A stretch of DNA of 64,000 nt, from assembly GCA_022449545.1 (NCBI GenBank), contig JAKUPN010000002.1, positions 123,255 through 187,254 of the forward strand, given 5' to 3'. Positions within the stretch are counted from its first letter, which is position 1. The number at the start of each line of letters is the position of its first letter. Positions 1 through 64,000 of this stretch are shown one piece after another. The notes under the pieces are model-generated. The model made no database searches. It was not told the origin of the DNA and saw only the letters and a list, made by a program, of their open reading frames with translations. The position numbers and the translations under genes are program-made. This DNA is from Alphaproteobacteria bacterium (lineage in GTDB: Bacteria > Pseudomonadota > Alphaproteobacteria > UBA6615).

Positions 1-343
1 AACCAAAAGACCCTGGAAAACGAACTTTAGTATCTGGATAGTCGCCGATCCCAACTAAATTTATATTTGCTCCTCCATCAATCTGGCCTCCACCGAGAAA
101 AAAAGCGTCTATTCTGCCTTGGGCCGCGCAGTCGAACAGTTCTGTTCCGCCATTAGTAAAAATATTATGTTCTTCACTACCCAGCATAGACACGCGTAAG
201 TCTGTCAAACTATTGGCTCTAGCTAGTAATGCTGCGCTTCCCGGTATTGGGGATGATGCTCCGACAGCCACATGACTCATGCCATTTAGCATTTCCGAGA
301 TTACAGAAATTAACATTTCTTCGTGTTTTATAACTTCACTCAT
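1..343 (-). CDS. CoA-transferase subunit B (glutaconate/3-oxoacid CoA-transferase family), partial; N-terminus at 343, runs off the window edge
   Basis: The minus-strand reading from the ATG at 343..341 gives MSEVIKHEEMLISVISEML...GGGQIDGGANINLVGIG, which resembles CoA-transferase beta subunits. The start overlaps the stop of the upstream A subunit (ATGA), suggesting translational coupling. This gene is not in the ORF track because it is truncated. Confidence 0.5.
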   Translation of the reverse strand, partial: MSEVIKHEEMLISVISEMLNGMSHVAVGASSPIPGSAALLARANSLTDLRVSMLGSEEHNIFTNGGTELFDCAAQGRIDAFFLGGGQIDGGANINLVGIGDYPDTKVRFPGSFG

Positions 344-1164
344 TCTGCGGCTTTCGGTTCAAAAACATACTCATTTATATATTCTTTAAAGCCTTCATCA
401 GTTTTTGCCATATCCATATAAATCTCTAAATGATTTTCATCTGGGGGATAGTTACCGAATAACCCTACTGGCCAGGCTCCGTTTTCTGCTAGTGCTAGGC
501 CATCTATATAAAGGGAAGGGATTGTTCCTGGAGCCATGCTCTCTTCTGATAGAAGGTTTCCATCAAACAATTTTTCATAAGTCACTAACGTTTTTTTAGA
601 AGCGTGTGCCATGACCATCATTTCTCGCCTTACACCCACCCAGACATTCCCATTGCTGTCAGCTAAAGGAACGTGAATTAAGGTTATGTCTGGCGTAATT
701 GCCTTTACCAAAATTAGTGGTTCTTCACTTTCACTGAATGGGTTACTCGCTTCAATCCAGTCGAGGCGATGTTTTGAGAGATCAGAACCTATTATGCCGC
801 GTACAGGCATAAATGGTATTCCTTTCTGTGCAGCTTGTAATCCTGCATGAATAGCTGGGCAGGTTCCATCAATTATATTTATGGTTCCGTTTTTAATAGC
901 CGAAGTAAACCTCGGGGCTAGGCCGTGTTCTCCTATCGTCACTGCAGCAGTTTCAATGGTTTTAACGCAACCAGCACCTATTAACATATCGCCTTGGAAC
1001 CCTACAGATGGCACACCTATTATATGTAGGCTAGTTACTCCTCGTTTAATAAGTTTTCTAATCGCTTCCATTGGGCAGCCGCTGTAGTCAGGTGCTAAAG
1101 CAATTTTAGAACTGTCGGGAATATTTGAAACTAGGGTTTCTACTTTTTCAAAATGCTTGGTCAC
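340..1164 (-). CDS. CoA-transferase subunit A (GctA-like); start uncertain
   Basis: The 319-aa ORF 340..1299 overlaps the divergent ACAD start by 42 nt. Similarity to GctA N-termini (MSKVMTL...IALGGF) begins near KVETLVSNIPDSSKIAL, so a GTG start near 1164 is more plausible. The gene ends with ATGA coupling to the B subunit. Confidence 0.55.
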   Translation of the reverse strand: MTKHFEKVETLVSNIPDSSKIALAPDYSGCPMEAIRKLIKRGVTSLHIIGVPSVGFQGDMLIGAGCVKTIETAAVTIGEHGLAPRFTSAIKNGTINIIDGTCPAIHAGLQAAQKGIPFMPVRGIIGSDLSKHRLDWIEASNPFSESEEPLILVKAITPDITLIHVPLADSNGNVWVGVRREMMVMAHASKKTLVTYEKLFDGNLLSEESMAPGTIPSLYIDGLALAENGAWPVGLFGNYPPDENHLEIYMDMAKTDEGFKEYINEYVFEPKAAE

Positions 1165-1257
1165 TTTTGAGAATCTTTCTGTAATTATACCATGGTGTAA
1201 TATGTACTTTCTGATGTTAAATAGATCTACAAGGAATTTAAAGGTGCAGGAGTAAAA

Positions 1258-2451
1258 ATGAATTTCTATATCCCAAGTGAAATTGAAGCAATTTCTCAAT
1301 CCGCTAAACGTTTTACTGAGTCAGAAATCCTTCCAAATATTGATTCAATGGAAGCTTCTGGCGAGTTTCCACATAAGATAATAGAAAAAATGGGAGAAAT
1401 TGGTTTATTTGGTGCATCATTTCCAGAAAGTTTAGGTGGAACAGCTGCAGGATTTTTGGCAGTAGCAGTGATATCTGAAGAAATATCGCGTCTGGCTCCT
1501 GAATTCGGTTATGCAATGAATATGCAAGCTATGACTTGCCCTTTCACCATTTTTAACTGGGGTAATGAAGATCAGATTGATAGGTTTGTTCCAGATTTAA
1601 TTAAAGGTAAGAAAGTAGGGATGTTTGCCTTAACAGAATCAGGTGGAGGCTCAGATGCCTCTGGTTCCATGAACACAAAGGCAACAAAAAGCAATGATGT
1701 TTATAAGATCAATGGCTCAAAGCAATGGATAACGTTTGCTAATTCGTGTGATACGGGTATCTTATTTGCTAAGACAGACTTAGACGCAGGACATAGAGGA
1801 ATCACTGCATTTATAGTCGAACCCAAACGTTATGACGGCTTTTCGGCCTCTCCGATACCCATGACTGGACTATCGAAGGCTTTGTGTTCAAATGCTGTTT
1901 ATCTAGATGATTTCACTGTTCCTATAGAAAATCGATTGGGAGATGAGGGTGAGGGGTTTAAAATAGCGATGAACGCGCTAGAATATGGACGTTTAACAGT
2001 TTCTGCGCGATCGGTTGGATTGGCTCAGGCCTGTTTAGATGAGTCGGTTCGCTACGCTAATGAGAGGGTCATTCGTGGTCATACAATTGGACAGTATCAA
2101 ATGGTACAACAATTGATAGCTGATATGGTTGTAAATATCGATGCCGCAAGGCTATTAGTGCATCGCACTGCTTGGCTAATGGACGAGGGAAAACCCTCGA
2201 CTCGAGCCACGTCTCGGGCCAAATATGCAGCAGTCAATGCAGCTAAACATGCTGCTTCTTGCGCTGCAGAAATTTTTGCTGGATATGCGCTAGCAGATGA
2301 ATATCCAATAAAAAAATTTACCTCATATGTTAATATGCTAGCAGTGGGCGAGGGCACAGCGAACGTGCAGCGTATTTTAATAGCGGAAGATGAGTTAGGT
2401 ATTAAGGATGCAAACAGACACCCGGTTAGAAATCGGTTACGGGTCAATTAG
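1258..2451 (+). CDS. acyl-CoA dehydrogenase
   Basis: The 397-aa product is a typical ACAD, with motifs such as GMFALTESGGGSDASG, YKINGSKQWITFA and an FAGYA C-terminal region. An AGGAG RBS sits upstream. Confidence 0.85.
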   Translation: MNFYIPSEIEAISQSAKRFTESEILPNIDSMEASGEFPHKIIEKMGEIGLFGASFPESLGGTAAGFLAVAVISEEISRLAPEFGYAMNMQAMTCPFTIFNWGNEDQIDRFVPDLIKGKKVGMFALTESGGGSDASGSMNTKATKSNDVYKINGSKQWITFANSCDTGILFAKTDLDAGHRGITAFIVEPKRYDGFSASPIPMTGLSKALCSNAVYLDDFTVPIENRLGDEGEGFKIAMNALEYGRLTVSARSVGLAQACLDESVRYANERVIRGHTIGQYQMVQQLIADMVVNIDAARLLVHRTAWLMDEGKPSTRATSRAKYAAVNAAKHAASCAAEIFAGYALADEYPIKKFTSYVNMLAVGEGTANVQRILIAEDELGIKDANRHPVRNRLRVN

Positions 2452-2460
2452 GAGAAATCA

Positions 2461-4854
2461 ATGGTCAATGAAACGATAACAGCTCCAGACGCAAGTGTTC
2501 TTGGTCGACCAAATTCGTATATTGGTCGAAGTGTGCCACGCCCTAATGCAAAACGACTTATGGCGGGGCAGGGCCAGTTTGTTGATGATATGAAACTTCA
2601 GCGCATGGTTCATGTCGCATTTGTTCGATCTCCTTATGCACATGCCCACATAAAAGGAATTGATACTAAAGCTGCTTCAAGTAGTCCCGGGGTCGTCAAA
2701 GTAATAACTGCAAAAGATTTAGAATCATATTGTTCTCCTTGGGTAGGAGTGTTAACCCATTTCAAAGGACTGAAATCGGCTCCTCAGCATCCGCTTGCGG
2801 CTGATCATGTTTGTTGGCAGGGAGAAGCGGTTGCCGCAGTCGTAGCAAATAGTCGTGCAGAAGCAGAGGATGCAGTCGCTTTGGTTGAGGTTTCATATGA
2901 AGAACTACCCGTAGTAAGCGAACCTGAAACTGCAGCAGATCCTTCTACGCATGTGATTCATCCCGAATTAGGAGATAATATTGCTTTCGAAAATTCAGTT
3001 GAGGCTGGTGATGTTGATTCAGCATTTAGTAACGCCGCTTTAATAGTAGAAGAAAACTTTCTTTTTGAACGCCACACAGGCGTTACGCTCGAACCTAGGG
3101 TTATGCTGTCTGATTACAATCAGACTGAGGACAAGTTAACTGTTTATATGTCTTTCCAGGCCCCTCACATGATGCAACATATTTTTGCTAAACATATCAG
3201 TGTGCCTGAGGGGAACGTTCGAGTTATTTGCCAAGATGTGGGAGGGTCGTTTGGCATAAAAGTACATATATACGCTGATGAGATGGCTACTGCGGCTATC
3301 TCTAAAATGTTAGGCAGGCCTGTTAAGTTTACCGCGGATAGGCTGGAGTCATTCGTAACTGATATTCACGCGCGACACCATAGGGTTAATGGACGTATGG
3401 CTTTTTCTTCTCAGGGAGAGATTTTGGGCATCGAAATAGACGCCCTAACTGGTATTGGCCCCTATTCGATGTATCCACGTACAAGCGCGATGGAAACGAA
3501 CCAAGTCTTAAACTTTACAGGCGGCCCCTATAAACATGAAAACTACAGGGCTAAATCTCAAGTTGTTTTTCAAAATAAAAATGTTATGTGCCAATATCGC
3601 GCTGTTGGCCATCCAATAGCATTTGCTGTCACTGAGGGCCTGCTAGAAAAGGGCGCCCATCAGTTAGAGATTGATCCAGTTGAAATTCGGCGGCTTAATT
3701 TAATTCCCGATGACGCATACCCCACTAAGGGAGCCAGCGGAATAATTCTAGAAGCATTGTCTCATGAGAAGAGTCTCGAGAAATTAATGGAAATGATGGA
3801 TTACGAGGCAATCAAAAGTGATCGGGATACACTTCGTGAATCAGGAGTTTATCGAGGCATCGGATTTGCAGCAATGATAGAGCTGACTAATCCAGGTGCG
3901 ATGATGTATGGGATTGGAGGGGCGCGTATTTCATCGCAGGATGGCGCTCAGGTGCGCCTTGATTCTGGTGGCTCAATTATAGTCCATCATAGTGTTACAG
4001 AGCAGGGTCAGGGGACAGATGCTATAATGGCTCAAATAGCTGCAACAGCCTTTGGAATTGAAATTGATAAAGTTCGGGTGGTTAGCGGAGACACAGATAA
4101 TGTGCCGACCGGCGGTGGAACATGGGGTTCTCGAGGTGCTGGCATAGGAGGCGAGGCTGTACTAATCGCATCTAAAGCCTTGCGCAATAACGTTGTCGAT
4201 TTAGCTGGACAGTTATTGCAGTCTGAGCCTGAGGCACTAGATATTGTTGAAGGCGTTATCGTCGATAAGGCGGATGGCACGGAACGCATGCCTTTAAGCG
4301 AAGTTGCAAGGATTGGTTATTTTCGCTCTGATTTAATACCGAAAGGTTTTCAAGCTGAGTTAATGGCAACCCGTCATTTCGTCCCTCGCGAATATAACAT
4401 TGCTTTTACAAATGGAATTCAAGCTTGTCATGTAGAGGTAGACCCTGAAACAGGTTTTGTAAAAATTTTAAAACATTGGGTTGTGGAAGACTGTGGCACA
4501 GTCATTAACCCTCTCCTGGTCGATGAGCAAGTACGGGGAGGTGTTATCTGGGGTCGCGGGGGGGCTTTACTTGAAGAATGTGTTTACGACGAAAGTGGTA
4601 ATATGATTAATGCGAATATGGCCGATTACCTGGTTCCTATGGCAATGGAGATGCCAGATATTGAAGTTGGGCATGTAGAAACACCGACAATGGATTCTGA
4701 GCTTGGCGCTAAGGGGGCTGGAGAAGCTGGAACCGCTGGAGCCCCAGCGGCAGTTATGAATGCGATCAATGATGCCATTAGGCCTTTTAACGCGCGTGTT
4801 TCTCATCAGCCGATTACACCGCAGAAGATTTTATCTGCTTTAGGAAAATTTTAG
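2461..4854 (+). CDS. xanthine dehydrogenase family molybdopterin-binding (large) subunit, CoxL/aldehyde oxidase-like
   Basis: The 797-aa product has a Mo hydroxylase large-subunit N-terminus and core (VAFVRSPYAHAHIKGID, GGSFG, GxGEAG near the C-terminus). A GGAG RBS is present. No adjacent FeS or FAD subunit genes were found. Confidence 0.8.
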   Translation: MVNETITAPDASVLGRPNSYIGRSVPRPNAKRLMAGQGQFVDDMKLQRMVHVAFVRSPYAHAHIKGIDTKAASSSPGVVKVITAKDLESYCSPWVGVLTHFKGLKSAPQHPLAADHVCWQGEAVAAVVANSRAEAEDAVALVEVSYEELPVVSEPETAADPSTHVIHPELGDNIAFENSVEAGDVDSAFSNAALIVEENFLFERHTGVTLEPRVMLSDYNQTEDKLTVYMSFQAPHMMQHIFAKHISVPEGNVRVICQDVGGSFGIKVHIYADEMATAAISKMLGRPVKFTADRLESFVTDIHARHHRVNGRMAFSSQGEILGIEIDALTGIGPYSMYPRTSAMETNQVLNFTGGPYKHENYRAKSQVVFQNKNVMCQYRAVGHPIAFAVTEGLLEKGAHQLEIDPVEIRRLNLIPDDAYPTKGASGIILEALSHEKSLEKLMEMMDYEAIKSDRDTLRESGVYRGIGFAAMIELTNPGAMMYGIGGARISSQDGAQVRLDSGGSIIVHHSVTEQGQGTDAIMAQIAATAFGIEIDKVRVVSGDTDNVPTGGGTWGSRGAGIGGEAVLIASKALRNNVVDLAGQLLQSEPEALDIVEGVIVDKADGTERMPLSEVARIGYFRSDLIPKGFQAELMATRHFVPREYNIAFTNGIQACHVEVDPETGFVKILKHWVVEDCGTVINPLLVDEQVRGGVIWGRGGALLEECVYDESGNMINANMADYLVPMAMEMPDIEVGHVETPTMDSELGAKGAGEAGTAGAPAAVMNAINDAIRPFNARVSHQPITPQKILSALGKF

Positions 4855-4893
4855 ATTTATTAATTAAGTAATTAAAAATTTGGTGAAGGTTTA

Positions 4894-5586
4894 GTGTCTG
4901 ATATTGAGATCATTAGCTCTGCAACATGTCCTTTTGCGCAAAGAACAAGAATGGTTCTTTTGGAAAAAAACATCAATTTTGCGCTAATTGAAATTGACCT
5001 TGAAGACAAGCCAGACTGGTTTAAGGAAATTTCTCCTTACGGTAAGGTTCCAGTATTAAAGCACGACGGTAATATCGTGGTTGAATCAAGTATTATCAAT
5101 GAGTACTTAGAAGAAGTTTTTCCCAAAAACCCCCTGTTGCCGCTTGAGCCATCTAAAAGGGCTTTAGCTCGTAGGTGGATTGATTTTTCGAATGTAAGAC
5201 TGATTCCATATATATATAAAATAATGTTGGCGCAGGATATTGAAGCGCAAAATTTCAATGCTAAAAAACTAACTCAAGCATTATTAATGATAGAACATGA
5301 TGGCCTGGGTTCAACTTCTTCAGGTCCATATTGGCTCGGAGAAGATGTGGGGCTTGTTGATTTAAGTTTTTTACCCCACCTTCAGCGCATTTGTGTTTTG
5401 GAATATTATAGGAATTTTTATATTCCAGCGGAATGCGTGCTTTTAAATGCTTGGCTTCAGTTAATGTCCTTACGTCCGTCTGTTAATGCGGTATCATCTG
5501 AAAAGAGTGAATTAATTAAAAATTGGTCTAAGTACGCCTTAAACACTAGCACTGGCACAACCGCTGAAGATATGCGTGACCAATAA
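4894..5586 (+). CDS. glutathione S-transferase family protein
   Basis: The N-terminus has a thioredoxin-fold signature (ATCPFAQRTRMVLLEKNI, VPVLKHDGNIVVESSIINEYL). It starts at a GTG. Confidence 0.65.
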   Translation: MSDIEIISSATCPFAQRTRMVLLEKNINFALIEIDLEDKPDWFKEISPYGKVPVLKHDGNIVVESSIINEYLEEVFPKNPLLPLEPSKRALARRWIDFSNVRLIPYIYKIMLAQDIEAQNFNAKKLTQALLMIEHDGLGSTSSGPYWLGEDVGLVDLSFLPHLQRICVLEYYRNFYIPAECVLLNAWLQLMSLRPSVNAVSSEKSELIKNWSKYALNTSTGTTAEDMRDQ

Positions 5587-5703
5587 ATTATGATGTATTG
5601 GAAAACAAAACTATCTGACCAAAATAATTATAGCTTAATTGTTGGCGATTAGCTCACCTGCTAAAAAACAAAAAGTTATTGCTTGCTTCGCGATGGAGAA
5701 AAA

Positions 5704-6936
5704 ATGGTACACATAAGTGAAATGCCTGAACATTTAGCAAAGGCTTTGATAAACCAAGAATTGCCTGTTTATGAATCTACCCCTTGGACTGATTTAAAAT
5801 CTCTCAAAGAAAGTAGGATTGCTTTAATTAGCACGGCTGGTCTGCACCGCAGCGTTGACTCTCCTTTTGTGGCGGGAGCTGGTGACTACAGAATTATTCC
5901 TGATGAATGGGACATGGATGATCTGGTAATGAGCCATGTGTCCACCAACTTCGATCGAACTGGATTCTTTCAAGACCTCAATACTGTCTTTCCCATCGAT
6001 CGACTACATGAGTTGGACGAGGAAGAAGTTATAGGCTCCGTAGCCTCTCGCCATTATTCATTTATGGGAGCTACTCCTCCGCATTTAATGGAAACTGTCG
6101 CACGTGATCTCGCTGGGCTTCTTAAAGAAGATGAGGTTAACGCTGTGCTTTTGGTTCCTGTCTGACCTCAATGTACGCGCGCCGTTGGCGGGCTGTCACA
6201 TGTTTTAGAAAGCGAAGGAGTAGCAACTACACATATAAGCTTGGTTCGCATTCATACTGAAAAGATGAAGCCTCCAAGGGCTTTAGCAGTTCCATTTGAA
6301 TTAGGCAGGCCGTTTGGTGCCCCTAATGAGGTCGAATTTCAAAGGAAAGTTCTGCATAACTGTCTCGAATTACTAGAACGAGAATCAGGCCCTGTCCTTG
6401 AGGATTTTTCTGATTTGCCGCCGGTTGATGAAAATCAAGGCTCAGAGAATTGGGCCTGTCCAGTTAATTTTGCTCCGCCTATGGATGATCTGAATGACGC
6501 AGATTTAATCTATCAGTCTTTATTACAAGAGACAAACCTTTTACGGCCTTGGTATGAAGAAGCGGTAAGGAACTATAAACGGTCAGCATTTGGTGTTTCA
6601 GGAAAGACAACAGCTGAGATTGTCAGATTTATTGCCGATCTTTTGGTTGATCCTCAAAATCAGCAGCCACCTATTGACGGCGTGAATCTTGGCACGGGAT
6701 TTAAAAGAATGGCTGATGATTTGCGTTATTTTTATACAGAAGCAGCTATAGCGCGTCCCGATAAAAAATCGTCCGATATTGATGTAGCTAACTGGCTTTG
6801 GGGTGAAACGACCTTGGGTAAGGTACTGGTGGCTATACGTGATTATGCTATGGAGTGCGATGAGCCGTCACTAAAAGTCTTGTCGGTAACAGCCATGGTG
6901 CCTAGCCATCAGCGTCATCGAACAAAGCACGGTTAA
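5704..6936 (+). CDS. glycine/betaine/sarcosine/D-proline reductase family selenoprotein B (GrdB-like); the in-frame TGA at 6163-6165 is read as selenocysteine
   Basis: Track ORFs 5683..6165 and 6241..6936 are in the same frame, and the 75 nt between them contain no stop other than the TGA. Read-through gives ...LLVPV-U-PQC-TRAVGG..., a U-x-x-C motif. A SECIS-like hairpin follows the TGA. The most likely start is the ATG at 5704, which has a GGAG RBS. The conceptual product is about 410 aa, matching the selenoprotein B family size. The family assignment is from recalled similarity, not a search. Confidence 0.6.
6171..6201 (+). promoter_or_regulatory. candidate bacterial SECIS element (SelB-binding hairpin) just 3' of the in-frame UGA
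   Basis: The sequence AUGUACGCGCGCC-GUUG-GCGGGCUGUCACAU lies at +6..+36 after the UGA. It has a lower stem AUGU/ACAU, a GC-rich upper stem GCGCGCC/GGCGGGC with one mismatch, and an apical G/U-containing loop about 20 nt from the UGA. It stands out as GC-rich in AT-rich surroundings. Confidence 0.45.
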
Positions 6937-6963
6937 TGATAAGGATACTTTTTTCTCTACTGA

Positions 6964-9186
6964 TTACTCAAATACTAGCGATGGTAGTGTTCCTCTGATT
7001 TCGTTGACAGAACCAATAATAGTTGCATCAGGTGCAGACGTTTTAATTAACTCTGCAACGCATTCCTCGGCAAAATCCTCGGAAATAGAGAATAAAAGTC
7101 CTCCAGCTGTTTGAGGGTCGAATAATATAGGATAGGCATTATGACTTATGGGTTTGTGGTAACCAGTCATGGCATTTTGATTGTCTTCCTTCAGGGTGCT
7201 CTCAATTCCTTGTCTGGATAGTTCTGCAGCTCCTTCTAGTAGCGGGAGCGAACTAAGATTTAGGGAGGCACTTACGTTGGAGGCGTTCAACATTTCCACT
7301 AAATGCCCTAACAAACCGAAGCCGGTTACATCTGTGCACGCTTCGACCCTATACTTTTGCAATATAGGAACAAGCGGCCCTAATGAACGCTGCATTGACG
7401 TTATTGCTTGTTCTATCCAGTCTCCACGAGACTTACCTTGCATATCGGCAGCAAATAATATTCCGGTGCCTAAAGGCTTAGTTAAGATTAGTATGTCTTG
7501 AGGCTTTAAAGCTCCTTTGCGCATGATTTTTTCTGGATCAACGTAACCGTTGACAGTCAGCCCAAATGCCATTTCAGCCCCTTCTCCGGTATGTCCTCCT
7601 GCTAGGACTGCATCTGCTTCACTAAGTGTTTTTGTGGCTCCTAACAATAGCTGATAAAGATCGTCTGAAATGATATTTTCATTATTATGTGGCAATAGGA
7701 TGGCCGCAAGCGCTGAGTGTGGTTTAGCTCCCATGGCGAAAATATCTCCTAAACAATGATTAGAAGCTATTTGTGCAAATATATAGGGGTCATCAATGAA
7801 ACTACGAAATTGATCAACGCTTTGAATCAATGCTTTGCCCGACGGTGGAATTATTACAGCAGCGTCATCCGGTGATTCTAGGCCCTGCACCAATCCCTGT
7901 TTAGTTTGGGCAGGCAGTCTATCCAAGGCTTGATGCAGAATTGTTGAAGCAACTTTAGCGCCACAACCGCCACATCGCATTTCCTCTATAATATCATCTT
8001 TACCGTTTGATTTTTTTGTGGCCGACATCTGAGGTAAATTTTGGTATTTTTCTATCCATCTGCGATCTATCCAGTCTTTCCAATGCCAGACCCATTTTCC
8101 TGAGAGCATTATAGAGCCACGAGCTGCGATTGCTCTGCCATCCCCGGTCGTAATTAATGCCAGTGTTTGTTTTTGGGGTTTATATTTTTTTAAGGGAAAT
8201 TCGATAGCTGCTCGTCTTAAGTTCTCTGCTAAGTATGGCCCTTGACGAACTGCATATACCCCTGACTTTGGTAAGTCATAGTTTTCAAGGGATGCTATGT
8301 CACCGGTTGCATAAACTATAGGATGTGAAACAGAACGCAGATTTTTATCTATCCTAATAAAGCCGTTCCGATCTAGGGCTAATCCTGTATCTGCTAGCCA
8401 AGAGGGGGCCTCAGCATTTGTAACCAAGATTGTTCTATCTGCTGGTAATATTTTTCCATTAGAAAGAATTACACTATCAGTGTTAATTTGATTTATTTTT
8501 GTGTCCGTTATAGCCGTAATTCGTCGCTTTTTTATTACATCAATTATTTTTCTTCTAGCAGTCTTATTGAAGTTTGGAAGTAGAGTGCTGAAACCTTCAA
8601 TTATAAAGATTGATAATTTTTCTGGTGTCTTAATTAACGAATGATTGCTGCTTCGTAATTGTTGGTCTAATGATAGGCTCAACTCTACCCCGCCAGCTCC
8701 TCCCCCAACGATAACAATATTATAATTATCTGATTTATCTGAGATTTCTTTATTAATTTCAGCCTGTTCTTTTAAAAAGAGATTGATTGGCTTGACAGGC
8801 AAGGCGTTTTCAGCGCCGCTTATGTCGGAAGATTTTGGGACACTACCGGTGTCAAGTGACAGTAAGTCGAACCTAACATCTGGCCTTCCATCGACGGATA
8901 TTAATCTTTTCGATAAGTCTAGATTTGTAGCTGATGCATGAATAAATCTTGCCCCCGCGAATTTGCTAAGTTTCCGTAGATCTATGAGACTTTCATCTGT
9001 TTTATAGTTTTGTGCTATCAGTCCTGGCACCATTCCAGAATATGGAGTTACAAGATCGCGTGAAATTAAAGTAACCCTCAATCCAGACTGCGGTTTCATA
9101 CCAAACTTTTTTAATACGTGCAGATGACTGTGACCGCCACCGACCAGAACGACATCTTTTTGAAAAGGTTCAGAATTAGTATGCAT
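6964..9186 (-). CDS. selD: selenide, water dikinase SelD fused to an N-terminal FAD/NAD(P)-dependent pyridine nucleotide-disulfide oxidoreductase (NADH dehydrogenase-like) domain
   Basis: The N-terminal half has two Rossmann motifs (VVLVGGGHSH and IVIVGGGAGGVE). The C-terminal half carries the SelD catalytic motif RCGGCGAKV and PurM-like segments (LTKPLGTG, TDVTGFGLLGHL). The track start at 9252 would overlap the tRNA-Sec, so the start was moved to the ATG at 9186 (MHTNSEPF...). Confidence 0.8.
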   Translation of the reverse strand: MHTNSEPFQKDVVLVGGGHSHLHVLKKFGMKPQSGLRVTLISRDLVTPYSGMVPGLIAQNYKTDESLIDLRKLSKFAGARFIHASATNLDLSKRLISVDGRPDVRFDLLSLDTGSVPKSSDISGAENALPVKPINLFLKEQAEINKEISDKSDNYNIVIVGGGAGGVELSLSLDQQLRSSNHSLIKTPEKLSIFIIEGFSTLLPNFNKTARRKIIDVIKKRRITAITDTKINQINTDSVILSNGKILPADRTILVTNAEAPSWLADTGLALDRNGFIRIDKNLRSVSHPIVYATGDIASLENYDLPKSGVYAVRQGPYLAENLRRAAIEFPLKKYKPQKQTLALITTGDGRAIAARGSIMLSGKWVWHWKDWIDRRWIEKYQNLPQMSATKKSNGKDDIIEEMRCGGCGAKVASTILHQALDRLPAQTKQGLVQGLESPDDAAVIIPPSGKALIQSVDQFRSFIDDPYIFAQIASNHCLGDIFAMGAKPHSALAAILLPHNNENIISDDLYQLLLGATKTLSEADAVLAGGHTGEGAEMAFGLTVNGYVDPEKIMRKGALKPQDILILTKPLGTGILFAADMQGKSRGDWIEQAITSMQRSLGPLVPILQKYRVEACTDVTGFGLLGHLVEMLNASNVSASLNLSSLPLLEGAAELSRQGIESTLKEDNQNAMTGYHKPISHNAYPILFDPQTAGGLLFSISEDFAEECVAELIKTSAPDATIIGSVNEIRGTLPSLVFE

Positions 9187-9216
9187 GAATAGCTTTAGTG
9201 TTATAGAAATTGATTG

Positions 9217-9312
9217 TGGCGGAAGAGAGTGGGAGTCGAACCCACCAGGCACGTCTGACGCCCCTCACCGGATTTGAAGTCCGAGCGCCCCACCGGGGTG
9301 CGATCCTCTTCC
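9217..9312 (-). tRNA. selC: tRNA-Sec (selC), anticodon UCA
   Basis: The reverse complement reads GGAAGAGG-AU-CGC(A)CCC[CGGU]GGGGCG-CUCGGA[CUUCAAA]UCCGG-long variable arm-GUGGG[UUCGACU]CCCAC-UCUCUUCC-G-CCA. It has an 8-bp acceptor stem, a 5-bp T stem, a D-arm with a CGGU loop, a UCA anticodon in a CUUCAAA loop, a long extra arm and an encoded CCA. It is 96 nt long. Confidence 0.85.
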
Positions 9313-9500
9313 ATGGTTATTTTCCTCGTCTTTTGATTGTGAGACAAGTCCTCTGACAATAAAGAATTTTTCATAGTTCAATTTGGCTTTTTTGATTTAG
9401 AGTAGTAAGTTGCTTGTTGAATATAATAGTTTTTTGGTAAAATGAACTTAATCGAGTAGAGTAAATTTTTGCGATAAAGTTACCTGATCTGGGGGTTAAA

Positions 9501-9821
9501 ATGACTAGTGATGATGTTGGTGGTGTTTTGTTACAATTCTTTGCACTGCCTTTAGTAGTAATATTTATTTGTACTCTAGTACTATTGATAAACAGATATA
9601 AAGACCTTAGGGGAGATATTCCTTGGGTTGATACACAACGTGAAGCATATATATCTTTAGTCGTTGGTGCCATCGTGACGGTTGTTGTGACATTGATAAT
9701 AGGAGGCCCGGAACTCTTCGTATTATATTGGCGACCACTTATAACAACGGTGATTACATTGCCTATAGGGTTTGGTGCGGCTCTTGTTGTTTTCGGATGT
9801 TGGCATAAACTCAGAAATTAG
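9501..9821 (+). CDS. hypothetical small membrane protein
   Basis: The 106-aa product has three hydrophobic helices. It has no recognisable family. Confidence 0.35.
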   Translation: MTSDDVGGVLLQFFALPLVVIFICTLVLLINRYKDLRGDIPWVDTQREAYISLVVGAIVTVVVTLIIGGPELFVLYWRPLITTVITLPIGFGAALVVFGCWHKLRN

Positions 9822-9834
9822 AACAAAGAATTTC

Positions 9835-10650
9835 TTATTCATTGGTTGTTGAGAAGTTCGCTTCTTCTAGGCTGCCAGCTCCAGTGAGAACGTTATAGAT
9901 TTCCAGTTCGTTTTCTTCATCTAGGTTTTCTATCCAATGTGGAGTTGATCTAGGAACATAAACAAAAGTTCCTCTGCTCACTTCTTCCTGAAAATTTCCG
10001 GATCCCACTAATCCATTCCCATTGGAAACGTAATAGATTTGCTCACAATTATCACTAAAATAACTATCTCCTCTTATTCCTGAAGAAATACAAACATTAA
10101 TTAAAGCGTTTTTACTTCCGTTATGGTTTCCTATTGGTACTCTAATCTCTTCTGATTTCCATGGATTATTAGCTTCAATTATTTTCAATGATTCTTCAAT
10201 TCGTATAAGGATACCTTCTTTTAAACCGCCACGAGGAGAATTTAAATCTTCAGCACAGGCATCACCGATAAACTTATAGCCTGTGTTAGGAACGGACGAA
10301 GCGCCAATGTAAAACCCTATTACCTCGGCTTCTTCTTTTGCTTCATTGTAGAAAAAATGCTCTGATCCACGAGGCATTAACCTGCAATGGCCAGCATTAA
10401 CATTTGCACGACTGTTGCTCTGGCCTACTACTCCGTGACCTTTGAGATAAATGGCTATTTCATCGCACTCACTATGCAAGTGCTTAGAGTGGGTCGAGCC
10501 AGATCTAAAAATTGAATGAAAAACAGCTGTAGAGCTTCCCTGTGCACCCGTGATTGGTAAACGGAACTCGGAGATTGCCCAACCATCTTTTTTTTCCATT
10601 CTCTCAATACTGACATCTTTAATATGAGTAACAGTTATTTTCTCTGTCAT
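9835..10650 (-). CDS. cupin domain protein (bicupin)
   Basis: The product shows two cupin-like beta-barrel motif regions (HxH...E...H patterns). Confidence 0.45.
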   Translation of the reverse strand: MTEKITVTHIKDVSIERMEKKDGWAISEFRLPITGAQGSSTAVFHSIFRSGSTHSKHLHSECDEIAIYLKGHGVVGQSNSRANVNAGHCRLMPRGSEHFFYNEAKEEAEVIGFYIGASSVPNTGYKFIGDACAEDLNSPRGGLKEGILIRIEESLKIIEANNPWKSEEIRVPIGNHNGSKNALINVCISSGIRGDSYFSDNCEQIYYVSNGNGLVGSGNFQEEVSRGTFVYVPRSTPHWIENLDEENELEIYNVLTGAGSLEEANFSTTNE

Positions 10651-10819
10651 TCAATTTTCCAATCATAAATTAAATTTTTTAAAAGTTTTTCCTTTTCATG
10701 AGGCCTTCGCTAAATAGAATTTTATAGAGTATTCTTACATTTTAGCTGTAACTAGATGAGGCTCCTATATTAAACTCAACTTGGTAAGCTATATGATAAA
10801 AACGTGGAAAGAGTAAAGT

Positions 10820-11905
10820 ATGCTTCAAAGAAAACCTCGTATCGTTGTTTTAGCTGGAGATGGTATTGGGCCCGAGGTCATGAATTGTGCTATGTCCGTG
10901 TTGAGGAAGCTGCTCTCTCGGGTTTCAGATATAGAAATAGATATTTTGCAGATGGATGCAGGGGCAAATTCTTATCTTCAAACTGGCACCGCTCTTTCTG
11001 AAAAAGTAATTGAGTGTATAAGTAATTCAGATGGGGTATTACTTGGAGCCATGGGTTTGCCTAACGTCCGGTATCCAGATGGCACAGAGATAATACCTCA
11101 GATAGAATTGAGGAAAATATTTTCTCTTTATGCTGGTGTTAGACCTATTCGTTTGCTACCTGGAGCTATTACCCCTCTATCAGATGTTCGAGTTAAAAGC
11201 CTTGATTTTACGATTATTCGAGAATCTACAGAGGGTCTCTTTGCGCATATGAATGAAGGAAAAGTAGAAAACAACCAGGTTGCTGAGGATAAATTAGAAA
11301 TCACCAGAGAAGCATCAGAACGAGTTTTTGATTTCGCGTTTCGTCTCGCGGAAAATAGAAAAAAATTAGGATATCCTGGGAAAGTAACCTGTATAGACAA
11401 AGCAAATGTCTTTAAGTCTATGGCGTTTTTCAGACAAATTTTTGAGGAGCGAGCTGTTTTTTTCCCAAACATCATAACTGAAGTACAATATGTTGATGCT
11501 GCTGCTTTGAATTTAGTTCTAAGGCCATGGGATTATGATGTTATAGTTACGGAAAATATGTTTGGAGACATTCTTTCCGACCTTGGGGCAGGATTGATAG
11601 GCGGCATGGGAATGGCTCCATCTGGAGATATTGGTGATAAAATCGCCGTATTTCAGCCAAGTCATGGGACTGCGCCAGACATTGCGGGAATGGGCAAGGC
11701 TAACCCCACTGCTATGATTTTATCTCTGGTCTTATTGCTAGAGTGGTTGTCTAATCAGGGGTTTGGAGAAGCTTTTAATGAGGGAGCTAAATTAGTAGAT
11801 ATTGCTGTCTGTAAAGCATATCAGAAAAAGACACTTTTTCCTTATGAAGTAGGAGGAAATGATGGCACCCAGGTAATTTTGAACCAAATTCTAGAGTATC
11901 TTTAA
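10820..11905 (+). CDS. isocitrate/isopropylmalate dehydrogenase family oxidoreductase (tartrate/D-malate dehydrogenase-like paralog; distinct from leuB)
   Basis: Family motifs are present: [29 protein letters not shown] and [15 protein letters not shown]. Confidence 0.75.
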
Positions 11906-11960
11906 TCTTGTACCAAAAATTAATTTAGTTTGTTTATTATGTTTTTTTAAATGATGGTTT

Positions 11961-13895
11961 TTAATCATCATTATTCTTTTCGGTGCTGGGGAAAAGTTTA
12001 TTAATGGCGCCTATCTGCTTTCGAGTGTTGCCTTCGCGTTTGGAAAGTCCTGAGCGATCAAAAAACTCTAATATTTCAATAGTTAGATTACGCCCAATTT
12101 TGGTGTGATCTTTAAACACTCTGGGGCTTACCCCTTGAAGTTCACTTTGGGATAAATCGGAGAAAATATTTGCTAAATTTTTTATTGCGCTTGTTTCAAA
12201 AAACCGGTTTTTCCCGACTTGAATAACTAAGCCAGCTTTAGCCGCATTACGCAGAGCAGTCATCACTACTTCAGGTGGTTTGCTTATTTCGTTCGCTAAG
12301 TCGTGAATAACAGGCGGTTGAAACGGTTTATTAGTTATGATGGGCTGGATCTCTTTCCACAAATCCAAATCTTTCTGATCTAAAATTGGTTTACGATTCG
12401 GCTTGTATAAGAACATACCATCAGATGAAATTATGTTTTCATCTACTAAAGAGTTTACTATTTCAGAAAAGACACCATCAATTAGTTTTCTTTTTATGTT
12501 TTGGTTTAGCTGTAATAAACTGGGACCTATCTTGTTACTATGATTTATATGATACTCATCAAGTGCAGACAGTGCCTCGTCTCGTAAAACGCCCCATATA
12601 GCCTTGGACAAAGCTATTATTCGCTGGTTGGGGCTAATAATAATTGCTTTAAGGTCTGTCGCTAATTTGGTTGCCTGCCCAACAGGCAAATTTCTTGTAA
12701 TTGAAAAAAGCTCTATATCTAGACCCGAAGGTGACAAATTTAGAGCCTTTTCTAATGCGATAGAATCGTCTTCATTATTAAGAGCCTCCAGCATTCTAAC
12801 TCTTTCTTGGCGGGCGCGACCTCGATTAGGAGGAAAAATATCGATTACATACCCACCACCAACTGTACGCTGGGCGGATTGATCTCTAATTATAAATCGA
12901 TCTCCTGCCACAGCCCCTATTGGGGTATCAAGAACCAATTGTGCAAAGGAATCTTCCCCAGGAATTACTTTTTCATTATTTAAAAGGGCAATACGTCCTG
13001 TTACGTCAGCTGCGCCAAGGTGTACATGCACTGATGTCCAGTGTTTAAAAGGTCGTTTTTCGTTTTCTAAGATACTTAAGTTAACATCTATCTTTCTTAT
13101 CGTTTTCATTAAAGGGTTAGAGACCACCCAATCTCCTCTCCGTACCAGTTCCTTGTCAATGCCACTTAAGTTTATAGCGCAACGTTGACCAGTAGAACCG
13201 TCTTCTGAGCTTTGGCTGTTAGCCCGTATGTCTCTTACACGGGCCGACCTCATTGTATTTGTTAAATAGACTTGATCTCCAACTTTTATTTGGCCGGAAA
13301 AAATAGTTCCTGTGACAATTAGGCCCGCTCCAGGCTTTATGAACGCTCTGTCAATAGCTAACCTAAACTCTCCGCTATCTGTTCTATTTTTTGGGTTTTT
13401 TGCAACATGTAAAAGGTGATCTGTGAGAGACTCTATCCCTCGTCCAGTAACGGCAGAAACAGGAAAAATAGGAAAATTTTTTAAGTTAGTGGCACTCAAT
13501 AAATTGGTTGTTGATCTAGTTACTTCTTCTATTCTATTTGATTCAACTCTATCAATTTTTGTAAGAGCTACGGCTCCTTCGCTGATTCCCAGTATATCCA
13601 ATATTGCCAAATGCTCTCTTGTTTGTGGCATCGGCCCATCGTCGCTTGCTATTACAAGTAATGCATAATCTATGCCAGTTACTCCAGCTAGCATGTTGCC
13701 TATGAATCTTTCATGTCCAGGAACGTCAACAAAACCAATAACTTTTTGTTCTTGGTATTGATGGTATGCGAACCCTAAATCAATAGTCATCCCCCGTTTT
13801 TTTTCTTCAGGCAGGCGATCGGCATCTTCTCCAGTTATTGCTTTAACTAAGAGGGTTTTTCCATGATCGATATGTCCAGCAGTAGCTATTATCAT
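11961..13895 (-). CDS. selB: selenocysteine-specific translation elongation factor SelB
   Basis: The N-terminus [44 protein letters not shown] is near-identical in pattern to E. coli SelB. The 644-aa product has a C-terminal winged-helix extension, and its start overlaps the selA stop. Confidence 0.85.
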
Positions 13896-15304
13896 TTTAA
13901 ATTTAATAAGGACATTTGAGAAACTAGTTCTTCTTCGTTTTCAAGGCATCTCAAATCCAACCAGTAAGAATCATTCATTATTCGACCAATAACTGGAACA
14001 GGTAATGATCTTAAACGTTCTGATAGTTGTTTAAGCACAGCTCCTTGTCCTTTTTTAACTATCGGAGATATTACTAGAGCATAACTATCAAGGTTCTCTA
14101 TAGGAAGAGCCCCACTACCAATTTGACTTCGGGTTGGTAAAACCTTGATCTTAAAACTATTACCGAGTTTTTTTCTGAGTTCAGCCGCTGTTCTGTCTGC
14201 CATCTCTTTTATTTCATCTGATGATCGAGTTAATATGCGCAATGACGGCAAACGTTTCATCAGTCGATCGGGATCGTTATAAAGACGAAGTGTTGCGGCC
14301 AAACAAGCGATGGTTATTTTATCACAACGCAGAGCACGCTTAAGTGGATTTTTCTTGAGTCTTTTGATCAGGTCAGATCGTCCAACGATTAATCCTGCTT
14401 GCGGCCCTCCCAAAAGTTTATCGCCTGAAAAGGTTACTAGATCAGCTCCATCTTTTATTGATTCTTGGGGAGTTCTTTCATGCGGCAAACCATAAACTTC
14501 GAGGTCCACCAAAGTTCCACTTCCTAAATCAACCACCAAGGGCAGTTCATATTTGTGGGCTAGAGTTGCAAGGTCGAGTTCTGATGCGGCACTAGTGAAG
14601 CCTTCAATAACATAGTTTGATGTGTGGACAGCCATTATTAGACCTGTTTTTGGACCAATAGCCTTTTCAAAATCAGAAAGATGGGTTCTGTTTGTCGTTC
14701 CTACTTCGATAAGGCGGCAATCCGATCGAGACATGATATCAGGAATCCGGAATGAACCCCCTATCTCGACCAACTCGCCTCTCGAAACGGGGACTTCCTT
14801 TTTTCTCGCTAAAGTATTTAGGACTAACATCACTGCGGCAGCGTTGTTATTAACCACTGTCGCTGCTTCAGCTCCGGTAAGAGAACAGATTAAATCTTCT
14901 ATATGGTCATCTCGATCGCTTCTCTCGCCTCTCTCTAAATCGAATTCTAAATTAGTTGTGCCAGAAGCAACCTCTTTCATGGCCTCAATAGCTTCAGAGG
15001 CAATTGGCGATCGCCCCAGGTTTGTGTGTAAAACTGTGCCGGTTAGGTTTAATACTGGCTTTAGTGTCGGTTTGTTGGCGCTATGGAGATAATCAGAAAC
15101 TAGAGATAAAATTTTATTTTCTTTAAAATCGAAGGTTGTTGTTTTTGATGTGCTTAGTTCTTTGCGTATGTCTTTGAGCACTGACCTGACCGCACTAACA
15201 GTTGCTTTTCGCCCGAACGATTCAATTAGCGCTATGAATGGTTCAGAGCGAAGTAAACGATCTACTGAAGGCAGTTTATAAAAGCCTGACATATTATTTT
15301 TCAT
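13892..15304 (-). CDS. selA: L-seryl-tRNA(Sec) selenium transferase SelA
   Basis: The N-terminus (YKLPSVDRLLRSEPFIAL) matches SelA, and the 470-aa product shows a PLP-fold. It overlaps selB by 4 nt (ATGA). The start may be the second ATG. Confidence 0.85.
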   Translation of the reverse strand: MKNNMSGFYKLPSVDRLLRSEPFIALIESFGRKATVSAVRSVLKDIRKELSTSKTTTFDFKENKILSLVSDYLHSANKPTLKPVLNLTGTVLHTNLGRSPIASEAIEAMKEVASGTTNLEFDLERGERSDRDDHIEDLICSLTGAEAATVVNNNAAAVMLVLNTLARKKEVPVSRGELVEIGGSFRIPDIMSRSDCRLIEVGTTNRTHLSDFEKAIGPKTGLIMAVHTSNYVIEGFTSAASELDLATLAHKYELPLVVDLGSGTLVDLEVYGLPHERTPQESIKDGADLVTFSGDKLLGGPQAGLIVGRSDLIKRLKKNPLKRALRCDKITIACLAATLRLYNDPDRLMKRLPSLRILTRSSDEIKEMADRTAAELRKKLGNSFKIKVLPTRSQIGSGALPIENLDSYALVISPIVKKGQGAVLKQLSERLRSLPVPVIGRIMNDSYWLDLRCLENEEELVSQMSLLNLK

Positions 15305-15455
15305 AGACTTTGTAATTATTGTGAATTTTCTTTTTATATTTACCTAAATTTATTATTAACTGGTACTAATGTGAACTGCTAGGATCTGCTTATATTAGAA
15401 GATCAGATAATAATATACCTAATAGCCCAAAAAGGCTCTATGATATGACATTGCT

Positions 15456-16475
15456 ATGATTAAATTAAGCGTACTCGATCAATCGCCCGTTCGTTCAGGG
15501 GGAACCCCTGCTCAGGCCATCGAAGAGACTATCAGATTAGCTCAAAAAGCCGAATCTTTAGGTTATAGCAGGTATTGGTTGGCTGAACATCATGGAACTG
15601 ATGGTTTTGCAGGATCGTCTCCTGAAATTTTGGTGACTCGAGTTGCAGCCGCGACTAAGCAAATTAGAGTAGGATCAGGTGGTGTGATGTTAAGTCACTA
15701 TAGTCCTCTGAAAGTAGCTGAAAACTTCTCCCTTCTTGAAAACATGTTTCCCGATAGAATAGATCTTGGAATAGGAAGAGCGCCGGGTAGTGACGGTTTA
15801 ACTGCAGCAGCGTTAGCTTATGGAAATCAGTTGGGAATTGAATATTTTCCGACTAAAATTGCTGATATGACTGCGTTCTTATCGGGTAAGGCGCCCCTAT
15901 CAGAACCTTTTAAGGGTGTGAGAGCAACGCCCGTGTCTCCTTCACTTCCAGAATTGTGGTTATTGGGGTCTAGTGATCAGAGTGCTTCTTATGCAGCCCA
16001 TTTTGGACTTGCCTACTCATTTGCTCATTTTATAACACCGTATTCCAGTGAAGCTATTGTAGAGCACTACAAAGAAAGTTTTCGCCAGTCTCCTGCAAAT
16101 AGTGAACCAAGGGTAAACCTTGGAGTGTTTGTAATATGTGCTGACACGATGGAGGAAGCTGAGTATTTAGCGTCGAGTAGAGATTTTTGGCGTCTAAAAT
16201 TAGGACAGGGTCAACATCTTCCATATCCCTCACCTCAAGAAGCCTTGAATTACCAATATACAGATAATGAAAAAGCAATAATAGAACAAAATAAGATCAA
16301 TAGGTTTGTAGGTGATCCGGAGTTTATTAAAAATAAACTAGAAGATCTTGCCAGAGCACATGGAGCAGAAGAATTGGTTATTTTAACCATTACCTATGAT
16401 TTTGAGGCCCGAATGAGGTCATATCAACTTTTGGCAGATGCGTTTGGACTCAAAAACCAAAAAGATGCGGCTTAA
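15456..16475 (+). CDS. LLM-class flavin-dependent oxidoreductase (luciferase-like monooxygenase family)
   Basis: Motifs include YSRYWLAEHHG, RIDLGIGRAPG and a TIM-barrel LLM pattern. Confidence 0.7.
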   Translation: MIKLSVLDQSPVRSGGTPAQAIEETIRLAQKAESLGYSRYWLAEHHGTDGFAGSSPEILVTRVAAATKQIRVGSGGVMLSHYSPLKVAENFSLLENMFPDRIDLGIGRAPGSDGLTAAALAYGNQLGIEYFPTKIADMTAFLSGKAPLSEPFKGVRATPVSPSLPELWLLGSSDQSASYAAHFGLAYSFAHFITPYSSEAIVEHYKESFRQSPANSEPRVNLGVFVICADTMEEAEYLASSRDFWRLKLGQGQHLPYPSPQEALNYQYTDNEKAIIEQNKINRFVGDPEFIKNKLEDLARAHGAEELVILTITYDFEARMRSYQLLADAFGLKNQKDAA

Positions 16476-16506
16476 TAAAGCGTCTAAGTAGTATCTCATA
16501 AGTCTT

Positions 16507-17067
16507 TTATGCAGTAAATTTCATACTTGTATGTTGCTCGAGTGCTTTTTTGACCTTTTCACCATAGAGCGACGATACCTTTTCTCCTATGGATTTAGTA
16601 TATGAAACATCAGCCTGATCATTGCCCATAATAATCACAAAAAGAAGCCCTGTTTGATCACTCACATTTTTGAATGCCCTGGTCACTCCCGGAGGCACAT
16701 CAATCATGTCATATGGTTTTAATATAGATTTATGCTGACCTTCACTATCCCAACTTATTTCAAATTCGCCCGTTAAGCAGAAGAATATTTCGTGTGTTTT
16801 CATATGGGTGTGGAGCATTGGGCCATTGCCGGGAGGGCACTCGGCAATTGTAAGTGATAGATTATCTGGTCCTATAGCACTAGCAAACTGATGAGATCCT
16901 TCAGCATTACTAGGGGCTAGAAGTGAATATAGGGTTTTTGCGGTCAGCATTTCATATGCTTCGTTGGGAATGCCTAAACTTTCATAATTTCCTTGTTTTG
17001 GTTTCAAATCCTTAAAACGAACTATGTGTTCTTCCATTCCATTTGGACCAATTTCAATAGTCTTCAT
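16507..17067 (-). CDS. cupin domain protein
   Basis: Cupin motifs are present (HTHMKTHEIFFCLTGEF). It is last in the xdh-like/QOR/cupin operon. Confidence 0.5.
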   Translation of the reverse strand: MKTIEIGPNGMEEHIVRFKDLKPKQGNYESLGIPNEAYEMLTAKTLYSLLAPSNAEGSHQFASAIGPDNLSLTIAECPPGNGPMLHTHMKTHEIFFCLTGEFEISWDSEGQHKSILKPYDMIDVPPGVTRAFKNVSDQTGLLFVIIMGNDQADVSYTKSIGEKVSSLYGEKVKKALEQHTSMKFTA

Positions 17068-17088
17068 TCCTGCTATCCTTTTTAAAGT

Positions 17089-18099
17089 CTAATCATTAAC
17101 GGAAATAATTACATTTCCATTGGCCTTTCCGGATTGGAGGTAAATATGTGCGTCTGCCGTTTGTGATAGAGGAAAGATCTTGTCAACTGAATGATAAACA
17201 AAATCTGAATCAAGCCAAGTTTCGATATCCCTTATTGCATTTCGAAATGCTTTATCCGGGATTTCATACATAAACACCCAACGCAAATTAGTATTTTTCA
17301 TCATAAATCCATAAAAATCTATTATTGGCTCGGGTTTTTTATCTGAGGCGTAACAAGCAATAGTAGCATGGTCTTTAATTATTTTTGATATAGTTGACTG
17401 GTTTGAGCCAAAGGCTACCTCCACAATATGATCTACGCCGTTACCTTTTGTAGCCTTATTTATACGTTGAGCAACATCGTTTTTTTTGTAATTAATCACT
17501 ATGTCTGCTCCTGCCGACTTAGCTTTACGTGCCTTAGATGGAGAACTCACAGTGGCAAAAACTTGTTCGGCCCCTCCCCATTTGGCTAACTGGATTGCAT
17601 AATTTCCAACTGCACCGGCGCCCCCTGTGACCAAGACTGTTTTACCTTTAATAGGACCATCAGAAAATAACGCTCTATGAGCAGTTATTACGGGAATTGC
17701 AATACAGGCCCCATGCAAAAGATCTGTTTTATCTGGAATTTTGACTGCTTGTCTTGAAGGCAGGCTTATATACTCTGCGCAGGTTCCAAATGGCCTTTTC
17801 CACTGACCATTCCATATCCAAACTTTTTCACCTATGCGCGATTTAGAAATTCCACGACCAACCTGATCAATAATTCCTGCCCCGTCACTATGCGGTATTA
17901 TTCTCTTAAAATTAATTTTTTGCCCACGAAAGCCTTGGCGTCGTTTTGTATCTGAAGGATTTATTCCAGAGTAAGCAACCCTGATTCTTACTTCACCAGG
18001 CCCTGCCGTTGGTGTTTCCATTTCGCCGACTTTGAGAACTCTTTTCGCAGGGCCCTGTTTTTCATACCAAGTAGCAAGCATATTTAACGGTCTCCTCAA
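17089..18099 (-). CDS. NADPH:quinone reductase / zinc-type alcohol dehydrogenase (MDR) family oxidoreductase
   Basis: The product has a GroES-like N-terminus and an NAD(P) Rossmann motif (VLVTGGAGAVGNYAIQLAK). Confidence 0.75.
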   Translation of the reverse strand: MRRPLNMLATWYEKQGPAKRVLKVGEMETPTAGPGEVRIRVAYSGINPSDTKRRQGFRGQKINFKRIIPHSDGAGIIDQVGRGISKSRIGEKVWIWNGQWKRPFGTCAEYISLPSRQAVKIPDKTDLLHGACIAIPVITAHRALFSDGPIKGKTVLVTGGAGAVGNYAIQLAKWGGAEQVFATVSSPSKARKAKSAGADIVINYKKNDVAQRINKATKGNGVDHIVEVAFGSNQSTISKIIKDHATIACYASDKKPEPIIDFYGFMMKNTNLRWVFMYEIPDKAFRNAIRDIETWLDSDFVYHSVDKIFPLSQTADAHIYLQSGKANGNVIISVND

Positions 18100-18110
18100 T
18101 CTTAAGTTTA

Positions 18111-20438
18111 TTAATTTTTATTCAGAGCTGCCCATAATTTCTCTGAGGTAGCTGGCATGTCCATTTCGGTTATATTATGCATTGAGAGGGCGTCAATGAT
18201 CGCATTCATGCCAGCTGGTAAAGCTCCAGTGGTTCCTGCCTCACCTGCTCCTTTTGCCCCAATGGGGTTTGTGGTACAGGTGACACTGTGAAATCCTAAA
18301 TTCATCATAGGAAGGTCATCTGCTCTAGGCATCATATAGTCCATAAAAGAACCAGACAGAAGCTGTCCCTCCTTATCATAAACTGCGTGTTCTCCAAGAA
18401 CTTGGCCCAACCCTTGTGCGACCCCCCCATGGACTTGCCCGTGAACTATCATTGGATTTATCACGGTCCCACAATCATCTACGGCAGTGTAGCCGACAAC
18501 TTCTATTTCCCCAGTCTCTGAGTCGATTTCAACTTCACAGATATGACAACCATTCGGGTAGGTTTGTTCTGGAGATGTAAAATTTTCTTCTGAGTCCAGA
18601 CTTTTAGGTATGTCACGAGGCAAATTATTAAGTAATTTTATCTTTGTGGCTAACTCAAAAATATTGATTACTCTGTCGGTCCCAGTAATTCGGAAATTAC
18701 CATCAGAATATTCAATATCTGCGGAAGATGTTTCAAAAATGTGTCCTGCCAGCTTGCGTCCTTTTTCAATGACCGAGTCTATTGTGACAGATAATGCTCC
18801 ACTCGCTAAAACAGCAGAACGGGAGGCAACTGAAGCAAACCCAGTGGCTGGGGTATTTTCACTGTTTCCCTCTATGATGCGAACTTTTTCGAATGGCACA
18901 TCTAGTAACTCTGACACGACTTGGGCAAAGGAGGTTTGATGTCCTTGGCCATTGGATTGTACTGCTAGAACCGCATTGACAAACCCATCATCTGAAAACT
19001 CTATCTTAGCTCCTTCTTCAAGGTAACCTCCAGCGGTTTCGACAAAACAAGCCATCCCGATCCCTCTTAATTTTCCTCTTGATTGGGCCTCAGTTCGACG
19101 TTCTTCAAATTGTTCCCAGTTTGACAACTTTAAGGCTTTATCCATTGCCGCCTCAAATTCTCCACTGTCGTATTTTTGTTCCAAAGATGTTGTGTAGGGC
19201 ATCTTTGCGGGATGAATAAAATTTCGGCGTCTAATTTCAACACGATCTAGCCCGGTTTCCCTCGCTGCCTCATCCATAAGTCTCTCAAGTATATAAGCTG
19301 CCTCGGGACGCCCTGCGCCCCTGTAGGGTCCTATCGGAAGGTTATTTGTCAAAACACAACGTACACGAAAATGAACCGACGGATTATCATAACAACCTGT
19401 TAGACAATTACAGACATTTCTCGTCGCTGCAGCTGGTCCATGAGAGGACAAGTAGCCCCCCATAGAGGCTAACATGTCCACACGTAGACCAAGTATTTTT
19501 CCATTTTCGTCCAAAGCTAATTCACCTCTGATTACCCCATCCCGGGCCTGGTTATCGCTTAAAAATGCTTCAGATCTGCTTCCCTGCCATTTCACTGGTC
19601 GACCGACTTCTTTTGCTGCGTAAAGGCAGGCCACGTATTCTGGATAAGCCTGCGTTTTCATTCCAAATCCACCACCGACATCTTGGGTAACAATATGAAT
19701 TTTTTCGGGAGGTACTTTAAAGATGGATTCTGCGAGCATTCGGCGCATGGCGTTTACTCCTTGTGACCCAGAGAAAAGTTGATACCTTTCGTTTTCTTCA
19801 TCCCATATTGCGTTTGCACTCCGAGGTTCCATCGAGGCTGCTACAATTCGATTAGTTTTCAGAGTTAATTTAGTTATGTGGTGAGCGTTAGAAAAAGCTA
19901 TGTCAGTATCTTCTTTTTTACCAATTCGGAAGTCTAGGCAAATATTATTGGGCATATTATCCCAGAGTTGGGGCGCGCCTTCTGCTACAGCTTGTTCCAG
20001 GTCGACCACAGAGTCGAGGAGTTCATAGTCTATATCAACCAGCTCAATTGCGTCAGTAGCTAAAGAAATGCTTTCAGCTATCACCATTGCAATGATTTCC
20101 CCAACGTGACGTACTTTTTCATGAGCCAATGCAGGTCTCATTGATAAAGCCATTGGAGAGCCATCATAGTTTGGGAAGGGTGTCATATTTGGGATATCCC
20201 CAATTTTTGAATTCTGAAGGTCTTTTCCAGTAAATACCGCAATTACTCCGGGGGCATCCTTTGCTGCGCTAGTATCTATTGATTTAAGTAACGCATGAGC
20301 GAATGGTGCCCTTAGGAAGGCGACATAGGCTTGATTATTAAAAGATTTATCGTCGGTATATTTTCCAGCGCCAGTAATCAAGTTTTCATCTTCTTGACGC
20401 AGGACGTGTTGTGAAATACCAAAAGTCCCGGCAGACAT
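18111..20438 (-). CDS. xanthine dehydrogenase family molybdopterin-binding (large) subunit, second paralog
   Basis: The 775-aa product has a Mo hydroxylase large-subunit pattern (AFLRAPFAHALLKSID, GGGFG, GAKGAGEAG). No FeS or FAD subunit genes are adjacent. Confidence 0.8.
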   Translation of the reverse strand: MSAGTFGISQHVLRQEDENLITGAGKYTDDKSFNNQAYVAFLRAPFAHALLKSIDTSAAKDAPGVIAVFTGKDLQNSKIGDIPNMTPFPNYDGSPMALSMRPALAHEKVRHVGEIIAMVIAESISLATDAIELVDIDYELLDSVVDLEQAVAEGAPQLWDNMPNNICLDFRIGKKEDTDIAFSNAHHITKLTLKTNRIVAASMEPRSANAIWDEENERYQLFSGSQGVNAMRRMLAESIFKVPPEKIHIVTQDVGGGFGMKTQAYPEYVACLYAAKEVGRPVKWQGSRSEAFLSDNQARDGVIRGELALDENGKILGLRVDMLASMGGYLSSHGPAAATRNVCNCLTGCYDNPSVHFRVRCVLTNNLPIGPYRGAGRPEAAYILERLMDEAARETGLDRVEIRRRNFIHPAKMPYTTSLEQKYDSGEFEAAMDKALKLSNWEQFEERRTEAQSRGKLRGIGMACFVETAGGYLEEGAKIEFSDDGFVNAVLAVQSNGQGHQTSFAQVVSELLDVPFEKVRIIEGNSENTPATGFASVASRSAVLASGALSVTIDSVIEKGRKLAGHIFETSSADIEYSDGNFRITGTDRVINIFELATKIKLLNNLPRDIPKSLDSEENFTSPEQTYPNGCHICEVEIDSETGEIEVVGYTAVDDCGTVINPMIVHGQVHGGVAQGLGQVLGEHAVYDKEGQLLSGSFMDYMMPRADDLPMMNLGFHSVTCTTNPIGAKGAGEAGTTGALPAGMNAIIDALSMHNITEMDMPATSEKLWAALNKN

Positions 20439-20643
20439 AATTGCTAAACTCCTAAAATTAGATAATGCTTAAACAGGTATTTAATCTAACACGCTATGCC
20501 TACAAGTCGAGGGGGGATATTATATCAAATTAGGATCACATCTATTTGAATATAGTGTTAGGAGAAATTAAGGTATTAATAATCAGGCTTTAATGCATTA
20601 AATACAATTAAATTATTTTAGATTCTGTAATTAAGGAGAAATT

Positions 20644-21714
20644 ATGCTTTTTAAGTGCGCCCATAATGCCCCAGAGACAGGCTCTGCAGGTCACCGGATA
20701 CAGTTGAATGATACAAACGTCAGGTCCGTGGATATACATTGTCACCTGCATGTGCCAAAGGTGGATGCCATGGTTAAGGACGTTTTTGACGTAAAGTTTG
20801 AACCTCTAATTAACTATGCCAGTGATGAAACACGCTCTTACCAGCAAAAGCATGTGCAAGATATTATGCCAATGGCCACAGATGTAGCAACACGGATAGC
20901 CAACATGGACGCAGCGGGTGTTGATGTTCAGGCAGTCTCGACGGCTCCGGGACATTACTGCTATTGGGTAGAGCCAGATCTTGGGCGTGAAGTAGCACAG
21001 ACTGTTAATAACTCACTGGCTGAACTGGTTAATGGAAATCCAGATAGATTCGTTGCTCTTGGCTCAGTTCCCTTGCAAGATCCAGAAATGGCAGTTTCAG
21101 AGCTAAATCGGTGCGTAGATGAGTTGGGCATGCGCGGGGTTGAGATTTCAACAGACGTTTGTGGGACAGAGTTGTCTAGAGCCGGCCTAGATAGATTCTT
21201 TGCTAGAGTAGAAGAATTGGGGGTTATAATCTTTATGCATCCAGGCGGCTTTACGGAGAGTGCTCGTTTTGCAGATCACTATTTCAGTAATATTATTGCT
21301 AATCCTCTGGCGTCAACGGTTGCCGTGCATTATTTAATTTTTGATGGCGTCATGGATCGTCACCCCGGATTGAAAATCTGCGTTGCGCATGGAGGAGGTT
21401 TCATGGCTTCCTATTCTGGGCGGATTGACCATGCTCATCCGCTCAGACCAGATATGCAGCGACATCTTCCTAAGGATAAAATTCCAACAGATTATCTCAA
21501 GAGATTTTATTTTGATACAGTCGTTTTTACTGACCATCAATTAGAGTATTTGGTGAAAGTTTTTGGGGCTGATCATATATTGATGGGAACAGACTATCCC
21601 TATGATATGGCTGAGGTTGATCCTGTAGGGCATGTTAATAGTGCCGATTTATCGGATAGCGAAAAAGCTGCAATTATAGGCGGTAATGCGGCTAAACTGT
21701 TGTCCCTTAATTAA
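20644..21714 (+). CDS. amidohydrolase-2 family protein (ACMSD/LigW-type decarboxylase-like)
   Basis: Motifs include HCHLHVP and MGTDYPYDMAE. It is the first of a tandem paralog pair. Confidence 0.7.
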   Translation: MLFKCAHNAPETGSAGHRIQLNDTNVRSVDIHCHLHVPKVDAMVKDVFDVKFEPLINYASDETRSYQQKHVQDIMPMATDVATRIANMDAAGVDVQAVSTAPGHYCYWVEPDLGREVAQTVNNSLAELVNGNPDRFVALGSVPLQDPEMAVSELNRCVDELGMRGVEISTDVCGTELSRAGLDRFFARVEELGVIIFMHPGGFTESARFADHYFSNIIANPLASTVAVHYLIFDGVMDRHPGLKICVAHGGGFMASYSGRIDHAHPLRPDMQRHLPKDKIPTDYLKRFYFDTVVFTDHQLEYLVKVFGADHILMGTDYPYDMAEVDPVGHVNSADLSDSEKAAIIGGNAAKLLSLN

Positions 21715-21745
21715 TTCTAATTTAACTTTTTAGTTAAAATCATAA

Positions 21746-22840
21746 TTGTTAGGAAATAAGATGTTATTTAGATGTACGACTAAAGCGCCCGCAACCGATC
21801 ATGGCCACACAGAGGTTGTAAATAATGGAAGCAAACACTTTACGGTAGACGTGCATTGTCATGTGCATGTTCTAGAAGCTGATGCTATGCTAGCTGACCC
21901 TGCTGTCGCAGATCAGGCAAAACTTTATAAAGAAGCAAATGAATTAACGGGCGAGATAAACCGTCAGCAACATAAGGATATTTTGCCTAAGTTAACTGAT
22001 CCAAGTGTGCGTATAGCCGATATGGATAGGTGTGGAATTGATGTGCAGGCATTATCCCCTTCACCATTTCATTATAATTATGCCTATCCAGCAGAATTTG
22101 CTCGCGAGACTTCAGTAGTTGTGAATGATCACATAGCGGGAATTGTTTCAGGAGATCCTGATCGTTTTGTAGGTCTTTGCACAGTTCCATTGCAGGATGC
22201 AGATATGGCAGTAGCTGAGTTAGAGCGGTGTGTTAACCAGCATGGTATGAGAGGAGTAGAGATATCTACTAACGTGCGAGGGCAGGATCTAACGCGTGCC
22301 GGTCTGGAAAAATTTTTTGCTAAAGTGGAAGAGCTGGACGTGATGATTTTTATGCATCCTATCGGCACCAGCTATAAAGAACGAATGACAGACCATTATT
22401 TTCGAAATACTATTGGACATCCATTAGAATCAGCATTGGCTGTTGGCCATCTAGTTTTTGATGGCTATCTAGAAAAATTTCCAGGAATAAAAATCTGCAT
22501 TGCTCATGGGGGGGGATATGTGCCGACTTACTCTGGCAGATTTGACCACCCTTATCATCTTCGTGACGATTGTCGCCAAGTAATTTCGAAACCACCAAGT
22601 CATTATGTTAAGAAACTATATTTTGATACAGTTGTTTTCACTGATCACCAGTTGCGATACTTAGTAGATACTTGGGGAGCTGACCATATAGTGATGGGAA
22701 CTGATTATCCATATGATATGGCTGAAACTGACCCCGTGGGATTTGTAGATGGTACTTCAGGACTCAGCGAGGAACAAAAGTCAACAGTCATGGGAGGCAA
22801 CGCTGCTAGGCTATTAAAAATTAATCCGCCTAGTGTGTAA
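21746..22840 (+). CDS. amidohydrolase-2 family protein (ACMSD/LigW-type decarboxylase-like), tandem paralog
   Basis: Motifs include HCHVHV and MGTDYPYDMAE. Its architecture is collinear with the upstream paralog. Confidence 0.7.
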   Translation: MLGNKMLFRCTTKAPATDHGHTEVVNNGSKHFTVDVHCHVHVLEADAMLADPAVADQAKLYKEANELTGEINRQQHKDILPKLTDPSVRIADMDRCGIDVQALSPSPFHYNYAYPAEFARETSVVVNDHIAGIVSGDPDRFVGLCTVPLQDADMAVAELERCVNQHGMRGVEISTNVRGQDLTRAGLEKFFAKVEELDVMIFMHPIGTSYKERMTDHYFRNTIGHPLESALAVGHLVFDGYLEKFPGIKICIAHGGGYVPTYSGRFDHPYHLRDDCRQVISKPPSHYVKKLYFDTVVFTDHQLRYLVDTWGADHIVMGTDYPYDMAETDPVGFVDGTSGLSEEQKSTVMGGNAARLLKINPPSV

Positions 22841-22917
22841 TTTTTGAGAGAAAGCAGGGCTGTGATTAAAAAGTCAAAGTAGGATTGTGTTTGTAGGTAA
22901 ACTTTTGAATGCTTTGT

Positions 22918-23970
22918 TTAAGTAGTCTCTGGCATTTCAATCCCTAGTGAAATTGCTACTTCAGAAAGACGGTCCCAGGTGCCTTTAGGTAAAGGTATTC
23001 CGCTTTTCTTTCTTTCAGAGAGGACAGTGTCCCCGCGCTCACCAGGGGCGTATATTTCCTTAACGCCCTCTGCGACCGGTAGCGTTTTTATAGAGGCTGC
23101 TAATAAATCAACCTCGTTGGCAAATTCTTCAATATCTATGAAGGCTGAAATGTTGATTGCTGCTGCTAGCCCGTTTTGCCGAAAACCAGAGGGGTCGCCG
23201 CCGGGTTGGATCAATCTTGCTATAAGCGGGTTGCTTCCCATAAGACTGACAAGACATTCAAATAACAGAGAGAGACTAGACCCCTTTGCTCCCCCAAGTG
23301 GCATGAGGATCGAAGCAGAGTTAGGGTCAGTTGTGATATCACCATTTTGATCCAGTGCCCAGTTGTCAGGAATTGCTTCACCGGCATCACGAGCTTCCAA
23401 AACTTTTCCCATAGAAACAGTTGACGTTGACATGTCGACCACAAGAGGCGCGTGATTATTTCCGGGGACTGCAATAGACAAAGGGTTTGTCGATAGACCG
23501 GCAACTCTGGCTCCGTGATAGGCCATCATAGGCCTTGAGGCTATCATGACTATCCCAGCCATATTAGACTTGGCGGCGATTTGAGCGTAATAACCTATTG
23601 CTCCAGTATGTGTTATGTTTTTAGCAATACACCAGCCGATATTGACCTTTCTAGCGCGCTCAATAGCTTCTCTCATGGCACGTTCCATTCCAATTGGGCC
23701 AGGTGACGCATCACAATCGATAACAGCTATAGCTCCCGATGATTTTTCCATTGAAATATTTGGTCTGGGATTTATATTTCCATTTTTTAAGGATTCAACG
23801 TACCTTGGTATTCTTAAAACTCCATGAGAGTCCACGCCACGTAAGTTGGCCCAAACTAAAATTTCAGCCCACAACTCCGCATTCTCTGGTTTAACACTGC
23901 AGGAGGCAAAAACTTTAGCTGCAAAATCTTTAAGAGCCTTGTCACTAACTACTCTAATACCTTCGCTCAT
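22918..23970 (-). CDS. Ldh family (malate/L-lactate dehydrogenase type 2) oxidoreductase
   Basis: The product has an Ldh_2 pattern (GVDSHGVLRIP, NPLSIAVP, DMSTS). Confidence 0.55.
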   Translation of the reverse strand: MSEGIRVVSDKALKDFAAKVFASCSVKPENAELWAEILVWANLRGVDSHGVLRIPRYVESLKNGNINPRPNISMEKSSGAIAVIDCDASPGPIGMERAMREAIERARKVNIGWCIAKNITHTGAIGYYAQIAAKSNMAGIVMIASRPMMAYHGARVAGLSTNPLSIAVPGNNHAPLVVDMSTSTVSMGKVLEARDAGEAIPDNWALDQNGDITTDPNSASILMPLGGAKGSSLSLLFECLVSLMGSNPLIARLIQPGGDPSGFRQNGLAAAINISAFIDIEEFANEVDLLAASIKTLPVAEGVKEIYAPGERGDTVLSERKKSGIPLPKGTWDRLSEVAISLGIEMPETT

Positions 23971-24066
23971 CTACATCCTCCTGAACTATATTCTGCAATA
24001 AAGCTTTTGACGTACCTGGCTATATGGTTGAGCCAGTAACATCTTCTTAAAATTAATTATTTCGAC

Positions 24067-25089
24067 TTATAATTCTTTACGAACTATCATCGCCCCTTTC
24101 ACAAGAGATATTAACTTATCCCTAGATACCTCTCTGGGTAGAGGTACCATTCCACAATTCGTACACGGATAAATTTTATCTGGAGATACATATTCCATAG
24201 ATTTGCGAATCACGTCTGCGACCTGGTCAGGCGTTTCGGCTTCCAGAGTGGTCACATCAATAGCACCTACTAGGACATCTTTTTTACCCTCAAGAAGTCC
24301 GATAACTTCGAAGGGTACACGGGACCCAGCAAATTCCAGTGAAACCTGGTCTATGTTGCTTGAGGCAAGTGCTGGAAGAATTTTATTATATTGATCCCAG
24401 ATCTCTCCCAGGCCAGCTTTCCAATCTAGATTGGCTTTTATTCCGTATCCGTAACAGACATGAACTGCTGTTTTGCAACTAACACCCTCTACTGCAAGAT
24501 TGAGTGCCTCGACCCCCCAGGTGGAAACTTCATCTAAATAAACGTTAAAAGCAGGTTCGTCGAACTGAATAACGTTTACCCCTGCCTCAGCGAGTTCTTT
24601 AGCTTCTAAATTTAAAATACTCGCAAACGCCATGGCGAGCTCAGCACGGTCTCCATAATGATTGTCCGCTAGTGTGTCTACTATGGTCATGGGGCCGGGC
24701 ATAGTGAATTTTAAATCCCTTTTTGTCTGTCTTCTGGCAAAGTTTACCTCACTCAGATGAATGGGACCCGATCGTTGTACTTTCGATATAACTGTAGGAC
24801 AATCTGCCTTATATCTATCGTTTCTAATTCCAATCCTCTGCTTGTTAAGAAAATCAATTCCCTCAATTTTTTCTAGTATACCGTGGACAAAATGTTGACG
24901 AGATTGTTCACCATCCGAAACGATATCTATACCAGCTTGCTCTTGATCACTAATAGCAAGCCTCACTGCATCTCTTTTAGCCTCCTCAAGTCGTGTAACC
25001 TCTTCAATTGACCACTTAGCCCAAAGAACTTCGGGCTCTGCTAACCAAAAAGGTTTAGGCAAGCTGCCACTAATGGTCGTTTTTAACAT
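24067..25089 (-). CDS. cobalamin-independent methionine synthase II family protein (MetE C-terminal domain-like)
   Basis: The product shows a MetE C-terminal catalytic domain pattern (ISGSLPKPFWL, DGEQSR, the C-x-N-C-G zinc site CTNCG). The start was moved to the internal ATG at 25089, which has a GAGGAG RBS. Confidence 0.65.
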   Translation of the reverse strand: MLKTTISGSLPKPFWLAEPEVLWAKWSIEEVTRLEEAKRDAVRLAISDQEQAGIDIVSDGEQSRQHFVHGILEKIEGIDFLNKQRIGIRNDRYKADCPTVISKVQRSGPIHLSEVNFARRQTKRDLKFTMPGPMTIVDTLADNHYGDRAELAMAFASILNLEAKELAEAGVNVIQFDEPAFNVYLDEVSTWGVEALNLAVEGVSCKTAVHVCYGYGIKANLDWKAGLGEIWDQYNKILPALASSNIDQVSLEFAGSRVPFEVIGLLEGKKDVLVGAIDVTTLEAETPDQVADVIRKSMEYVSPDKIYPCTNCGMVPLPREVSRDKLISLVKGAMIVRKEL

Positions 25090-25181
25090 TATTTTCTCCT
25101 CTTGCCCTATATCATTAGTTGCTTTGAATGTTATTTTCATTAATAGATTTACATAATGTGATAATTTCATAAAGAGGAACT

Positions 25182-26018
25182 ATGTTCGCAAAAGAATTAC
25201 CTGTGGGTTGGCCAAAAGGAAAAAAGCTTGCTGTATCAGTAAATATTATGTGTGAGGCATGGACTGACGATGCCGCTCCTGGAATAGGACCAATGGGAAA
25301 TCCATTAAAACCTGGATTCCTTGATACCCAGGCTCGATCTTGGGCTGAATATGGCATAAATATAGGCGCGCATAGATTATTAGATATAATTGGTGAAGCC
25401 GGAGTACCTTGTGGAACATACGCGAGTGGCATTATTGCTGAGAAGTGGCCAGAATTACTTAAACGAATTGACAGAGAGGGGCACTTCATAGGGGCTCACT
25501 CATGGATGCAAAATACGCTTCCTGTATATCTGGAGCCAGAGGATGAAGCAGCGCAATTGAAACGTGGTGTTGAGTTGTTCTCGGATGTCATAGGAAAGAG
25601 GCCAGAAGGCTTTGCAAGCCCCAGAGGCACACCAAGTGCTCATACATGCGAGTTACTAGTTGAAAACGGATTTAAATGGCATATTGATCACTTTAATAGC
25701 GATCTTCCATATTTAATGGAAACAAAAAAAGGGCCGCTGGCTATTGTTCCATTTACGATGGAGGTAAACGACCTTCCACTATATATGAGGTTTGGAAACC
25801 CTCCTGAGGTGTTCTCACAAACTCTTAGGCGAATTGTTGAGAACTACTCAGAAATAGGAAGTCCTCCAGCTGTCCTAGATATAACGGCTCATGCTCATGT
25901 TTTCGGTCGCCCTTTTGGAGCAATAGAAATCAAAGCTGCTATTGACATAGTGAAAAATGTTGATTGGATTTGGATGACTACGCATCAAGAATTAGCAGAA
26001 TTAGTGTATCCGAAATGA
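25182..26018 (+). CDS. polysaccharide deacetylase family protein
   Basis: The product looks like a NodB-fold deacetylase (PuuE/allantoinase-like family resemblance). Confidence 0.5.
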   Translation: MFAKELPVGWPKGKKLAVSVNIMCEAWTDDAAPGIGPMGNPLKPGFLDTQARSWAEYGINIGAHRLLDIIGEAGVPCGTYASGIIAEKWPELLKRIDREGHFIGAHSWMQNTLPVYLEPEDEAAQLKRGVELFSDVIGKRPEGFASPRGTPSAHTCELLVENGFKWHIDHFNSDLPYLMETKKGPLAIVPFTMEVNDLPLYMRFGNPPEVFSQTLRRIVENYSEIGSPPAVLDITAHAHVFGRPFGAIEIKAAIDIVKNVDWIWMTTHQELAELVYPK

Positions 26019-26095
26019 AGCATGTCAGTTTCAATATAAAAACTTTTCGATCAATTAGTTGAATAATTAATGGTGTCATTTAAAGGAAACAGGCT

Positions 26096-27064
26096 ATGAG
26101 TAATAAAGCCCGCATTCTTATTACCCGACGTCATTTACTTGATATAGAGTCCCGATTAAAAAATGACTATGAAATTATCTTGAATGAGGATGATCATATA
26201 ATGTCAGCCGACGAGATAATTGATCTGTCGGAAGGGATCGAAGCATTATTTATTTGTGTCACTGAGCCATTAACAAAAGAAACAATCGAACTCTTACCAG
26301 ACAGTGTAAGGTGCATTCTCACGCTGTCGGTCGGAACGGATCACATTGACTTAGAAGCTGCTAAAGCACGCGGTTTAGCAGTATTAACTACCCCCGGGGC
26401 AGTCACAGATGCCACGGCAGAGATTGGAATGATGCTCCTTCTTGGTGCAGCTCGTCTCGCCCATGCATCTAGCCAGTATATGAGAGAGGGTAATTGGAGC
26501 CTTTGGTCACCCAGGCAGTTTATTGGCGTTGAAATTACTAAAGAGAGTCTTGGAATTTATGGTATGGGAAGAATTGGCCAAACAGTAGCTCGCAGGGCAC
26601 GGGGGTTTGAAATGAGCATTCATTATCACAACCGAAAACGTCTCGCGCCGGAGCTTGAGGAAAAAGCTTTGTACGTTAAAAACGTTGAAGAATTTCTTTC
26701 GATGAGCCAATTTTTATTATTAAGCGCGCCTTCTACGCCTCAGACGCAAAAATTCATTAACGAGAATAGTATAAAAAAATTGCCTCATGGGGCAATCATC
26801 GTGAACATCGGCCGTGGCGATTTAGTAGATGATAATGCTCTTATCAATGCCTTGGAATCAGGTAGGATAGCTGCAGCCGGACTAGATGTTTTTAATGGTG
26901 AGCCCTCAAATATAGATCCTCGTTATTTTAATCTTAAAAATGTATTCATGATGCCTCACATTGGCAGCGCCGCCGTTGGCGCAAGAAATAAGATGGGCAT
27001 GATGTTACTTGATGGATTTGATGCATATAGATCTGGTCGAGATGTGCCTAATAGAGCTATTTGA
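26096..27064 (+). CDS. D-isomer-specific 2-hydroxyacid dehydrogenase (glyoxylate/hydroxypyruvate reductase-like)
   Basis: It has the Rossmann motif GIYGMGRIGQ and the catalytic R/E/H region (MPHIGSA). Confidence 0.8.
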   Translation: MSNKARILITRRHLLDIESRLKNDYEIILNEDDHIMSADEIIDLSEGIEALFICVTEPLTKETIELLPDSVRCILTLSVGTDHIDLEAAKARGLAVLTTPGAVTDATAEIGMMLLLGAARLAHASSQYMREGNWSLWSPRQFIGVEITKESLGIYGMGRIGQTVARRARGFEMSIHYHNRKRLAPELEEKALYVKNVEEFLSMSQFLLLSAPSTPQTQKFINENSIKKLPHGAIIVNIGRGDLVDDNALINALESGRIAAAGLDVFNGEPSNIDPRYFNLKNVFMMPHIGSAAVGARNKMGMMLLDGFDAYRSGRDVPNRAI

Positions 27065-27151
27065 ATTTGTTAAATATTTCTGACGAGTATTGGAATCCTG
27101 AGTTCAATCCTAGTTCATGCCCCTTACTGTTTTTTTATAGCTGATAAATAG

Positions 27152-28048
27152 ATGACAAAAATTAAAGAGATTTTTGATGGATTACCCTTTCAAATTCGCG
27201 GCGCTTTGTGGATGCTTTTGGCTGCTCTTTTTTTCGCGTTTCATGGTCCTATTGTTAGAATGGCAACTCAGGATTTGGACCCACTTATGGTTTCGTTCGT
27301 AAGGTCTGTCTTTGTTTTCTTAATTATGCTGCCCTGGATTATTATGAATCGTGAAACGGCGATGAGGACAAATTGTCTCCCTAAACACGCTATAAGGGCT
27401 GTTTTTTCAATGTCTGGTTTTATTCTTCTGGTTTTAGCTCAGGCAAAACTAACTCTCGCAGAAGTTTCAGCCCTAACCTTTGCGGCACCCCTCTTTGCAA
27501 TAATTGGGGCTGTTCTATTTTTAAAAGAGGTAGTCAAATTTCAACGATGGCTGGCGACTTTTGTGGGGCTTGCAGGTGTCTGGATTGTTCTAAGGCCAGG
27601 AATAGAAGTCGTTGATCCACTATTCATCCTGCCTGTAGGTGCTGCAGTATTTATTGCAGCATCAAACTTAATGATTAAATCACTATCATCAACCGAATCA
27701 TCTAATGCCATAGTTGCTTGGCTCTCAATTTTCTCTATGCCCCTAACACTAATTCCCGCATTGTTTGTCTGGTCTATTCCCAGCTATGAGGGAATCTTTT
27801 GGATTTTTCTCTTGGGTTTATTTGGTGTCGGTGCCCATATGAGTTTGACTAGATCATTAGCGGTTGCAGAAGCATCTGCCGTTCTTCCCTTTGATTATGC
27901 AAGGCTTATATTTACAGCCACCATAGCTTTTTTTGCCTTCGGTGAAGAGCCTTCAATTTGGACTTGGGTTGGAGGAGCAATAATTGTAGGGGCTGTTGCC
28001 TATATAGCCAAGGTAGACGGCAGAAATAGTAGGAGAGAATTAGCGTAA
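27152..28048 (+). CDS. DMT-superfamily (EamA-like) transporter
   Basis: The product has about 10 predicted TM helices and an EamA repeat pattern. Confidence 0.65.
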   Translation: MTKIKEIFDGLPFQIRGALWMLLAALFFAFHGPIVRMATQDLDPLMVSFVRSVFVFLIMLPWIIMNRETAMRTNCLPKHAIRAVFSMSGFILLVLAQAKLTLAEVSALTFAAPLFAIIGAVLFLKEVVKFQRWLATFVGLAGVWIVLRPGIEVVDPLFILPVGAAVFIAASNLMIKSLSSTESSNAIVAWLSIFSMPLTLIPALFVWSIPSYEGIFWIFLLGLFGVGAHMSLTRSLAVAEASAVLPFDYARLIFTATIAFFAFGEEPSIWTWVGGAIIVGAVAYIAKVDGRNSRRELA

Positions 28049-28082
28049 AGTGGTATTCTATGCTAGCTACTGACTTTTCATA

Positions 28083-30422
28083 TTAACTTAGGTGTCTCTT
28101 TATTCTTTTAGTTAGAGACTCTGCAGCACCATCAATTATTGCATCAGCATCAATCTTATATTCTCGATATAAATCAGGCAGGTTTCCAGACTGTCCAAAC
28201 TGATCGACACCCAGTGATGTTGTGGTATGATTTAATACTGCTCCCATCCAAGAGAGGGTAGCAGGGTGTCCGTCGAGTACGGTTACTAGCGCTGCGTCTG
28301 GTGCCAATAAAGAAAGCAAGCTTTCCGCCCGACTGCCTCCTGAATTCCAATCTTTATAGAGTAGATCGGGTGACGTTATTGCAAGAAGCCCAGCTCCGGG
28401 TATGTCTTCTAGAATTTGATCATGTGCTAAAATCGCTTCTGGAGCTATTGCACCAGAGTAAACTATAGCTAACTCTGATCCTGGATTAGGTTCTTTCAGC
28501 CAGTAGGCACCAGAAACTATCTCGTTTTTCTTTTGAGCAAAGTTAGACCTATTAGAGTTGTCAATATTTTTTGTGGATAAACGCAGATAGACAGCCCCTC
28601 CATCAATTTTTTGCATATGCTCAAATGACCATTCCATAATTGTTGTTAGCTCATCGGCAAACGCTGGCTCAAAACTGGTTAGTCCTGGCTGTCCAATACC
28701 TATCAAAGGAGTAAACACAGACTGGTGTGCTCCTCCTTCCGGAGCTAGTGAAATACCGGATGGCGTGGCCACTAAAAGAAATCGAGCATCTTGATAACAG
28801 GCGTAATTTAGGGCATCTAGTCCTCTGGAAATGAAAGGGTCGTAGAGGGCACTTACAGGAAAAAGGCGAGTGCCGAATAATCTATCGGAGAGCCCTAAAA
28901 CCGACAGTAGAAGAAACAAGTTATTTTCTGCGATTCCTAATTCTATGTGTTGTCCAGAGGGATTCATTGTCCATTTAAAGGCGGATGGAACTTTTTCTTC
29001 TCGAAATAGGTCGATCAATTCTTCGCGATGAAATAGACCCCTTTGATTAACCCATCCGGCCATATTTGTTGTTACAGTAACGTCTGGGGTTGTTGTGACA
29101 ATGCGATCAGAAAATTCGTTTTTTTCTCTACCAAGGTCATTAAGAATTCGGCCAAAAGCCTCCTGAGTTGATAGAGATTTTCCACTAGGGACTTTAAAAG
29201 ATGGCACTGTAATTTTTTTTACCTGGACGCTGCTAGTGCGTTGATTAAAAGGGGCATTATTTAAAAATTTTTCGATAATACTATTGTCAAAGTCTAGGCC
29301 TTCTGAGATATCCCATTCATATCCATCTCGGATCATATGTGCGGTTTTAAAGTCTTCCATTTGTTCCAGGTTCATCAAACCTGAATGATTGTCTTTGTGT
29401 CCGGCAAGTGGGGTGTTATAGCCCTTTATGGTGTACGCCACAAAACACTGAGGTGTGTCGTCTTTAACACTTTTAAATGCTTCCAAAGTAGATCTGATGT
29501 CGTGGCCACCTAGGTTGGTCATTAACTGATGAAGGCTTGAATCATCGTGATCATCTAGTATAGCCCTAATTCCTTTCACTCGGCCTATGTCTGTTTTTAG
29601 GTGAGATCGCCATGCTGAGCCACCCTGGTATGTTAGGGCCGAATAAAGTTGATTAGGGCAATTGTCTATCCAATTCATGAGAATATCGCCCGAGGGTCGT
29701 TTAAAGACTTCTTCTAGCCTCTTTCCATACTTTATTTCGGTAACATTCCATCCCATAGTCCCAAAAAAATCTTTAATAATCTGGAATAGGTTGTCTTGGA
29801 CCATGCCATCGAGACTCTGTCGATTATAATCTATTATCCACCAAAGGTTTCTTACATCATGTTTCCAACCTTCAAGTAATGCTTCAAATACATTACCTTC
29901 ATCTAGCTCAGCATCTCCTAAAAGAGCAACTATAAGTCCTTCAGTATCCTTGCTTTGTCTTTGGTGATGTAATTTAACATAATCTCGTATCATGGCTCCA
30001 AACAGTGTAGTGGCGACGCCCAAACCTACAGACCCAGTAGAGAAGTCTACATCATCCAAATCTTTTGTTCTTGAAGGATATGACTGAGCCCCTCCAAATG
30101 CTCGGAATCTCTCTAATTGATTAAGTGATTGTCGTCCGAACATATATTGGATCGCATGAAACACTGGAGAGGCATGCGGCTTTATAGCAATCTTATCTTC
30201 TGGTCGAAGTACACTCATATATAAAACGGTCAATAGAGTTACTGCGGATGCACATGATGCTTGATGTCCGCCAACCTTAAGCCCATCTTTATTAGGTCGG
30301 ACATGGTTTGCGTTATGTATTAGCCAACTTGATAGCCATAACGCTTTACGCTCAATCGCTTCAAGTAAATCTACGTCATGAGATTTAGAGTATTTGTCAG
30401 AATTATTTTTTTTAGAGCTCAT
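28083..30422 (-). CDS. thiamine-diphosphate-dependent E1-component-like enzyme (homodimeric AceE-type / transketolase superfamily)
   Basis: The N-terminus HDVDLLEAIERKALWLSSW resembles the AceE N-terminus, and GGHQASCASA resembles the TPP-binding region. The product is 779 aa. No E2/E3 partners are present in the window. Confidence 0.45.
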   Translation of the reverse strand: MSSKKNNSDKYSKSHDVDLLEAIERKALWLSSWLIHNANHVRPNKDGLKVGGHQASCASAVTLLTVLYMSVLRPEDKIAIKPHASPVFHAIQYMFGRQSLNQLERFRAFGGAQSYPSRTKDLDDVDFSTGSVGLGVATTLFGAMIRDYVKLHHQRQSKDTEGLIVALLGDAELDEGNVFEALLEGWKHDVRNLWWIIDYNRQSLDGMVQDNLFQIIKDFFGTMGWNVTEIKYGKRLEEVFKRPSGDILMNWIDNCPNQLYSALTYQGGSAWRSHLKTDIGRVKGIRAILDDHDDSSLHQLMTNLGGHDIRSTLEAFKSVKDDTPQCFVAYTIKGYNTPLAGHKDNHSGLMNLEQMEDFKTAHMIRDGYEWDISEGLDFDNSIIEKFLNNAPFNQRTSSVQVKKITVPSFKVPSGKSLSTQEAFGRILNDLGREKNEFSDRIVTTTPDVTVTTNMAGWVNQRGLFHREELIDLFREEKVPSAFKWTMNPSGQHIELGIAENNLFLLLSVLGLSDRLFGTRLFPVSALYDPFISRGLDALNYACYQDARFLLVATPSGISLAPEGGAHQSVFTPLIGIGQPGLTSFEPAFADELTTIMEWSFEHMQKIDGGAVYLRLSTKNIDNSNRSNFAQKKNEIVSGAYWLKEPNPGSELAIVYSGAIAPEAILAHDQILEDIPGAGLLAITSPDLLYKDWNSGGSRAESLLSLLAPDAALVTVLDGHPATLSWMGAVLNHTTTSLGVDQFGQSGNLPDLYREYKIDADAIIDGAAESLTKRIKRHLS

Positions 30423-30539
30423 TTTAGAGCCTTATTTTAAGAAAGAGCTCTGATGATACCATTTATACTAAATTTTCGTGTTGCTAATTAGGCCTTAATA
30501 TAAGAATATTAAACAATATTATATCAATATTTATGATGA

Positions 30540-31055
30540 ATGGAGCATATTATTTCGATAAATGGACTAGATAAGACTGATCGACGAATTCTCGAGGTTC
30601 TACAGAGTGACGCCCGTATAGCTAATGTCGATTTAGCACATAAAGTTAATCTCTCCCCATCTCCATGTCTCCGTAGAGTGCGGCGATTAGAGGAGTCAGG
30701 TTATGTTAGGGGATATGTCTCTTTGCTCGATTCTGCCTCAATCGGACTTCCAGTAAGTGTATTCGTTCAGGTCAGCTTGGAAAAACAAGTTGATGGGGCT
30801 TTAGATGTATTTGAAAGACAAATCTCTGAGCACACAGAAGTTATGGAATGTTATCTTATGACTGGTGATTCAGATTACTTACTTAGGGTTGTTGCCCCAG
30901 ACATAGAATCGTTTCAGCGTTTTTTACTTGAACACTTAACGCGCATTCCTGGCGTGGCGAGTATTAAATCAAGTTTTGCTCTCAAGCAGGTGAGCTATAG
31001 AACAGCTCTACCTCTTTCACATATAGACGAAAATTCTCAAGAGAAAGATTTTTAG
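30540..31055 (+). CDS. Lrp/AsnC family transcriptional regulator
   Basis: It has an HTH region ([37 protein letters not shown]) and a RAM domain. Its stop abuts the start of the downstream amidase (TAGATG). Confidence 0.85.
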
Positions 31056-32264
31056 ATGGATGATCCTATTGGTGCTTTCGTGCCCCACGGTAGATATAGA
31101 ATTGAAGGTAAAAACAGCAAAGAGAGTGGTACACTTTCTGGATTAACGTTTGCGGTGAAAGATATAATTGATGTAGAGGGGCATATCACCGGATGTGGAA
31201 ATCCTGACTGGTTGCGGACTCATAAAAAAGCTCTCCGAACAGCACCTTGTATAAGGCGTCTTTTAGATGCTGGCGCTACGTTAGTTGGCAAAACAGTAAC
31301 CGAGGAACTTGCAACTGGTTTAACTGGAGAAAATATTCATTATGGTACACCAATTAATGTCAATGCTCCTGGACGCGTTTCGGGTGGGTCATCTTCTGGC
31401 TCAGCTGCCGCAGTGGCGGCAGAGCTAGTCGACTTCTCTATTGGCTCTGATACAGGAGGTTCGGTCCGGGCTCCTGCCAGTTTTTGTGGCATTTATGGGA
31501 TACGTCCTAGTCACGGACGCGTTTCAATGCAAGGAGTTATGAAGCTTGCACCTAGTTTTGATGTTATTGGCTGGTTTTCACTTGATCCAATTCTTTTAAG
31601 AAATATAGGAACCGTACTTTTTGATAGACCTAATCCTATTCCTTCACCCGGTAGGTTATTGGTAGCAGAGGACGTGATGGAACTACTTGATTATAATATA
31701 CGTAATGAATTGATGAAGGCCGTTGATATTGTGGCTAAGTTTCTCGGGCCTTCAAAACTTATTCGTGTTTCAGACCTCGAAGGAATTCCCGGCTTGGATA
31801 AATGGGTGAATGTAACTAGAGCTATATGGGGTGGTGAGGCCTGGGCTGTTCACAAAGAATGGATTAACTCGGTAAAGCCCAGGTTCGGTTCAGGTGTTGC
31901 TGCTAGATTTACTGCTCGCTCAAAAGTCACTACAAGTGAAATTGAGATTGCTCGTTTACAAAGGGATGTTATTTCTGCACATCTTAAGGAGCTTCTATCA
32001 GGCGGGGACGTGCTTGCTTTACCGGCTGCGCCTGGTATTGCTCCTCCAATTGGAGGAAGTGATCTAGAAATTGATCCTTTTAGAGAGGCCAACGAGCCTA
32101 TTGGCTGTACCTCGGGTTTGGCTGGCTTACCGCAAATAAGCTTGCCGTTGACAAGTTTTGATGGGCTTCCTCTTGGTTTGGGGATCGCCGCCGGCCCAGG
32201 CAATGATGAATTGTTGCTAGATTTAGCTGTTACAATGGCTGAAAATAATATCACACCCCAATAA
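31056..32264 (+). CDS. amidase (amidase-signature family)
   Basis: It carries the AS signature GGSSSGSAAAVAA and the K...S-cis-S catalytic pattern. Confidence 0.8.
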   Translation: MDDPIGAFVPHGRYRIEGKNSKESGTLSGLTFAVKDIIDVEGHITGCGNPDWLRTHKKALRTAPCIRRLLDAGATLVGKTVTEELATGLTGENIHYGTPINVNAPGRVSGGSSSGSAAAVAAELVDFSIGSDTGGSVRAPASFCGIYGIRPSHGRVSMQGVMKLAPSFDVIGWFSLDPILLRNIGTVLFDRPNPIPSPGRLLVAEDVMELLDYNIRNELMKAVDIVAKFLGPSKLIRVSDLEGIPGLDKWVNVTRAIWGGEAWAVHKEWINSVKPRFGSGVAARFTARSKVTTSEIEIARLQRDVISAHLKELLSGGDVLALPAAPGIAPPIGGSDLEIDPFREANEPIGCTSGLAGLPQISLPLTSFDGLPLGLGIAAGPGNDELLLDLAVTMAENNITPQ

Positions 32265-32286
32265 AATAATAAAAGGCAGAACGTTT

Positions 32287-33486
32287 ATGGGTGACTTGTT
32301 TAGAAAAGAAGTGTCGGGTTTTTGTAGCCATAAAAACATAAAAATGAAGGGCGCCAATAACGGACCTCTAAAAAAATTAACATTTGCAGTAAAGGACATT
32401 ATTGATGTAGCTGGATCGGTAACAGGTGCTGGAAATATTAAATTTTTTGAAGAAGGAAGTCCGGCTCTAAAGAATGCAGAAATTGTTCAAATCTTATTGG
32501 ACGCGGGGGCAGATCTCGAGGGTAAAACTATAACAGAAGAGTTCGCTTATGGACTAATAGGAGAAAATTTTCATTATGGAACTCCGAGGAATGGCGCTGC
32601 GCCGGGGAGAATACCTGGAGGCTCATCCTCCGGCTCCGCCTCAGTGGTGTCTAATGGGCAAGTAGATTTTGCTCTAGGCACGGATACAGGGGGATCTGTT
32701 CGAGTGCCCGCCTCATTCTGCGGAATATACGGATTACGACCTAGTCACGGAAGGGTACCCATAAGTGGGGTCATGCCACTAGCTCCCAGCTTGGACACGT
32801 GTGGCTGGTTTGCCCGGACCCCAGAGTTAATGAAATTAGTGGGAAAGGTTGCGCTTGAGTGGAAACAACCTACATTTGGAGCAGACATTTACCTGGCTAG
32901 AGACACATTTTCCATTCTTGATGAGGAATCTGAAGCAGCGCTTGCAGCTGCTATAGGCTCTTTGTCAAAATTAATTGGGCCTCCGCAAGAAATAGATGTT
33001 GGTGTTATACAAGGCATGCAAGATCTGGGCGATTGGGCAAAGGTTATGAAGGTTGTACGTGGCTCCGAAGCAGCAGCTTCACGCCTTGATTGGATTAGGG
33101 AATTTAAGCCTGAGATGGGCCCAGGGTTTCGAGAACGATTCGAAGCCGGTGGACTATATACTCAGAATGAAATTTCCGAAGCCACAAATAAAAGAGAAAT
33201 AATTAAAACTTATTTGGATAAGTTGCTTTCAGATAATATTATTATGGTAGTGCCAGCTGCACCGACTTCACCACCCCCTGTTTCTAGTCAGGAAAAAGTT
33301 TACGATAATCTACGAAGCAAAAATGAGCTCTATAATTGTATAGCTCCTCTTGGGCAGCTGCCACAGATCAGCTTACCGCTGGCAAATGTGAAAGGGTTGC
33401 CTATAGGATTAGGCGTTATAGGGGGAAATGGAAGTGATGAATTGCTTTTGGAACTCGCAAATCAACTTAATAATCTTGAGTCATAA
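32287..33486 (+). CDS. amidase (amidase-signature family), tandem paralog
   Basis: It carries GGSSSGSASVVS and GTDTGGSVRVPASFCGIYGLRPSHG. Confidence 0.8.
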   Translation: MGDLFRKEVSGFCSHKNIKMKGANNGPLKKLTFAVKDIIDVAGSVTGAGNIKFFEEGSPALKNAEIVQILLDAGADLEGKTITEEFAYGLIGENFHYGTPRNGAAPGRIPGGSSSGSASVVSNGQVDFALGTDTGGSVRVPASFCGIYGLRPSHGRVPISGVMPLAPSLDTCGWFARTPELMKLVGKVALEWKQPTFGADIYLARDTFSILDEESEAALAAAIGSLSKLIGPPQEIDVGVIQGMQDLGDWAKVMKVVRGSEAAASRLDWIREFKPEMGPGFRERFEAGGLYTQNEISEATNKREIIKTYLDKLLSDNIIMVVPAAPTSPPPVSSQEKVYDNLRSKNELYNCIAPLGQLPQISLPLANVKGLPIGLGVIGGNGSDELLLELANQLNNLES

Positions 33487-33561
33487 GGGCTCATAATCTT
33501 TATATATAAAGTTATTAATTTAGAAAGTTATTCAAAATAATAATTTATTAAAAGAAGTAAT

Positions 33562-34755
33562 ATGACTAATTTTAAAACACTTGATGATATTGATGTGACG
33601 GAACGACGAGTTTTGGTTAGGGCTGATTTAAATGTTCCAATGAGTGATGGCCTGGTAACCGATAATTCTCGTCTGTCCAGTTTAGTTCCCACTTTGAAAG
33701 AACTAGTAGATAGAAAAGCAAGAATTTGTGTTTTATCTCACTTAGGGCGTCCGGGAGGTAAAGTAGTGCCTAGCCTCTCTCTAAAACCGGTGTCTGATGC
33801 TCTCGGTGAATGTTTGGGTCGACCAATATCCTTTGCTTCGGATTGTATGGGAGGCATAGCAAGATCCATCGTTTCTGAACTCGGTGAGGGTGAAATAGCT
33901 GTTCTAGAGAATTTAAGATTTTACTCCGAGGAAGAAGATAATGATATTGATTTTGCTCGTTCGCTAGCGGAGCATGGTGACTTTTATGTTAATGACGCTT
34001 TCTCTGTTTCTCACCGAGCACATGCCTCTACCGCAGCTATAGCTAATCTTTTGCCTTCAGTGGCCGGTAGACTTATGGAGTTGGAGCTCGATTCATTGAC
34101 TAATGCTTTTATGAATCCCGAGAGGCCTTTAATCGCAATAATAGGAGGATCGAAAATATCGACGAAGATTGATCTGCTTGTGAGTTTATCTCAAAAAGTT
34201 GATTCGTTAATCGTTGGTGGAGGCATGGCCAACACATTTCTTAATGCCAAAGGAGTTAGTGTAGGCAAATCATTGTGTGAGTATGATATGGCTGCTACTG
34301 CGAGAAAAATAATGGAAACAGCCAGAAATTCTGAATGCAATTTAGTTTTGCCAATAGATGCTGTTATTTCTAAAAAGTTTGAAAAGGGGGGTTTGGTTCA
34401 AACCGTTGATATAGATGAAATACCCCAAGATAAAATGGTCTTAGATGTAGGGCCCAAAAGCCTATTGGTCATGGGTGAAATTATTAAAGGAGGTAAAACA
34501 GTAATTTGGAACGGGCCTATTGGTGCTTTTGAAATAAAGCCATTTGATCACGGAACCAGTGTGCTTTCAAAGTTGACAGCCGATCTTTCTATAAAGGGTG
34601 ATTTTTGCTCTATTGCCGGTGGGGGCGATACAGTGGCAGCGTTAAATCAATCCGGCGTCACCGATTTTTTTAGCTATGTTTCGTTTGCAGGCGGGGCGTT
34701 TTTAGAATGGCTCGAAGGAAAAAAATTGCCGGGTGTTGAGGCGTTAACTCGCTGA
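33562..34755 (+). CDS. pgk: phosphoglycerate kinase
   Basis: It has the classical PGK N- and C-terminal motifs (RADLNVPM, GGGDT). Confidence 0.9.
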   Translation: MTNFKTLDDIDVTERRVLVRADLNVPMSDGLVTDNSRLSSLVPTLKELVDRKARICVLSHLGRPGGKVVPSLSLKPVSDALGECLGRPISFASDCMGGIARSIVSELGEGEIAVLENLRFYSEEEDNDIDFARSLAEHGDFYVNDAFSVSHRAHASTAAIANLLPSVAGRLMELELDSLTNAFMNPERPLIAIIGGSKISTKIDLLVSLSQKVDSLIVGGGMANTFLNAKGVSVGKSLCEYDMAATARKIMETARNSECNLVLPIDAVISKKFEKGGLVQTVDIDEIPQDKMVLDVGPKSLLVMGEIIKGGKTVIWNGPIGAFEIKPFDHGTSVLSKLTADLSIKGDFCSIAGGGDTVAALNQSGVTDFFSYVSFAGGAFLEWLEGKKLPGVEALTR

Positions 34756-34819
34756 GGATCTATTACTAGTTTAGCTAATAGCAAACTGAATCGCTAAACA
34801 AATAGAAAAAAGAGGTTTC

Positions 34820-35395
34820 ATGAGCAAAACACCAACAGATTATAAAGCTACGGGCCCGGTGCACCTAATTGTTCCAGAAGGTGACAACCGTGACCGTTTG
34901 GTTTGCAAGGATTGTGGCTTTATAAATTACCAAAATCCCATTGTTGTTGTTGGCACAGTTACACGCTGGTTTGAAAACGACGAAGGAGATGGGGAACGAA
35001 TTCTTTTATGTAAAAGAGCAATAGAACCTCGAAAGGGATTTTGGACTCTTCCAGCCGGGTACTTAGAACTAGAGGAAACCACTGAGGATGGAGCCATAAG
35101 GGAGACTTGGGAAGAGGCCAGAGCAAAAGTTTCTATTGATCGCTTGATGGCCATATATAACATATCAAGGTTGTCTCAAGTGCAGCTAATCTATCAGGCT
35201 ACTCTTCTGTCACCTAATATTTCTGCCGGAGAAGAGTCATTAGAAGTAGGCCTATTTTCTTGGAAAGAAATTCCATGGGATAAGATAGCTTTTCCTACGG
35301 TGCGCTGGGCTTTGCATCAAAACCGATCAGTAATAGGACAAGAATCATTTGAGCCTTTTACAAATCCTGAAAACGAAAGCGCGGATAAAATCTAA
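34820..35395 (+). CDS. NUDIX hydrolase with N-terminal zinc-ribbon
   Basis: It has a CKDCGF zinc ribbon and a Nudix box region GYLELEETTEDGAIRETWEEA. Confidence 0.7.
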   Translation: MSKTPTDYKATGPVHLIVPEGDNRDRLVCKDCGFINYQNPIVVVGTVTRWFENDEGDGERILLCKRAIEPRKGFWTLPAGYLELEETTEDGAIRETWEEARAKVSIDRLMAIYNISRLSQVQLIYQATLLSPNISAGEESLEVGLFSWKEIPWDKIAFPTVRWALHQNRSVIGQESFEPFTNPENESADKI

Positions 35396-35410
35396 TTATT
35401 AATTCAGAAA

Positions 35411-36022
35411 TTAGGAATTACCCTCATCCTTATCTTGTTCTCGTATGACTAGAGGTGTTTGTAGAACGGCGAAGATCAATGTAAGGGGTAATATCCCAAA
35501 AAGCTTAAATGAAATCCAAAAATCAGTAGAAAAATTTCTCCAAATAACTTCATTTAGAAATGCGAGCAATATAAAAAACCCTCCCCATCTTAGAGTAAGT
35601 ATTCTCCAACCTTCTTCACTAAGTTGAAATGCTGATCCAAAGAGAGGTTTTAAAAGAGATTTTTTAAAAACCAGACCTCCAATTAAGACAGCAGAAAAAA
35701 GGCAGTTCACTAGAGTGGGCTTAATTTTTATAAAAGTTTCATCCGCTAGAATTAACGTTAGGCCTCCAAATATAATTACAAAAACGCCACTAACCAACGG
35801 CATAGTGGGCAATCTTCGTTCAAGTGCCCAGCCAGCGAAAAGGGCAATAATGGTGGCTAACATGAAAGCGCCAGTTGCTTCAAATAAAGCTTGCTGGGCT
35901 ACTTCAGAAAGCTTAGTCGTGGACCATGCATTCCTTAATTCTGGTAGACCACCCCGGCCGTTAATAACAAAAAATACAATCAAAGGGCCAGCTTCAATAA
36001 ATAACTTGAACCAATTTTTCAT
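35411..36022 (-). CDS. yciB: inner-membrane septation protein A (YciB/IspZ family)
   Basis: The 203-aa product is a multi-pass membrane protein. Its N-terminus KLFIEAGPLIVFFVIN is typical of YciB. Confidence 0.65.
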   Translation of the reverse strand: MKNWFKLFIEAGPLIVFFVINGRGGLPELRNAWSTTKLSEVAQQALFEATGAFMLATIIALFAGWALERRLPTMPLVSGVFVIIFGGLTLILADETFIKIKPTLVNCLFSAVLIGGLVFKKSLLKPLFGSAFQLSEEGWRILTLRWGGFFILLAFLNEVIWRNFSTDFWISFKLFGILPLTLIFAVLQTPLVIREQDKDEGNS

Positions 36023-36064
36023 CGCTTTGTGCCTAATCTAGTAATTCAAAAAAGAGTGTATGGC

Positions 36065-37006
36065 CTATTTGGAGGGCAGGTTAAGTAAGCTATTAGAAAA
36101 ATTTTGGGCTGTGAAAGGGTTCAGGTCATCTGGACCCTCTCCTACCCCTATCGCAAAGATGGGCAAGCCATAAAGATCAGCCAAGGATACTATGATTCCT
36201 CCCTTTGCCGATCCGTCGAGCTTAGTAATAATTAGTCCTGTTATGTTGATTATTTCTTGGAATTTTTTGACCTGGATAATTGCGTTTTGACCTGTAGTTG
36301 CGTCAAGAACTAATAAGACTTCATGAGGAGCCGATGGATTACTTTTGTTTATTACCCGAATAATTTTTTCCAGTTCTGCCATTAAATCGGATTTATTGTG
36401 AAGTCTTCCCGCGGTATCGATTAGTAATGTATCTGCACCACTATTCTTAGCAAATTCAAGTGCTTCAAAAGCTACTGAGGCAGGATCCGAGCCTGCGCCT
36501 TGCGAAATAACTTTCGATCCCGAACGATTTCCCCACATTGTTAATTGATCAATAGCTGCTGCACGAAAAGTGTCACCTGCGGCCAAAACAATAGATTTTC
36601 CTTCGGCATTAAGTTTGTGAGCAAGTTTTCCAATAGTAGTAGTTTTTCCTGAGCCGTTTGTTCCGACAACGAGTATTACTTGTGGTCCACTTTCTGGTTG
36701 TTTCATCGCTTCAAGATTCTGCGCAACAGGCTCTAGAATTTTGCTGATATCGTTAGCTAGACTTTCTTGAACGTCTTTTGAAGAAATGTCTGATTCAAAT
36801 TTTTTATTTGAAATGCTTTTAGTTAATTGTTCGGCAGCTTTTATTCCTAAATCCGAAGAAATTAGCAGGTCTTCAAGTTCCTGCAGAGTTGATGATTCGA
36901 GCCTTTTATTATTTAAGATGCTCTTAATTCCATCAACCAATGGGCTTGATGATTTGTTCAAACCATCGCGTAAACGAACTAACCATCCAGTAGATTTACC
37001 TGTCAT
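36065..37006 (-). CDS. ftsY: signal recognition particle receptor FtsY
   Basis: It has the SRP GTPase motifs GTNGSGKTTTIGKLA and DTAGR. It lies immediately downstream of mtaB. Confidence 0.9.
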   Translation of the reverse strand: MTGKSTGWLVRLRDGLNKSSSPLVDGIKSILNNKRLESSTLQELEDLLISSDLGIKAAEQLTKSISNKKFESDISSKDVQESLANDISKILEPVAQNLEAMKQPESGPQVILVVGTNGSGKTTTIGKLAHKLNAEGKSIVLAAGDTFRAAAIDQLTMWGNRSGSKVISQGAGSDPASVAFEALEFAKNSGADTLLIDTAGRLHNKSDLMAELEKIIRVINKSNPSAPHEVLLVLDATTGQNAIIQVKKFQEIINITGLIITKLDGSAKGGIIVSLADLYGLPIFAIGVGEGPDDLNPFTAQNFSNSLLNLPSK

Positions 37007-38302
37007 TTATATACTGCCTAATGGAACGCCCAAGTGGGTATTTCCAACTCGTCCAGTAATGTTGACATCTAAGAGTTGACCGGCTTTGGCGCCAGGCACC
37101 TTTATCGGGGCAAAATACTCTGTTCGTCCAAAATCGTTTTTTTCTATTAATACGGAACGGTTTTTACCAATCTCTTTTTTGAGGTGTTTATCTAATGCTT
37201 TGCTACTAAGTTCTCGAAGTTGTTCTGCGCGATCTTTTATCACATTATGGGAGACTTGAGGCATGCGGGCTGCCGGTGTTTCTGGGCGAGCGCTAAAAGG
37301 AAACACATGTAAATATGTTAACTCACATTCATCAATAAAATTTAATGTATTTTTAAACATTGTCTCAGATTCGGTAGGAAAACCCGCTATAAAGTCTGCT
37401 CCGAGTACAAGGTCAGAACGCAAATGACGTAACTTTAAAATTAAATTCATAGCTTGCTGTCTATCGTGACGCCGCTTCATTCTTTTTAAGACCATATCGT
37501 CTCCAGCTTGTAGGCTAAGGTGAAGATGAGGCATCAATCTGGGTTCACTTTCTACTAGAAGCATGAGGTCATCGTCTATTTCTGCTGGATCCAGTGAGCT
37601 TAATCGAAGGCGCGGTAAACTAGGATTTGATGCCAGTAGGCGTCGTACCATTTGCCCTAATGATGGCTTACCGGGTAAGTCCGGCCCGTATGACGTTATG
37701 TCAACACCGCTAAGAACTATCTCCTTAACACCATTAGAGATAAGCGTTCTAACCTGTTCAAAAATTTTTCCCATGGGGACACTTCGGGATTTTCCTCGTC
37801 CGAACGGTATAATACAAAAAGTGCATCTATGGTCACAGCCTGTTTGGACTTGAATAAAGGCTCTAGTTCGGTCTTCAAAGCGATCAATAATATGTGTGTC
37901 AACTTTTTGAGCAGACATAATATTGCCGACTTTTATTCTGGCATCGCTATCTTCTTTGTAAGAACTACCAATTAGCTTTTCTTCATTGCCAAGAACTTTA
38001 TCAACCTCAGGCATAGACGAAAAAGTTTCGGGAGAGATTTGTGCTGCGCATCCAGTAACAATAATTTTAGCATTGGGTTCTTTACGACGTGCTTTCCTTA
38101 TGGCTTGCCTAGCTTGACGTTCAGCTTCTGATGTTACGGCACAGGTGTTAATAATAATAGTATTTGACAGGTTTGATTCTTTTGCCAATTTGCGCATAAT
38201 TTCCGATTCATACGCATTTAGACGACAGCCAAAAGTGATAATGTGGGGATCGGTTAATTCTTTATTCATTGTTTTGGTCAAATTCAAATTGTTGCTCTTC
38301 AA
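37007..38302 (-). CDS. mtaB: tRNA methylthiotransferase MtaB (radical SAM, MiaB/RimO family)
   Basis: The N-terminal TRAM/UPF0004 region ITFGCRLNAYESE matches MtaB. It has a radical-SAM CxxxCxxC motif (CDHRCTFC). The dapF-mtaB-ftsY gene order is the conserved alphaproteobacterial one. Confidence 0.8.
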   Translation of the reverse strand: MKSNNLNLTKTMNKELTDPHIITFGCRLNAYESEIMRKLAKESNLSNTIIINTCAVTSEAERQARQAIRKARRKEPNAKIIVTGCAAQISPETFSSMPEVDKVLGNEEKLIGSSYKEDSDARIKVGNIMSAQKVDTHIIDRFEDRTRAFIQVQTGCDHRCTFCIIPFGRGKSRSVPMGKIFEQVRTLISNGVKEIVLSGVDITSYGPDLPGKPSLGQMVRRLLASNPSLPRLRLSSLDPAEIDDDLMLLVESEPRLMPHLHLSLQAGDDMVLKRMKRRHDRQQAMNLILKLRHLRSDLVLGADFIAGFPTESETMFKNTLNFIDECELTYLHVFPFSARPETPAARMPQVSHNVIKDRAEQLRELSSKALDKHLKKEIGKNRSVLIEKNDFGRTEYFAPIKVPGAKAGQLLDVNITGRVGNTHLGVPLGSI

Positions 38303-39119
38303 AGCTTCCCCTGTAAGATATTTCTGTTGGCCCTGTCATCATTACATGATCGTTAGTAAGCCACTCTATATCAAGGTTGCCCCCGTCTAACTTAACAGTT
38401 GCCTTTCTATCGGTCAGATTGCGTCTGTGAGCATTGACGACAGCTGCACAAGCTCCAGTGCCACATGCCTGAGTTAATCCTGCCCCTCGTTCCCAGACGC
38501 GAAGAATCAAATTATTTTTATCAATTACTTTTGCAAAACCTACATTTGTCCGTTCAGGGAATAGTTCATTGTGCTCAAGAATTGGACCAACATGACTAAT
38601 CTTAACTGCATCTAAATCGTCAACAAAAAAAACAATATGGGGGTTTCCAACATTAACCGCAATAGGATCCCGCAGTTTACCATAACTTAATGGCAGGTGA
38701 TTAGTGTCACACTCATAAGCAAGCGGTACTTTCTGCCAGTCATAATTTACTGGCCCCATATCGACTGTATAATTACTAGAATTGGCATAGGTTGGATGTG
38801 CTTTAATTAGCCCTGATTTGGTCTGCAAAGTGACTTCTTTTAAACCAAATTCTTCTAGAATAAGTCTAGCAATGCACCTTGTTGCATTACCACAGGCAGA
38901 AACTTCAGTCCCGTCTGAGTTAATTATTTTCATGAAAATTATTGCGTTTTCGTCTTTGGTTGGCTCCATAATAATTAGCTGATCACATCCGATCCCCGTA
39001 TTACGATTAGCTAGGGCGCGAGCTTTAACCGAGTCCACACTAAAAGGCTCAAAGCGGGCATCTATAACAACAAAGTCGTTACCCAGACCGTGCATCTTTA
39101 TGAATTTTCTATTTGTCAT
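38262..39119 (-). CDS. dapF: diaminopimelate epimerase
   Basis: It has KMHGLGNDFVVID and the two catalytic Cys regions. Confidence 0.85.
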   Translation of the reverse strand: MTNRKFIKMHGLGNDFVVIDARFEPFSVDSVKARALANRNTGIGCDQLIIMEPTKDENAIIFMKIINSDGTEVSACGNATRCIARLILEEFGLKEVTLQTKSGLIKAHPTYANSSNYTVDMGPVNYDWQKVPLAYECDTNHLPLSYGKLRDPIAVNVGNPHIVFFVDDLDAVKISHVGPILEHNELFPERTNVGFAKVIDKNNLILRVWERGAGLTQACGTGACAAVVNAHRRNLTDRKATVKLDGGNLDIEWLTNDHVMMTGPTEISYRGSFEEQQFEFDQNNE

Positions 39120-39459
39120 AAAGGCGATATAAGACCAGATGGTGTCTACGTCCAGCCAAAATACACTAACTTTATAAATCTAATCCTTTTTAGCACGGTA
39201 ATTTGATTATGAAATCTTATAAAATCAGAGCTTTCTTCCTCAAAATTTATTTTTGGCGATAGAAGACGTATTCTAAAAACTTTACGTCTTGACGTCAGAT
39301 GAAGCTTTGCATAGTTTTCACTTGATCCATAATTGCTTACGTGGTGTGCCCTAAGCTAAGAGTTGCGCGGGCCCTACCAGTCCGCGAGTTTCGCGCACTG
39401 GTATTGTAGTCATTTGTGAAATAGAACCTATTGGTCGTTCGTAATAAAAGAGGGAAAGT

Positions 39460-40824
39460 TTGTTTGAAACACTAACAGAACGTTTGGGTGAAACTTTAGA
39501 TGGGCTCACGCGAAGAGGCACACTTCGGGAAGAGGATGTAACTGCTGCCTTACGTGAAGTGCGTATTGCGCTACTTGAAGCTGATGTGGCCTTGTCAGTT
39601 GTGCGCGATTTGATTTCAACAATATCAGAAAAAGCTGTTGGCCAGGATGTTCTTAAAAGTATTACTCCTGGACAGATGGTAATTAAAATAGTTCATGATC
39701 ATTTAATTGACCTTTTAGGTTCAGAAACTATCGATATAAATCTTAATGCTCCAGCTCCAATTGTCATAATGCTGGTTGGTTTGCAGGGAACAGGAAAAAC
39801 TACCACAACAGCAAAACTAGCTCGTCATTTATACGAAAAGAAAAATAAAAAGGTAATGATGGCTTCTTTAGACGTCAGACGCCCTGCTGCTCAAGAACAA
39901 CTTAGAATATTAGGTGATCAGGTTTTAATCCCGAGTTTGGATATAAAGTTTGGTGAAACCCCTCTAGCTATTGCAGAAAGGGCCTTAGATAAGGGTCGTT
40001 TGGAGGGTTATGAAGTAGTTTTGCTGGATACAGCGGGTCGTCTGTCAGTAGATGAAGAAATGATGGAGGAAGCGAGACTAATAAAAGAAAAAACTAGTCC
40101 TCTTGAGGTTTTATTGGTAGCGGATTCAATGACTGGGCAAGATGCAGTCAATACTGGGAAAGCATTTAACGATGTATTGGGTCTTACTGGCATTATTTTA
40201 ACTAGAATTGATGGGGATGCTCGAGGCGGCGCAGCTTTATCAATGCGAGCCATCACTGGTTGTCCAATTAAATTACTGGGAACAGGAGAACAGCTAGATG
40301 CTTTAGAGCTATTTCACCCTGATAGAATTGTAAACCGAATGCTAGGAATGGGTGACGTTGTCGGTTTAGTAGAAAAAGCTCAAGAGTTAGTTGATGAGGA
40401 TCAAGCGAAAAAAGCTGCGGCTAAATTACAAAAAGGTGAATTTGATCTTGAAGATATGGTTGACCAACTTCGACAGGTTAAAAAGATGGGAGGTATGGGA
40501 GGTATTATGACCATGCTTCCAGGAGTAGGAAAAATTCAAAAACAAATGTCTCAGCACAACATCGATGATGGTTTGATAGGGCGTCAGGAGGCAATAATTC
40601 TTTCCATGACTCCCAATGAGCGACACAAGCCCGCGATGATAAAGGCATCAAGAAAAAGAAGAATAGCGGCGGGATCCGGAACAAGTGTGCAAGAAATTAA
40701 TAAACTTCTTAAACAGTTTCAGCAAATGCAGTCGATGATGAAAAAGATGAAAAAAACAGGCGGTCGTATGCCTTCATTAGGAGGCGGACCAGGGGGAATG
40801 CTTCCACCCGGTTTCGGGCGTTAG
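39460..40824 (+). CDS. ffh: signal recognition particle protein Ffh
   Basis: It has NG-domain GTPase motifs (GLQGTGKTTT, DTAGR) and a Met-rich M domain at the C-terminus. Confidence 0.95.
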   Translation: MFETLTERLGETLDGLTRRGTLREEDVTAALREVRIALLEADVALSVVRDLISTISEKAVGQDVLKSITPGQMVIKIVHDHLIDLLGSETIDINLNAPAPIVIMLVGLQGTGKTTTTAKLARHLYEKKNKKVMMASLDVRRPAAQEQLRILGDQVLIPSLDIKFGETPLAIAERALDKGRLEGYEVVLLDTAGRLSVDEEMMEEARLIKEKTSPLEVLLVADSMTGQDAVNTGKAFNDVLGLTGIILTRIDGDARGGAALSMRAITGCPIKLLGTGEQLDALELFHPDRIVNRMLGMGDVVGLVEKAQELVDEDQAKKAAAKLQKGEFDLEDMVDQLRQVKKMGGMGGIMTMLPGVGKIQKQMSQHNIDDGLIGRQEAIILSMTPNERHKPAMIKASRKRRIAAGSGTSVQEINKLLKQFQQMQSMMKKMKKTGGRMPSLGGGPGGMLPPGFGR

Positions 40825-40835
40825 TCAGGTTTGTC

Positions 40836-41213
40836 ATGTTGCACCATATTTCAATAGGAGTTAGAGATTTATCTCAAAGCACTAAGTTCTACGATTCTGT
40901 TCTCTCTGTTCTTGGCTATAGGCGATATATGTCAAAGCCTGGAACTGAATCTTGGAAAAAAACTGAAAACGGAATAGCTTTTTGGATTAACCAGAGAGCT
41001 AATTTATCTGTAGTCGAGGACAGTGGAAACCACATAGCCTTTCAAGCTAATAGTTGTTTAGAGGTAGATGATTTTCACTCAAGGGCAATTAAGGCGGGAG
41101 CATCAGATGATGGCTCTCCCGGTTTTCGTCCTGAATACAAAGATACTTATTATGCAGCTTTCATATGTGATCTAGACGGTCACAAACTTGAAGCCGTCCA
41201 CATCACGAATTAA
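40836..41213 (+). CDS. VOC (glyoxalase/bleomycin-resistance) family protein
   Basis: The N-terminus HHISIGVRDLSQSTKFY and C-terminal pattern are VOC-like. Confidence 0.6.
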   Translation: MLHHISIGVRDLSQSTKFYDSVLSVLGYRRYMSKPGTESWKKTENGIAFWINQRANLSVVEDSGNHIAFQANSCLEVDDFHSRAIKAGASDDGSPGFRPEYKDTYYAAFICDLDGHKLEAVHITN

Positions 41214-41230
41214 AAAAATAAAGGAAAACA

Positions 41231-41779
41231 ATGTCACTAAGAATTAGACTTTCACGCGGGGGCTCAAAAAAACGTCCTTTCTATAGAATTGTTGTTGCAG
41301 ACTCGCGTAGTCCAAGAGACGGGCGATTTATTGAAAAAATAGGCACTTTTAATCCGATGTTAGAAAAGCATGACGCTTCGCGAATAACTATTGATTCTGA
41401 TCGTGTCAAACATTGGATTGGGGTTGGCGCTAAACCCAGCGATCGTGTGGGTAGGTTTTTAGCCGATATGGATTTGTATGAGTTACCTAAAACTAAAACA
41501 ATAAAATATAAAATTGAAAACCAAACCAAACAACCTAAACATAAGAAAAAAGCTCAAGAACGTCTTGACGCTGAGAAAGAGGCTCAACAAGAAAAAGAAC
41601 AAGCCCCTGCCTCAGAGCAAGACACGGCAACAGAAGCGGCAGAAGCATCTCCTGCAGATGAGGCACCCGCAGCTGAGGAAGTGACTGAAACTGACACGGC
41701 AACAGAAGCGGTGGAATCGCCTGAGGAAGCTACTCAAGAGGAGTCCAATGAAGATGAAGAACGTGAAAAGGACGCTTAA
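41231..41779 (+). CDS. rpsP: 30S ribosomal protein S16 with long acidic C-terminal extension
   Basis: The N-terminus [35 protein letters not shown] is S16. About 90 additional low-complexity E/A/T-rich residues follow. Confidence 0.9.
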
Positions 41780-41851
41780 TCCGAAGATACAAAAGATAAT
41801 AAGAGCTGATACTAACTATTATAAGATCCTAGCCGTTTGAATAATTAATCC

Positions 41852-42400
41852 ATGATCGAAAAAAACAAAAAGTTTATTGATGCGAAACGCATATGTGTTG
41901 GTGTTATAACAGGCGTTCATGGGCTTAAAGGGCTAGTTCGAATTAAGCCTTTTACTGATATACCAGAATCTGTCTCAGCTTATGGGCCAGTTGAAATTGA
42001 AGATGGTAGTAGAACGCTAGAGATTGAAGTTGCTAATAGAGCCGGAAAAGGTCAGATCGCTGCGCGAGTATTAGGTGTTAGGGATCGAAATGAAGCAGAA
42101 ACCCTGAAAGGACAGCATTTATACATTAACAGGAATCAATTACCGTCCACTGATTTTGACGAGTTTTATTTTGCGGACATCATTGGATTATCGGTGCTTA
42201 ATAAGAATGGTGATTCGTTGGGAGAAGTTATGGCAGTTCATGATTTTGGTGCTGGCGCTGTTCTAGAATGTTTAGATAAAAAGGAAGTTCCTGTAATGGT
42301 ACCGTTTACTCAAGAAGCAGTGCCTGAGATTGATTTAAATGAGAAATTTATTTTAGTAGATAAAAAGTTTTATGAGGCTTTTGAAATTCAATCTAAGTAA
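41852..42400 (+). CDS. rimM: ribosome maturation factor RimM
   Basis: It has the RimM pattern (GVHGLKGLVRIKPFTD and a PRC barrel). It sits between rpsP and trmD. Confidence 0.85.
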   Translation: MIEKNKKFIDAKRICVGVITGVHGLKGLVRIKPFTDIPESVSAYGPVEIEDGSRTLEIEVANRAGKGQIAARVLGVRDRNEAETLKGQHLYINRNQLPSTDFDEFYFADIIGLSVLNKNGDSLGEVMAVHDFGAGAVLECLDKKEVPVMVPFTQEAVPEIDLNEKFILVDKKFYEAFEIQSK

Positions 42401-42416
42401 GAACTGGAATGAATCT

Positions 42417-43154
42417 ATGAGTAAGCATTACAATTCTGAATCTTATTGGCATGCCGTGATATTGACATTGTTTCCAGAAATTTTCCCAGGCCCCTTAAAC
42501 ACTAGTCTTGCTGGCAAGGCTTTAAAGGATAAAATTTGGAGATTAGATGTTCTGAATTTTCGAGATTTTGTCCTCGAGTCTGCTGGAAAAGTTGATGATG
42601 AGCCATTCGGGGGCGGTGCAGGCATGGTAATGCGACCTGATATAGTCGATATAGCTTTAGAATCAGCTTCAAAACTAGTTGACGACAAAGCTCCAATCAT
42701 TTATCTCACCCCGCGCGGACGTCCTTTGGATCAAACACGAATTAAAAAACTAGCGAGTGGCCCTGGAGCTGTATTGATATGTGGTCGCTATGAGGGGATA
42801 GACCAACGTGTTATAGAAGCTAGAGAAGTTGAAGAGGTTAGTCTGGGTGATTTTGTTTTATCAGGAGGAGAAATAGCAAGTTTAGCACTTCTAGATTCGG
42901 TAATAAGATTGTTGCCTGGGGTTTTAGGAAATGAAGAATCACTTAGTGAAGAAAGTTTTGAACAAAATTTGCTTGAATATCCTCATTACACGCGGCCGGC
43001 TGTATGGCACGATTTAAGGGGTAAAAAAAATTGTATACCTGATATTCTTTCGTCAGGAGATCATGGTAAGATTAAAAATTGGCGTAGAAAGAAATCTGAA
43101 GAGATAACACAAGATCGACGGCCTGATTTATGGGCAAAACATATAATAAAATAA
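42417..43154 (+). CDS. trmD: tRNA (guanine37-N1)-methyltransferase TrmD
   Basis: It has a SPOUT fold and TrmD motifs (LTLFPEIF, GRYEGIDQRV). The start was moved to the internal ATG at 42417 to remove the overlap with rimM. Confidence 0.9.
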   Translation: MSKHYNSESYWHAVILTLFPEIFPGPLNTSLAGKALKDKIWRLDVLNFRDFVLESAGKVDDEPFGGGAGMVMRPDIVDIALESASKLVDDKAPIIYLTPRGRPLDQTRIKKLASGPGAVLICGRYEGIDQRVIEAREVEEVSLGDFVLSGGEIASLALLDSVIRLLPGVLGNEESLSEESFEQNLLEYPHYTRPAVWHDLRGKKNCIPDILSSGDHGKIKNWRRKKSEEITQDRRPDLWAKHIIK

Positions 43155-43184
43155 ATATAAAAAGGCCAAAATAGGAATTAAATC

Positions 43185-43664
43185 ATGAATACGCTGCAAA
43201 AGTTTGAGGCTGCAGAACTTGCTAAATTATCTGAATCTAAGGACATTCCGGACTTCGATTCTGGTGACACCATTCGTGTTAATGTTAGGGTTGTAGAGGG
43301 AGAACGCGAGCGAATACAGGCCTATGAGGGTGTTTGCATTGCCCGGAAGAAAGCCGGCATTAATTCTTCCTTCACAGTGCGCAAGCTTAGTTTCGGAGAG
43401 GGAGTTGAGCGGGTGTTTCCTCTTTACGGTCCTCGTGTTGACTCTATCGAGGTTATCCGTCGAGGAAAAGTTCGCCGAGCAAAACTTTATTATTTGCGTG
43501 GTCGAACAGGTAAAGCAGCTCGGATATTTGAGCGTACAACGGGTCATGGACTGCAGCTTGCCGGAAAAGATAAAAACAAAAATAAAACTCCAGGAGTTGA
43601 ATTAAACAATTTAGAAAATGAATCTGAGGAGGTTGAAAGCGCAAGTAAGACTGATGAAAGCTAG
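43185..43664 (+). CDS. rplS: 50S ribosomal protein L19 with C-terminal extension
   Basis: It has the L19 core ([45 protein letters not shown]) followed by an acidic tail. Confidence 0.9.
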
Positions 43665-43765
43665 TCTAACTATATTTTCTAAAATTTTTTAGCTTACATC
43701 CTGATATTTTAGTCGTTTTTTACTCGACCCTAATATAGACCAGCTATACATAGAGAATTTTCATC

Positions 43766-45181
43766 ATGGCTAAACCACTTACCTTATTTGATAAAATCTG
43801 GGAATCGCATCTTGTTGATCAACAAGACGATGGCACTTGCCTAATTTATATTGATCGGCATTTGGTGCATGAGGTTACAAGTCCACAAGCGTTTGAGGGC
43901 CTGAGAATGGCTAATCGAACCGTTCGTAGACCTGATGCAACTCTTGCAGTGGCTGATCATAATGTACCAACGTCTGATCGATCATTGGGCATTAAAGATC
44001 CCGAATCCTTACTACAAGTTAACACCTTGACGCAAAATTGCTTGGATTTTGATATTCAATTATTTGAAATGAATGATATTCGTCAAGGAATAGTCCACAT
44101 AATAGGTCCTGAGCAAGGTTTTACACAACCGGGCACTACAATTGTGTGCGGCGATAGTCATACTGCAACTCATGGAGCTTTTGGAGCTCTCGCCTTCGGT
44201 ATTGGAACTTCAGAAGTTGAACACGTTTTGGCAACGCAGACTCTGTTACAAAGGCCAGCAAAGAACCTTCGAATCACAGTTGATGGTTCACTACTCCCTG
44301 GGGTAACCGCTAAGGATATGATATTAGCTATGATTGGTAAAATTGGCACTGCTGGCGGCACTGGTCACGTAATAGAATATGCTGGGGAGGCTGTTAAAAA
44401 TCTCTCGATGGAAGGACGTATGACAGTCTGCAACATGTCTATTGAGGGCGGAGCTCGGGCGGGGTTAATTGCTCCGGATGATATTACTTATGCTTATTTA
44501 GAGGGTAGGCCAATGTCGCCTAAGGCAGGCGCATGGCAGCAGGCTTTATCTTACTGGAAATCTTTGCCATCAGATAATGGGGCCCTTTATGAAAAGGAAG
44601 TAAATCTTTCTGCTATTGACATTTCACCGCAAGTGACGTGGGGAACAAGTCCAGAGAACGTAGTCCCAATTACAGGCTCTATTCCAAGTCCTGAAAACGA
44701 TGCACGTGATGATAATCAGCGTTTAGCATGGGAAAGATCATTGGAGTATATGGACCTTAGCCCGGGCACTGCTATGACTGACGTCAGAATTGACAAAGTC
44801 TTTATTGGGTCCTGTACCAATGGCCGTATAGAAGATCTACGAGACGTCGCTCAAGTTGCCGAAGGACGTAAAGTTTCTCCAGCAGTGAAAGCTATGATTG
44901 TACCTGGCTCAGGTTTAGTTAAAATTCAAGCTGAGGAAGAAGGTCTAGATAAGATATTTATTGATGCTGGATTTGATTGGCGCGAACCAGGGTGCTCAAT
45001 GTGTTTGGCTATGAACTCTGACCGGCTTGATCCTGGTGAAAGATGTGCCTCTACCTCCAATAGAAATTTTGAGGGAAGGCAAGGTAGAGAAGGGAGAACA
45101 CATCTTGTTAGTCCAGCAATGGCGGCCGCTGCAGCCATATCTGGGCACCTGGCCGACGTCCGTGATTTTTTTGACGAATAA
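43766..45181 (+). CDS. leuC: 3-isopropylmalate dehydratase large subunit
   Basis: It has the aconitase-family motifs and Cys ligands ([19 protein letters not shown]) of LeuC. Confidence 0.95.
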
Positions 45182-45185
45182 GCGA

Positions 45186-45632
45186 ATGATGGATAGCTAT
45201 ACCGGGGACAGTATTCGATACGCAGGTTTTTGGCTTCGACTGTGCGCGGCTGCAATTGATGGGGCAATATTATTAATTGTTGTTTGGTTACTAAGCTTAG
45301 CTTTTAATGTGAATATTGCTGCGCCGCAGCATACGGGGGCAGACTTCGTTAACTTTCGCTTGTTTGAGCTTAGTGCAATATTAGCAGCATGGGTATATTT
45401 TGCAGTTATGGAGTGTTCTAGACCCCAGGCCAGTTTAGGTAAAATTTTAATGAGTATTTATGTAACTGATCTTGACGGGGATCGAATGACCTTTGCACGG
45501 GCTAGTTTTCGTTATTGGATGAAATATCTATCTATATTTACTTTATTTATTGGTTTTATTACTTCAGCGTTTAGTAAACAAAAACAGGCATTACACGATA
45601 AACTTGTGCGTACTCTAGTGCTTAAAAGATAG
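45186..45632 (+). CDS. RDD family membrane protein inserted between leuC and leuD
   Basis: The 148-aa product from the ATG at 45186 has three TM helices and an RDD-like R..D..D pattern. The track ORF 45027..45632 overlapped the leuC 3' end, so the start was adjusted. Confidence 0.45.
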
Positions 45633-45643
45633 GACACTATAAA

Positions 45644-46255
45644 ATGGAAAAATTTACCAAAGTTACAGGTGTTGCCGCACCTTTGCCTATGGTTAATATC
45701 GATACGGATAAAATTATTCCCAAACAATTTTTGAAAACGATAGAACGAACTGGTCTTGGAAAAGGTTTGTTTCATGAATTACGCACTGATTCATCAGGGA
45801 AGAATACGGGCGAGTTTGTTTTAGATCGCTCCCCCTATAACAACGCAAAGATAATTATTGCTGGCCCCAACTTTGGATGCGGTTCATCAAGGGAACATGC
45901 CCCATGGGCTCTACAAGACTTTGGCATTAAGGTAGTAATTTCTTCTTCTTATGCGGATATCTTTTATAATAATAGTTTTAAAAATGGAATGTTATTAATT
46001 CAGCTGGCCCCAGAACAAATAGATGAACTTATGGCAGTTGCAAATGATTCCGAGAATCCCGAATTGTCAGTTGATTTGGAGGAACAAAAAATACTTGCTC
46101 CAAACGGAGTATCCTATAGTTTCGATTTAGATCCCTTCTTGAAACAGTGTCTGTTAGAAGGTCTAGATGACATAGGCTTAACACTAAAAAAAGACGAAAC
46201 AATATCCAGTTTTGAAGATAAGCAGCGCATTGGACAACCCTGGAATTATAAATAG
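45644..46255 (+). CDS. leuD: 3-isopropylmalate dehydratase small subunit
   Basis: It has the LeuD swivel domain ([17 protein letters not shown]). Confidence 0.9.
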
Positions 46256-46318
46256 CATGGTAGTTCTTATGAGGTTTAATAAGTTGGATATATATAGTAT
46301 TTAGGATGAGGGGTAGAG

Positions 46319-47434
46319 ATGGCTGCGAATAGAAAGATATTAGTTCTACCGGGAGATGGCATAGGGCCTGAAGTAATGGCGCAGGTTCAGCGAGTTATAG
46401 ATTGGTTTGACAATAAGGGTAGTGTTAGATTTGAGGTTACTGAAGACCTCGTTGGCGGAGCCTGTTACGATAGCCATGGAGTCTCTATCCGTGAAGAAAC
46501 AATGGAAATAGCTGTTTCAACTGACGCAGTGCTTTTTGGAGCAGTTGGGGGCCCCAGTTGGGACGATGTGCCTAGAGAGCACCGTCCTGAAGCGGGCTTA
46601 CTTAGGCTAAGGAAGGATCTTGATTTATTTGCAAACTTAAGGCCAGCAATTGTTCTTGATGCTATGGTTGAATCTTCTACCCTTAAGTCTGAGATTGTTA
46701 AAGGGTTGGATATAATAATTCTGCGTGAACTTACCTCTGGAGTTTATTTTGGTGAACCTCGTGGTGAACAGATAATGGATGATGGAACAAAGAGAGTCGT
46801 AGACACTCAAGCTTATACCGAAGATGAAATAGTTCGAATACTCCGTGTTGCTTTTGAACTCGCACGCCAACGAAAAAACAGAGTTCACTGTGCCGAGAAA
46901 TCGAATGTAATGGAGACAGGCGTTTTTTGGCGTCAAATTTCTGCTCGTGTTGCAAGGGAAGAGTATCCTGATGTTGAGTTTGATCATATTCTAGCTGACA
47001 ATTGTGCTATGCAATTACTGCGTGATCCGCATCAATTTGATGTGATTGTTACGGATAATTTATTTGGTGATATACTATCTGATGAAGCTGCAATGATGAC
47101 TGGTTCACTTGGAATGCTGCCTTCAGCCAGCTTGGGTAACCCTGATCCGGTAACGGGAAAACGTTACGCGATGTATGAGCCCGTGCATGGGTCTGCTCCA
47201 GATATTGCTGGGGAAGGAAAAGCAAACCCTCTTGCAATGCTTTTAAGTTTTTCGATGATGCTCCGTTACTCTTTTGATTTGCCAGAAGAGGCAGATCGTG
47301 TGGAGACAGTCGTTCAAAATGTTCTCAATGAAGGGTTTCGCACAGGTGATATAATGCAAGATGGTTGTCATCTTGTATCCACGGAAGAAATGGGCTCAAA
47401 TCTTTTATTGGAGTTAGATCGGTCTGTTCAATGA
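46319..47434 (+). CDS. leuB: 3-isopropylmalate dehydrogenase
   Basis: It has [26 protein letters not shown] and [17 protein letters not shown]. It sits in the leuCDB context. Confidence 0.9.
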
Positions 47435-47497
47435 ATTGAATGAACTTATTTAATATTAGATAAGGCTATAAGTTAGATAAAATAATAAAGGCAGAAA

Positions 47498-47788
47498 GTG
47501 ATTAAGTTACTTACAGTATTCGTTTTGGTCATTTTAGTTTTAGAAGTCAGCTTGCCTTCATTGGCTAGGAGCTCGTCTAGAGTGACTACCTTAAAAAACG
47601 TTAATTTTGATTGCACGAAGCATAAATTTTTGCCAAAGACAGCTCAATCAAGCGGAGTTATAAATATAGATAGAGTTAAACCGGCACTATTAACCATTAT
47701 TAAGGAAGCTCTAAAATCGCCCAAATCAAATCCTAAATTCGACATGCGTACAAAATTAATTCTGCACAATTTAGCATACTATGATTAA
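47498..47788 (+). CDS. hypothetical small secreted protein (signal peptide)
   Basis: It has an N-terminal hydrophobic signal-like segment, MIKLLTVFVLVILVLEVSLPSLA. It has no recognisable family. Confidence 0.3.
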   Translation: MIKLLTVFVLVILVLEVSLPSLARSSSRVTTLKNVNFDCTKHKFLPKTAQSSGVINIDRVKPALLTIIKEALKSPKSNPKFDMRTKLILHNLAYYD

Positions 47789-47935
47789 TTTCTTATTAAA
47801 TTGACAATTGTTTTGTTGACGCACCTATCTTGCGATAAGGACTAAAATTAATAAAAATCACAGATAAAGATATCTAAGCTTACTCAATAGATAGAAAATG
47901 ATAACGTTAGGGTGTCTAGATCGGATTGAAATATT

Positions 47936-48970
47936 ATGGGTTATAAAGTTGCCATAGTCGGTGCTACAGGAAATGTAGGCCGTGAAATTCTACAGACCTT
48001 GTATGAAAGAAAGTTCCCTGCTGATGAGGTGATAGCTTTAGCTAGTGAAAGATCAATCGGCCGTAAGGTGTCTTTCGGCGAGAATGAACCTATTGAGGTT
48101 CGATCTTTAGCTGATTATAATTTTGAAGGTACAGATATAGCAATGTTTTCGCCTGGTGCTAAGGTTTCTGCTGTTCATGCTACACGCGCGGCATCCAAGG
48201 GTTGTATTGTTATAGATAATACATCTCAATTTCGGATGGAATCAGACGTTCCTCTTGTTGTTCCAGAAGTTAACCCGGAGGCTATTAGCGGTTATTCTAA
48301 TCGGAATATTATTTCAAATCCAAATTGTTCTACTATCCAAATGGTTGTTGCTTTGAAGCCTATACATGACGCATTTGATATAAAACGTGTGGTTGTATCC
48401 ACCTATCAGTCGACTTCTGGAGCCGGAAAAGAGGCTATGGATGAATTGTTTAATCAAACACGGGCAATTTTTGTAAATGACCGACTTGATAAAAAAGAGT
48501 TTACAAAACAGATTGCTTTTAATGTTATTCCTCAGATAGATGTTTTTATGGAAGATGGATCTACAAAAGAAGAATGGAAAATGGTTGTTGAAACCAAAAA
48601 AATTCTTGACGAAAATATAGACGTAACAGCCACATGTGTTCGGGTGCCTGTGTTTATCGGGCATGCCGAATCTATTAATATTGATTGTAAAAAAGAAGTC
48701 ACAACAGATGCTGCTCGCAAGGTTTTGAGGGACGCAGAAGGGGTGTCCCTTATAGATCATCGTGCAGACGAAGGCTATGTTACCCCTGTTGAAGCCGCTG
48801 GAGACGATTTAGTTTTTGTGAGCCGAGTAAGAGATGATTTCACTATAGCGAATGGACTTAATTTGTGGGTTGTGTCTGATAATTTGCGTAAGGGGGCAGC
48901 CTTGAACACAGTGCAAATTGCTGAGCTACTGGATCGCAAACACCTTAATAATCTTTGTGCTAGTCAGTAA
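47936..48970 (+). CDS. asd: aspartate-semialdehyde dehydrogenase
   Basis: It has VAIVGATGNVGREIL and the catalytic NPNCSTIQ region. Confidence 0.9.
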   Translation: MGYKVAIVGATGNVGREILQTLYERKFPADEVIALASERSIGRKVSFGENEPIEVRSLADYNFEGTDIAMFSPGAKVSAVHATRAASKGCIVIDNTSQFRMESDVPLVVPEVNPEAISGYSNRNIISNPNCSTIQMVVALKPIHDAFDIKRVVVSTYQSTSGAGKEAMDELFNQTRAIFVNDRLDKKEFTKQIAFNVIPQIDVFMEDGSTKEEWKMVVETKKILDENIDVTATCVRVPVFIGHAESINIDCKKEVTTDAARKVLRDAEGVSLIDHRADEGYVTPVEAAGDDLVFVSRVRDDFTIANGLNLWVVSDNLRKGAALNTVQIAELLDRKHLNNLCASQ

Positions 48971-49022
48971 CTTTGATTGATGGGTTCTTCTAGGTGATGT
49001 TTACCATTTTGTTAATATGGAT

Positions 49023-49514
49023 TTAGTATTCTATATTATTCTCCTTGTTCCTCAAACTTTTTGCTTGTTTAATGATCCTTTCTGTTTCTGACCATAGTTG
49101 TAGTTCTTTTAAGCGATCTATAGGCCACCATTCCGCTTCAGTGGCGTCACTGCCAGCTAAAAGCGAACCACCTGCCCAATATGCAGCACAGTCTATTAAA
49201 GTATAGTGGTAAGCGACATTTGTTTTTTTTCTGATGGACTTTCTATTTATATCTCCATTCTTATTGTTTTTTTCATCTTGTATAATGGCGTCTACTACAT
49301 CCACTAATCCTATAAGCTTTATTTCAATTCCCGTTTCTTCTCGTACTTCTCTTCTGGCTGTATCTTGCCAAGTTTCTCCAAGTTTTTGTTTACCCCCGGG
49401 TATGCTCCACTGACCCTTTCTTGGAGGGTTCCCGCGTTTTATTACCAGTACATTATTTTCTTTAAAGACCACTACCCCAACTCCTGGGACTGGTTGTTCT
49501 GGGTATTTAGTCAC
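49023..49514 (-). CDS. NUDIX hydrolase
   Basis: It has the Nudix box GGKQKLGETWQDTARREVREETG. Confidence 0.75.
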   Translation of the reverse strand: MTKYPEQPVPGVGVVVFKENNVLVIKRGNPPRKGQWSIPGGKQKLGETWQDTARREVREETGIEIKLIGLVDVVDAIIQDEKNNKNGDINRKSIRKKTNVAYHYTLIDCAAYWAGGSLLAGSDATEAEWWPIDRLKELQLWSETERIIKQAKSLRNKENNIEY

Positions 49515-50245
49515 TATTTTAAGTCCAAAGTTTTCTTAGTTTTTTTATTGCGTGCAAGTAAGTTTAACAATTCCACAAATGTAGCGAAAGCAATACCAAA
49601 GTAAATAAGGCCCCTAGGTATATGTAGATCTATAGAATCCGCTATCAATGTTATTCCTATTAGAAGCAAAAAAGAGAGTGCTAGCATTTTTATTGTAGGT
49701 CTCTTAAGTACAAAAGAGCTGATTGTTTCAGCTGCGACCAACATCACACATATAGCCACCAAAATTGCAGCAATCATTATTACTATGTGTTCTGTCATGC
49801 CAATAGCGGTTAGAACAGAATCCAGGGAAAAAACTAAATCTAGTAAAAATATTTGAATCAAAACCGATAAAAAGATAGCAGCACCTGGTTTTCCAGGATC
49901 GTTTTTGTTTCCATCTATCATTTTATGGATTTCACATATAGATTTATAAATAAGAAATAACCCACCTGAAGCAAGAATTAGATCACGATATGAAATTTTT
50001 ATTTCTATAATTTCAAATAATGGTTCACTTAGGCTAATAATCCAGCTTAAAGCAAACAAAAGAACTACTCTTCCTATAAGAGCCAAAATTAGACCTATTC
50101 GGCGAGCCATTGGCTGCTGATGGGCGGGTAATCGTGATGTAATGATTGACAAAAATATAACGTTATCCACTCCGAGTACTATCTCTAGAAGGGAAAGTGT
50201 TAAAAAGCTTGCCCAAGCAGTTGGGTCAGTTAGCAGTTCAAACAT
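49514..50245 (-). CDS. TerC family integral membrane protein
   Basis: It has the TerC motif LSLLEIVLGVDNVIFLSI repeated with DSV. It overlaps the downstream NUDIX gene by 1 nt. Confidence 0.75.
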   Translation of the reverse strand: MFELLTDPTAWASFLTLSLLEIVLGVDNVIFLSIITSRLPAHQQPMARRIGLILALIGRVVLLFALSWIISLSEPLFEIIEIKISYRDLILASGGLFLIYKSICEIHKMIDGNKNDPGKPGAAIFLSVLIQIFLLDLVFSLDSVLTAIGMTEHIVIMIAAILVAICVMLVAAETISSFVLKRPTIKMLALSFLLLIGITLIADSIDLHIPRGLIYFGIAFATFVELLNLLARNKKTKKTLDLK

Positions 50246-50406
50246 ATGGGTCTAAAAATCCTTTTTCTCACATATGTTGTCGGTTATTAATAAACTTAGC
50301 TAATTAGAGAGACATTAATATTGCGGGTATTACTAGCTTATGTCCTATCTTTAGAACAATTTATAAGTAGTCAGTATCTTTTGATGTGAGCTAGCTCCTA
50401 TCAGGC

Positions 50407-51582
50407 TTAGTCTCTCTCTACACACATTGCTATACCCATGCCTCCACCAATACAGAGAGTTGCTATTGCTTTTTTTGCATTACGACGTTGCATTTCATAA
50501 AGTAGGGTTACTAGCACCCGACTTCCAGATGCCCCGATTGGGTGTCCGATAGCTATCGCTCCCCCATTGACATTAACAATTTCGGGATCCCATCCGAGAT
50601 CACGGTTAACGGCTATAGCTTGTGCAGCAAACGCCTCATTGGCTTCAACGAGTTCAACATCTTCAATACCCCAACCAGCTCTTTCTAGAGCTTTGCGGCA
50701 GGCGGGTATGGGCCCGCTGCCCATAACGGCTGGCTCTACTCCTGCTGTGGCCCATGAAACAATGCGAGCCATCGGATTTATGTTTCTTTTCTTTGCTTCG
50801 TCGGCGTTCATTAATACAACCACAGCTGCTCCATCATTAATTCCTGAGGCATTGCCTGCAGTTACTGTGCCGCTTTTATCGAAAGCAGGTCTCAACTTAG
50901 CGAGGCTTTCAACGGTTGTACCTGATCGTGGGTATTCATCTATATCTACTGCCGTTTCGCCTTTTCGATTTTTGACAAGGACTGATGCAATTTCATCAAC
51001 AAATTTTCCTGTGTTCTGGGCTTCTTCGGCTTTGTTTTGCGAACTTGCTGCAAATTCGTCTTGTTCTTCTCTAGTTATTTGCCATTTTTCAGCAACGTTT
51101 TCAGCTGTGTTGCCCATATGGTATCCCATCAAAGAGCACCAGAGTCCGTCTTTTATCATGGTATCCACTAGTTTGGTGTCGCCCATTTTGGTTCCGTTTC
51201 GCATGTGAGTAGAATGTGGAGCCTGACTCATGCTCTCCTGACCCCCAGTAACTAGTATGTTTGCATCTCCAGCTTTAATTGCTTGATAGCCTTGGGCAAT
51301 TGAGCGTAAGCCCGAACCACATACCTGGTTAACTAAGTAAGCTGTACGATCATGAGGTATACCTGATGCCAATAAAGCTTGGCGGGCAGGATTCATCCCG
51401 GTTGCAGCGGTAAGCACCTGTCCCATGATAACTTCGTCAACCTCTTCAGGGGAAGTATTCGCTCGGCGTAAGGATTCCTTAATTGCTACGGTTCCTAGTT
51501 CAGCTGCACTTATACCAGCCAAACTTCCGTTGAAAGAGCCGACAGGCGTTCGGGCTGCTCCTGCGATAACTACTTCACTCAT
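50407..51582 (-). CDS. acetyl-CoA C-acetyltransferase (thiolase II)
   Basis: It has the thiolase N-terminus and the catalytic Cys motifs ([15 protein letters not shown]). Confidence 0.9.
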
Positions 51583-51963
51583 GACTCGCTCCTTAAATAA
51601 TTCTTACAAATTTCTTATAGAAAATTAGGCCTACTGACTCGGATCAATTTTGTTTTCCACTATTTATTATGATTACTATGTGGTCTTGGCCGTAAACAGA
51701 GCCTAGTCATTTAGTCCTTAGATTAATATACTCTATCTGTATTAAAATGGTCGATAATTATTTCTTAATACAAACACAAGATTAATCAGTTTAACATAAA
51801 AACCAGAGTAAATTACCACTAAAATTATATTTACTAGTTCCCATAGATTTACTTAATTTATTCTCCTGTAGAGCTTTAGAAAAAAATCTGTTGAATTTTA
51901 TACCATTCGGCTATATCCAATCGGTTGATGCCACAATTATAGTTACAAGTGGGAGCTCGAGTG

Positions 51964-53490
51964 ATGAATACTCAAACAATAAATGATCTTATAAAAAAGG
52001 GTGGAGACAACGATACTGCGATAACAGGATCTGGACAAACGCCGTTAAATTATGGAGCTCTGAGGAAATTAGTTCATAGAACTGTATCTTCTCTTCGAAA
52101 AATGGGTGTAAATAGAAATGATCGTGTAGCGATAGTATTACCCAATGGACCTGAAATGGCTGCCACTTTTATATCTGTGGCGGCAGGGGCTACAGCTGCC
52201 CCATTAAACCCTAATTACCGTAGAGAAGAATTTAGCTTTTATCTTCAAGACCTTAATGCAAGAGTTCTTCTGGTTGAGAAAGGTAGTGAAAGCGAAGCTA
52301 TACACGTTGCTCATAGTCTTAATGTTCCAGTTCATGAGATCTTAGTTAGTGAGGGAGCACCTGCCGGCATGTTTAGGGTCAGCGGGTTTGATGAAGAAAA
52401 TGAGAATCAACTCCTAAAGGATCAGGACTATGCGACGTCATCAGATATTGCCTTGGTTTTACATACATCGGGTACCACTTCTAGGCCAAAAATAGTTCCT
52501 TTGACCCAAGCGAATATTTGTAACTCTGCGATAAATATTAGTAGCTCATTAGACCTCTCAATTGAGGATAGGTGCTTAAATATAATGCCGTTATTTCATA
52601 TTCATGGTCTGATTGCTGCAGTGTTATCCACTTTATCTGCTGGAGCCAGTATATATTGTTCGTCAGGATTTAATGCTCTTCAGGTCTTTAAGTGGTTTTC
52701 TAGCGAAGAACCCACATGGTTTACTGCAGTACCTACTATGCATCAGGCGATATTATCACGAGCAAATCGGAATTCGGATATTCTCGAGAAGATGAAATTA
52801 CGTCTAATCAGATCATCGTCTTCTTCTTTGGCACCACAAGTTATGGCTCAGCTCGAGGAGACGTTCCATTGCCCGGTTATAGAGGCGTATGGCATGACAG
52901 AGGCTGCCCATCAGATGGCTTCGAATCCCTTGCCACCATCTATAAGAAAACCGGGTTCAGTTGGGCTCGCAGCTGGACCTGAAATTAGAATTATGGATGA
53001 TAAGGGTAATTTCTTATCGTCTGAAACGGAAGGAGAAATTGTCATTCGAGGTTCTAATGTAACAAACGGATATGAAAATAATCCTACTGCAAACAGTGAT
53101 GCATTCGTTAACGGTTGGTTTAGGACTGGAGATCAGGGGGTTATTGATGGGGATGGCTATTTAAGCATTACCGGTAGACTTAAGGAGATTATAAACCGAG
53201 GAGGGGAAAAAATCTCTCCACGAGAGGTTGATGAGGTTCTTCTTGATCATCCTCAGGTAAATCAAGTAGTAACCTTCGGGTTTCCTCATGAAAAATTGGG
53301 AGAAGAAGTTGGTGTAGCAATTGTACTTGATGAAGATGCCAAAATAAATGAAAATGAAATAAGAGATTTTGCATCTGAGCGCCTATCTGATTTTAAGGTT
53401 CCGCGAAAGGTTATTTTTATAGATGAGATTCCAAAAGGAGCGACTGGTAAAATGCAGAGGATAGGTCTTCACAAGAAGCTTGGTTTATGA
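51964..53490 (+). CDS. AMP-dependent synthetase/ligase (short acyl-CoA synthetase, oxalate--CoA ligase-like)
   Basis: It has the AMP-binding motif LHTSGTTSRPK plus TEAAHQ, GWFRTGD and a conserved C-terminal K. The start is placed at the ATG at 51964, which has a GGGAG RBS. Confidence 0.7.
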   Translation: MNTQTINDLIKKGGDNDTAITGSGQTPLNYGALRKLVHRTVSSLRKMGVNRNDRVAIVLPNGPEMAATFISVAAGATAAPLNPNYRREEFSFYLQDLNARVLLVEKGSESEAIHVAHSLNVPVHEILVSEGAPAGMFRVSGFDEENENQLLKDQDYATSSDIALVLHTSGTTSRPKIVPLTQANICNSAINISSSLDLSIEDRCLNIMPLFHIHGLIAAVLSTLSAGASIYCSSGFNALQVFKWFSSEEPTWFTAVPTMHQAILSRANRNSDILEKMKLRLIRSSSSSLAPQVMAQLEETFHCPVIEAYGMTEAAHQMASNPLPPSIRKPGSVGLAAGPEIRIMDDKGNFLSSETEGEIVIRGSNVTNGYENNPTANSDAFVNGWFRTGDQGVIDGDGYLSITGRLKEIINRGGEKISPREVDEVLLDHPQVNQVVTFGFPHEKLGEEVGVAIVLDEDAKINENEIRDFASERLSDFKVPRKVIFIDEIPKGATGKMQRIGLHKKLGL

Positions 53491-53508
53491 GGTTGCTGAG
53501 GTGATGGA

Positions 53509-54495
53509 GTGAAAGTTTGCATATATGGTGCAGGGGCCATAGGTGGCTATTTGGCTGTCCAATTAGAATTAAATAAAAGTGCTGAAGTTACTTGTATTGC
53601 AAGGGGACCACATCTTGAAGCAATGCGTTCTCAGGGATTGAAGATTCATATTGGTGATAAAGAGCTGACTGCCAAGGTTAATTGTACCGATAATCCTGCT
53701 GAAATTGGAAAACAGGATTATGTAGTTATAACATTAAAAGCCCATTCTACAGCTTCAATGGCTGAACAAATTACACCTTTATTAGGGTCTAATACATCGG
53801 TTGTTACAGCCCAAAATGGTGTGCCTTGGTGGTACTTTTACAAGCTGGGAGGTCCTTTTGAAGGCAAGAGACTAAGTTCTGTAGATCCTGGAAATAAACA
53901 GTGGGACTATATTGGGCCTGAACGCGTTATAGGGTGTGTTGTCTATCCCGCTTCTTATATAGCTAAACCGGGCGTTATCGTACATGAGTATGGTAATCGG
54001 TTTAGTTTGGGGGAGCCCAGTGGAGAAAAGACAGAAAGAATAAACAATCTATCATCAATATTAACTGGAGCAGAATTGCGGGCACCTGTTCGTTCTAAAA
54101 TACGTGATGAGATGTGGATAAAGTTATGGGGCAATGTCAGTCTAAACCCTATAAGTGTTTTAACTGGTGGTACTTTAGCTCAAATGATAGATGATAAAGA
54201 AGTGAGAGAGTTAATCAGTCAAGTAATGACTGAGGCACAATTAGTTGGTGAGTCTCTCGGAGTAAAGTTTGCTGTAGATGTAGACAAACGAATAGATGGA
54301 GCACGTGAAGTTGGAGAACACAAAACCTCAATGCTACAAGACCTGGAGCTTGGTAGACAAATGGAGATTGATGCTTTGATAGCATCTGTACAAGAGTTAG
54401 CCCGCTTGGTGGGAGTTTCCACTCCTACGATAGATAGCGTTCTATCACTGGTCAAACTAAAGGCTCGTCTAGCGAACTGTTACTCTTCTCAATGA
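53509..54495 (+). CDS. 2-dehydropantoate 2-reductase family (PanE/ApbA) oxidoreductase
   Basis: It has an N-terminal Rossmann motif (KVCIYGAGAIGGY) and a ketopantoate reductase C-terminal domain. Confidence 0.7.
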   Translation: MKVCIYGAGAIGGYLAVQLELNKSAEVTCIARGPHLEAMRSQGLKIHIGDKELTAKVNCTDNPAEIGKQDYVVITLKAHSTASMAEQITPLLGSNTSVVTAQNGVPWWYFYKLGGPFEGKRLSSVDPGNKQWDYIGPERVIGCVVYPASYIAKPGVIVHEYGNRFSLGEPSGEKTERINNLSSILTGAELRAPVRSKIRDEMWIKLWGNVSLNPISVLTGGTLAQMIDDKEVRELISQVMTEAQLVGESLGVKFAVDVDKRIDGAREVGEHKTSMLQDLELGRQMEIDALIASVQELARLVGVSTPTIDSVLSLVKLKARLANCYSSQ

Positions 54496-54570
54496 AAGAA
54501 GAAAATTTAAAGGGCATTTGTACAGAGATTTATGAAATCGATTGTTTGATTAATCTTATTCAGAGAGTTT

Positions 54571-55632
54571 ATGAGCAATAACGTCATAGAATTAGAAACA
54601 TCTTCGGTCATCGGGCTGAATGCGATAATTATAGCTGTGACCGATGAGGTGCCCCGTATTCTTACTGTTTACGACGTAGGTCAATTGTCCTTGAGCCCTC
54701 TATCATCAGGTCAAATGGAACCAATTATCGATGATAAAGTTGCACTTCCATTTGGCCCATTTGATCCAAAAATTCACCGTACACTGGAGCTCGGTTTACA
54801 CAACTGGGTTGAAAAACAAACTGGTCTAGACCTTGGTTATGTAGAACAACTTTATACTTTTGGTGACCGACATAGGGATCCGTATGAAAGAGCCGGTGGC
54901 CCTCGATTGGTCTCCGTAGGTTATATTGCTCTGGTTCGTCAGGTTCCCTTATCTGGTAGTGGGGAAGCTGAATGGCATAATTGGTATGATTTTTTTCCCT
55001 GGGAAGATTGGAGAGAGGGTCGTCCTATTATTATTGATAATATCATTAAGCCTAATTTGAAACATTGGGTTGAACATATAGTTGATAGTCAAGAACGGGA
55101 AATAAATCGAGAAAGATTTTCGATTGCTTTTGGGATAGAGCCAGCTGGATGGGACTTTGAAAGAGTACTGGAAAGGTATGAACTATTATATGAAGCTGGA
55201 ATGATTGGAGAAGCAATTCGTGACTCACAAATAAGAGCTTTTATATCTGGGCAGTCAGCTCCAGATGTTGAGGATAAGAGAGTTGAGATAGCTAAGAGCT
55301 TGGGTACAATTATGGCTCTAGATAATCGTCGAATTTTGGCAACAGCATTAGGCCGTATTCGGGGCAAACTGAAATACCGTCCTGTAGTTTTTGATCTCTT
55401 ACCCGCAACATTCACACTTCTACAGTTACAGCTCGTAGTTGAAGCGTTGGGTGGCGTTAGATTACACAAACAAAATTTTCGACGCTTAGTTGTTACAGGA
55501 GGTTTGGTTGAAGCTACAGGACAAAGGGATAGCCTAAGCCGAGGAAGACCAGCAGAGCTATTCAGGTTTCGAAGGGAGGCCATTAGTGAACGCACCGCTT
55601 CTGGGGTTGGGTTACCGGCGGCCAGATTTTAG
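54571..55632 (+). CDS. nrtR: NrtR-like Nudix-related transcriptional regulator (degenerate Nudix domain + C-terminal winged helix)
   Basis: The product is about 350 aa. Its N-terminal Nudix-like fold lacks an intact Nudix box. The C-terminal region FTLLQLQLVVEALGG resembles the NrtR wHTH signature. It lies immediately upstream of nadA-nadB-nadC on the same strand. Confidence 0.55.
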   Translation: MSNNVIELETSSVIGLNAIIIAVTDEVPRILTVYDVGQLSLSPLSSGQMEPIIDDKVALPFGPFDPKIHRTLELGLHNWVEKQTGLDLGYVEQLYTFGDRHRDPYERAGGPRLVSVGYIALVRQVPLSGSGEAEWHNWYDFFPWEDWREGRPIIIDNIIKPNLKHWVEHIVDSQEREINRERFSIAFGIEPAGWDFERVLERYELLYEAGMIGEAIRDSQIRAFISGQSAPDVEDKRVEIAKSLGTIMALDNRRILATALGRIRGKLKYRPVVFDLLPATFTLLQLQLVVEALGGVRLHKQNFRRLVVTGGLVEATGQRDSLSRGRPAELFRFRREAISERTASGVGLPAARF

Positions 55633-55699
55633 CGTAATTAATTTGATCACTAGTTCTCACAAGCGCGTATTTACCTTGACACCTTTAAGGTCACTATGA

Positions 55700-55720
55700 G
55701 AGCATTATATAAATATGCTC
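55700..55720. promoter_or_regulatory. 21-bp palindrome GAGCAT-N9-ATGCTC overlapping a TATATAAAT -10-like element, 47 nt upstream of nadA; candidate NrtR operator
   Basis: It has perfect 6-bp inverted arms with an AT-rich 9-bp spacer, flanked by TATGAG repeats. It lies in the nrtR-nadA intergenic region. Confidence 0.4.
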
Positions 55721-55766
55721 ATTATGAGTATATTTATTTAAAACAGAAGTTCTAGAGAGCCTAATT

Positions 55767-56771
55767 ATGAGTCATACTGCGGGACTAGAATACACCCCAA
55801 ACGTCGCTTTAGCGACAAAACATATTTATGAACGCGTTAAAGATGTTATTCCTGATTTTGAATGGCCGGTGCATGCGCCATATGTGGCGGAAATTAATCG
55901 TCTTAAGAAAGAGAGGAATGCGGTTATTCTGGCGCATAACTATATGACACCAGAGATATTTCATGGAGTGGCTGATATCGTTGGTGACTCTCTGGCATTA
56001 GCGCGGAAAGCATCAGAAACGGATGCAGAAGTGATAGTTTTGGCCGGTGTTCATTTTATGGCCGAGACAGCTAAATTATTAAGCCCAGAAAAAACGGTAA
56101 TTATGCCTGATATGAAAGCTGGTTGTTCATTAGCTTCTTCAATAACAGGAGCCGATGTTCGTCTTTTACGTGAAAAATACCCAGATGTACCTGTGGTTAC
56201 ATATGTGAACACCTCTGCAGAGGTTAAGGCTGAATCAGATATTTGTTGTACGTCTGGTAACGCTGTAAAAATAGTCGAATCATTGGGCGTGGATCGCGTT
56301 ATTTGTTTACCTGACCAATATCTTGCCAGATATATTGCAGGTCAAACTGATGTCGAAGTTATTTACTGGGAAGGAAGTTGTGAAGTTCACGAACGTTTCA
56401 CTGGAGAGGAATTAAGAGAATATCGACAGCAGTTTGAAAAGATAGTGATAGTAGCACATCCAGAATGTCCTCAAGACGTTTTAGAAGAGGCAGACTTCGT
56501 TGGGTCAACGGCAAATATGATAAACTATGTAGATGATGCCCAACCTGAGAGAGTTTTATTAGTTACCGAGTGCTCAATGAGTGATAACGTAGCTGTGGAG
56601 CACCCGAATGTTAACTTTATAAGGCCCTGTAACCTATGTCCTCATATGAAACTAATTACCCTGCCTAAAATTTATGAGGCTTTGATAAACATGTCACCGA
56701 CTGTTGAGGTAAGCCCAATTATTGCGGAGAGGGCAGCCATTACCGTGGAAAAAATGCTGGCTATTAAGTGA
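55767..56771 (+). CDS. nadA: quinolinate synthase
   Basis: It has the NadA motifs and Cys ligands (AHNYM, CSMSD). Confidence 0.9.
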
Positions 56772-56788
56772 CTGCCTAAATATTTGTA

Positions 56789-58477
56789 ATGAATGTTGTA
56801 CGGTCTAATCGGCCCAAAGTATGTGTTATAAAACATTCCGAAATCATTGTAATTGGTTCCGGTATAGCGGGTATGTTTGCGGCTCTTCGTCTAGCCCCTC
56901 GAAAAGTCACTTTATTGACCAAGACCCCAAGTTTAACTGGAGGTTCTACGGCATGGGCTCAGGGCGGCATAGCTGCGGCAGTTGGTCTGACTGACTCACC
57001 TCAAGATCATGCTTCTGACACTATACTAGCAGGGGCAGGGCTGAATGTGTCTTCAGCAGTTGAGGTATTAACTTCTGAGGGTGCTGATAGATTAAATGAG
57101 CTTATCTCAATGGGTGCTCCATTCGACCGAGATGATAAAGGTAAAATTATTCTTGGTCGCGAGGCAGCCCATGGACAGAGGAGAATCGTTCATGCAGGAG
57201 GTGATTCGACAGGTCATCATGTTCATAAGTGGTTGTCAGAATTGGTCGTTAATACCCCATCAATTGAAGTTAAAGAATCTGCATTTGCCTGGGAGTTAGT
57301 TGTCGATAGAAACCATATTTGTGGTGTGCTTATATACCAACACAAAGAAGGTTGGGTCTTTCACCAGGCGCCGTTTGTTGTGATCGCTACTGGCGGGTCA
57401 GGACAACTTTTTTCAGCTACCACAAATCCCAGTGAAGCAACAGCAGATGGTTTGGCCATGGCTATAAGGGCAGGCCTTAAGGTTGCAGATCTCGAGTTTG
57501 TTCAATTTCATCCAACGGCCCTTTCAATGTCGAGAACGTCAAAAGATTCGCCAATGCCCCTTATAACAGAAGCTCTTCGTGGGGAAGGAGCTACTTTACT
57601 TGATAGTAAAGGTCATAGGTTTATGAAAGATCTGCATTCAGAAGCGGAGTTGGCGCCACGTGATATAGTTGCCAGAGCAATTTGGGAACGGCTCATTGAT
57701 GGAGATAGAATTTATTTGGATATTAGAGATGTTCTCTCACGTAACTTGGATAACAGGTTCCCAACAGTCCAGTCTATCTGTGCTGAAGCAGGAATTGACC
57801 CAAAAATTGAAATGATTCCTGTTGCTCCTGCTGCGCATTACCATATGGGAGGTATAGCGGCAGATGAGTCTGGTAGGACCTCACTTCAGGGCTTATGGGT
57901 CTGTGGTGAGGCTGCCTCTACAGGAGCTCATGGTGCTAACCGTCTAGCTAGCAATTCATTACTAGAAGGATTAGTTTTTGGGCATCGGGTAGCAGAGGAT
58001 ATATTACAAAAAAAAGCTTATTCAAAAAATAATAGTGAAGTGTGTGTCCCTATAATCCCAGAACTTAATGAGAAAATAACTGCAGAGAATCTCACTAAGG
58101 GGTTAAGAAAATTGATGTATGAAAAAGTTGGGTTAAGACGTAATGCATCGGATTTAGAGTCGGCGATAGCCTCACACCAAAAGCTGGCAAAAAAGATAGG
58201 AGCCTTTGAGACTAGAATATCAAATAGATCTCCAACTTTCATTCAGGTTCGTGAATGGGGTGAACTCCGTAATCTGGCTCTTGTAGGTCACTTAGTAGCA
58301 GTTGCTTCTTTAAAAAGGTGTGAGAGTCGTGGTGCACATTATCGAACTGACTTTCCTAATCTTGATCCCGGGCTTGCGATCCGAAAGTACTTTACATACG
58401 AAGATATAAATTCAAATTCTGAGGGGACTAGCTTTGATGAGACAAAAAGAAAGTCAAAAAATGCTATATCCAATTAG
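56789..58477 (+). CDS. nadB: L-aspartate oxidase
   Basis: It has an FAD motif (IVIGSGIAGMFAA) and a succinate DH/fumarate reductase-like flavoprotein pattern (RHAGG, GEAASTGAHGANRLASNSL). Confidence 0.9.
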   Translation: MNVVRSNRPKVCVIKHSEIIVIGSGIAGMFAALRLAPRKVTLLTKTPSLTGGSTAWAQGGIAAAVGLTDSPQDHASDTILAGAGLNVSSAVEVLTSEGADRLNELISMGAPFDRDDKGKIILGREAAHGQRRIVHAGGDSTGHHVHKWLSELVVNTPSIEVKESAFAWELVVDRNHICGVLIYQHKEGWVFHQAPFVVIATGGSGQLFSATTNPSEATADGLAMAIRAGLKVADLEFVQFHPTALSMSRTSKDSPMPLITEALRGEGATLLDSKGHRFMKDLHSEAELAPRDIVARAIWERLIDGDRIYLDIRDVLSRNLDNRFPTVQSICAEAGIDPKIEMIPVAPAAHYHMGGIAADESGRTSLQGLWVCGEAASTGAHGANRLASNSLLEGLVFGHRVAEDILQKKAYSKNNSEVCVPIIPELNEKITAENLTKGLRKLMYEKVGLRRNASDLESAIASHQKLAKKIGAFETRISNRSPTFIQVREWGELRNLALVGHLVAVASLKRCESRGAHYRTDFPNLDPGLAIRKYFTYEDINSNSEGTSFDETKRKSKNAISN

Positions 58478-59303
58478 TTATAAAACGATTATTGAACGAG
58501 CTCTGGAAGAAGACCTAGGAGTGGCAGGGGACGTTACTACCGATTCTATAGTTAACCCAAAATCACTTGCCACTGCTAGTATTGTAGCTCGTAATGAAGG
58601 TAGAATCTCTGGGCTGGAAGTAGCACTTAATGTATTTACTATGATAGATGATAGTGTTTCTGTTCAGGCTAAATATTATGATGGCGATGATGTTCCTCAA
58701 GGTAGTACCTTAGCTGTTATATCTGGATCAGCTAGGTCGATATTGACTGCTGAAAGAACTGCTTTGAATATTTTGGGGAGGATGTCTGGTATTGCAACTG
58801 CGACAAGGGGTCTAGTAACTGCCATTTGTAATTCTTCCGCTCGTATTATTTGCACACGTAAAACCGCGCCAGGATTACGTGTTCTTGATAAATATTCAGT
58901 AAAAGTGGGAGGGGGACTTAACCATCGTTTCGGACTGAACGATGGAGTCTTAATTAAGGATAATCATCGAATAATGGCGGGTGGAGTTGTGCCGGCAATT
59001 GAATTAGTCAGGCTAAACCTTGGTCATATGGTTAAGGTCGAGTTAGAGGTAGATACTTTGTCTGAATTAGAAGAAGCGTTAACGCTTGGTGTAGATGCTG
59101 TCTTGTTAGATAACATGAGTATTGAATTATTAAATGAAGCTGTCGCTATGGTAGATGGTCGAATAATCACCGAGGCCTCTGGCGGAATTACGCCAACTAA
59201 TATAACTGATGTTGCGGCATCCGGGGTAGATCTTATTTCACTTGGTTGGTTAACTCACAGTATTGACAACTGGGATGTTGGTCTTGATTTTGAACCAACA
59301 TAA
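58461..59303 (+). CDS. nadC: nicotinate-nucleotide pyrophosphorylase (carboxylating)
   Basis: It has the QPRTase pattern. The start is set to the ATG at 58461, which overlaps the nadB end by 17 nt. Confidence 0.85.
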   Translation: MLYPISYKTIIERALEEDLGVAGDVTTDSIVNPKSLATASIVARNEGRISGLEVALNVFTMIDDSVSVQAKYYDGDDVPQGSTLAVISGSARSILTAERTALNILGRMSGIATATRGLVTAICNSSARIICTRKTAPGLRVLDKYSVKVGGGLNHRFGLNDGVLIKDNHRIMAGGVVPAIELVRLNLGHMVKVELEVDTLSELEEALTLGVDAVLLDNMSIELLNEAVAMVDGRIITEASGGITPTNITDVAASGVDLISLGWLTHSIDNWDVGLDFEPT

Positions 59304-59307
59304 TACC

Positions 59308-60462
59308 CTAGAGATTGCTGTACGCAGCTTTAACGATGGCCTCGGTACGAATGCCGGCACCTAACCTTTCGCTCATTAAGTTTGATACAAAACCAAGGGA
59401 AAGATTTTCACTTGGATCAGCAAGTGCACGAGTGCCTCCAGATCCAAGATGACCGAATGAGTCAGCATTGGGGCCAAATAGATGATTCGTGTTCTTAAAA
59501 AACCCAATACTCATTTTTATTTCTTGTCCTGTTGTGCCATCAGATTCTTCGTACCATTGATCCTCAGTGGCTTTTTTTATTGTTTTACTAGTGGCCAATT
59601 GAACTCCATCAATTTCACCACCATTGGCTAGTGCAGCATAAATTCGTGCTATTCCTCTAGCTGTTCCAAATCCTCCAAAGGAAGGCAAAGCTCCTAGGCG
59701 AAAATCAAGCGTATTGTGAGTAGCAGCATTCATAGTGCTGGGCATTGCCTTCCAGGCACGAGCTAATGGGCTGCCCGGTGTAGCAGCGCTTTTCATAGAA
59801 AATCCTACTGAGTTTGGACAAATATCAGCTACGCGGTCTATATCTTCTTTATCAACACCTATTTTGAACTCAGCATTAAGTGGAGTACAGATATTATCTC
59901 TTACAAAATCTCGAATTGAGAGACCCGAAACCCGGCGCACTATTTCACCGGCCATATAGCCAATGTTAACAGTGTTATAAGCTCCTTTCGTTTCTGGAGG
60001 CCACGCTGGTTCTTGAGATTCAATCACTTTTATCATTCGATCATAATCGTAGATATCGCCAGCTGCCGCTGAATCATTAAAGCAGATGCCACAAAAGTGA
60101 GACAGGACGTGACGAACCTTAATTGACTCTTTACCATTTTGTGAAAAATCAGGCCAATATTTTGCTACAGGAGATTCTAAATCAACGAGTCCTCTATCTG
60201 CCAGTATATGAACAGATAATATAGATAGACTTTTTGTAATTGAGTAGACGGCACACAGGGTGTCTTCTTTCCAAGGAATGAGTCGTTTAGCGTCCTGATG
60301 CCCGCCCCACAGATCAACAACTTTCTCCCCTTTATGGTATATACAAACAGCACTGCCTATTTCGTTATGTGAAGAAAAGTTATTTTCTAACTCTATCCTG
60401 ACTGCATTAAAGTCAGGGTGACATTCCCCTTGCACCTCAACGTATTCTTTTTTTTCGGTCAT
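59308..60462 (-). CDS. serine hydrolase, beta-lactamase (class C/esterase) family
   Basis: It has the S-x-x-K motif SITK and a beta-lactamase fold pattern. Confidence 0.65.
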   Translation of the reverse strand: MTEKKEYVEVQGECHPDFNAVRIELENNFSSHNEIGSAVCIYHKGEKVVDLWGGHQDAKRLIPWKEDTLCAVYSITKSLSILSVHILADRGLVDLESPVAKYWPDFSQNGKESIKVRHVLSHFCGICFNDSAAAGDIYDYDRMIKVIESQEPAWPPETKGAYNTVNIGYMAGEIVRRVSGLSIRDFVRDNICTPLNAEFKIGVDKEDIDRVADICPNSVGFSMKSAATPGSPLARAWKAMPSTMNAATHNTLDFRLGALPSFGGFGTARGIARIYAALANGGEIDGVQLATSKTIKKATEDQWYEESDGTTGQEIKMSIGFFKNTNHLFGPNADSFGHLGSGGTRALADPSENLSLGFVSNLMSERLGAGIRTEAIVKAAYSNL

Positions 60463-60465
60463 CTT

Positions 60466-61989
60466 TTACTCCTTATTTAAATTTTTATTTTGCAAGGGTT
60501 TAAACATTGTTAATTTTTGGACTGCGTCTTTCCAATCAGCTAAAAGTTTTAATCTTTCTGTTTCATCAATACTTGGATAAAAAAGGCGATCTTTTTTCCT
60601 TAAATTTTCTATATCTTCCAATTTTGAATAGAGGCCTGAGTCTAGGCCAGCAAGAAATGCAGCTCCTAGGGCAGTAGTCTCTAATATTCGAGGCCTAGCA
60701 ACTTTAATACTAAGGATATTAGATAAATACTGAACAAACCAATCATTTTCTGTCATGCCGCCATCTATCTGCAGCGATTGTAATGGTTGTCCAAGGTCGT
60801 CTTCCATTGCTTTTATAATGTCGTAACTCTGATAAGTAACTGCTTCAAGCGAAGCTCTCGCAATTTCAGCGCGGCCCGTTTCTAGGGTTAGTCCAAAAAT
60901 AGCACCACGAGCCACAGAGTTCCAATAAGGGGCTCCCAACCCGGTAAATGCGGGTACTATATATATCCCTTTATTTGATGAAATGCTTTTTGCGAGTTCT
61001 TCGGATTCACTAGCCGAACCAATTAATTTTAATCCGTCTCGTAGCCACTGAATGGTTGCTCCAGCACTAAAAATACTACCTTCAATCGAATAAGTTGGTT
61101 TTCCATTAATTCTGTAGGCTAGTGTAGTTAGTAGACCCTTTTTAGAAATTTTAGGTTTTTCACCGGTATTCATTAATAAAAAACACCCTGTTCCATATGT
61201 TGCTTTTATTGCGCCATATTTAATACAAGCTTGTCCAATCGCTGCAGCCTGCTGGTCACCAACCATAGAGTTTATTTTTATCTGGCAGTCAAATAAACCA
61301 GATTTAGTAGTACCAAAAAAGCTTGTACTATCACGTACCTCCGGCAGTATTGATACTGGAATACGCCACAAAGATAATAAATCTTCGTCCCATTTTTGAT
61401 TATGTATATTAAATAAAAGAGTGCGGCTGGCGTTAGTGGCATCTGTTAAGTGGACTTTATCGTCCGTGAGACGCCATAAAAGAAAACTATCAATTGTTCC
61501 GAACGCTAATCGACCAGCTTCAGCATTTTTTCTTGCCCCACTTACATTGTCTAGTATCCATGATATTTTGCTCGCAGAGAAATAAGGGTTGATAGTTAAT
61601 CCAGTTTTTTTAGAAACAAGTTTCTCATTATCCGAATTTGAGAGGTTTTCGCATGCTTTTGAGGTCCTCTGATCTTGCCATACAATTGCATTATAGATAG
61701 GTTCCCCTGTTTTTTTGTCCCATAAAACGGTTGTTTCGCGCTGATTTGTAATCCCAATTGTATTAACCTTTAGCCCCAGATCTGCACAGTCTGAAAGTGT
61801 TTTTCTTATTACTTCCACTGTAGCGTTCCAAATGTCTTCAGGATCTTGTTCCACCCAATCTAGTTGGGGAAATATTTGCTTAAGTTCCTTTTGATAAGTG
61901 ATTATTTGAGACCCGGAGTCATCGAATATTATGGCTCTAGTGCTAGTAGTGCCTTGGTCTAGTGCTAAAATGTAATTCTTTTCTATCAC
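60466..61989 (-). CDS. glpK: glycerol kinase
   Basis: It has ALDQGTTSTRAIIFD and WVEQDPEDIW. A GTG start at 61989 with a GAGG RBS is preferred over the longer track ORF. Confidence 0.85.
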   Translation of the reverse strand: MIEKNYILALDQGTTSTRAIIFDDSGSQIITYQKELKQIFPQLDWVEQDPEDIWNATVEVIRKTLSDCADLGLKVNTIGITNQRETTVLWDKKTGEPIYNAIVWQDQRTSKACENLSNSDNEKLVSKKTGLTINPYFSASKISWILDNVSGARKNAEAGRLAFGTIDSFLLWRLTDDKVHLTDATNASRTLLFNIHNQKWDEDLLSLWRIPVSILPEVRDSTSFFGTTKSGLFDCQIKINSMVGDQQAAAIGQACIKYGAIKATYGTGCFLLMNTGEKPKISKKGLLTTLAYRINGKPTYSIEGSIFSAGATIQWLRDGLKLIGSASESEELAKSISSNKGIYIVPAFTGLGAPYWNSVARGAIFGLTLETGRAEIARASLEAVTYQSYDIIKAMEDDLGQPLQSLQIDGGMTENDWFVQYLSNILSIKVARPRILETTALGAAFLAGLDSGLYSKLEDIENLRKKDRLFYPSIDETERLKLLADWKDAVQKLTMFKPLQNKNLNKE

Positions 61990-61990
61990 T

Positions 61991-63217
61991 TTACCTCTGA
62001 CATAAAGAAGAAAGTACCATAGCGAGATCAAGTAGAGCCTCGTCTCCTCCTTCCCAACCAATAAACGATAAACCAATAGGACAATTTCTCATATTTTCAG
62101 CAGGGATGGTAACTTGAGGAAGGCCACTTAGTCCTGAAATGCATGTAAGCAAAAGAGTATTAGCACGAAAGAATTCTAACTGATCTAATGTGCTGTTCAC
62201 TTCAGGAGCTATTACGGGTGCTGTTGGGAGACATACTATTGTCCCAGGAGAGATCAGCTCTCTCAAATTCTTTTGAACGTTTTCTCGGACATTTTTGGCT
62301 GCGGAGAACTCTTCTAGGCTAATATTTGCAGCCATTTTGAATCGCTCTTTAATGCCAGGCCCCAAATTTGGTTTATTTTTTTCTACCCATGGTAAGTTAG
62401 TGTTTCTAACTTCATACGCCTGAATTATTTTGAAAGCATCTGACCATTTATCAAGTTCTCCCGATGCAATTTTTATATCTAATCTGATGGGTAAAAAATC
62501 TGAGGCGTTTTTTAAAAAACTCTTTAAGGTTTTAGAGACTTCAGGATCCGTCTTACTAAAGCAATCTTCTGCAACTAAAACTTTATTAACTTCTCCACCA
62601 GATATTCTTTTATCAAGGAGAACGGAGCCTACCGTCCGAAATAAATGTGCATCGTTAGCAAACCATCCTGCTGTATCAAAGCTAGGGGCCATCGGGCGTC
62701 CTCCGGCCAAATCAACCCTTCCGTGAGTTGGCCTAATTCCATAAAGTCCGCAAAAAGAAGCTGGTATTCGCACAGATCCCCCTGTATCGCTTCCAAGAGA
62801 TATGTCACATAATTCTGCTGCTAAGGCCGCAGCAGATCCAGAAGAGGATCCTCCTGGCAGTCGTCCTATGGCACGCAAGTTTTTGGGAGTTCCATAATGT
62901 GCGTTAGCACCAGTTAGACTATAGAAAAACTCGTCGCAAATCGAAATGCCAACTATATCTGCACCTGCTTCTAAAAGCCTTTCTACAGCTTTAGCAGTTG
63001 TTTTGGCGGGTTTAGCCTTATCCAAGAAGTCGGGGCTACCATTTCCAGTTTTACGTCCTGAAATGTCATAGAGGTCTTTTATTATTAATGTTTTTCCAAC
63101 AAGAGGTCCGTTCTCAGAACCTAAGATTGGCTCTGTTATATTATGTGGGACTAAGCAACCAACATTATCAGAGGGTACAACGACCTTGTTTTTATAATCT
63201 TTTGTATGTTTTTTCAT
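61991..63217 (-). CDS. amidase (amidase-signature family), third paralog
   Basis: It carries GGSSSGSAAALAA and GSDTGGSVRIPASFCGLYGIRPTHG. Confidence 0.8.
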   Translation of the reverse strand: MKKHTKDYKNKVVVPSDNVGCLVPHNITEPILGSENGPLVGKTLIIKDLYDISGRKTGNGSPDFLDKAKPAKTTAKAVERLLEAGADIVGISICDEFFYSLTGANAHYGTPKNLRAIGRLPGGSSSGSAAALAAELCDISLGSDTGGSVRIPASFCGLYGIRPTHGRVDLAGGRPMAPSFDTAGWFANDAHLFRTVGSVLLDKRISGGEVNKVLVAEDCFSKTDPEVSKTLKSFLKNASDFLPIRLDIKIASGELDKWSDAFKIIQAYEVRNTNLPWVEKNKPNLGPGIKERFKMAANISLEEFSAAKNVRENVQKNLRELISPGTIVCLPTAPVIAPEVNSTLDQLEFFRANTLLLTCISGLSGLPQVTIPAENMRNCPIGLSFIGWEGGDEALLDLAMVLSSLCQR

Positions 63218-63334
63218 ATGTTCTCTGCTAGATAATTAATCTCATATTCTGACTGTGTGTTTGTTCTTTTATCTCTATTATACTAAATCATTTGTACATG
63301 TACTTAAAAGCTACAACATAACATGGAGATTCTA

Positions 63335-64000
63335 ATGTCGGTGTTATCTAGCGAGAATATAATTTTGGTTGAACGGACTGATAATATAGTCACTGTCATC
63401 TTAAATAGGCCTGATAAGTTAAACGCCTTAAATAAAGCTATGTGGCATCGTCTTGCAGACGTCATGAACGAACTTAATGACGATCAGTCTATACGATGCG
63501 TCATATTACGAGGGGCGGGTGATAAGGCTATGGGACCAGGAGCTGATATTTCAGAATTTGAGTCCGAAAGGAGTGACTCCATTAAAGCAGCGGAATATGG
63601 GGCCCTTATGCATCGATCTATGGCTAGTATCCGTGAGTGTCAACATCCAGTTGTTGCCCTTATAAAAGGACTGTGTGTTGGAGGAGCGCTTGAATTGGCT
63701 CTTATGTGTGATTTGCGAATATGTGGTAAGAGCTCCAAATTTGGGATCCCGATAAACCGTCTAGGCCTTGTTATGTCACACCCCGAAATAGAGGCCTTGG
63801 TCGGGTTAGTGGGTCGATCGATAGCCCTTGAAATTTTATTTGAAGCGAGAATATTTGATTCTGAAGAAGCAAAAATAAAAGGGTTAGTAAATAAAGTTGT
63901 CCCGGACAATGAGGTTGAGGCGGAGGTTCATGAAACGGCTCTACGTATTTCTGAGGGTGCGCCGTTAGTTAATCGATGGCATAAAAAGTTTGTAGACCGT
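63335..64000 (+). CDS. enoyl-CoA hydratase/isomerase (crotonase) family protein, partial (runs off window)
   Basis: It starts at the ATG at 63335, after a GGAG RBS. The product has the crotonase oxyanion-hole pattern (DISEF, LCVGGALELALMCDLRI). Confidence 0.8.
   Translation, partial: MSVLSSENIILVERTDNIVTVILNRPDKLNALNKAMWHRLADVMNELNDDQSIRCVILRGAGDKAMGPGADISEFESERSDSIKAAEYGALMHRSMASIRECQHPVVALIKGLCVGGALELALMCDLRICGKSSKFGIPINRLGLVMSHPEIEALVGLVGRSIALEILFEARIFDSEEAKIKGLVNKVVPDNEVEAEVHETALRISEGAPLVNRWHKKFVDR

Follow-up and report, generated by a model that had tools for sequence, protein, structure and literature searches.

In the 64-kb window (the whole stretch of DNA that we analyzed), positions 5704-6936 most likely constitute a single functional gene encoding a 410-residue selenoprotein of a widespread marine PrdB-like family, a reading based on sequence comparison to which we assign a probability of about 0.9. 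Translation of the plus strand over this interval gives 410 codons and a stop, with one internal stop only, the TGA at 6163-6165 (codon 154), in the peptide context NAVLLVPV*PQCTRAVGG. The mechanical open reading frames (ORFs) 5683-6165 and 6241-6936 share a common frame, as a preliminary description of this DNA had stated when it joined them through an in-frame TGA, and the Sec-x-x-Cys motif that it had expected upon read-through is seen in the translation as U154-P-Q-C157. The ATG start has GGAG just ahead of it, and the orthologs at two related loci (L001 and L002) show the identical start and an ORF split in the same way. The coding features are the following.

5704-6936, plus strand: predicted selenoprotein coding sequence, complete, 410 aa (153 aa, Sec154, and 256 aa, then TAA).
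6163-6165, plus strand: UGA codon predicted to be read as Sec154 (TGA in 83 of 83 aligned loci; Cys in the full-length homologs examined).
6172-6174, plus strand: codon for Cys157, the putative resolving Cys of the U-x-x-C motif (present in each of 82 distinct sequences, and invariant also in alignment A1).

That this TGA encodes selenocysteine (Sec) is indicated by comparison with relatives. The 83 loci in which TGA occupies the aligned codon span Alphaproteobacteria, Desulfobacterota, Geobacter, Entotheonella, SAR116, Chloroflexota, Beta- and Gammaproteobacteria, and Desulfosporosinus, and protein conservation in the aligned loci runs on through the TGA. At the corresponding column, Cys is found in all the full-length homologs examined, which cover both halves as single polypeptides. 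Among them are P0068 (with PVCLLCTRAVGG), P0119 (with PVCPNCTRT), and over 100 further homologs of 408-436 aa. Homologs do not end here as two separate proteins, and the Cys that was expected opposite the TGA is present. Since most of the diverse clusters at 50% identity are fragments starting just past the Sec position, Sec-forms dominate the diversity of the family. A true stop at this TGA, dividing two separate genes (for a 153-aa GRDB fragment and a protein of ~230-250 aa) or reflecting a pseudogene or sequencing error, would fit public gene calls, in which Sec-forms always come as two pieces or as the 250-aa piece alone, and the occasional use of TGA as an ordinary stop in the source genome (1 of 13 nearby genes), but it is exceedingly improbable given the retention of TGA at the exact codon across phyla with protein conservation beyond it, the single-polypeptide Cys homologs, an RNA-level constraint that begins directly past the TGA, the adjoining Sec machinery, and the lack of a start codon directly past the TGA, where GTT stands instead of the GTG that serves as gene-caller start in relatives.

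The RNA-level constraint coincides with a hairpin, of which the conserved core and the extended form are as follows.

6177-6193, plus strand: conserved core of the putative SECIS hairpin (synonymous suppression, RNAalifold consensus, and pairing against slid controls).
6171-6201, plus strand: extended hairpin of the preliminary description (minimum-free-energy [MFE] fold; lower stem lineage-specific).

The core is formed by the pairs 6177-6193, 6178-6192, 6180-6190, 6181-6189, 6182-6188, and 6183-6187, closed by an apical loop G6184 U6185 U6186 in which G6184 and U6185 are invariant across the family. A hairpin had been expected near the UGA, and we found a conserved one, with the G-U in a small loop (3-5 nt across the family) 21-22 nt past the UGA. 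The spacing between the UGA and the loop G-U (G23/U24) in the SECIS of Escherichia coli fdhF is almost identical. With an MFE of -13.6 to -16.2 kcal/mol, the stability of the 6171-6201 hairpin compared to shuffles is not above chance for such a GC-rich sequence (z = -0.36 and -0.74), the local segment having a GC content of 84% vs. 44.6% for the gene, and the z scores of divergent variants range from -1.9 to +0.9, none being individually significant. Because thermodynamic z scores are uninformative for a short GC-rich RNA, we used synonymous-site and covariation tests instead. Third-position entropy of fourfold codons, which is ~1.5-1.9 bits along the rest of the gene, is 0.61, 0.29, 0.23, 1.05, 0.30, and 0.00 bits at codons +4 to +9. 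Core pairing is kept in 80% of cells vs. 30-55% in slid controls. The core also shows compensatory changes (G-C to A-U, C-G to U-A, and G-C to U-A), with six double-change cells vs. 2.4 ± 1.1 in shuffles, a number reached in two of the 500 shuffles. Since the element hardly varies, covariation is thin. When compared to other bacterial SECIS elements, the hairpin is unusually constant across phyla (ACGCGCGCCGUGGGCGGGC), a result of its overlap with the conserved peptide TRAVGG. Of 10 divergent variants, eight fold into this hairpin as well, the MFE fold of the remaining two (L050 and L061) being a different one. As judged from these aligned sequences, the comparison shows that selection at the RNA level acts on the hairpin within the coding sequence. 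The hairpin originally drawn at 6171-6201, identical to the string quoted at the time, is indeed the MFE fold, but only its upper part is conserved: the lower-stem pairs (AUGUAC/GUCACAU) are present in only 50-80% of relatives, and their register differs. Rfam searches of the window at permissive E-values returned no family at the SECIS, their sole match being the tRNA-Sec.

The genes needed to decode such a UGA are close by. It had been proposed that selA, selB, selC, and selD lie within 9 kb, and we found all four no more than 8.4 kb from the selenoprotein gene.

9217/9221-9312, minus strand: selC, tRNA-Sec with anticodon UCA (ARAGORN; Rfam RF01852, 72.5 bits, E = 4e-14).
6964-9252, minus strand: SelD (Cys-type, MRCGGCGAK) fused to an N-terminal pyridine-nucleotide disulfide oxidoreductase (Pfam Pyr_redox_2, AIRS, and AIRS_C).
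11961-13895, minus strand: selB with C-terminal winged-helix domains (Pfam GTP_EFTU, Beta-barrel_SelB, SelB_WH_2nd_bact, and SelB-wing_3).
13892-15304, minus strand: selA, selenocysteine synthase (Pfam SelA, 533 bits, and Se-cys_synth_N).
4894-5586, plus strand: glutathione S-transferase (GST), Cys-type, TCPFAQR (Pfam GST_N_2, GST_N_3, and Glutaredoxin), with a 117-nt gap to the selenoprotein gene downstream.

The real start of the SelD fusion is probably near 9186, since the mechanical ORF extends into the tRNA gene. Of 82 related loci, 26 have the SelD fusion downstream of the selenoprotein gene, and in 17 of 50, tRNA-Sec is at most 10 kb away. Scanning the 64-kb window for further TGA-split ORF pairs revealed no other convincing selenoprotein gene, and scans for promoters and terminators near the gene gave no more hits than expected by chance. 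When all ORFs within 7 kb were clustered for the 82 loci, no universally conserved partner gene emerged, and the GST and the SelD fusion were restricted to a close clade. Several of the high-count neighbor clusters were antisense shadow ORFs; the GST that immediately precedes the gene in the close marine clade was counted at 24 loci before shadow ORFs were filtered out and at 14 afterward. We consider it a candidate thiol-recycling partner.

Surveys of marine metagenomes have already described this family. Both the Sargasso Sea survey (Zhang, Fomenko, Gladyshev 2005; PMC1088965) and the Global Ocean Sampling (GOS) survey (Zhang, Gladyshev 2008; PMC2398784) name it "Proline reductase PrdB, UxxC," place it among thiol-dependent redox proteins with a UxxC motif, and match it to pfam07355. 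The Sargasso set contained 42 Sec genes (PMC1088965), and GOS 235 Sec vs. 110 Cys genes (PMC2398784). In BLASTP, the window protein aligns with Sargasso AACY01078217 over 234 aa with an identity of 36% (E = 3e-39). The alignment covers the C-terminal domain and what follows Sec in the PrdB-like domain, and the two proteins have in common the motifs PV-U-P-x-C-TR, PPRAL, GRPLG, GPVLED, ACP-x-F, PW, and EA..ARP. The poorly characterized marine GrdB-like selenoprotein that the preliminary description had suspected here is thus this published family, to which the window gene adds one more ortholog of the same kind. The Sec status of the family has been in the literature since 2005, so that the call is right without being novel. 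The published bin is mixed, since it also holds a shorter subfamily (AACY01424071, VPS-U-GLC, ~120 aa past Sec) that lacks the C-terminal domain.

Two domains can be distinguished in the protein.

5764-6378, plus strand: PrdB-like alpha/beta domain, residues 21-225, with the putative redox centre inside (TIGR04483; Pfam GRDB; AF2 model of P0119).
6379-6933, plus strand: family-specific C-terminal domain, residues 226-410, mostly helical (invariant Cys252, codon 6457-6459; motif ACP[VI]NF).

The best NCBIfam match is TIGR04483 (PrdB), which aligns residues 21-225 to positions 13-219 of its 238 (E = 3e-33) in one continuous match with the Sec site inside. Pfam PF07355 (GRDB), the family that had been suggested as a check, matches residues 27-151 with 35.8 bits (E = 7e-9), above its gathering threshold of 22. 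For the C-terminal domain (residues 226-410), we found no Pfam family match and no relative in the PDB. Its invariant or nearly invariant positions are C252, P253, F256, W283, Y284, R293, D339, E346, and P352. The AF2 model of the Cys homolog P0119, which is 43-44% identical to the window protein, displays an alpha/beta domain and a helical C-terminal domain, with low confidence for the C252 loop (pLDDT 53-59).

Despite its published name, the window protein is not a true PrdB or GrdB, as judged by its profile scores, architecture, and gene context. PrdB consists of a single domain of ~26 kDa with a UxxC motif, and GrdB has UxxCxxC. Compared to PrdB from Clostridium sticklandii and Clostridioides difficile, the window protein is homologous over nearly the whole PrdB length and has a similar UxxC motif with Sec inside, but it comprises 410 aa vs. 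~240 aa owing to an added helical domain, and its TIGR04483 score of 115 bits is below the curated equivalog cut-off of 300. The likeness to GrdB, GrdF, and GrdH (TIGR01917, NF040794, and NF040795) is more partial. The Sec region is homologous to their C-terminal half, consistent with its membership of Pfam GRDB, but only profile positions ~206-426 are covered, the GrdB N-terminal half is missing, and scores are 46-54 bits vs. cut-offs of 602-800 (for GrdB itself, TIGR01917, 45.7 bits vs. 602, with positions 206-423 of 431 aligned). In contrast to the GrdB motif, U-P-Q-C-T-R-A has no third Cys. The length of 410 aa does match the size of the GrdB family, as had been pointed out, but this is a coincidence: residues 20-227 align to the GrdB C-terminal half alone, and the domain at residues 226-410 is absent from both GrdB and PrdB.

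The gene context points in the same direction. The preliminary description had seen no grdA/grdE-like partner nearby, and Pfam agrees: the 64-kb window contains no PrdA-, PrdC-, GrdE-, or GrdA-type gene, no grdC or grdD, and no GRDA or Gly_reductase domain. Similarly, no PrdA/GrdE/GrdA partner is found in the Pfam-annotated loci L001 and L002 or among the recurrent neighbors of the 82 loci. A genuine PrdB of D-proline reductase, converting D-proline to 5-aminovalerate with a PrdA encoded elsewhere, would account for TIGR04483 being the best NCBIfam match over most of its profile, for a motif that is UxxC as in PrdB, unlike the UxxCxxC of GrdB, and for the name PrdB used in the surveys and by JGI for relatives. 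However, this is very improbable in view of a score far under the equivalog cut-off, an extra conserved domain of 185 aa missing in the 26-kDa PrdB, the absence of a PrdA/GrdE-type gene from the window, the syntenic loci, and the recurrent neighbors, and hosts that are largely pelagic marine Alphaproteobacteria, not Stickland fermenters.

How might such a protein work? By analogy with known bacterial Sec decoding, SelB carrying Sec-tRNA(Sec) would bind the hairpin via its C-terminal winged-helix domain and insert Sec at the UGA. The Sec154 selenolate might then attack a small substrate as a nucleophile, or reduce it, like its counterparts in PrdB and GrdB. An Se-S bond with Cys157 would resolve the intermediate, and a thiol system would re-reduce the centre, the most plausible one being glutathione, acting through the Cys-type GST of the gene directly upstream. 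We hold this sequence of Sec154 attack, Se-S bond formation with Cys157, and thiol re-reduction tentatively, at somewhat less than even odds. The selenolate/Se-S chemistry is probably the same as in PrdB. The protein would operate without a pyruvoyl subunit and would therefore be neither a D-proline reductase nor a glycine reductase. The mechanism is transferred from PrdB and GrdB through the homology of one domain only.

As for thiol recycling, two observations speak for it, the position of the GST immediately ahead of the gene in the close clade and the recurrence of GST genes around Cys-forms; against it, this GST is a neighbor in one clade only and the GST of the Cys-form locus L088 is non-orthologous. 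The latter had been considered as a candidate ortholog of the window GST and was rejected, being 29% identical, over the N-terminal domain only, and Ser-type (SPF vs. CPF).

Somewhat less probable than Sec154 attack, though possible, is that the protein is a generic thiol/selenol-disulfide oxidoreductase passing electrons to partners such as the TauD-family dioxygenase of Cys-form loci. Such a role concerns function only; the protein would then be a redox carrier comparable to a thioredoxin-type UxxC protein and would cleave no substrate bond by itself. This role is in keeping with the class of thiol-dependent UxxC redox proteins to which the surveys assign the family, with the lack of a conserved substrate-activating partner, and with the recurrence of thiol-related genes (GST, MAPEG, DJ-1, and GFA-type) near Cys-forms.

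The Cys-forms consistently adjoin, or are fused with, TauD-family dioxygenases and have sulfatase and GST genes nearby, a pattern of fusion or adjacency seen in all six Cys-form contexts examined. In the Sec clade of the window, the GST is present, but neither TauD nor sulfatase occurs in the 64 kb. A literature search for a link of GRDB/PF07355 to TauD or sulfatase found nothing relevant. It is conceivable, although we consider it unlikely, that the family is a stand-alone, pyruvoyl-independent Sec/Cys reductase of oxic marine bacteria that handles an organosulfur, sulfated, or quaternary-amine substrate in a TauD/sulfatase/GST pathway. In such a reductase, the helical domain with Cys252 would replace the substrate-activating subunit of the Prd/Grd systems. 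Its substrate would be an abundant small metabolite, in a pathway with a TauD-family Fe/2-oxoglutarate dioxygenase. If true, the demand for selenium in the ocean would be linked to one particular step in the turnover of marine dissolved organic matter. The TauD/sulfatase/GST link is a concrete starting point toward the real substrate.

The name "proline reductase PrdB" sits on a selenoprotein that ranks among the most abundant in the surface ocean. Since the features that we tested do not support this name, pathway reconstructions of Stickland-type proline reduction in pelagic bacteria based on this PrdB-like gene are probably wrong. Annotation is affected as well, every one of the Sec-forms returned by protein searches being a truncated piece (a 153-aa GRDB or a ~250-aa "hypothetical protein"). 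Split annotations could be repaired with the help of a simple and specific flag, the conserved string TGACCnnnnTG[CT]ACGCGCGCCGTGGGCGGGC. Finally, the assignment of relatives to Candidatus Puniceispirillum and SAR116 points to a group in which experiments may be feasible.

The preliminary description had read 5704-6936 (+) as a split ORF joined by an in-frame TGA, which is borne out by translation: this stretch is one frame of 410 sense codons whose sole interruption is a TGA, codon 154 (6163-6165), within NAVLLVPV-*-PQC-TRAVGGLSHV. The mechanical ORFs 5683-6165 and 6241-6936 share this frame. The ATG at 5704 is preceded by GGAG and is the start also used for the 153-aa N-terminal pieces called in L001 and L002, two syntenic loci of relatives. 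The hairpin string quoted earlier lies at exactly 6171-6201 and folds as such in the minimum-free-energy structure predicted for this region. Since string position, frame, and fold all check out, the original observation was accurate. A reassigned genetic code can be dismissed because TGA is also used nearby as a normal stop.

Scanning species-representative genomes for relatives gave at least 592 coding stretches, and the 80 loci retained, together with L001, L002, and the window, gave an 83-locus comparison. A TGA occupies the codon aligned with 6163 in 83/83 loci, and the peptide around Sec, PV-U-P-x-C-TRAVG[GA]L, is nearly invariant among relatives. Hosts include marine Alphaproteobacteria and Rhodospirillaceae MAGs at 60-77% identity and, at 45-50%, Desulfobacterota, Geobacter, Entotheonella, SAR116/Puniceispirillum, Chloroflexota, Beta- and Gammaproteobacteria, and a Desulfosporosinus. 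The check proposed at the outset, a search for homologs spanning both halves with Cys or Sec at the TGA column, returned P0068, P0119, and >100 other full-length proteins (408-436 aa), which have Cys at this column and align through both halves. Apart from these, database matches are mostly ~250-aa fragments starting just past the Sec position, which shows that gene callers split relatives in the same way; all Sec-forms (UGA-containing members) returned by protein searches are truncated pieces. Two variations on this locus were seen. In a Methyloligellaceae MAG (L025 ~4500-6300, +), the PrdB-like selenoprotein gene is present twice in tandem (N, C, N, C pieces). In L031 (1405-2030, +), the PrdB-like gene is closely preceded by a second split selenoprotein gene, AhpD-like, whose CxxU motif contains an in-frame TGA (TLNGCSY-*-TGHNHALG); a similar arrangement occurs in L026, L028, L029, L032, L041, and L046, all within a Rhodospirillales subclade, with read-through checked in L031 only.

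Hairpin stability alone is no more than expected by chance since GC-rich dinucleotide shuffles fold almost equally well (z = -0.36 and -0.74). We therefore looked to third positions of fourfold-degenerate conserved codons in 82 distinct sequences, where entropy along the gene is ~1.5-1.9 bits. At codons +4 to +9 past the TGA (ACG CGC GCC GUN GGC GGG), it is 0.61, 0.29, 0.23, 1.05, 0.30, and 0.00 bits, and it is back up to 1.67 bits at codon +10, a pattern indicating selection on the nucleotide sequence rather than on the protein. The constrained segment is 84% GC, compared to 44.6% for the whole gene. The RNAalifold consensus has a helix spanning alignment columns 21-37 (window 6177-6193), with the invariant G28/U29 (G6184, U6185) in its loop. 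In a fuller 11-pair model, 80% of cells pair, versus 30-55% in controls with a slid 3' strand. Compensatory changes (G-C to A-U, C-G to U-A, and G-C to U-A) amount to six double-change cells versus 2.4 ± 1.1 in shuffles, a count reached by 2/500 shuffles, and 8/10 of the most divergent variants, when folded singly, give the same hairpin with a GU(N) or NGUNN loop. The small apical loop with its conserved G, 21-22 nt past the U of the UGA, has the geometry of bacterial SECIS elements as described in selenoproteome surveys, and an Rfam search found no family at the hairpin. Of the hairpin originally proposed, the fold and the conserved upper core thus stand, while the lower stem is specific to the window lineage. 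Taken together, the conserved TGA, the Cys homologs, and the RNA constraint firmly support the earlier selenoprotein call, and we put the probability that this is a selenoprotein gene at about 90%; against chance, it is the comparative evidence, not hairpin stability, that is decisive.

The full Sec toolkit said to lie close by is indeed there, with all four sel genes ≤8.4 kb from the gene:

9217/9221-9312, -, tRNA-Sec
6964-9252, -, SelD fused to a pyridine-nucleotide disulfide oxidoreductase
11961-13895, -, SelB (beta-barrel and two winged-helix domains)
13892-15304, -, SelA

Among relatives, sel genes are ≤7 kb from the gene in 29/82 loci and tRNA-Sec is ≤10 kb away in 17/50, also in several lineages outside the window's close clade (SAR116, a Hyphomicrobiales MAG, and a Lake Baikal alphaproteobacterium, among others). 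The SelD fusion (Pyr_redox_2, AIRS, and AIRS_C) has an N-terminal oxidoreductase part of ~400 aa and a Cys-type active site, MRCGGCGAK, and is found downstream of the selenoprotein gene in 26/82 loci, including 3 beyond the close clade. Fusions of the NADH-dehydrogenase-like::SelD type have been reported previously. At 9186-9312 (-), the tRNA-Sec is directly upstream of the selD-fusion gene, and since the mechanical ORF with its GTG start at 9252 runs into it, the true start is probably an ATG near 9186 (MHTNSEPF...). In a gammaproteobacterial locus with the SelD fusion (L053:816-913, -), ARAGORN calls a 'tRNA-???' of 98 nt, for which it gives an anticodon of two bases; this may be an atypical tRNA-Sec.

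Pfam GRDB (PF07355) matches residues 27-151 above threshold. The best NCBIfam match is PrdB (TIGR04483), in which residues 21-225 align with profile positions 13-219 of 238 (E = 3e-33), scoring 115 bits, below the cut-off of 300. GrdB, GrdF, and GrdH align through their C-terminal halves only (profile ~206-426), with 46-54 bits against cut-offs of 602-800. Since the PrdB profile is nearly covered and the GrdB-type profiles by halves only, the N-terminal 225 residues are a PrdB-like domain, and the size match to the GrdB family noted earlier is a coincidence. Residues 226-410 lack a Pfam match and are conserved family-wide, with Cys252 invariant in ACP[VI]NF, and W283, Y284, R293, D339, E346, and P352 invariant or nearly so. 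An AlphaFold2 model of the Cys homolog P0119 (43-44% identical; pLDDT 89.6, pTM 0.89) has an alpha/beta domain N-terminal to an all-helical one, with the lowest confidence in the Cys252 loop.

A genuine PrdB was considered and rejected on its sub-cut-off score, the extra C-terminal domain, and the lack of a partner gene in the neighbourhoods searched, so the tested features speak against that name. As noted earlier for grdA/grdE-like partners, no PrdA, GrdE, GrdA, or GrdC/D-type gene was detected 1) by Pfam scan of essentially all large ORFs in the 64-kb window, 2) among the precomputed Pfam domains of L001 and L002, or 3) among recurrent neighbours (clustered ORFs ≤7 kb away in 82 loci). Neighbourhoods are heterogeneous: the window clade has the order CoA-transferase, acyl-CoA dehydrogenase, CoxL-type molybdoenzyme, GST, selenoprotein gene, SelD fusion, and other loci have a family III CoA-transferase and 2-hydroxyacid dehydrogenase, a Crp/Fnr-type regulator, a luciferase-like monooxygenase, or the AhpD-like selenoprotein gene.

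The family is already catalogued, and the preliminary call re-identifies it. Zhang, Fomenko and Gladyshev (2005; PMC1088965) listed 42 genes under "Proline reductase PrdB, UxxC", which ranked third in abundance among Sargasso Sea selenoprotein families, and a 2008 GOS analysis (PMC2398784) counted 235 Sec-forms and 110 Cys-forms under pfam07355. In the 2005 supplement, AACY01078217 (PVuPNCTRSVGAL...ACPIDF...LLPWHEL) and several others share the architecture of the window protein; its alignment with AACY01078217 runs for 234 aa, extending through the C-terminal domain, at 36% identity (E = 3e-39). That published 'PrdB' bin is mixed, holding a shorter subfamily too. The "proline reductase" selenoproteins of Anaeromyxobacter and Geobacter in a 2006 survey may be the same family, and a 2026 review, where it turns to PrdB, deals with the clostridial enzyme only. 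What we add is a corrected domain architecture, a quantitative demonstration of SECIS constraint, evidence against the "PrdB" name, the finding that the Sec-forms in protein searches are all truncated, and a functional lead from the Cys-forms, their association with TauD, sulfatase, and GST genes, for which our literature search found no paper making the connection.

Three proteins (P0148-P0150, 708-724 aa) fuse the family to a TauD/TfdA Fe/2-oxoglutarate dioxygenase domain, and for unfused Cys-forms, all contexts examined have a TauD gene either next to the family gene or separated from it by a single gene. Gene orders are TauD, VTT/DedA membrane protein, GRDB-like (Halieaceae-type contigs); GST, GRDB-like, TauD; and TetR, GRDB-like, TauD, MFS, with a sulfatase gene and at least one GST gene nearby. 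TauD/TfdA is fused or adjacent in L083 (6001-8127), L085, L086, and L088-L091, Cys-form loci with GFA, DJ-1, and MAPEG genes also in the vicinity. The 64-kb window contains neither TauD nor sulfatase. Its clade has a Cys-type GST (omega-like TCPF motif) directly upstream of the selenoprotein gene; this GST is not orthologous to the one beside the Cys-form in L088, so the link holds at the GST superfamily level only.

By analogy with known bacterial Sec decoding, SelB would decode UGA 6163 as Sec via the hairpin. Judging from the UxxC motif and from the homology of this domain to PrdB/GrdB, Sec154 could serve as nucleophile or reductant, with Cys157 resolving the intermediate via a selenenyl-sulfide. 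Genomic context hints that the redox centre might be recycled by glutathione through the neighbouring GST, that the protein might work without a pyruvoyl subunit, and that either the substrate carries a good leaving group or the C-terminal domain handles it. We hold this enzymatic outline tentatively, at somewhat less than even odds; its main functional rival, a plain redox-carrier role, seems to us a little less likely.

Elsewhere in the window are two xanthine dehydrogenase/CO dehydrogenase (CoxL-like) large-subunit genes (2461-4854, +; 18111-20438, -), with no small or medium subunit genes noticed adjacent; one belongs to the block of conserved synteny that precedes the selenoprotein gene. 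At 31056-33483 (+) and 61994-63217 (-), there are also three amidase-signature ORFs of ~400 aa, two of them adjacent, whose best-scoring stretch covers part of the 445-position profile only (~40-220).

Follow-up and report, generated by a model that had tools for sequence, protein, structure and literature searches.

The locus raises two questions: whether selenocysteine (Sec)-decoding genes grouped next to a selenoprotein gene form a transferable island, and which protein they serve. The window, meaning the whole 64,000-nucleotide stretch of DNA that was analysed, comes from an uncultured marine alphaproteobacterium and carries a Sec-decoding set of four genes together with a selenoprotein gene, here termed the client, at positions 5704-15304. 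The region is very probably a chromosomal Sec-decoding set that is grouped around this one client and vertically inherited, and the locus is an ordinary, well-kept example of an already-known type. The client gene (+) is followed by a convergent NADH-dehydrogenase-like (Ndh)::SelD fusion gene (-), with 27 nt between them, then by selC (-), three other genes, and selA-selB (-). The features are:

2461-4854, + strand: molybdenum-hydroxylase (xanthine-dehydrogenase family) large subunit, left flank (Pfam Ald_Xan_dh_C, MoCoBD_1, MoCoBD_2)
4894-5586, + strand: Cys-type glutathione-transferase-like (GST) gene (Pfam GST_N_2, GST_N_3, Glutaredoxin)
5704-6936, + strand: selenoprotein gene (single in-frame TGA in the translation; Pfam GRDB match)
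6163-6165, + strand: predicted Sec codon UGA, residue 154 (TGA kept in 81/81 related loci; Cys opposite in rare homologues)
6172-6198, + strand: SECIS-like hairpin (pairing, covariation, frozen wobble sites)
6964-9186, - strand: NADH-dehydrogenase-like::SelD fusion, 740 aa (TIGR03169, TIGR00476, Pfam)
9217-9312, - strand: selC, tRNA-Sec, 96 nt (ARAGORN, Rfam tRNA-Sec)
9501-9821, + strand: predicted membrane protein, 106 aa (a conserved neighbour of the bicupin in this clade)
9835-10650, - strand: bicupin, 271 aa (Pfam Cupin_1 and Cupin_2 twice)
10820-11905, + strand: Iso_dh (isocitrate/isopropylmalate-dehydrogenase-family) paralogue (Pfam Iso_dh, 274 bits)
11961-13895, - strand: selB, Sec-specific elongation factor, 644 aa (TIGR00475, Pfam)
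13892-15304, - strand: selA, selenocysteine synthase, 470 aa (TIGR00474)

The initial annotation had described a complete Sec-decoding set adjoining a selenoprotein gene and no formate dehydrogenase. All parts of the set were found in place, with the sel genes passing curated thresholds or gathering scores, and no formate dehydrogenase was present among the Pfam-annotated genes of the whole 64 kb. The selC product has the anticodon TCA according to ARAGORN (UCA in the tRNA), scores 72.5 bits with Rfam tRNA-Sec (gathering score 47) and has an encoded CCA. SelA scores 598.6 bits with TIGR00474 (cut-off 268) and SelB 450 bits with TIGR00475 (cut-off 242), SelB having C-terminal winged-helix domains and the Pfam matches Beta-barrel_SelB, SelB_WH_2nd_bact and SelB-wing_3. 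The reported ATGA overlap could be read from the sequence at 13892-13895, where the selA stop lies over the selB start, and an identical 4-nt overlap occurs in the gene calls of the related locus L007.

The open reading frame of the selD fusion had been listed as 6964-9252, which overlaps selC, and was corrected to begin at the ATG at 9186, 30 nt past the selC 3' end; the resulting length of 740 aa is also that of the L001 gene call. The flavoprotein half, a pyridine nucleotide-disulfide oxidoreductase, scores 419 bits with TIGR03169 (cut-off 310) and the SelD half 290 bits with TIGR00476 (cut-off 125), and the Pfam domains are Pyr_redox_2, AIRS and AIRS_C. The SelD active site, C-G-G-C-G-A-K, matches the CxxC motif published for all Ndh-SelD fusions (PMC2398784), and the fusion type has already been described. 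In all 27 related loci having both genes, the gap from selC to the selD start is 26-93 nt; no description of this selC-then-fusion adjacency, invariant in the clade, was found in the literature.

The client gene has 410 codons, with GGAG 5-9 nt ahead of its ATG and one in-frame TGA in the motif V-U-P-Q-C (Sec154 in U-P-Q-C). Almost every database entry annotates a true stop here and two genes, for a 153-aa PrdB-like and a ~250-aa hypothetical protein; gene callers split the client everywhere, and all but 2-4 among the top 120 and the top 150 database relatives are pre-TGA or post-TGA fragments. However, codon 154 is TGA specifically in all 81 related loci, never TAA or TAG, the two pieces always share a frame with a spacing of 3 nt, and the rare full-length homologues in which Cys replaces Sec (P0068 and P0119) are single polypeptides, continuous across the site. 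The AF2 model also folds as one domain across the junction, and the complete Sec machinery is adjacent. A true stop is extremely improbable.

The same reading is opposed by a hairpin 3' of UGA154, which has a G/C-rich upper stem and a G-U-N apical loop 19-21 nt downstream of the UGA. Across 76 sequences, pairing reaches at least 95% at all five core pairs; the covariation depends on one pair, and RNAalifold favours a slightly different hairpin register. Fourfold-degenerate sites are 91-96% fixed in the stem, compared with 41-75% in the loop and flank, in a genome with a GC3 of ~0.32, and these frozen synonymous sites form the hairpin at the right distance from the UGA. The unremarkable energy of the single-sequence fold of the window hairpin, not better than shuffles (z = 0.48), points the other way. 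On this sequence evidence, UGA154 is predicted to be read as selenocysteine and the downstream hairpin is SECIS-like.

The client consists of an N-terminal PrdB-like alpha/beta domain (residues ~1-225) and a family-specific C-terminal helical domain (residues ~259-410), which has no solved relative and was modelled by AF2 for the window protein with pLDDT >90. In the AF2 model of P0068 (pLDDT 86.5), Cys121, the equivalent of Sec, is located between strand 114-118 and helix 122-137. The client had been labelled GrdB-like. It passes the Pfam GRDB cut-off (35.8 bits vs 22), but its top NCBIfam match is PrdB (TIGR04483; E = 3e-33, profile positions 13-219 of 238) at 115 bits (cut-off 300), while the GrdB profile gives 45.7 bits (cut-off 602) and the umbrella subfamily TIGR01918 44.7 bits (cut-off 65.45). 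The scores are nearer PrdB than GrdB, and the client is a member of neither.

That the client is nevertheless a genuine Stickland-type subunit, either D-proline reductase PrdB or protein B of glycine/sarcosine/betaine reductase, might be argued from the GRDB and PrdB matches, from its U-x-x-C motif, which PrdB and GrdB are also listed as having (PMC9312934), and from the JGI and NCBI calls of the 153-aa fragments as PrdB or selenoprotein B. This is very unlikely. No PrdA, GrdA, GrdC, GrdD or GrdE domain was found among the genes of the 64-kb window, and no such partner is among the recurrent neighbours of the client in 80 loci. The protein, at 410 aa, also has an extra conserved helical domain that is absent from the 238-position PrdB profile, and lacks the third Cys of the GrdB motif U-x-x-C-x-x-C (PMC13188914). 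As the cut-offs are missed, the PrdA/Grd partners are absent nearby and the helical domain is additional, the client is not considered a true proline or glycine reductase subunit. It is one of the marine 'PrdB' selenoproteins, an abundant family known from the Sargasso Sea 2005 and GOS 2008 surveys (PMC1088965, PMC2398784) and common but uncharacterised.

The three genes between selC and selB had been called unrelated. Two of them are conserved neighbours; the third, the Iso_dh paralogue, was detected only in closer relatives (L008, L010, L013 and metagenome contigs L090 and L092-L094; 75-94% identity) and is absent from L007. Synteny of the bicupin is conserved across the clade, and the 106-aa membrane protein, which matched no Pfam or NCBIfam family, was found in relatives by tblastn (cluster 11, 12 loci). 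The Iso_dh paralogue meets no NCBIfam equivalog cut-off, and its identification as leuB was rejected, leuB being located at 46319-47434. In the left flank, the molybdenum-hydroxylase gene (cluster 4) occurs in 28 loci. The GST, which has the motif C-P-F-A, is encoded upstream of the client in nearly all close-clade loci and directly adjacent in about two-thirds, the adjacency being broken in ~6 loci by inserted TRAP-transporter genes.

The closest genome is the MAG MarineAlpha12_Bin1 (91% protein identity). Of the 36 loci with at least 57% identity, 30 retain the molybdenum-hydroxylase, GST, client, Ndh-selD and selC genes, and all four sel genes lie inside the available flank in seven loci, six of them distinct. 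In metagenome contigs anchored on the GST gene, the client adjoins it in 5/5, and Ndh-selD and selC follow in 4/4 with sufficient flank. The identities of flank, client and sel proteins drop together across relatives. Wherever a related genome or contig reaches far enough (~30 species-level genomes and 5 metagenome contigs), the block is syntenic together with the flank on either side; no empty site was found among them, and indels are confined to the interior. Such synteny across the clade had been set beforehand as counting against an island.

The proposal that the sel genes and client are a horizontally acquired, transferable selenium-trait island, moving together between genomes, draws on several observations. 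Lineages that share only 45-60% identity have the client family next to their sel genes, in five arrangements, and family members occur in MAGs labelled SAR202, Acidimicrobiia and Thermodesulfobacteriota; according to the literature, the Sec trait can be transferred only if the sel genes are clustered and a selenoprotein gene is co-transferred (PMC1794560, PMC5029168), and the interior of the block does vary by indels. However, certain phylum labels reflect doubtful MAG binning, for example 'Klebsiella pneumoniae' on L052. The composition is that of the window (GC 0.406 vs 0.412, z = -0.76; tetranucleotide distance z = -1.12), with sel gene GC3 of 0.30-0.36 vs 0.29-0.33 for housekeeping genes. 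No integrase or transposase is present in the 64 kb, the rest of which holds the core genes pgk, ffh, rpsP, trmD, rplS, leuBCD, asd and nadABC, and no att-like duplicate of the 3' end of selC, flanking repeat, or match in plasmid or phage collections was found. Since the composition matches the window, mobility genes and att repeats are absent, and block and flanks are syntenic, the island idea is unsupported and, for this lineage, improbable. The block is vertically inherited in the clade, as a conserved chromosomal neighbourhood and not a mobile island.

Beyond using Sec, the client might itself take part in handling selenium, for instance as a source or carrier of reduced selenium for Ndh-SelD, which would explain why it stays beside the sel genes. 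Consistent with this, it is convergent on Ndh-selD in 30/36 close-clade loci, and tight sel linkage recurs in the five architectures, which include selC-selD-client (L074) and the client directly beside selC (L059, L062, L080). Against it, no sel gene is in the available flank of 40/44 more distant loci, none lies within 10 kb of the close homologues L016-L019, and the client family is missing from most Sec-using bacteria. Co-inheritance already explains the linkage of client and machinery, as for fdhA (PMC1794560), and a role in selenium handling is quite unlikely.

The client had further been suggested as the main or only use of Sec in this organism, which is plausible by analogy with fdhA-selABCD clusters. 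Favouring this, the window contains no other TGA-interrupted candidate gene and the client family is next to sel genes in five arrangements; in fdhA-selABCD clusters, fdhA is the sole selenoprotein (PMC1794560, PMC5029168). Counting against a single use, Sec paralogues stand in a tandem pair at ~20 of the 80 related loci, and L032 and L037 are two separate loci of a single MAG.

In line with the established bacterial Sec pathway, serine would be charged onto tRNA-Sec (selC) and selenophosphate made by the Ndh-SelD fusion, whose flavoprotein half, as the literature proposes, may reduce a selenium compound that the SelD half then uses. SelA would then convert Ser-tRNA-Sec to Sec-tRNA-Sec, and SelB would bind this together with the hairpin that closely follows UGA154 on the client mRNA, and would insert Sec. 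In the predicted Rossmann-like domain of the client, Sec154 at the helix N-terminus and Cys157 in the first turn would form a U-x-x-C redox pair, and the protein is taken as a predicted thiol/selenol-dependent reductase without the pyruvoyl partner of Stickland reductases. Speculatively, it could be glutathione-recycled through the adjacent Cys-type GST. The arrangement fits best with an ancestral selA-selB-selC-NdhselD operon that converged on the client gene and was probably split later in the clade, when the membrane-protein, bicupin and Iso_dh genes were inserted after selB and ahead of selC, a direction taken from only two loci with contiguous selA-selB-selC-selD (L033 and L039).

Compared with known systems, the locus resembles the fdoGHI/fdhA-selABCD clusters of Alpha-, Beta- and Gammaproteobacteria (PMC1794560, PMC8124441, PMC5029168) in that a full, chromosomal Sec set with translationally coupled selA-selB is clustered with a selenoprotein gene that is plausibly the principal client. 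It differs in that the client is PrdB-like and not a formate dehydrogenase, selD is an Ndh fusion directly after selC, selC does not lie nested within selB, and three other genes split the operon. The fusion is not materially different from published NADH-dehydrogenase-like::SelD fusions (PMC2432076, PMC2398784, PMC4561486), with an N-terminal flavoprotein and a Cys-type SelD with C-x-x-C. Like clostridial PrdB (TIGR04483) and GrdB (TIGR01917), the client has Sec within U-x-x-C, and its N-terminal 225 residues align with almost the whole PrdB profile; unlike them, it scores far under the equivalog cut-offs, has no pyruvoyl/Grd partner genes, carries an extra ~150 aa C-terminal domain, and belongs to a marine alphaproteobacterium with aerobic-type neighbouring genes. 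The marine 'proline reductase PrdB' family that the Sargasso Sea and GOS surveys described likewise matches pfam07355 with U-x-x-C, and like the client family is marine and abundant, with Sec forms far outnumbering Cys forms. Those surveys used short reads, named the family proline reductase and gave no gene context (PMC1088965, PMC2398784), to which the present analysis adds the full-length architecture of PrdB-like and helical domains, the absence of PrdA and the sel-gene linkage.

The elements listed for this region in the initial annotation, namely a selenoprotein gene, a selD fusion, selC, selB and selA, were all found to be present, and are located as follows:

5704–6936, forward strand: selenoprotein gene (the client), 410 codons, with an in-frame TGA at 6163–6165
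6172–6198, forward strand: SECIS-like hairpin, recognised by pairing, one covarying pair and fixed wobble sites
6964–9252, reverse strand: ORF of the Ndh-SelD fusion (TIGR03169 and TIGR00476), true start ATG at 9186, 740 aa
9217–9312, reverse strand: selC, tRNA-Sec (ARAGORN; Rfam RF01852, 72.5 bits against 47)
11961–13895, reverse strand: selB (TIGR00475, 450 bits against a cut-off of 242.25; NCBIfam equivalog)
13892–15304, reverse strand: selA (TIGR00474, 598.6 bits against a cut-off of 267.9; NCBIfam equivalog)

Judged on their sequences, these features would supply every component of the bacterial Sec-decoding trait, i.e. SelA, SelB, tRNA-Sec, SelD and a client with UGA and SECIS. SelB has its C-terminal winged-helix domains, with Pfam matches to PF25461, PF21214 and PF09107, and the stop codon of selA overlaps the start codon of selB in the sequence ATGA. 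The tRNA-Sec was the sole tRNA detected in the 64-kb window by ARAGORN and Rfam, and it has a UCA anticodon (ARAGORN), 7+6 stacked pairs forming a 13-bp acceptor/T helix, a long extra arm and an encoded CCA. As scans of positions 4700–15600 for promoters (27 versus 24.8 in shuffled sequences) and terminators (7 versus 8.4) revealed no excess, the operon boundaries remain putative.

The client gene is a single reading frame in which the TGA at 6163–6165 is the sole interruption, in the context L-L-V-P-V-U-P-Q-C-T-R-A-V-G-G, and it ends 27 nt from the stop codon of the convergent selD fusion. A search of genomes, one per species, identified 389 stretches encoding a relative of the client, of which 80 loci were kept (numbered with an L prefix), and in these and one further locus fetched earlier the aligned codon was TGA in 81 of 81 cases and never TAA or TAG, within the motif [P/G]-[V/I]-U-P-x-C-T. 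The family comprises 542 database clusters at 50% identity (E ≤ 1e-10). Full-length relatives were rare, numbering 2 among the top 120 hits and about 4 among the top 150 cluster representatives, and have Cys at the Sec position, as in the homologues P0068 (PVCLLC) and P0119 (PVCPNC), nearly all others being either 153-aa pieces that stop at the TGA or pieces of ~250 aa that begin just past it.

In the hairpin that follows the TGA, each of five core pairs could form in ≥95% of the 76 distinct sequences, and one pair covaried, G-C being replaced three times by C-G and once by A-U. More telling than the pairing, on the aligned sequences, is the apparent constraint on synonymous sites, with fourfold-degenerate third positions 91–96% fixed in the stem versus 41–75% in the loop and flanks, despite a genome GC3 of ~0.32. 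The apical G-U is placed 19–21 nt past the UGA, the same spacing as in the fdhF element of Escherichia coli. When folded alone, the window sequence was no better than shuffled sequences (z = 0.48), hence the support for the hairpin comes from comparison and not from folding energy. The register predicted by RNAalifold was shifted and explained fewer of the fixed wobble sites than the minimum-free-energy fold of the window sequence, and the latter register was therefore preferred.

The ORF of the selD fusion runs into selC, and its true start is the ATG at 9186, 30 nt past the tRNA; the resulting product of 740 aa is also the one given by gene callers. The product scored 419.4 bits (cut-off 310) with TIGR03169, the SelD-associated type of pyridine nucleotide-disulfide oxidoreductase, and 289.6 bits (cut-off 125) with the selD model TIGR00476, and did not reach the cut-off of the 'fusion_not_SelD' model (510 versus 700). 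Its SelD active site, R-C-G-G-C-G-A-K, has the catalytic Cys and Lys and a C-x-x-C that is reported for all Ndh-SelD fusions, which make up ~40% of the Cys-type SelDs in GOS (PMC2398784). Among SelD fusions, Ndh-SelD is the most common, and the proposed role of its flavoprotein half is the reduction of a selenium compound for use by SelD (PMC2432076, PMC4561486). The fusion in the window does not depart from the published description.

The client had been described as GrdB-like, and this held in so far as the gathering score of Pfam GRDB was passed (PF07355; 35.8 bits against 22, over residues 27–151 only), but the NCBIfam GrdB models were missed (TIGR01917, 45.7 against 602; the umbrella subfamily TIGR01918, 44.7 against 65.45), as were the curated cut-offs for GrdF and GrdH. 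The best curated model was that for PrdB (TIGR04483), matched over profile positions 13–219 of 238 with 115 bits, below its cut-off of 300. The active-site motif U154-P-Q-C157 conforms to the U-x-x-C listed for PrdB and GrdB (PMC9312934), and the full reading U-P-Q-C-T-R-A has no third Cys, so the U-x-x-C-x-x-C of GrdB is not present. Genes for PrdA, GrdA, GrdC, GrdD and GrdE were found neither in the 64-kb window nor among the recurrent neighbours of the 80 loci. The client family clearly corresponds to the group named 'proline reductase PrdB' in marine surveys, which ranked third among Sargasso Sea selenoproteins (42 Sec versus 1 Cys form; PMC1088965) and was among the most abundant in GOS (235 Sec versus 110 Cys; PMC2398784). 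On the profile and partner-gene comparisons, the name 'proline reductase' is not justified for this family. The idea that distant family members are preceded by a small gene for an AhpD-like selenoprotein was dropped, as the gene had no Pfam match.

The AlphaFold model of the Cys homologue P0068 (pLDDT 86.5) has a Rossmann-like alpha/beta domain in which Cys121, the equivalent of Sec, lies just ahead of helix 122–137, with Cys124 in the first turn of the helix; as modelled, this would be the arrangement typical of a redox-active C-x-x-C. The C-terminal ~150 residues of the client form a helical domain in the predicted structure of the part following the TGA (pLDDT >90). No solved structures resembling either part were found beyond generic folds.

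The genetic context of the client was examined in its relatives. The nearest genome was the MAG 'Alphaproteobacteria bacterium MarineAlpha12_Bin1', which encodes a client with 91% identity and keeps the gene order of the window, including the isopropylmalate dehydrogenase-like (Iso_dh) gene and the luciferase-like oxidoreductase gene of the right flank. Ndh-selD was convergent on the client in 30 of the 36 loci with a client at least 57% identical, the exceptions being L016–L019, which have a different context, L022, where the contig stops 65 nt past the gene, and L037, an additional copy from a MAG in which the standard locus is present as well. selC was located 26–93 nt upstream of the fusion start in every one of the 27 loci with both genes; genes for a molybdenum (Mo) hydroxylase and a glutathione transferase-like protein (GST) were upstream of the client in nearly all of the 36 close-clade loci, and those for a small membrane protein and a bicupin were beyond selC in many. 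selB was no more than 10 kb away in 13 loci, and all four sel genes fell inside the available flank in seven loci (six distinct). In L033 and L039, selA-selB-selC-NdhselD are contiguous and convergent on the client, thus the layout in the window is read as the same operon split by insertion between selB and selC. Distant family members (<52% identity) mostly had no sel gene nearby, and the four that do each have another arrangement: selA-selB-selC-client (L059 and L062), client-selC-selA-selB (L080, a Puniceispirillum genome) or selC-selD-client (L074). As adjacency within 10 kb of a 4-Mb genome is expected by chance at ~0.5% (a rough estimate), the linkage between client and sel genes is real and recurrent. 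Many clusters obtained by clustering neighbours over the 80 loci were antisense ORFs of GC-rich genomes and were disregarded; cluster 1, for example, is antisense to the selenoprotein gene itself.

The initial annotation also proposed that the region is a horizontally transferable island, and this was not borne out. The locus has a GC content of 0.406 versus a window mean of 0.412 (z = −0.76), a tetranucleotide distance under the window average (z = −1.12) and genes with a GC3 of 0.28–0.36 versus 0.29–0.33 for pgk, ffh, leuB, leuC, asd and nadB, and the remainder of the window is taken up by core genes of metabolism and translation. No integrase, transposase or conjugation gene was among the Pfam matches across the 64 kb, the 3′ end of selC occurs once with no duplicate, no att sites or repeats flank the block, and the part of the client following the TGA had no match in 72556 plasmid records or 50697 phage records. 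Identities of the flank, client and sel proteins fall together across relatives. In a metagenome scan anchored on GST, five contigs had an orthologue at least 68% identical and usable flank; the client was beside GST in all five, and Ndh-selD, selC, the membrane protein, bicupin and Iso_dh genes were present in all four with enough downstream sequence. The block and its flanks are therefore kept together in relatives, an outcome named beforehand as counting against an island. No empty site was found among ~35 genomes and contigs, the block being present wherever a relative had the flank genes and sufficient sequence. Indel variation is confined to the interior of the block, as in L092 and L093, where an extra Mo-hydroxylase gene follows Iso_dh. 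The extra large subunits (L092, 8678–9601; L093, 17337–19643) are 42–44% identical to the right-hand one of the window; that in L093 lies between Iso_dh and selB, just before selB, and L092 ends inside its own copy.

It had further been suggested that the client may be the main or only use of Sec in this organism. As had also been noted, no formate dehydrogenase is present, and none was found in the 64-kb window. Nor were there other in-frame pieces joined by TGA, except antisense to real genes, plausible TGA-bounded N- or C-terminal gene extensions, or selU/ybbB, yqeB or yqeC genes in the same 64 kb. As the published precedent is of proteobacteria whose clustered sel genes lie beside fdhA, their only selenoprotein gene (PMC1794560, PMC5029168), single use is by analogy a reasonable supposition, and no more. 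However, ~20 of the 80 related loci, six of these in the close clade, carry two tandem Sec-containing paralogues, indicating that Sec is used by more than one gene in these, albeit of a single family. Tandem copies (L020, L023, L028, L031, L038, L043, L044, L047, L065–L068, L072, L079, L081, L085 and L086) each have their own in-frame TGA and share 50–60% identity with each other's counterparts; only one copy is present in the window.

The locus is bracketed by two large subunits of xanthine dehydrogenase-family Mo hydroxylases (2461–4854, forward, and 18111–20438, reverse) that are 31% identical, with no FeS or FAD subunit genes beside them. The left Mo hydroxylase and GST are kept upstream of the client in ~28 genomes, often with a tandem hydroxylase pair. 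As two Mo hydroxylases flank the locus, a selenium-dependent Mo-hydroxylase trait was considered; it was rejected because no YqeB-, YqeC- or XdhC-type gene is present in the window, and TIGR03311 scored 230 bits against 830.

Genes for the membrane protein (9501–9821, forward; 106 aa, predicted three-helix, no family match) and the bicupin (9835–10650, reverse; 271 aa) are a convergent pair, which many of the clade's genomes keep between selC and selB. The Iso_dh gene (10820–11905, forward) is a paralogue 35% identical to the true leuB (46319–47434, forward), which is beside leuCD. Its product met no NCBIfam equivalog cut-off, and its best matches were archaeal-type isopropylmalate/homoisocitrate and tartrate dehydrogenases. 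In L007, a closed 4.33-Mb MAG chromosome, an isochorismatase-family gene (18080–18748) that is not in the window adjoins selA, and this family is a reported neighbour of orphan selD genes (PMC5029168).

In a distant subclade (L044, L048, L050, L057, L064, L070 and L085), two conserved genes of ~247 aa and ~120 aa with no Pfam match precede the client, and MFS-transporter genes are often found further upstream, which may represent a different functional context for the family. In another (L065–L068, L072, L079, L081 and L086), tandem client genes lie downstream of glnD, between murJ and trpS, housekeeping surroundings in which no sel gene lies within 10 kb; these three gene names are putative, being read from the sequences. 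Clients ~50% identical were also found in MAGs labelled 'Klebsiella pneumoniae' (L052, accession number CAMDRJ010000066.1) and 'Flavobacteriales' (L062, accession number CAZCVU010000001.1), both in typical proteobacterial contexts. These labels are probably binning or labelling errors, hence the phylum-level spread of the family should be read cautiously.

The identities of the parts, the conservation of the UGA, the constraint on the hairpin and the synteny are direct observations, to which the established bacterial pathway can be applied. The tRNA-Sec would be serylated, the SelD fusion would supply selenophosphate and SelA would perform the conversion, after which SelB, bound to the hairpin, would deliver Sec. 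By the same pathway, selA and selB would be translationally coupled via the ATGA, and selC, from its spacing, may be co-transcribed with the fusion. More speculatively, the client could cycle between a selenol/thiol and a selenenylsulfide, and be re-reduced via glutathione by the neighbouring Cys-type GST, which has a C-P-F-A motif. However, as TRAP-transporter genes part GST from the client in about six relatives, the link between the two is weak. That the client is not passive but a dedicated partner of its neighbours, either a selenium-handling reductase feeding Ndh-SelD or a terminal selenol-dependent reductase acting with the upstream Mo hydroxylase and GST, is improbable. If the terminal reductase were real, the most abundant orphan marine selenoprotein family would gain a defined aerobic catabolic role.

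Searches of the available literature retrieved no description of the PrdB-like family as a sel-linked client, of the invariant selC-then-Ndh-selD pair or of a full-length two-domain client gene model. The locus provides the abundant marine 'PrdB' family with a full-length gene model, and its genomic context argues against the 'proline reductase' label of public annotation, in which the gene is cut into two entries, a 'PrdB' fragment and a 'hypothetical protein'. The gene kept in linkage with the Sec apparatus in one uncultured alphaproteobacterial clade belongs to this family and is not formate dehydrogenase, and the compact six-part set (client with its SECIS, selC, Ndh-selD, selA and selB) could be moved into a host for tests of function. 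As clustered Sec machinery, the PrdB-like family and the Ndh-SelD fusion were all described in 2005–2015, the consequence for general biology is small. Descriptions of both the PrdB-like marine selenoprotein and the Ndh-SelD fusion date from 2005–2008, and the sel-linked client, the selC-Ndh-selD pair and the two-domain model are refinements. In the textbook fdhA/fdoGHI-selABCD arrangement, a Sec-decoding gene set is likewise clustered with its client, and the locus described here is thus of a known kind.

Follow-up and report, generated by a model that had tools for sequence, protein, structure and literature searches.

Several tight arrangements of selC, the gene for the selenocysteine (Sec) tRNA, have been described. 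Among those known from Alphaproteobacteria and elsewhere are selABCD and selCD clusters, selC genes that are nested in selB, and selCAB operons in which the tRNA ends only 2 nt before selA (Mukai 2021, PMC8124441). For the nested genes and for the selCAB operon, it has been proposed that tRNA and mRNA are made as one co-transcript and are then separated by processing (PMC8124441). The same survey found a selC length of 96 nt to be typical of Alphaproteobacteria (PMC8124441). In Escherichia coli, the precursor of tRNA-Sec carries a leader of ~24 nt, which is removed by RNase P at a non-canonical site (PMC5499578). With respect to structure, the D arm of the canonical bacterial tRNA-Sec is unbulged and has a 6-bp stem and a loop of 4 nt; in the Clostridiales, a bulged D stem (13a) has been reported (PMC5330540).

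Two groups of proteins from ocean metagenomes are also relevant to the locus described here. Ndh-SelD fusions with a CxxC motif make up ~40% of the Cys-type SelDs in these data (Zhang and Gladyshev 2008, PMC2398784), and PrdB-like UxxC selenoproteins (pfam07355) are abundant in them (PMC2398784). The fusion was described without discussion of a tRNA-Sec gene immediately upstream of it (PMC2398784).

Here, we analyze a stretch of alphaproteobacterial DNA of 64,000 nt (the window), for which a sequence-only reading had proposed a tRNA-Sec gene at 9217-9312 on the minus strand, just upstream of a selD fusion gene. Our comparisons make it very probable that 9217..9312 (−) is a true and functional selC gene and that selD begins at 9186. 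The features that carry this conclusion are as follows.

13892..15304, minus strand: selA, L-seryl-tRNA(Sec) selenium transferase, 470 aa (TIGR00474, 598.6 bits versus a cutoff of 267.9; PF03841, 533 bits)
11961..13895, minus strand: selB, selenocysteine-specific elongation factor, 644 aa (TIGR00475, 450 bits versus 242; SelB-specific Pfam domains)
9217..9312, minus strand: selC, tRNA-Sec gene, 96 nt (ARAGORN; Rfam RF01852; covariation on 13 homologs)
6964..9186, minus strand: selD, Ndh-SelD fusion, 740 aa (Pfam, NCBIfam, homologs)
5704..6936, plus strand: PrdB/GrdB-like selenoprotein gene, a candidate client (PF07355; in-frame TGA at 6163..6165; hairpin at 6172..6198)

Identity and structure of the tRNA-Sec gene

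Standard tools agree on the tRNA. ARAGORN returned tRNA-SeC with anticodon tca at 9217..9312 (−), exactly where the gene had been proposed, and found no other tRNA in the 64-kb window. The Rfam family for tRNA-Sec, RF01852, matched at 9221..9312 (−) with 72.5 bits against a gathering score of 47 (E = 6.6e-13). This match covers the full model (positions 1-91) and is the sole Rfam family match in the window. The gene is easily found in this way; it is absent only from the ORF track, which cannot show RNA genes.

The reverse complement of 9217..9312 reads GGAAGAGGAUCGCACCCCGGUGGGGCGCUCGGACUUCAAAUCCGGUGAGGGGCGUCAGACGUGCCUGGUGGGUUCGACUCCCACUCUCUUCCGCCA. Its acceptor stem (GGAAGAGG/UCUCUUCC) has 8 bp, the last pair being G8-U85, and its T arm (GUGGG-UUCGACU-CCCAC) has a 5-bp stem. 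The D arm (CGC-A-CCC / CGGU / GGGGCG) combines a 6-bp stem with a 1-nt bulge, an A at tRNA position 14 (window 9299) on the 5′ strand. The anticodon UCA sits within a 7-nt loop, CUUCAAA; the variable arm has seven pairs, one G-G mismatch, and a 3-nt loop; and the discriminator G93 (G73) is followed by an encoded CCA. Every defining feature of a bacterial tRNA-Sec that sequence analysis can address is present here. The sequence-only reading had named these elements, from the 8-bp acceptor stem with its terminal G-U and the 5-bp T stem to the UCA anticodon, the CGGU loop with its bulged A, the long variable arm, the discriminator G, and the encoded CCA, and each of them is present. Its description of the fold as textbook holds for the 8/5 cloverleaf but not for the D arm, where the bulge departs from the canonical 6-bp stem and 4-nt loop (PMC5330540).

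The fold was evaluated by comparison with other genes rather than by energy. When selC was folded alone, its minimum free energy (MFE) was not discriminating (z = −1.23), and the MFE structure placed U85 in the T stem rather than in the acceptor stem, which yields a 7/6 drawing. Because the energy of a single sequence was uninformative, we collected homologs and relied on covariation. Specifically, 12 tRNA-Sec genes were taken from loci at which a relative of the downstream SelD is encoded (numbered with the prefix L below) and were aligned with the window gene. Across the 13 genes, 99.5% of the pair cells in the 8/5 cloverleaf are standard pairs, compared to 46-58% in slid controls, where the 3′ partners were moved by 1-3 columns. 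Pairing amounts to 98.9% in the acceptor stem (8 pairs) and to 100% in both the T stem (5 pairs) and the D stem (6 pairs). Compensatory changes affecting both sides occur at 9/31 pairs, values that none of 500 shuffles reached; in the variable arm, such changes were seen at 3 pairs. The eighth acceptor pair (8-85) is G-U in four genes, A-U in four, and G-C in three, and it is never A/C. Since this position covaries, we favor the 8/5 drawing over the 7/6 drawing of the MFE structure. Finally, the anticodon loop and the discriminator G are invariant in 13/13 homologs. The window tRNA-Sec is predicted to be aminoacylated and to function.

The bulge in the D stem deserves separate attention. The selC genes of pSymA, Phyllobacterium, L054 (Methyloligellaceae), and L023 (gammaproteobacterial), and presumably that of E. 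coli, have no additional A or U following position 13. The register of the stem is fixed by the pairs U13-A25 in L049 and G13-C25 in L023, which is without the bulge. To place the variant in a larger sample, we used 115 full-length metagenomic tRNA-Sec genes that share the 3′ 30-mer of the window gene (loci L091-L210). A 17-nt D arm, with its 1-nt bulge, was found in 22 of the 115, and the inner three pairs of the arm covary. This rules out the bulge as a novelty of one clade; on the comparative evidence, it is a real and recurrent minor variant. As a departure from the canonical D arm, its effect on recognition by SelA and SelB is a caveat to the view that selC is functional.

Similarity with known alphaproteobacterial genes is high, with 80-86% identity between the window selC and selC genes on Rhizobiales replicons, including pSymA of Sinorhizobium meliloti. 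In addition, the named near relatives of the window SelD come from metagenome-assembled genomes (MAGs) of Alphaproteobacteria and Rhodospirillaceae, of marine type. On the strength of these two comparisons, the assignment of the window to the Alphaproteobacteria holds.

The selD fusion and the Sec gene cluster

The selD product joins a pyridine nucleotide-disulfide oxidoreductase, in its N-terminal half, to a selenide, water dikinase in its C-terminal half (PF07992, PF00586, and PF02769). The protein scores 419.5 against TIGR03169 (“Nterm_to_SelD,” cutoff 310) and 289.3 against the selD equivalog TIGR00476 (cutoff 125), while its score of 510 against TIGR04369 (“fusion_not_SelD”) is under the cutoff of 700. 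By these family scores, it is an N-terminal oxidoreductase joined to a true SelD and not the “fusion_not_SelD” paralog. The active-site motif is RC405-GG-C408-GAK (CGGC, a CxxC motif), and both cysteines are invariant in 15 sequences. A public protein of 740 aa (P0001) is 100% identical to the window SelD, and another (P0002, from L081) is 90% identical, both of these closest matches being metagenomic; among the genome contigs that were scanned, the best identity was 56% (L001).

All four genes of the Sec machinery are packed into 8.3 kb of the minus strand, and the stop codon of selA overlaps the start of selB by 4 nt. SelA, SelB, and SelD each pass the corresponding NCBIfam equivalog cutoff (TIGR00474, TIGR00475, and TIGR00476). 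Between selB and selC are genes for an isocitrate/isopropylmalate-type dehydrogenase (+) and a bicupin (−), along with a 106-aa hydrophobic ORF (+). This organization is shared: in relatives with 57-90% SelD identity, the order selA, selB, dehydrogenase, bicupin, small ORF, selC, selD, PrdB-like gene, glutathione S-transferase (GST), and molybdenum hydroxylase is kept.

Some details of the neighborhood may be recorded here. The 106-aa ORF (9501..9821, plus strand) is divergent from selC and has no Pfam or NCBIfam match; L081, L082, L084, and L085 each have an ORF of 102-111 aa at this place. The dehydrogenase gene, intact in the window (361 aa), appears in L081 (7285..8370, minus strand) as two separate calls, one of 203 aa and one of 147 aa, which may reflect a frameshift or an assembly error. 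On its other side, the cluster is adjoined by genes for the large subunit of a molybdopterin-binding hydroxylase (2461..4854, plus strand) and for the GST (4894..5586, plus strand), a neighborhood that is conserved in relatives. We saw no formate dehydrogenase genes next to the window cluster. In L088, a more distant relative, selC (3293..3388) comes right after selB, and a UGSC-family gene (PF24696) at 4568..5116, directly upstream of the fused selD, was called as ORFs of 101 aa and 73 aa; it is probably another selenoprotein gene that contains a TGA. Lastly, in a Rhodospirillaceae MAG (L027), ARAGORN reported a 94-nt “tRNA-Cys (gca)” at 13287..13380, ~1 kb downstream of a fused selD. It resembled a tRNA-Sec-like Cys tRNA at first sight, and we dropped it as a probable false positive, given that it had no Rfam match at E ≤ 0.01.

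A candidate client gene

The PrdB-like gene is convergent with selD and lies 2.3 kb from selC. Its in-frame TGA (6163..6165) would yield the motif VPV-U-PQC (UxxC), and this TGA is kept in 7/7 relatives. The ~35 nt that follow are nearly invariant, even at synonymous sites, and the hairpin there is conserved. The GC core of this SECIS-like hairpin (6172..6198) spans 6177..6193 and begins 11 nt after the UGA, and the apical loop is GUU or GUG in 6/7 sequences. We take this geometry to be that of a bacterial SECIS, as in the E. coli fdhF element. The fold of the region as a single sequence is not significant (z = +0.83), and so support for the hairpin comes from its conservation and not from its fold energy.

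In every relative examined, gene callers had annotated two ORFs, of 153 aa and ~250 aa, in place of this one gene. The 256-residue part after the Sec codon had no family match. We rejected the identification as a true D-proline reductase PrdB, because the TIGR04483 score is 83 bits against a cutoff of 300; the product is a PrdB/GrdB-like homolog only. A scan of the window for TGA-split ORFs gave nine further candidates, and the PrdB-like gene was the only credible one. Among the rest, one merely reads through the anticodon triplet of the tRNA itself, and the others are unconvincing by sequence alone, with no recognizable Sec-type motif around the TGA.

Taken together, the selC cluster and its candidate client gene suggest that the organism decodes UGA as selenocysteine. 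If so, tRNA-Sec(UCA) would be charged with serine and then converted to selenocysteinyl-tRNA by SelA, using selenophosphate that SelD supplies. SelB would bring the selenocysteinyl-tRNA to UGA codons that are followed by a SECIS hairpin, for example, in the PrdB-like gene.

Function of selC and the start of selD

The view that selC is functional and that selD begins at 9186 has two competitors, one for each of its parts. The tRNA-Sec gene could be a decaying remnant or pseudogene, in which case the cluster would serve selenium uses other than Sec, such as selenouridine and Se-dependent molybdenum hydroxylases. Molybdenum hydroxylase genes are indeed nearby, no tRNA-Sec lies within 10 kb in 75/80 genome loci that encode a fused Ndh-SelD, and selC remnants have been documented in some selB genes of Sinorhizobium and Rhizobium (PMC8124441). 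Yet the window gene is full length with all five helices intact, the changes among its homologs are compensatory, and its Rfam score is well above the threshold. Furthermore, selA and selB are intact and above their equivalog cutoffs, and the neighboring gene retains its in-frame TGA and SECIS-like hairpin in all seven relatives, which requires a working Sec system. We therefore consider decay of selC to be extremely improbable. The second competitor concerns the ORF track, where selD starts at GTG 9252, inside the tRNA gene. If that start were real, the tRNA-like sequence would be nested in, or would overlap, the selD ORF, much as selC does with selB. The ORF is open from 9252 across the 3′ half of the tRNA into selD, nested selC-in-selB ORFs have been proposed in Alphaproteobacteria (PMC8124441), and a gene caller began another downstream gene at the same GTG in L084. 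Nevertheless, the 22 residues that this start adds are simply the translated T arm and acceptor strand from the 3′ half of the tRNA, and the identical public protein, like most near homologs, is 740 aa long and begins at the equivalent of ATG 9186. SelD N-termini align from residue 1 with the consensus MTxxxPVxxDIVLVGGGHSH. In addition, the spacers between selC and selD in relatives (29, 30, 34, and 63 nt) are not all multiples of three, so the frame through the tRNA is not conserved. A start at GTG 9252 is very unlikely in light of this evidence, which supports ATG 9186 as the true start and the extension as an artifact; the sequence-only reading had preferred the ATG as well.

A similar case was noted in L084. 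There, the public call for a FAD-binding protein (7343..8902) starts at the same GTG within the tRNA-Sec gene (7283..7378) and overlaps the tRNA by 36 nt, as does the ORF-track start of selD in the window. From these two sequences, a GTG start inside the T-arm region of tRNA-Sec looks like a recurrent start-codon artifact that is caused by the tRNA.

Linkage of selC and selD among relatives

In 10 further loci, selC is immediately upstream of a fused selD. The distances from the CCA end to selD are as follows.

29-34 nt (~35 nt in L108): L081, L082, L083, L085, L054, L108, L169
63 nt: L086, L087
~95 nt: L001

The genes upstream of selC differ in L086, L087, and L054, and since linkage is kept where this is so, the two genes seem to travel as a pair. 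In L084 and L088, selC and selD are not adjacent. Of 80 genomes in which selD is fused (43-56% identity to the query), only 5 have tRNA-Sec within 10 kb. Of 110 metagenomic tRNA-Sec loci of this type with enough downstream sequence, 19 had selD within 2.6 kb. The latter comprised fused selD at ~35 nt (2 loci), unfused and co-oriented selD at 55-102 nt (4 loci), fused selD at 0.9-2.4 kb (4 loci), and unfused, convergent selD (9 loci). No selD was found directly after selC among the ORFs of S. meliloti pSymA. In the loci sampled, tight selC-selD linkage is a recurrent minority arrangement overall and the norm in the window’s own clade.

Transcription of selC and selD

Two stretches of the minus strand bear on how the genes are expressed.

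9319..9348, minus strand: promoter-like boxes for selC (register shared with relatives, anchored at tRNA +1)
9187..9216, minus strand: selC-selD spacer of 30 nt, from the CCA end at 9217 to the ATG at 9186 (sequence; fold, −1.5 kcal/mol)

The spacer is A/T-rich and, as its fold energy indicates, unstructured. Within its 30 nt there is no clear Shine-Dalgarno sequence, and no terminator-like or promoter-like site between selC and selD passed our consensus scan. With a threshold of 9/12, the scan found nothing near selC or selD. The spacer of the window does contain TATAAC (9200..9205), a sequence that lies 8 nt upstream of ATG 9186 and is not conserved.

Upstream of the tRNA, a −35-like box, C-TTGTCT (9348/9347..9342), is separated by a 17-nt gap from a −10-like box, GAAAAT (9324..9319), which ends 6 nt before G1 of the tRNA (9312) and would place the start at about +1. 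Each box scores 4/6. The same register, with CTTG at −36 and GAnnAT at −12..−7, is found in the window, L081, L082, L084, L085, L086, and L087, and three more loci (L001, L054, and L002) have it with an offset of 1 nt. Outside the boxes, the flanks could not be aligned. Upstream of the tRNA is the only place where conserved −35/−10-like boxes were seen. Across a broad set of metagenomic tRNA-Sec genes of this type, TTG shows hardly any enrichment at −37..−35 (10/104), and the boxes thus appear to be specific to the clade. From their shared register and position, we infer that they form the selC promoter.

The sequence-only reading had suggested that selC and selD, being on the same strand and 30 nt apart, may be co-transcribed. 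Strand and distance stand as described, and the comparative evidence makes co-transcription plausible. We favor one promoter ahead of the tRNA, from which transcription would continue into selD, because there is no terminator, the spacer is unstructured, the linkage is conserved, and boxes are found only upstream of the tRNA. On balance, we hold co-transcription to be reasonably probable. An argument can be made against it on several grounds. The promoter boxes are weak and fall under the threshold of the scan; the TATAAC of the window could be the −10 box of an independent, near-leaderless selD transcript; the longer spacers in L086, L087, and L001 (63 to ~95 nt) hold GC-rich hairpins that might attenuate read-through; and other genes stand between selC and selD in L084 and L088, so linkage is not obligatory. 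The main rival, accordingly, is that the two genes are expressed separately, with a monocistronic tRNA and with a selD promoter that overlaps the 3′ end of the tRNA and the spacer, giving a near-leaderless mRNA. The TATAAC, which matches 5/6 of the −10 consensus 8 nt ahead of the ATG in the spacers of both the window and L081, would fit this arrangement, as would the fact that selC of E. coli is expressed alone with its leader of ~24 nt (PMC5499578). L084 and L088 also show that selD can function apart from selC. However, there is no acceptable −35 box upstream of the TATAAC, where the acceptor strand of the tRNA stands instead, and the sequence is absent from the spacers of L082, L085, L086, and L087. 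Separate expression would also have to accommodate the lack of a terminator after the tRNA and a spacing of 29-34 nt that is conserved across lineages in which SelD is only 44-67% identical. We consider it rather unlikely.

Under co-transcription, the most likely mode of expression would be a single transcript that begins at the promoter immediately upstream of the tRNA and runs through the tRNA into selD. Processing at the 3′ end of the tRNA would then separate the two products, and the selD mRNA would be left with a 5′ untranslated region that is short and unstructured. The position of the boxes allows a more specific and more tentative proposal, which we regard as less likely still than separate expression. 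According to this proposal, transcription of tRNA-Sec in this marine alphaproteobacterial clade would start at, or within ~2 nt of, the mature 5′ end, so that little or no trimming by RNase P would be needed. The transcript would continue into selD, and 3′ processing would make the 5′ end of the selD mRNA, so that the supplies of tRNA-Sec and of the selenium-donor enzyme would be coupled. A promoter geometry that predicts a start at about tRNA +1 may be the one mildly new lead from this locus, with the proviso that the boxes are weak and below the threshold of the scan.

Comparison with known systems

The main value of our analysis lies in annotation. It sets the start of selD at 9186 and not at 9252, and it rescues the neighboring PrdB-like gene as one gene, because its UGA would be decoded as selenocysteine. 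The locus also adds one more case of tight packing of selC beside a sel gene, and tRNA-mRNA co-transcription, and possibly leaderless transcription of tRNA-Sec, could be put to the test there. Neither of these would alter the current understanding of the Sec pathway.

Every element of the locus has already been described, including selABCD and selCD clusters, the Ndh-SelD fusion, and PrdB-like UxxC selenoproteins (PMC8124441, PMC2398784). The arrangement of selC and selD is ordinary, and the call of the tRNA-Sec gene is correct and useful as annotation. As in other bacterial tRNA-Sec genes (RF01852; E. coli, pSymA), the window selC has UCA in CUUCAAA, a 13-bp (8/5) helix, a long variable arm, G73, and an encoded CCA, and a CGGU tetraloop caps its long D stem. 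[quoted passage not shown]

With regard to gene order, the window resembles the arrangements surveyed by Mukai (PMC8124441) in that the four genes of the Sec machinery are clustered and selC abuts a sel protein gene on the same strand. Unlike in those arrangements, selC is neither in nor adjacent to selB, from which three genes separate it; its partner is the fused Ndh-SelD, and the adjacent client is PrdB-like. The fusion itself is like those of marine and aquatic microbes (PMC2398784), with a FAD/NAD oxidoreductase N terminus on SelD and a CxxC active site, and we found no difference at the level tested. Similarly, the candidate client shares with the PrdB-like UxxC selenoproteins (PMC2398784) its PF07355 homology, its U-PQ-C motif, and a hairpin after the UGA.

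Follow-up and report, generated by a model that had tools for sequence, protein, structure and literature searches.

The locus lies in a window of 64 kb, the whole stretch of DNA that was analysed, in which inspection of the open reading frames revealed four genes on the same (+) strand: a regulator, nadA, nadB and nadC (Table 1). The original prediction had placed a regulator directly in front of nadABC on the same strand, separated from nadA by 134 nt, and our ORFs and coordinates agree with this arrangement, with the nadQ-nadA spacer running from 55633 to 55766. The nadC ORF as listed opens with a TTG at 58434, and the TIGR00078 match begins at residue 20. The real start is probably one of two ATGs, at 58437 or at 58461, either of which gives an overlap with the nadB end; the NadC protein of the close relative L001 aligns from the 58461 start.

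Table 1 Genes and predicted regulatory elements of the locus (positions in the window).
Feature	Position	Strand	Details
nadQ	54571–55632	+	353 aa; Nudix-like N-terminal effector domain and C-terminal NrtR-type winged helix
TTGACA, probable −35 hexamer of the nadABC promoter	55676–55681	+	CTTGAC invariant in six orthologous spacers
O1, promoter-proximal NadQ box, decayed	55689–55705	+	Left half lost (GGTCACT); right half aGAGCAT kept at 55699–55705
Outward-facing inverted repeat GAGCAT-N9-ATGCTC	55700–55720	+	Right half of O1 and left half of O2
O2, predicted NadQ operator, atATGCTCAttaTGAGTATat	55713–55733	+	0 mismatches to published ATRCTCANNNTGAGYAT
nadA, quinolinate synthase	55767–56771	+	334 aa; Pfam NadA E=3.9e-113; NCBIfam NF006878 371.5 bits (cut-off 294)
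nadB, L-aspartate oxidase	56789–58477	+	562 aa; NCBIfam NF005701 616.8 bits (cut-off 528)
nadC, quinolinate phosphoribosyltransferase	58434–59303	+	TIGR00078 302.3 bits (cut-off 198.4)

Family of the regulator

Using phmmer, we found that the regulator matches the 'NADQ transcription factor' of A. tumefaciens (PDB 7q91) over its full length with E=1.6e-74. Both domains contribute to this match, as residues 54–221 align to residues 64–225 of the 7q91 chain (E=4.6e-42) and residues 244–352 align to residues 227–335 (E=2.6e-31). Homology to a solved NadQ structure at this level settles both the fold and the family. The C-terminal part also contains the Pfam winged helix PF21906 (NrtR_WHD) at residues 273–333, with 67.7 bits against a cut-off of 27; this domain is common to both families and thus cannot tell NadQ from NrtR. 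Previous work described the N-terminal domains of NrtR and NadQ as extremely divergent, with that of NrtR recognisable as a Nudix domain (PF00293/COG1051) (PMC2330246). A search of the regulator for the Pfam Nudix domain gave no match at E up to 0.01, and the NrtR structures 3gz5 and 2fml align to residues ~238–341 only. Similarly, the NCBIfam equivalog for NrtR, the ADPR-responsive repressor (NF050029), scored 68.6 bits against a cut-off of 400 and covered residues 236–335 only. Judged from its sequence, the regulator is NadQ (COG4111), not NrtR.

The Nudix signature of the protein is degenerate, with HNWVEK in place of REUxEE. The segment aligned to the intact Nudix box GX5EX7REUXEEXGU (H69...H77-N-W-V-E-K-Q-T) keeps only one of the R/E/E/E catalytic positions. 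In an alignment with orthologues and a fragment of A. tumefaciens NadQ, HNWVEK is found in the window's clade whereas the other NadQs carry RxWVEE. The nearest relative of the regulator, at 91% identity, comes from the MAG MarineAlpha12_Bin1. The original prediction of an NrtR-type protein with a degenerate Nudix domain and a winged helix therefore holds for the degenerate signature and the C-terminal winged helix-turn-helix, and fails for the family. A plain Nudix hydrolase with an intact box and no winged helix, the outcome that had been named as counting against it, is not what we see, since the box is degenerate and the winged helix is present.

Predicted operator and promoter elements upstream of nadA

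The published NadQ operator consensus, ttATRCTCannntGAGYATaa, is a palindrome found upstream of NAD biosynthesis genes (PMC5343134). The spacer contains a perfect match to this motif, O2, whose core ATGCTCA-TTA-TGAGTAT occupies 55715–55731 and begins 52 nt before the nadA ATG. When the 64 kb were scanned with ATRCTCANNNTGAGYAT, O2 was the sole match with fewer than three mismatches, and only ~0.0016 exact matches would be expected. No symmetry in the spacer is stronger than the 37-bp palindrome (55705–55741) that has O2 at its core; it is centred on 55723, with arms of 18+18 nt that are 89% complementary. With up to three mismatches allowed, the further matches in the 64 kb were 11 sites with three mismatches against 10.1 expected, all of them inside long ORFs, and no NadQ box lies upstream of nadQ itself. 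The 64 kb thus hold no hint that nadQ regulates itself, in agreement with the finding that NadQ autoregulation occurs in some lineages only (PMC5343134), and no hint of further regulon members.

O2 is kept in all six close orthologous spacers. Phylogenetic footprinting of these spacers delimits a conserved block from CTTGAC to GAGTATA; the remaining spacer, including the sequence upstream of CTTGAC, is unconserved. We also examined 80 related loci, calling a box where at most 1 of 12 positions mismatched. In 47 of these loci nadA lies downstream of nadQ, and all but two of them (45/47) have a NadQ box within 250 nt upstream of nadA. The other 33 loci have no nadA in the DNA examined, and 32 of them have no box. 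In the published regulon nadA is the core target, in 30 genomes from 7 lineages (supplement of PMC5343134). Among Acidobacteriota MAGs, both NadQ and its boxes are widespread, and promoter architectures with one box and with two boxes recur among NadQ loci, observations that might be of use to regulon curators.

A different element, the outward-facing repeat GAGCAT-N9-ATGCTC, had originally been proposed as the operator. The repeat is indeed perfect and lies where it was described: GAGCAT (55700–55705), TATATAAAT and ATGCTC (55715–55720) form a 6+6 inverted repeat that is the sole exact copy in the window. By itself this palindrome is only weakly non-random, with about 5% of shuffles of the spacer yielding a 6+6 inverted repeat whose arms hold at least three G/C. 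As an operator register it does not stand, since it joins halves of two neighbouring boxes. From the alignments, the conserved element is instead the inward-facing ATRCTCA-N3-TGAGYAT at 55715–55731, which overlaps the proposed palindrome but is shifted to the right. The outward-facing arrangement was found in 5 of 81 sequences, compared to 47 of 81 for the canonical core, and its only carriers among them are the window and its four closest relatives, L001–L004 (L002 with an R/Y variant). In L005 the outward spacing is N7, yet both boxes hold their internal spacing. Lack of conservation in orthologues, which had been named in advance as evidence against the palindrome, is thus seen for GAGCAT-N9-ATGCTC beyond the closest relatives and not for the canonical box. 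The TATGAG direct repeats that were said to flank it exist, at 55695–55700 and 55723–55728, but are not separate elements, being inner parts of two NadQ half-sites.

The left-hand box, O1, has decayed in the window. At the aligned position, L002–L005 read ATGCTCC-ATG-AGAGCAT whereas the window and L001 read GGTCACT-ATG-AGAGCAT. The sister genomes carry, at the equivalent position, two full boxes 26 bp apart (24 bp in L005). None of the six close orthologues departs from GAGCATTATA at 55700–55709, and these six include the window and L001, where the partner half-site is missing.

A sigma-70 consensus scan of the spacer found no promoter. The conservation of CTTGAC nevertheless makes TTGACA a probable −35 hexamer, and TTGAC(A) also stands immediately before the upstream NadQ box at many loci that are more distantly related. 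The −10-like box that had been read within TATATAAAT does not fit this hexamer: TATATA/TATAAA lies 24–26 nt from TTGACA, too far for a −35/−10 pair. The best-placed −10 candidate would be GAGCAT, which follows TTGACA by 18 nt, is preceded by an invariant TG (55697–55698) and matches three of the six consensus positions. Manual inspection gave this combination (TTGACA-N18-GAGCAT with the upstream TG) and a weaker one, TTTAAG-N18-TATAAA. Acidobacteriota loci read TTGACA-N17-TAGYAT, with the right half of the upstream box supplying TAGYAT.

Probable control of nadABC and alternative readings

We are confident that the locus is a NadQ-controlled unit for de novo NAD synthesis in a marine, MarineAlpha12-type alphaproteobacterium, and the regulator probably represses nadABC by way of a palindromic operator between nadQ and nadA. 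In the literature, NadQ appears as a repressor of genes for NAD synthesis (PMC12421817). A NadQ dimer would bind the 21-bp inverted repeat atATGCTCA-tta-TGAGTATat (55713–55733). Because O2 is placed between the putative −35 hexamer and the nadA ribosome-binding site, it would coincide with the transcription start or follow it closely, and its occupancy could block the binding or escape of RNA polymerase and so switch off nadA-nadB-nadC. In the sister genomes the second box, O1, would span the −35/−10 spacer. Here its right half GAGCAT survives, and this remnant, together with the left half of the intact box, would account for the GAGCAT-N9-ATGCTC repeat.

ATP reportedly suppresses DNA binding by Agrobacterium NadQ. 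By homology, ATP on the Nudix-like domain would weaken DNA binding here as well, such that the operon would be derepressed when ATP is plentiful; the response itself is known for the Agrobacterium protein only. We expect the effector to be ATP rather than ADP-ribose. The ADP-ribose response of the original prediction is that of NrtR (PMC2330246), whereas the published effector of NadQ is ATP, the protein being termed 'ATP-responsive' in the title of Minazzato et al. 2022, as cited in PMC11452294 and PMC12421817. The effector of this particular NadQ could differ from ATP, because the Nudix signature is further eroded in the window's clade (HNWVEK compared to RxWVEE). Overall, the predicted outline of a winged-helix, Nudix-related repressor of nadABC acting at an operator in the spacer is probably right, with the family, the operator register and the effector replaced.

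We considered whether an NrtR-family dimer might bind GAGCAT-N9-ATGCTC at 55700–55720 over a TATAAAT −10 box and be released by ADP-ribose. The perfect palindrome, unique in the window, the NrtR-type winged helix at the C-terminus and the retention of the outward arrangement in L001, L003 and L004 (and, with its variant, in L002) are consistent with this model. However, the regulator falls far below the NrtR equivalog cut-off, the Pfam Nudix match is absent, and its N-terminal domain aligns with NadQ and not with the NrtR structures. The NrtR operator is a 21-bp palindrome with a conserved core GT-N7-AC (PMC2330246); this core is missing from the palindrome, which reads TT-N7-TA, and 55713–55733 reads CT-N7-AG. 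The arms of the palindrome are NadQ half-sites with their relative orientation reversed, the arrangement is limited to the closest relatives and changes to N7 in L005, and the −10 reading is out of range of the conserved TTGACA. These results largely refute the NrtR model, which we regard as very improbable.

We also regard it as very improbable that the 37-nt inverted repeat acts as RNA, whether as a terminator hairpin of nadQ or, in the nadA leader, as a riboswitch or other regulatory structure. The sequence folds into a larger stem that contains a 13-bp AU-rich hairpin (−14.9 kcal/mol, z=−2.0), but any palindromic operator does so, and an equal or better fold was obtained for 10 of 200 shuffles. 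The stem is not followed by a T-run, and a terminator scan was negative there. In the orthologues the half-sites are conserved, apart from the R/Y change that the consensus allows, and the N3 centre is variable, a pattern of protein-DNA contacts. Rfam gave no family on the spacer at E up to 1 and none at the gathering score on ten related loci; the nadA-motif NAD+ riboswitch of Acidobacteria is included in this negative result. With no Rfam match, an unremarkable hairpin energy and no terminator, we rejected a riboswitch or other RNA element.

A further possibility, compatible with NadQ on O2 and extending it, is that the operator comprises three half-sites, O2 and the surviving GAGCAT of O1, for example with a second dimer held in place through one of its subunits and through contacts to the O2 dimer. 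This left arm would then add repression at the −10 region. The invariance of GAGCATTATA despite the loss of the partner half in the window and L001, and the two full boxes of the sister genomes, argue for such an arrangement. However, an extended −10 element would explain the invariance of GAGCAT and the TG equally well, the one-box architecture is common (about 20 of the 45 box-bearing loci have a single box at the threshold used), and a lone half-site usually has negligible affinity for a dimeric winged-helix protein, and we consider the three-half-site operator unlikely. In the MarineAlpha12 lineage, where loss of half of the promoter-proximal box has left the outward-facing pair beside the intact one, there is a slim chance that NadQ still uses the three half-sites, for instance by means of a second dimer with one DNA contact and protein-protein contacts, and that the eroded HNWVEK of the clade accompanies a changed effector. 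If all three are used, the operator would have a new geometry, and the set-point for repressing NAD synthesis would have been retuned specifically in this lineage.

With NadQ on O2 as the preferred reading, the locus is an ordinary example of a known switch: neither the family nor the motif is new, and what is new is the host, a marine alphaproteobacterium resembling MarineAlpha12. For NAD regulation it raises no fresh question. The practical outcome is the correct annotation: the regulator as NadQ and not as NrtR or 'Nudix hydrolase', the predicted operator at 55713–55733, and ATP as the expected signal. In addition, one uncultured marine alphaproteobacterial lineage joins a regulon known from comparative genomics and a crystal structure.

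Comparison with known systems

NrtR (Shewanella SO1979, PDB 3gz5; Synechocystis Slr1690) resembles the system described here in its homologous C-terminal winged helix (PF21906) and in the use of a Nudix-derived effector domain to control NAD genes via a 21-bp palindrome. It differs in its N-terminal domain, with no alignment outside residues ~240–341 of our regulator, and in its effector, which is ADP-ribose, whereas NadQ is reported to be ATP-responsive. AraR of Bacteroides (PDB 5bs6), an NrtR-family sugar regulator, shares the winged helix (E=2.6e-09 at residues 251–337) and a faint alignment of the Nudix core, with an overall E of 2.1e-13 compared to 1.6e-74 for NadQ. AraR controls arabinose use rather than NAD synthesis, with another operator and another effector.

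Compared to its sister genomes, the window has a promoter-proximal second box reduced to a half-site. NadQ of Agrobacterium tumefaciens (PDB 7q91–7q94) shares full-length homology and the two-domain layout with our regulator; the host here is, in contrast, an uncultured marine alphaproteobacterium of the MarineAlpha12 group, and its protein is 48% identical over the aligned N-terminal fragment and has a more eroded Nudix signature. With this system and the RegPrecise NadQ regulons of Proteobacteria, the locus also has in common an exact match to the operator consensus ATRCTCA-N3-TGAGYAT, the core target nadABC and a nadQ gene next to it.

Identity of the regulator

The regulator upstream of nadA was originally predicted to be NrtR-type, and the sole domain that Pfam identifies in it is indeed a winged helix of the NrtR type at the C terminus (PF21906, residues 273–333), with no Nudix domain. 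However, the NCBIfam equivalog of the ADPR-responsive repressor, whose cut-off is 400 bits, gives it 68.6, over residues 236–335 only, and by far the regulator’s best match among solved structures is 7q91, ‘NADQ transcription factor’ (E=1.6e-74), in an alignment spanning both domains (residues 54–221 and 244–352). Alignments to the NrtR-family structures 3gz5, 2fml and AraR 5bs6 are essentially restricted to the winged helix. On these sequence matches, the regulator is NadQ, not NrtR. This distinction was drawn in the 2008 NrtR paper, which named COG4111 NadQ: the C-terminal HTH is common to both, whereas the N-terminal domain of NadQ is extremely divergent, and the COG4111/NadQ genes of alpha- and some beta-proteobacteria are found clustered with NAD genes (PMC2330246).

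Alignment with orthologues and a fragment of Agrobacterium tumefaciens NadQ (AtNadQ) revealed a degenerate Nudix signature, with HNWVEK at the catalytic REUxEE position where other NadQs retain RxWVEE. The degenerate signature indicates that the protein is not a plain hydrolase, and the winged helix is present. Within residues 69–84, the signature is more eroded (H-N-W-V-E-K/Q) in the window and two related loci (L001, L002) than in other NadQs; variants elsewhere are R-x-W-V-E-E (L014, L016), R-R-W-V-R-E (Acidobacteriota) and R-E-W-I-H-E (AtNadQ).

NadA, NadB and NadC all score above curated NCBIfam equivalog thresholds, and an ATG at 58437 or 58461 is a more likely nadC start than the listed TTG. 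The two genes upstream of nadQ have counterparts of agreeing size and position in L001 and L002, and the 75-nt gap 5’ of nadQ contains no NadQ box. Further along the window, the amidase ORF and the FGGY/glycerol-kinase-like ORF that follows it overlap by 86 nt when the latter is read from its listed TTG; the true start of the latter is probably further downstream, since the FGGY_N domain starts only at residue 35.

Features of the nad region, in window positions
Feature	Position	Strand	Model	Bits (cut-off)
AMP-binding acyl-CoA-synthetase-like gene	51949–53490	same as nadQ
Ketopantoate reductase PanE/ApbA-like gene	53509–54495	same as nadQ
nadQ (353 aa)	54571–55632	same as nadABC
nadQ–nadA spacer	55633–55766
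CTTGAC, start of conserved block	55675–55680
TTGACA, putative -35	55676–55681
O1, promoter-proximal box position	55689–55705
O1 left half	55689–55695
TATGAG copies	55695–55700, 55723–55728
Invariant TG	55697–55698
GAGCAT	55700–55705
Original operator	55700–55720
18-nt arms (centre 55723)	55705–55722, 55724–55741
O2, intact box	55713–55733
ATGCTC	55715–55720
Exact consensus match	55715–55731
GAGTATA, end of conserved block	55726–55732
CTAATTATGAGT	55761–55772
nadA	55767–56771	same as nadQ	NF006878	371.5 (294)
nadB	56789–58477	same as nadQ	NF005701	616.8 (528)
nadC (listed TTG start)	58434–59303	same as nadQ	TIGR00078	302.3 (198.4)
FGGY/glycerol-kinase-like ORF	60466–62076	-
Amidase ORF	61991–63217	-

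The operator and its register

The original description of the 134-nt spacer was accurate: GAGCAT, TATATAAAT and ATGCTC form a perfect inverted repeat with no second copy in the window, accompanied by two TATGAG copies. A G/C-containing 6+6 repeat of this kind arises in ~5% of spacer shuffles. The strongest symmetry in the spacer has 18-nt arms that are 89% complementary, and its core, ATGCTCATTATGAGTAT, is an exact match to the NadQ consensus ttATRCTCannntGAGYATaa (Leyn et al. 2016, PMC5343134). This is the single exact match in the window, against 0.0016 expected from base composition in 64 kb. Matches with one or two mismatches are absent from the 64-kb window, and those with three (11 observed versus 10.1 by chance) all lie within long ORFs.

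A scan covering one genome per species yielded 80 loci that encode relatives of the regulator. The closest is the MAG Alphaproteobacteria bacterium MarineAlpha12_Bin1 (L001), with NadQ 91% and NadA 96% identical and the same ORF order upstream of nadQ, nadA and nadB, judged by size and position, not product homology. When the orthologous nadQ–nadA spacers of the window and L001–L005 were aligned, the block from CTTGAC through GAGTATA was conserved, while the first half of the spacer could not be aligned between the window/L001 pair and L002–L005. L002–L005 each have two NadQ boxes whose starts are 26 bp apart (24 bp in L005): O1, ATGCTCC-ATG-AGAGCAT, lies 7 nt past TTGACA/TTGACT, and O2 reads ATRCTCA-ATA-TGAGTAT. 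Where L002 (4101–4107) and, at equivalent positions, L003–L005 have ATGCTCC as the O1 left half, the window and L001 have GGTCACT, an operator half lost in this lineage only; the right half, aGAGCAT, and the preceding TG are invariant nonetheless. The left arm of the originally proposed operator is thus the surviving right half of O1, which has decayed, and its right arm is the left half of O2, which is intact. Nature provides a spacing test of the two parses in L005, where 7 nt, not 9, lie between the original arms and the internal spacing of both boxes is unchanged.

The canonical core ATRCTC-N5-GAGYAT (at most one mismatch in 12) occurs in 47 of the 81 sequences, the window included, versus five (the window and L001–L004) for the exact outward-facing GAGYAT-N9-ATRCTC, which is not conserved upstream of orthologous nadA genes beyond the closest relatives. 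The original observation holds, but the register assigned to it was wrong.

Association of the box with nadA

Of the 47 loci in which nadA follows nadQ, 45 have a box in the 250 nt preceding nadA, but only one of the 33 loci without nadA in the DNA examined has a box (L038, where that DNA stops ~300 nt beyond it). The start of the nadA-proximal box is typically 34–64 nt before the start codon (52 nt in the window). Across the 80 loci, box presence tracks nadQ–nadA adjacency almost perfectly, and this association is the strongest evidence for the box as the functional cis-element. Where nadQ is not adjacent to nadA, as in Nitrospirillum, Azospirillum sp. B4, Oleisolibacter and Rhodocista, no box was found within ~3 kb, so NadQ targets in those genomes must lie elsewhere. 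In the published core regulon, nadA appears in 30 genomes and nadC in 28, from seven lineages each (supplement of PMC5343134).

Many MAGs and single-cell genomes of Acidobacteriota/Thermoanaerobaculia (L015, L022, L025, L034, L040, L044, L053, L060, L067, L070, L074, L077 and others) also encode NadQ orthologues, 55–61% identical, with canonical boxes upstream of nadA at about locus positions 3980–5950, usually two boxes 59–74 bp apart (~60 in most). The published accounts drawn on here place NadQ in Proteobacteria only.

Proposed promoter geometry and repression

No sigma-70 promoter was reported in the spacer by a consensus scan. The invariant TTGACA is the obvious putative -35, and it is separated by 18 nt from GAGCAT, which an invariant TG precedes; these invariant columns would form an extended -10 arrangement. 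The homologous arrangement at the upstream box of Acidobacteriota loci is TTGACA-N6-ATRCTCAnnnnTAGYAT, in which the right half of the box coincides with a -10 hexamer 17 nt from TTGACA (TTGACA-N17-TAGYAT); this supports O1 overlapping the -10. Transcription would then start near 55711–55713, with O2 over about +1 to +21. The TATAAA within TATATAAAT, the -10 of the original prediction, is less likely, as it lies 26 nt from TTGACA and needs the weak TTTAAG as -35. Under either -10, the intact box would coincide with the core promoter or follow it directly, where repressors classically bind. The O1 half-site may retain a role, though none is required: promoter function may equally account for its conservation. 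That the palindrome acts as RNA is unlikely: its fold (-14.9 kcal/mol, z=-2.0) is equalled by 10 of 200 shuffles, there is no T-run or terminator call at the palindrome, no Rfam match was found in the spacer or ten related loci, and half-site sequences are conserved while centres vary. At the nadA start codon, CTAATTATGAGT repeats the operator’s CTCATTATGAGT; ATGAG is invariant there in orthologues because NadA begins Met-Ser, and the repeat is probably coincidence, not a third half-site.

Most likely, a NadQ dimer at O2 represses nadABC. ATP reportedly suppresses AtNadQ–DNA binding in gel-shift assays and is said to bind once per dimer, in the Nudix domain; by homology, ATP binding would then release the dimer from O2. 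The ADP-ribose originally proposed is the effector of NrtR (PMC2330246), and our analysis offers it no support for the NadQ of the window. The more eroded Nudix signature of this clade leaves some room for effector divergence. The original interpretation is of the right kind, pairing a winged-helix, Nudix-derived repressor with a palindromic nadA operator, but errs in family, operator boundaries and effector. PMC12421817 counts NadQ among the four repressors known to act on NAD synthesis genes, and the system in the window is a fresh instance of this already described, structurally characterised regulator with a published motif.
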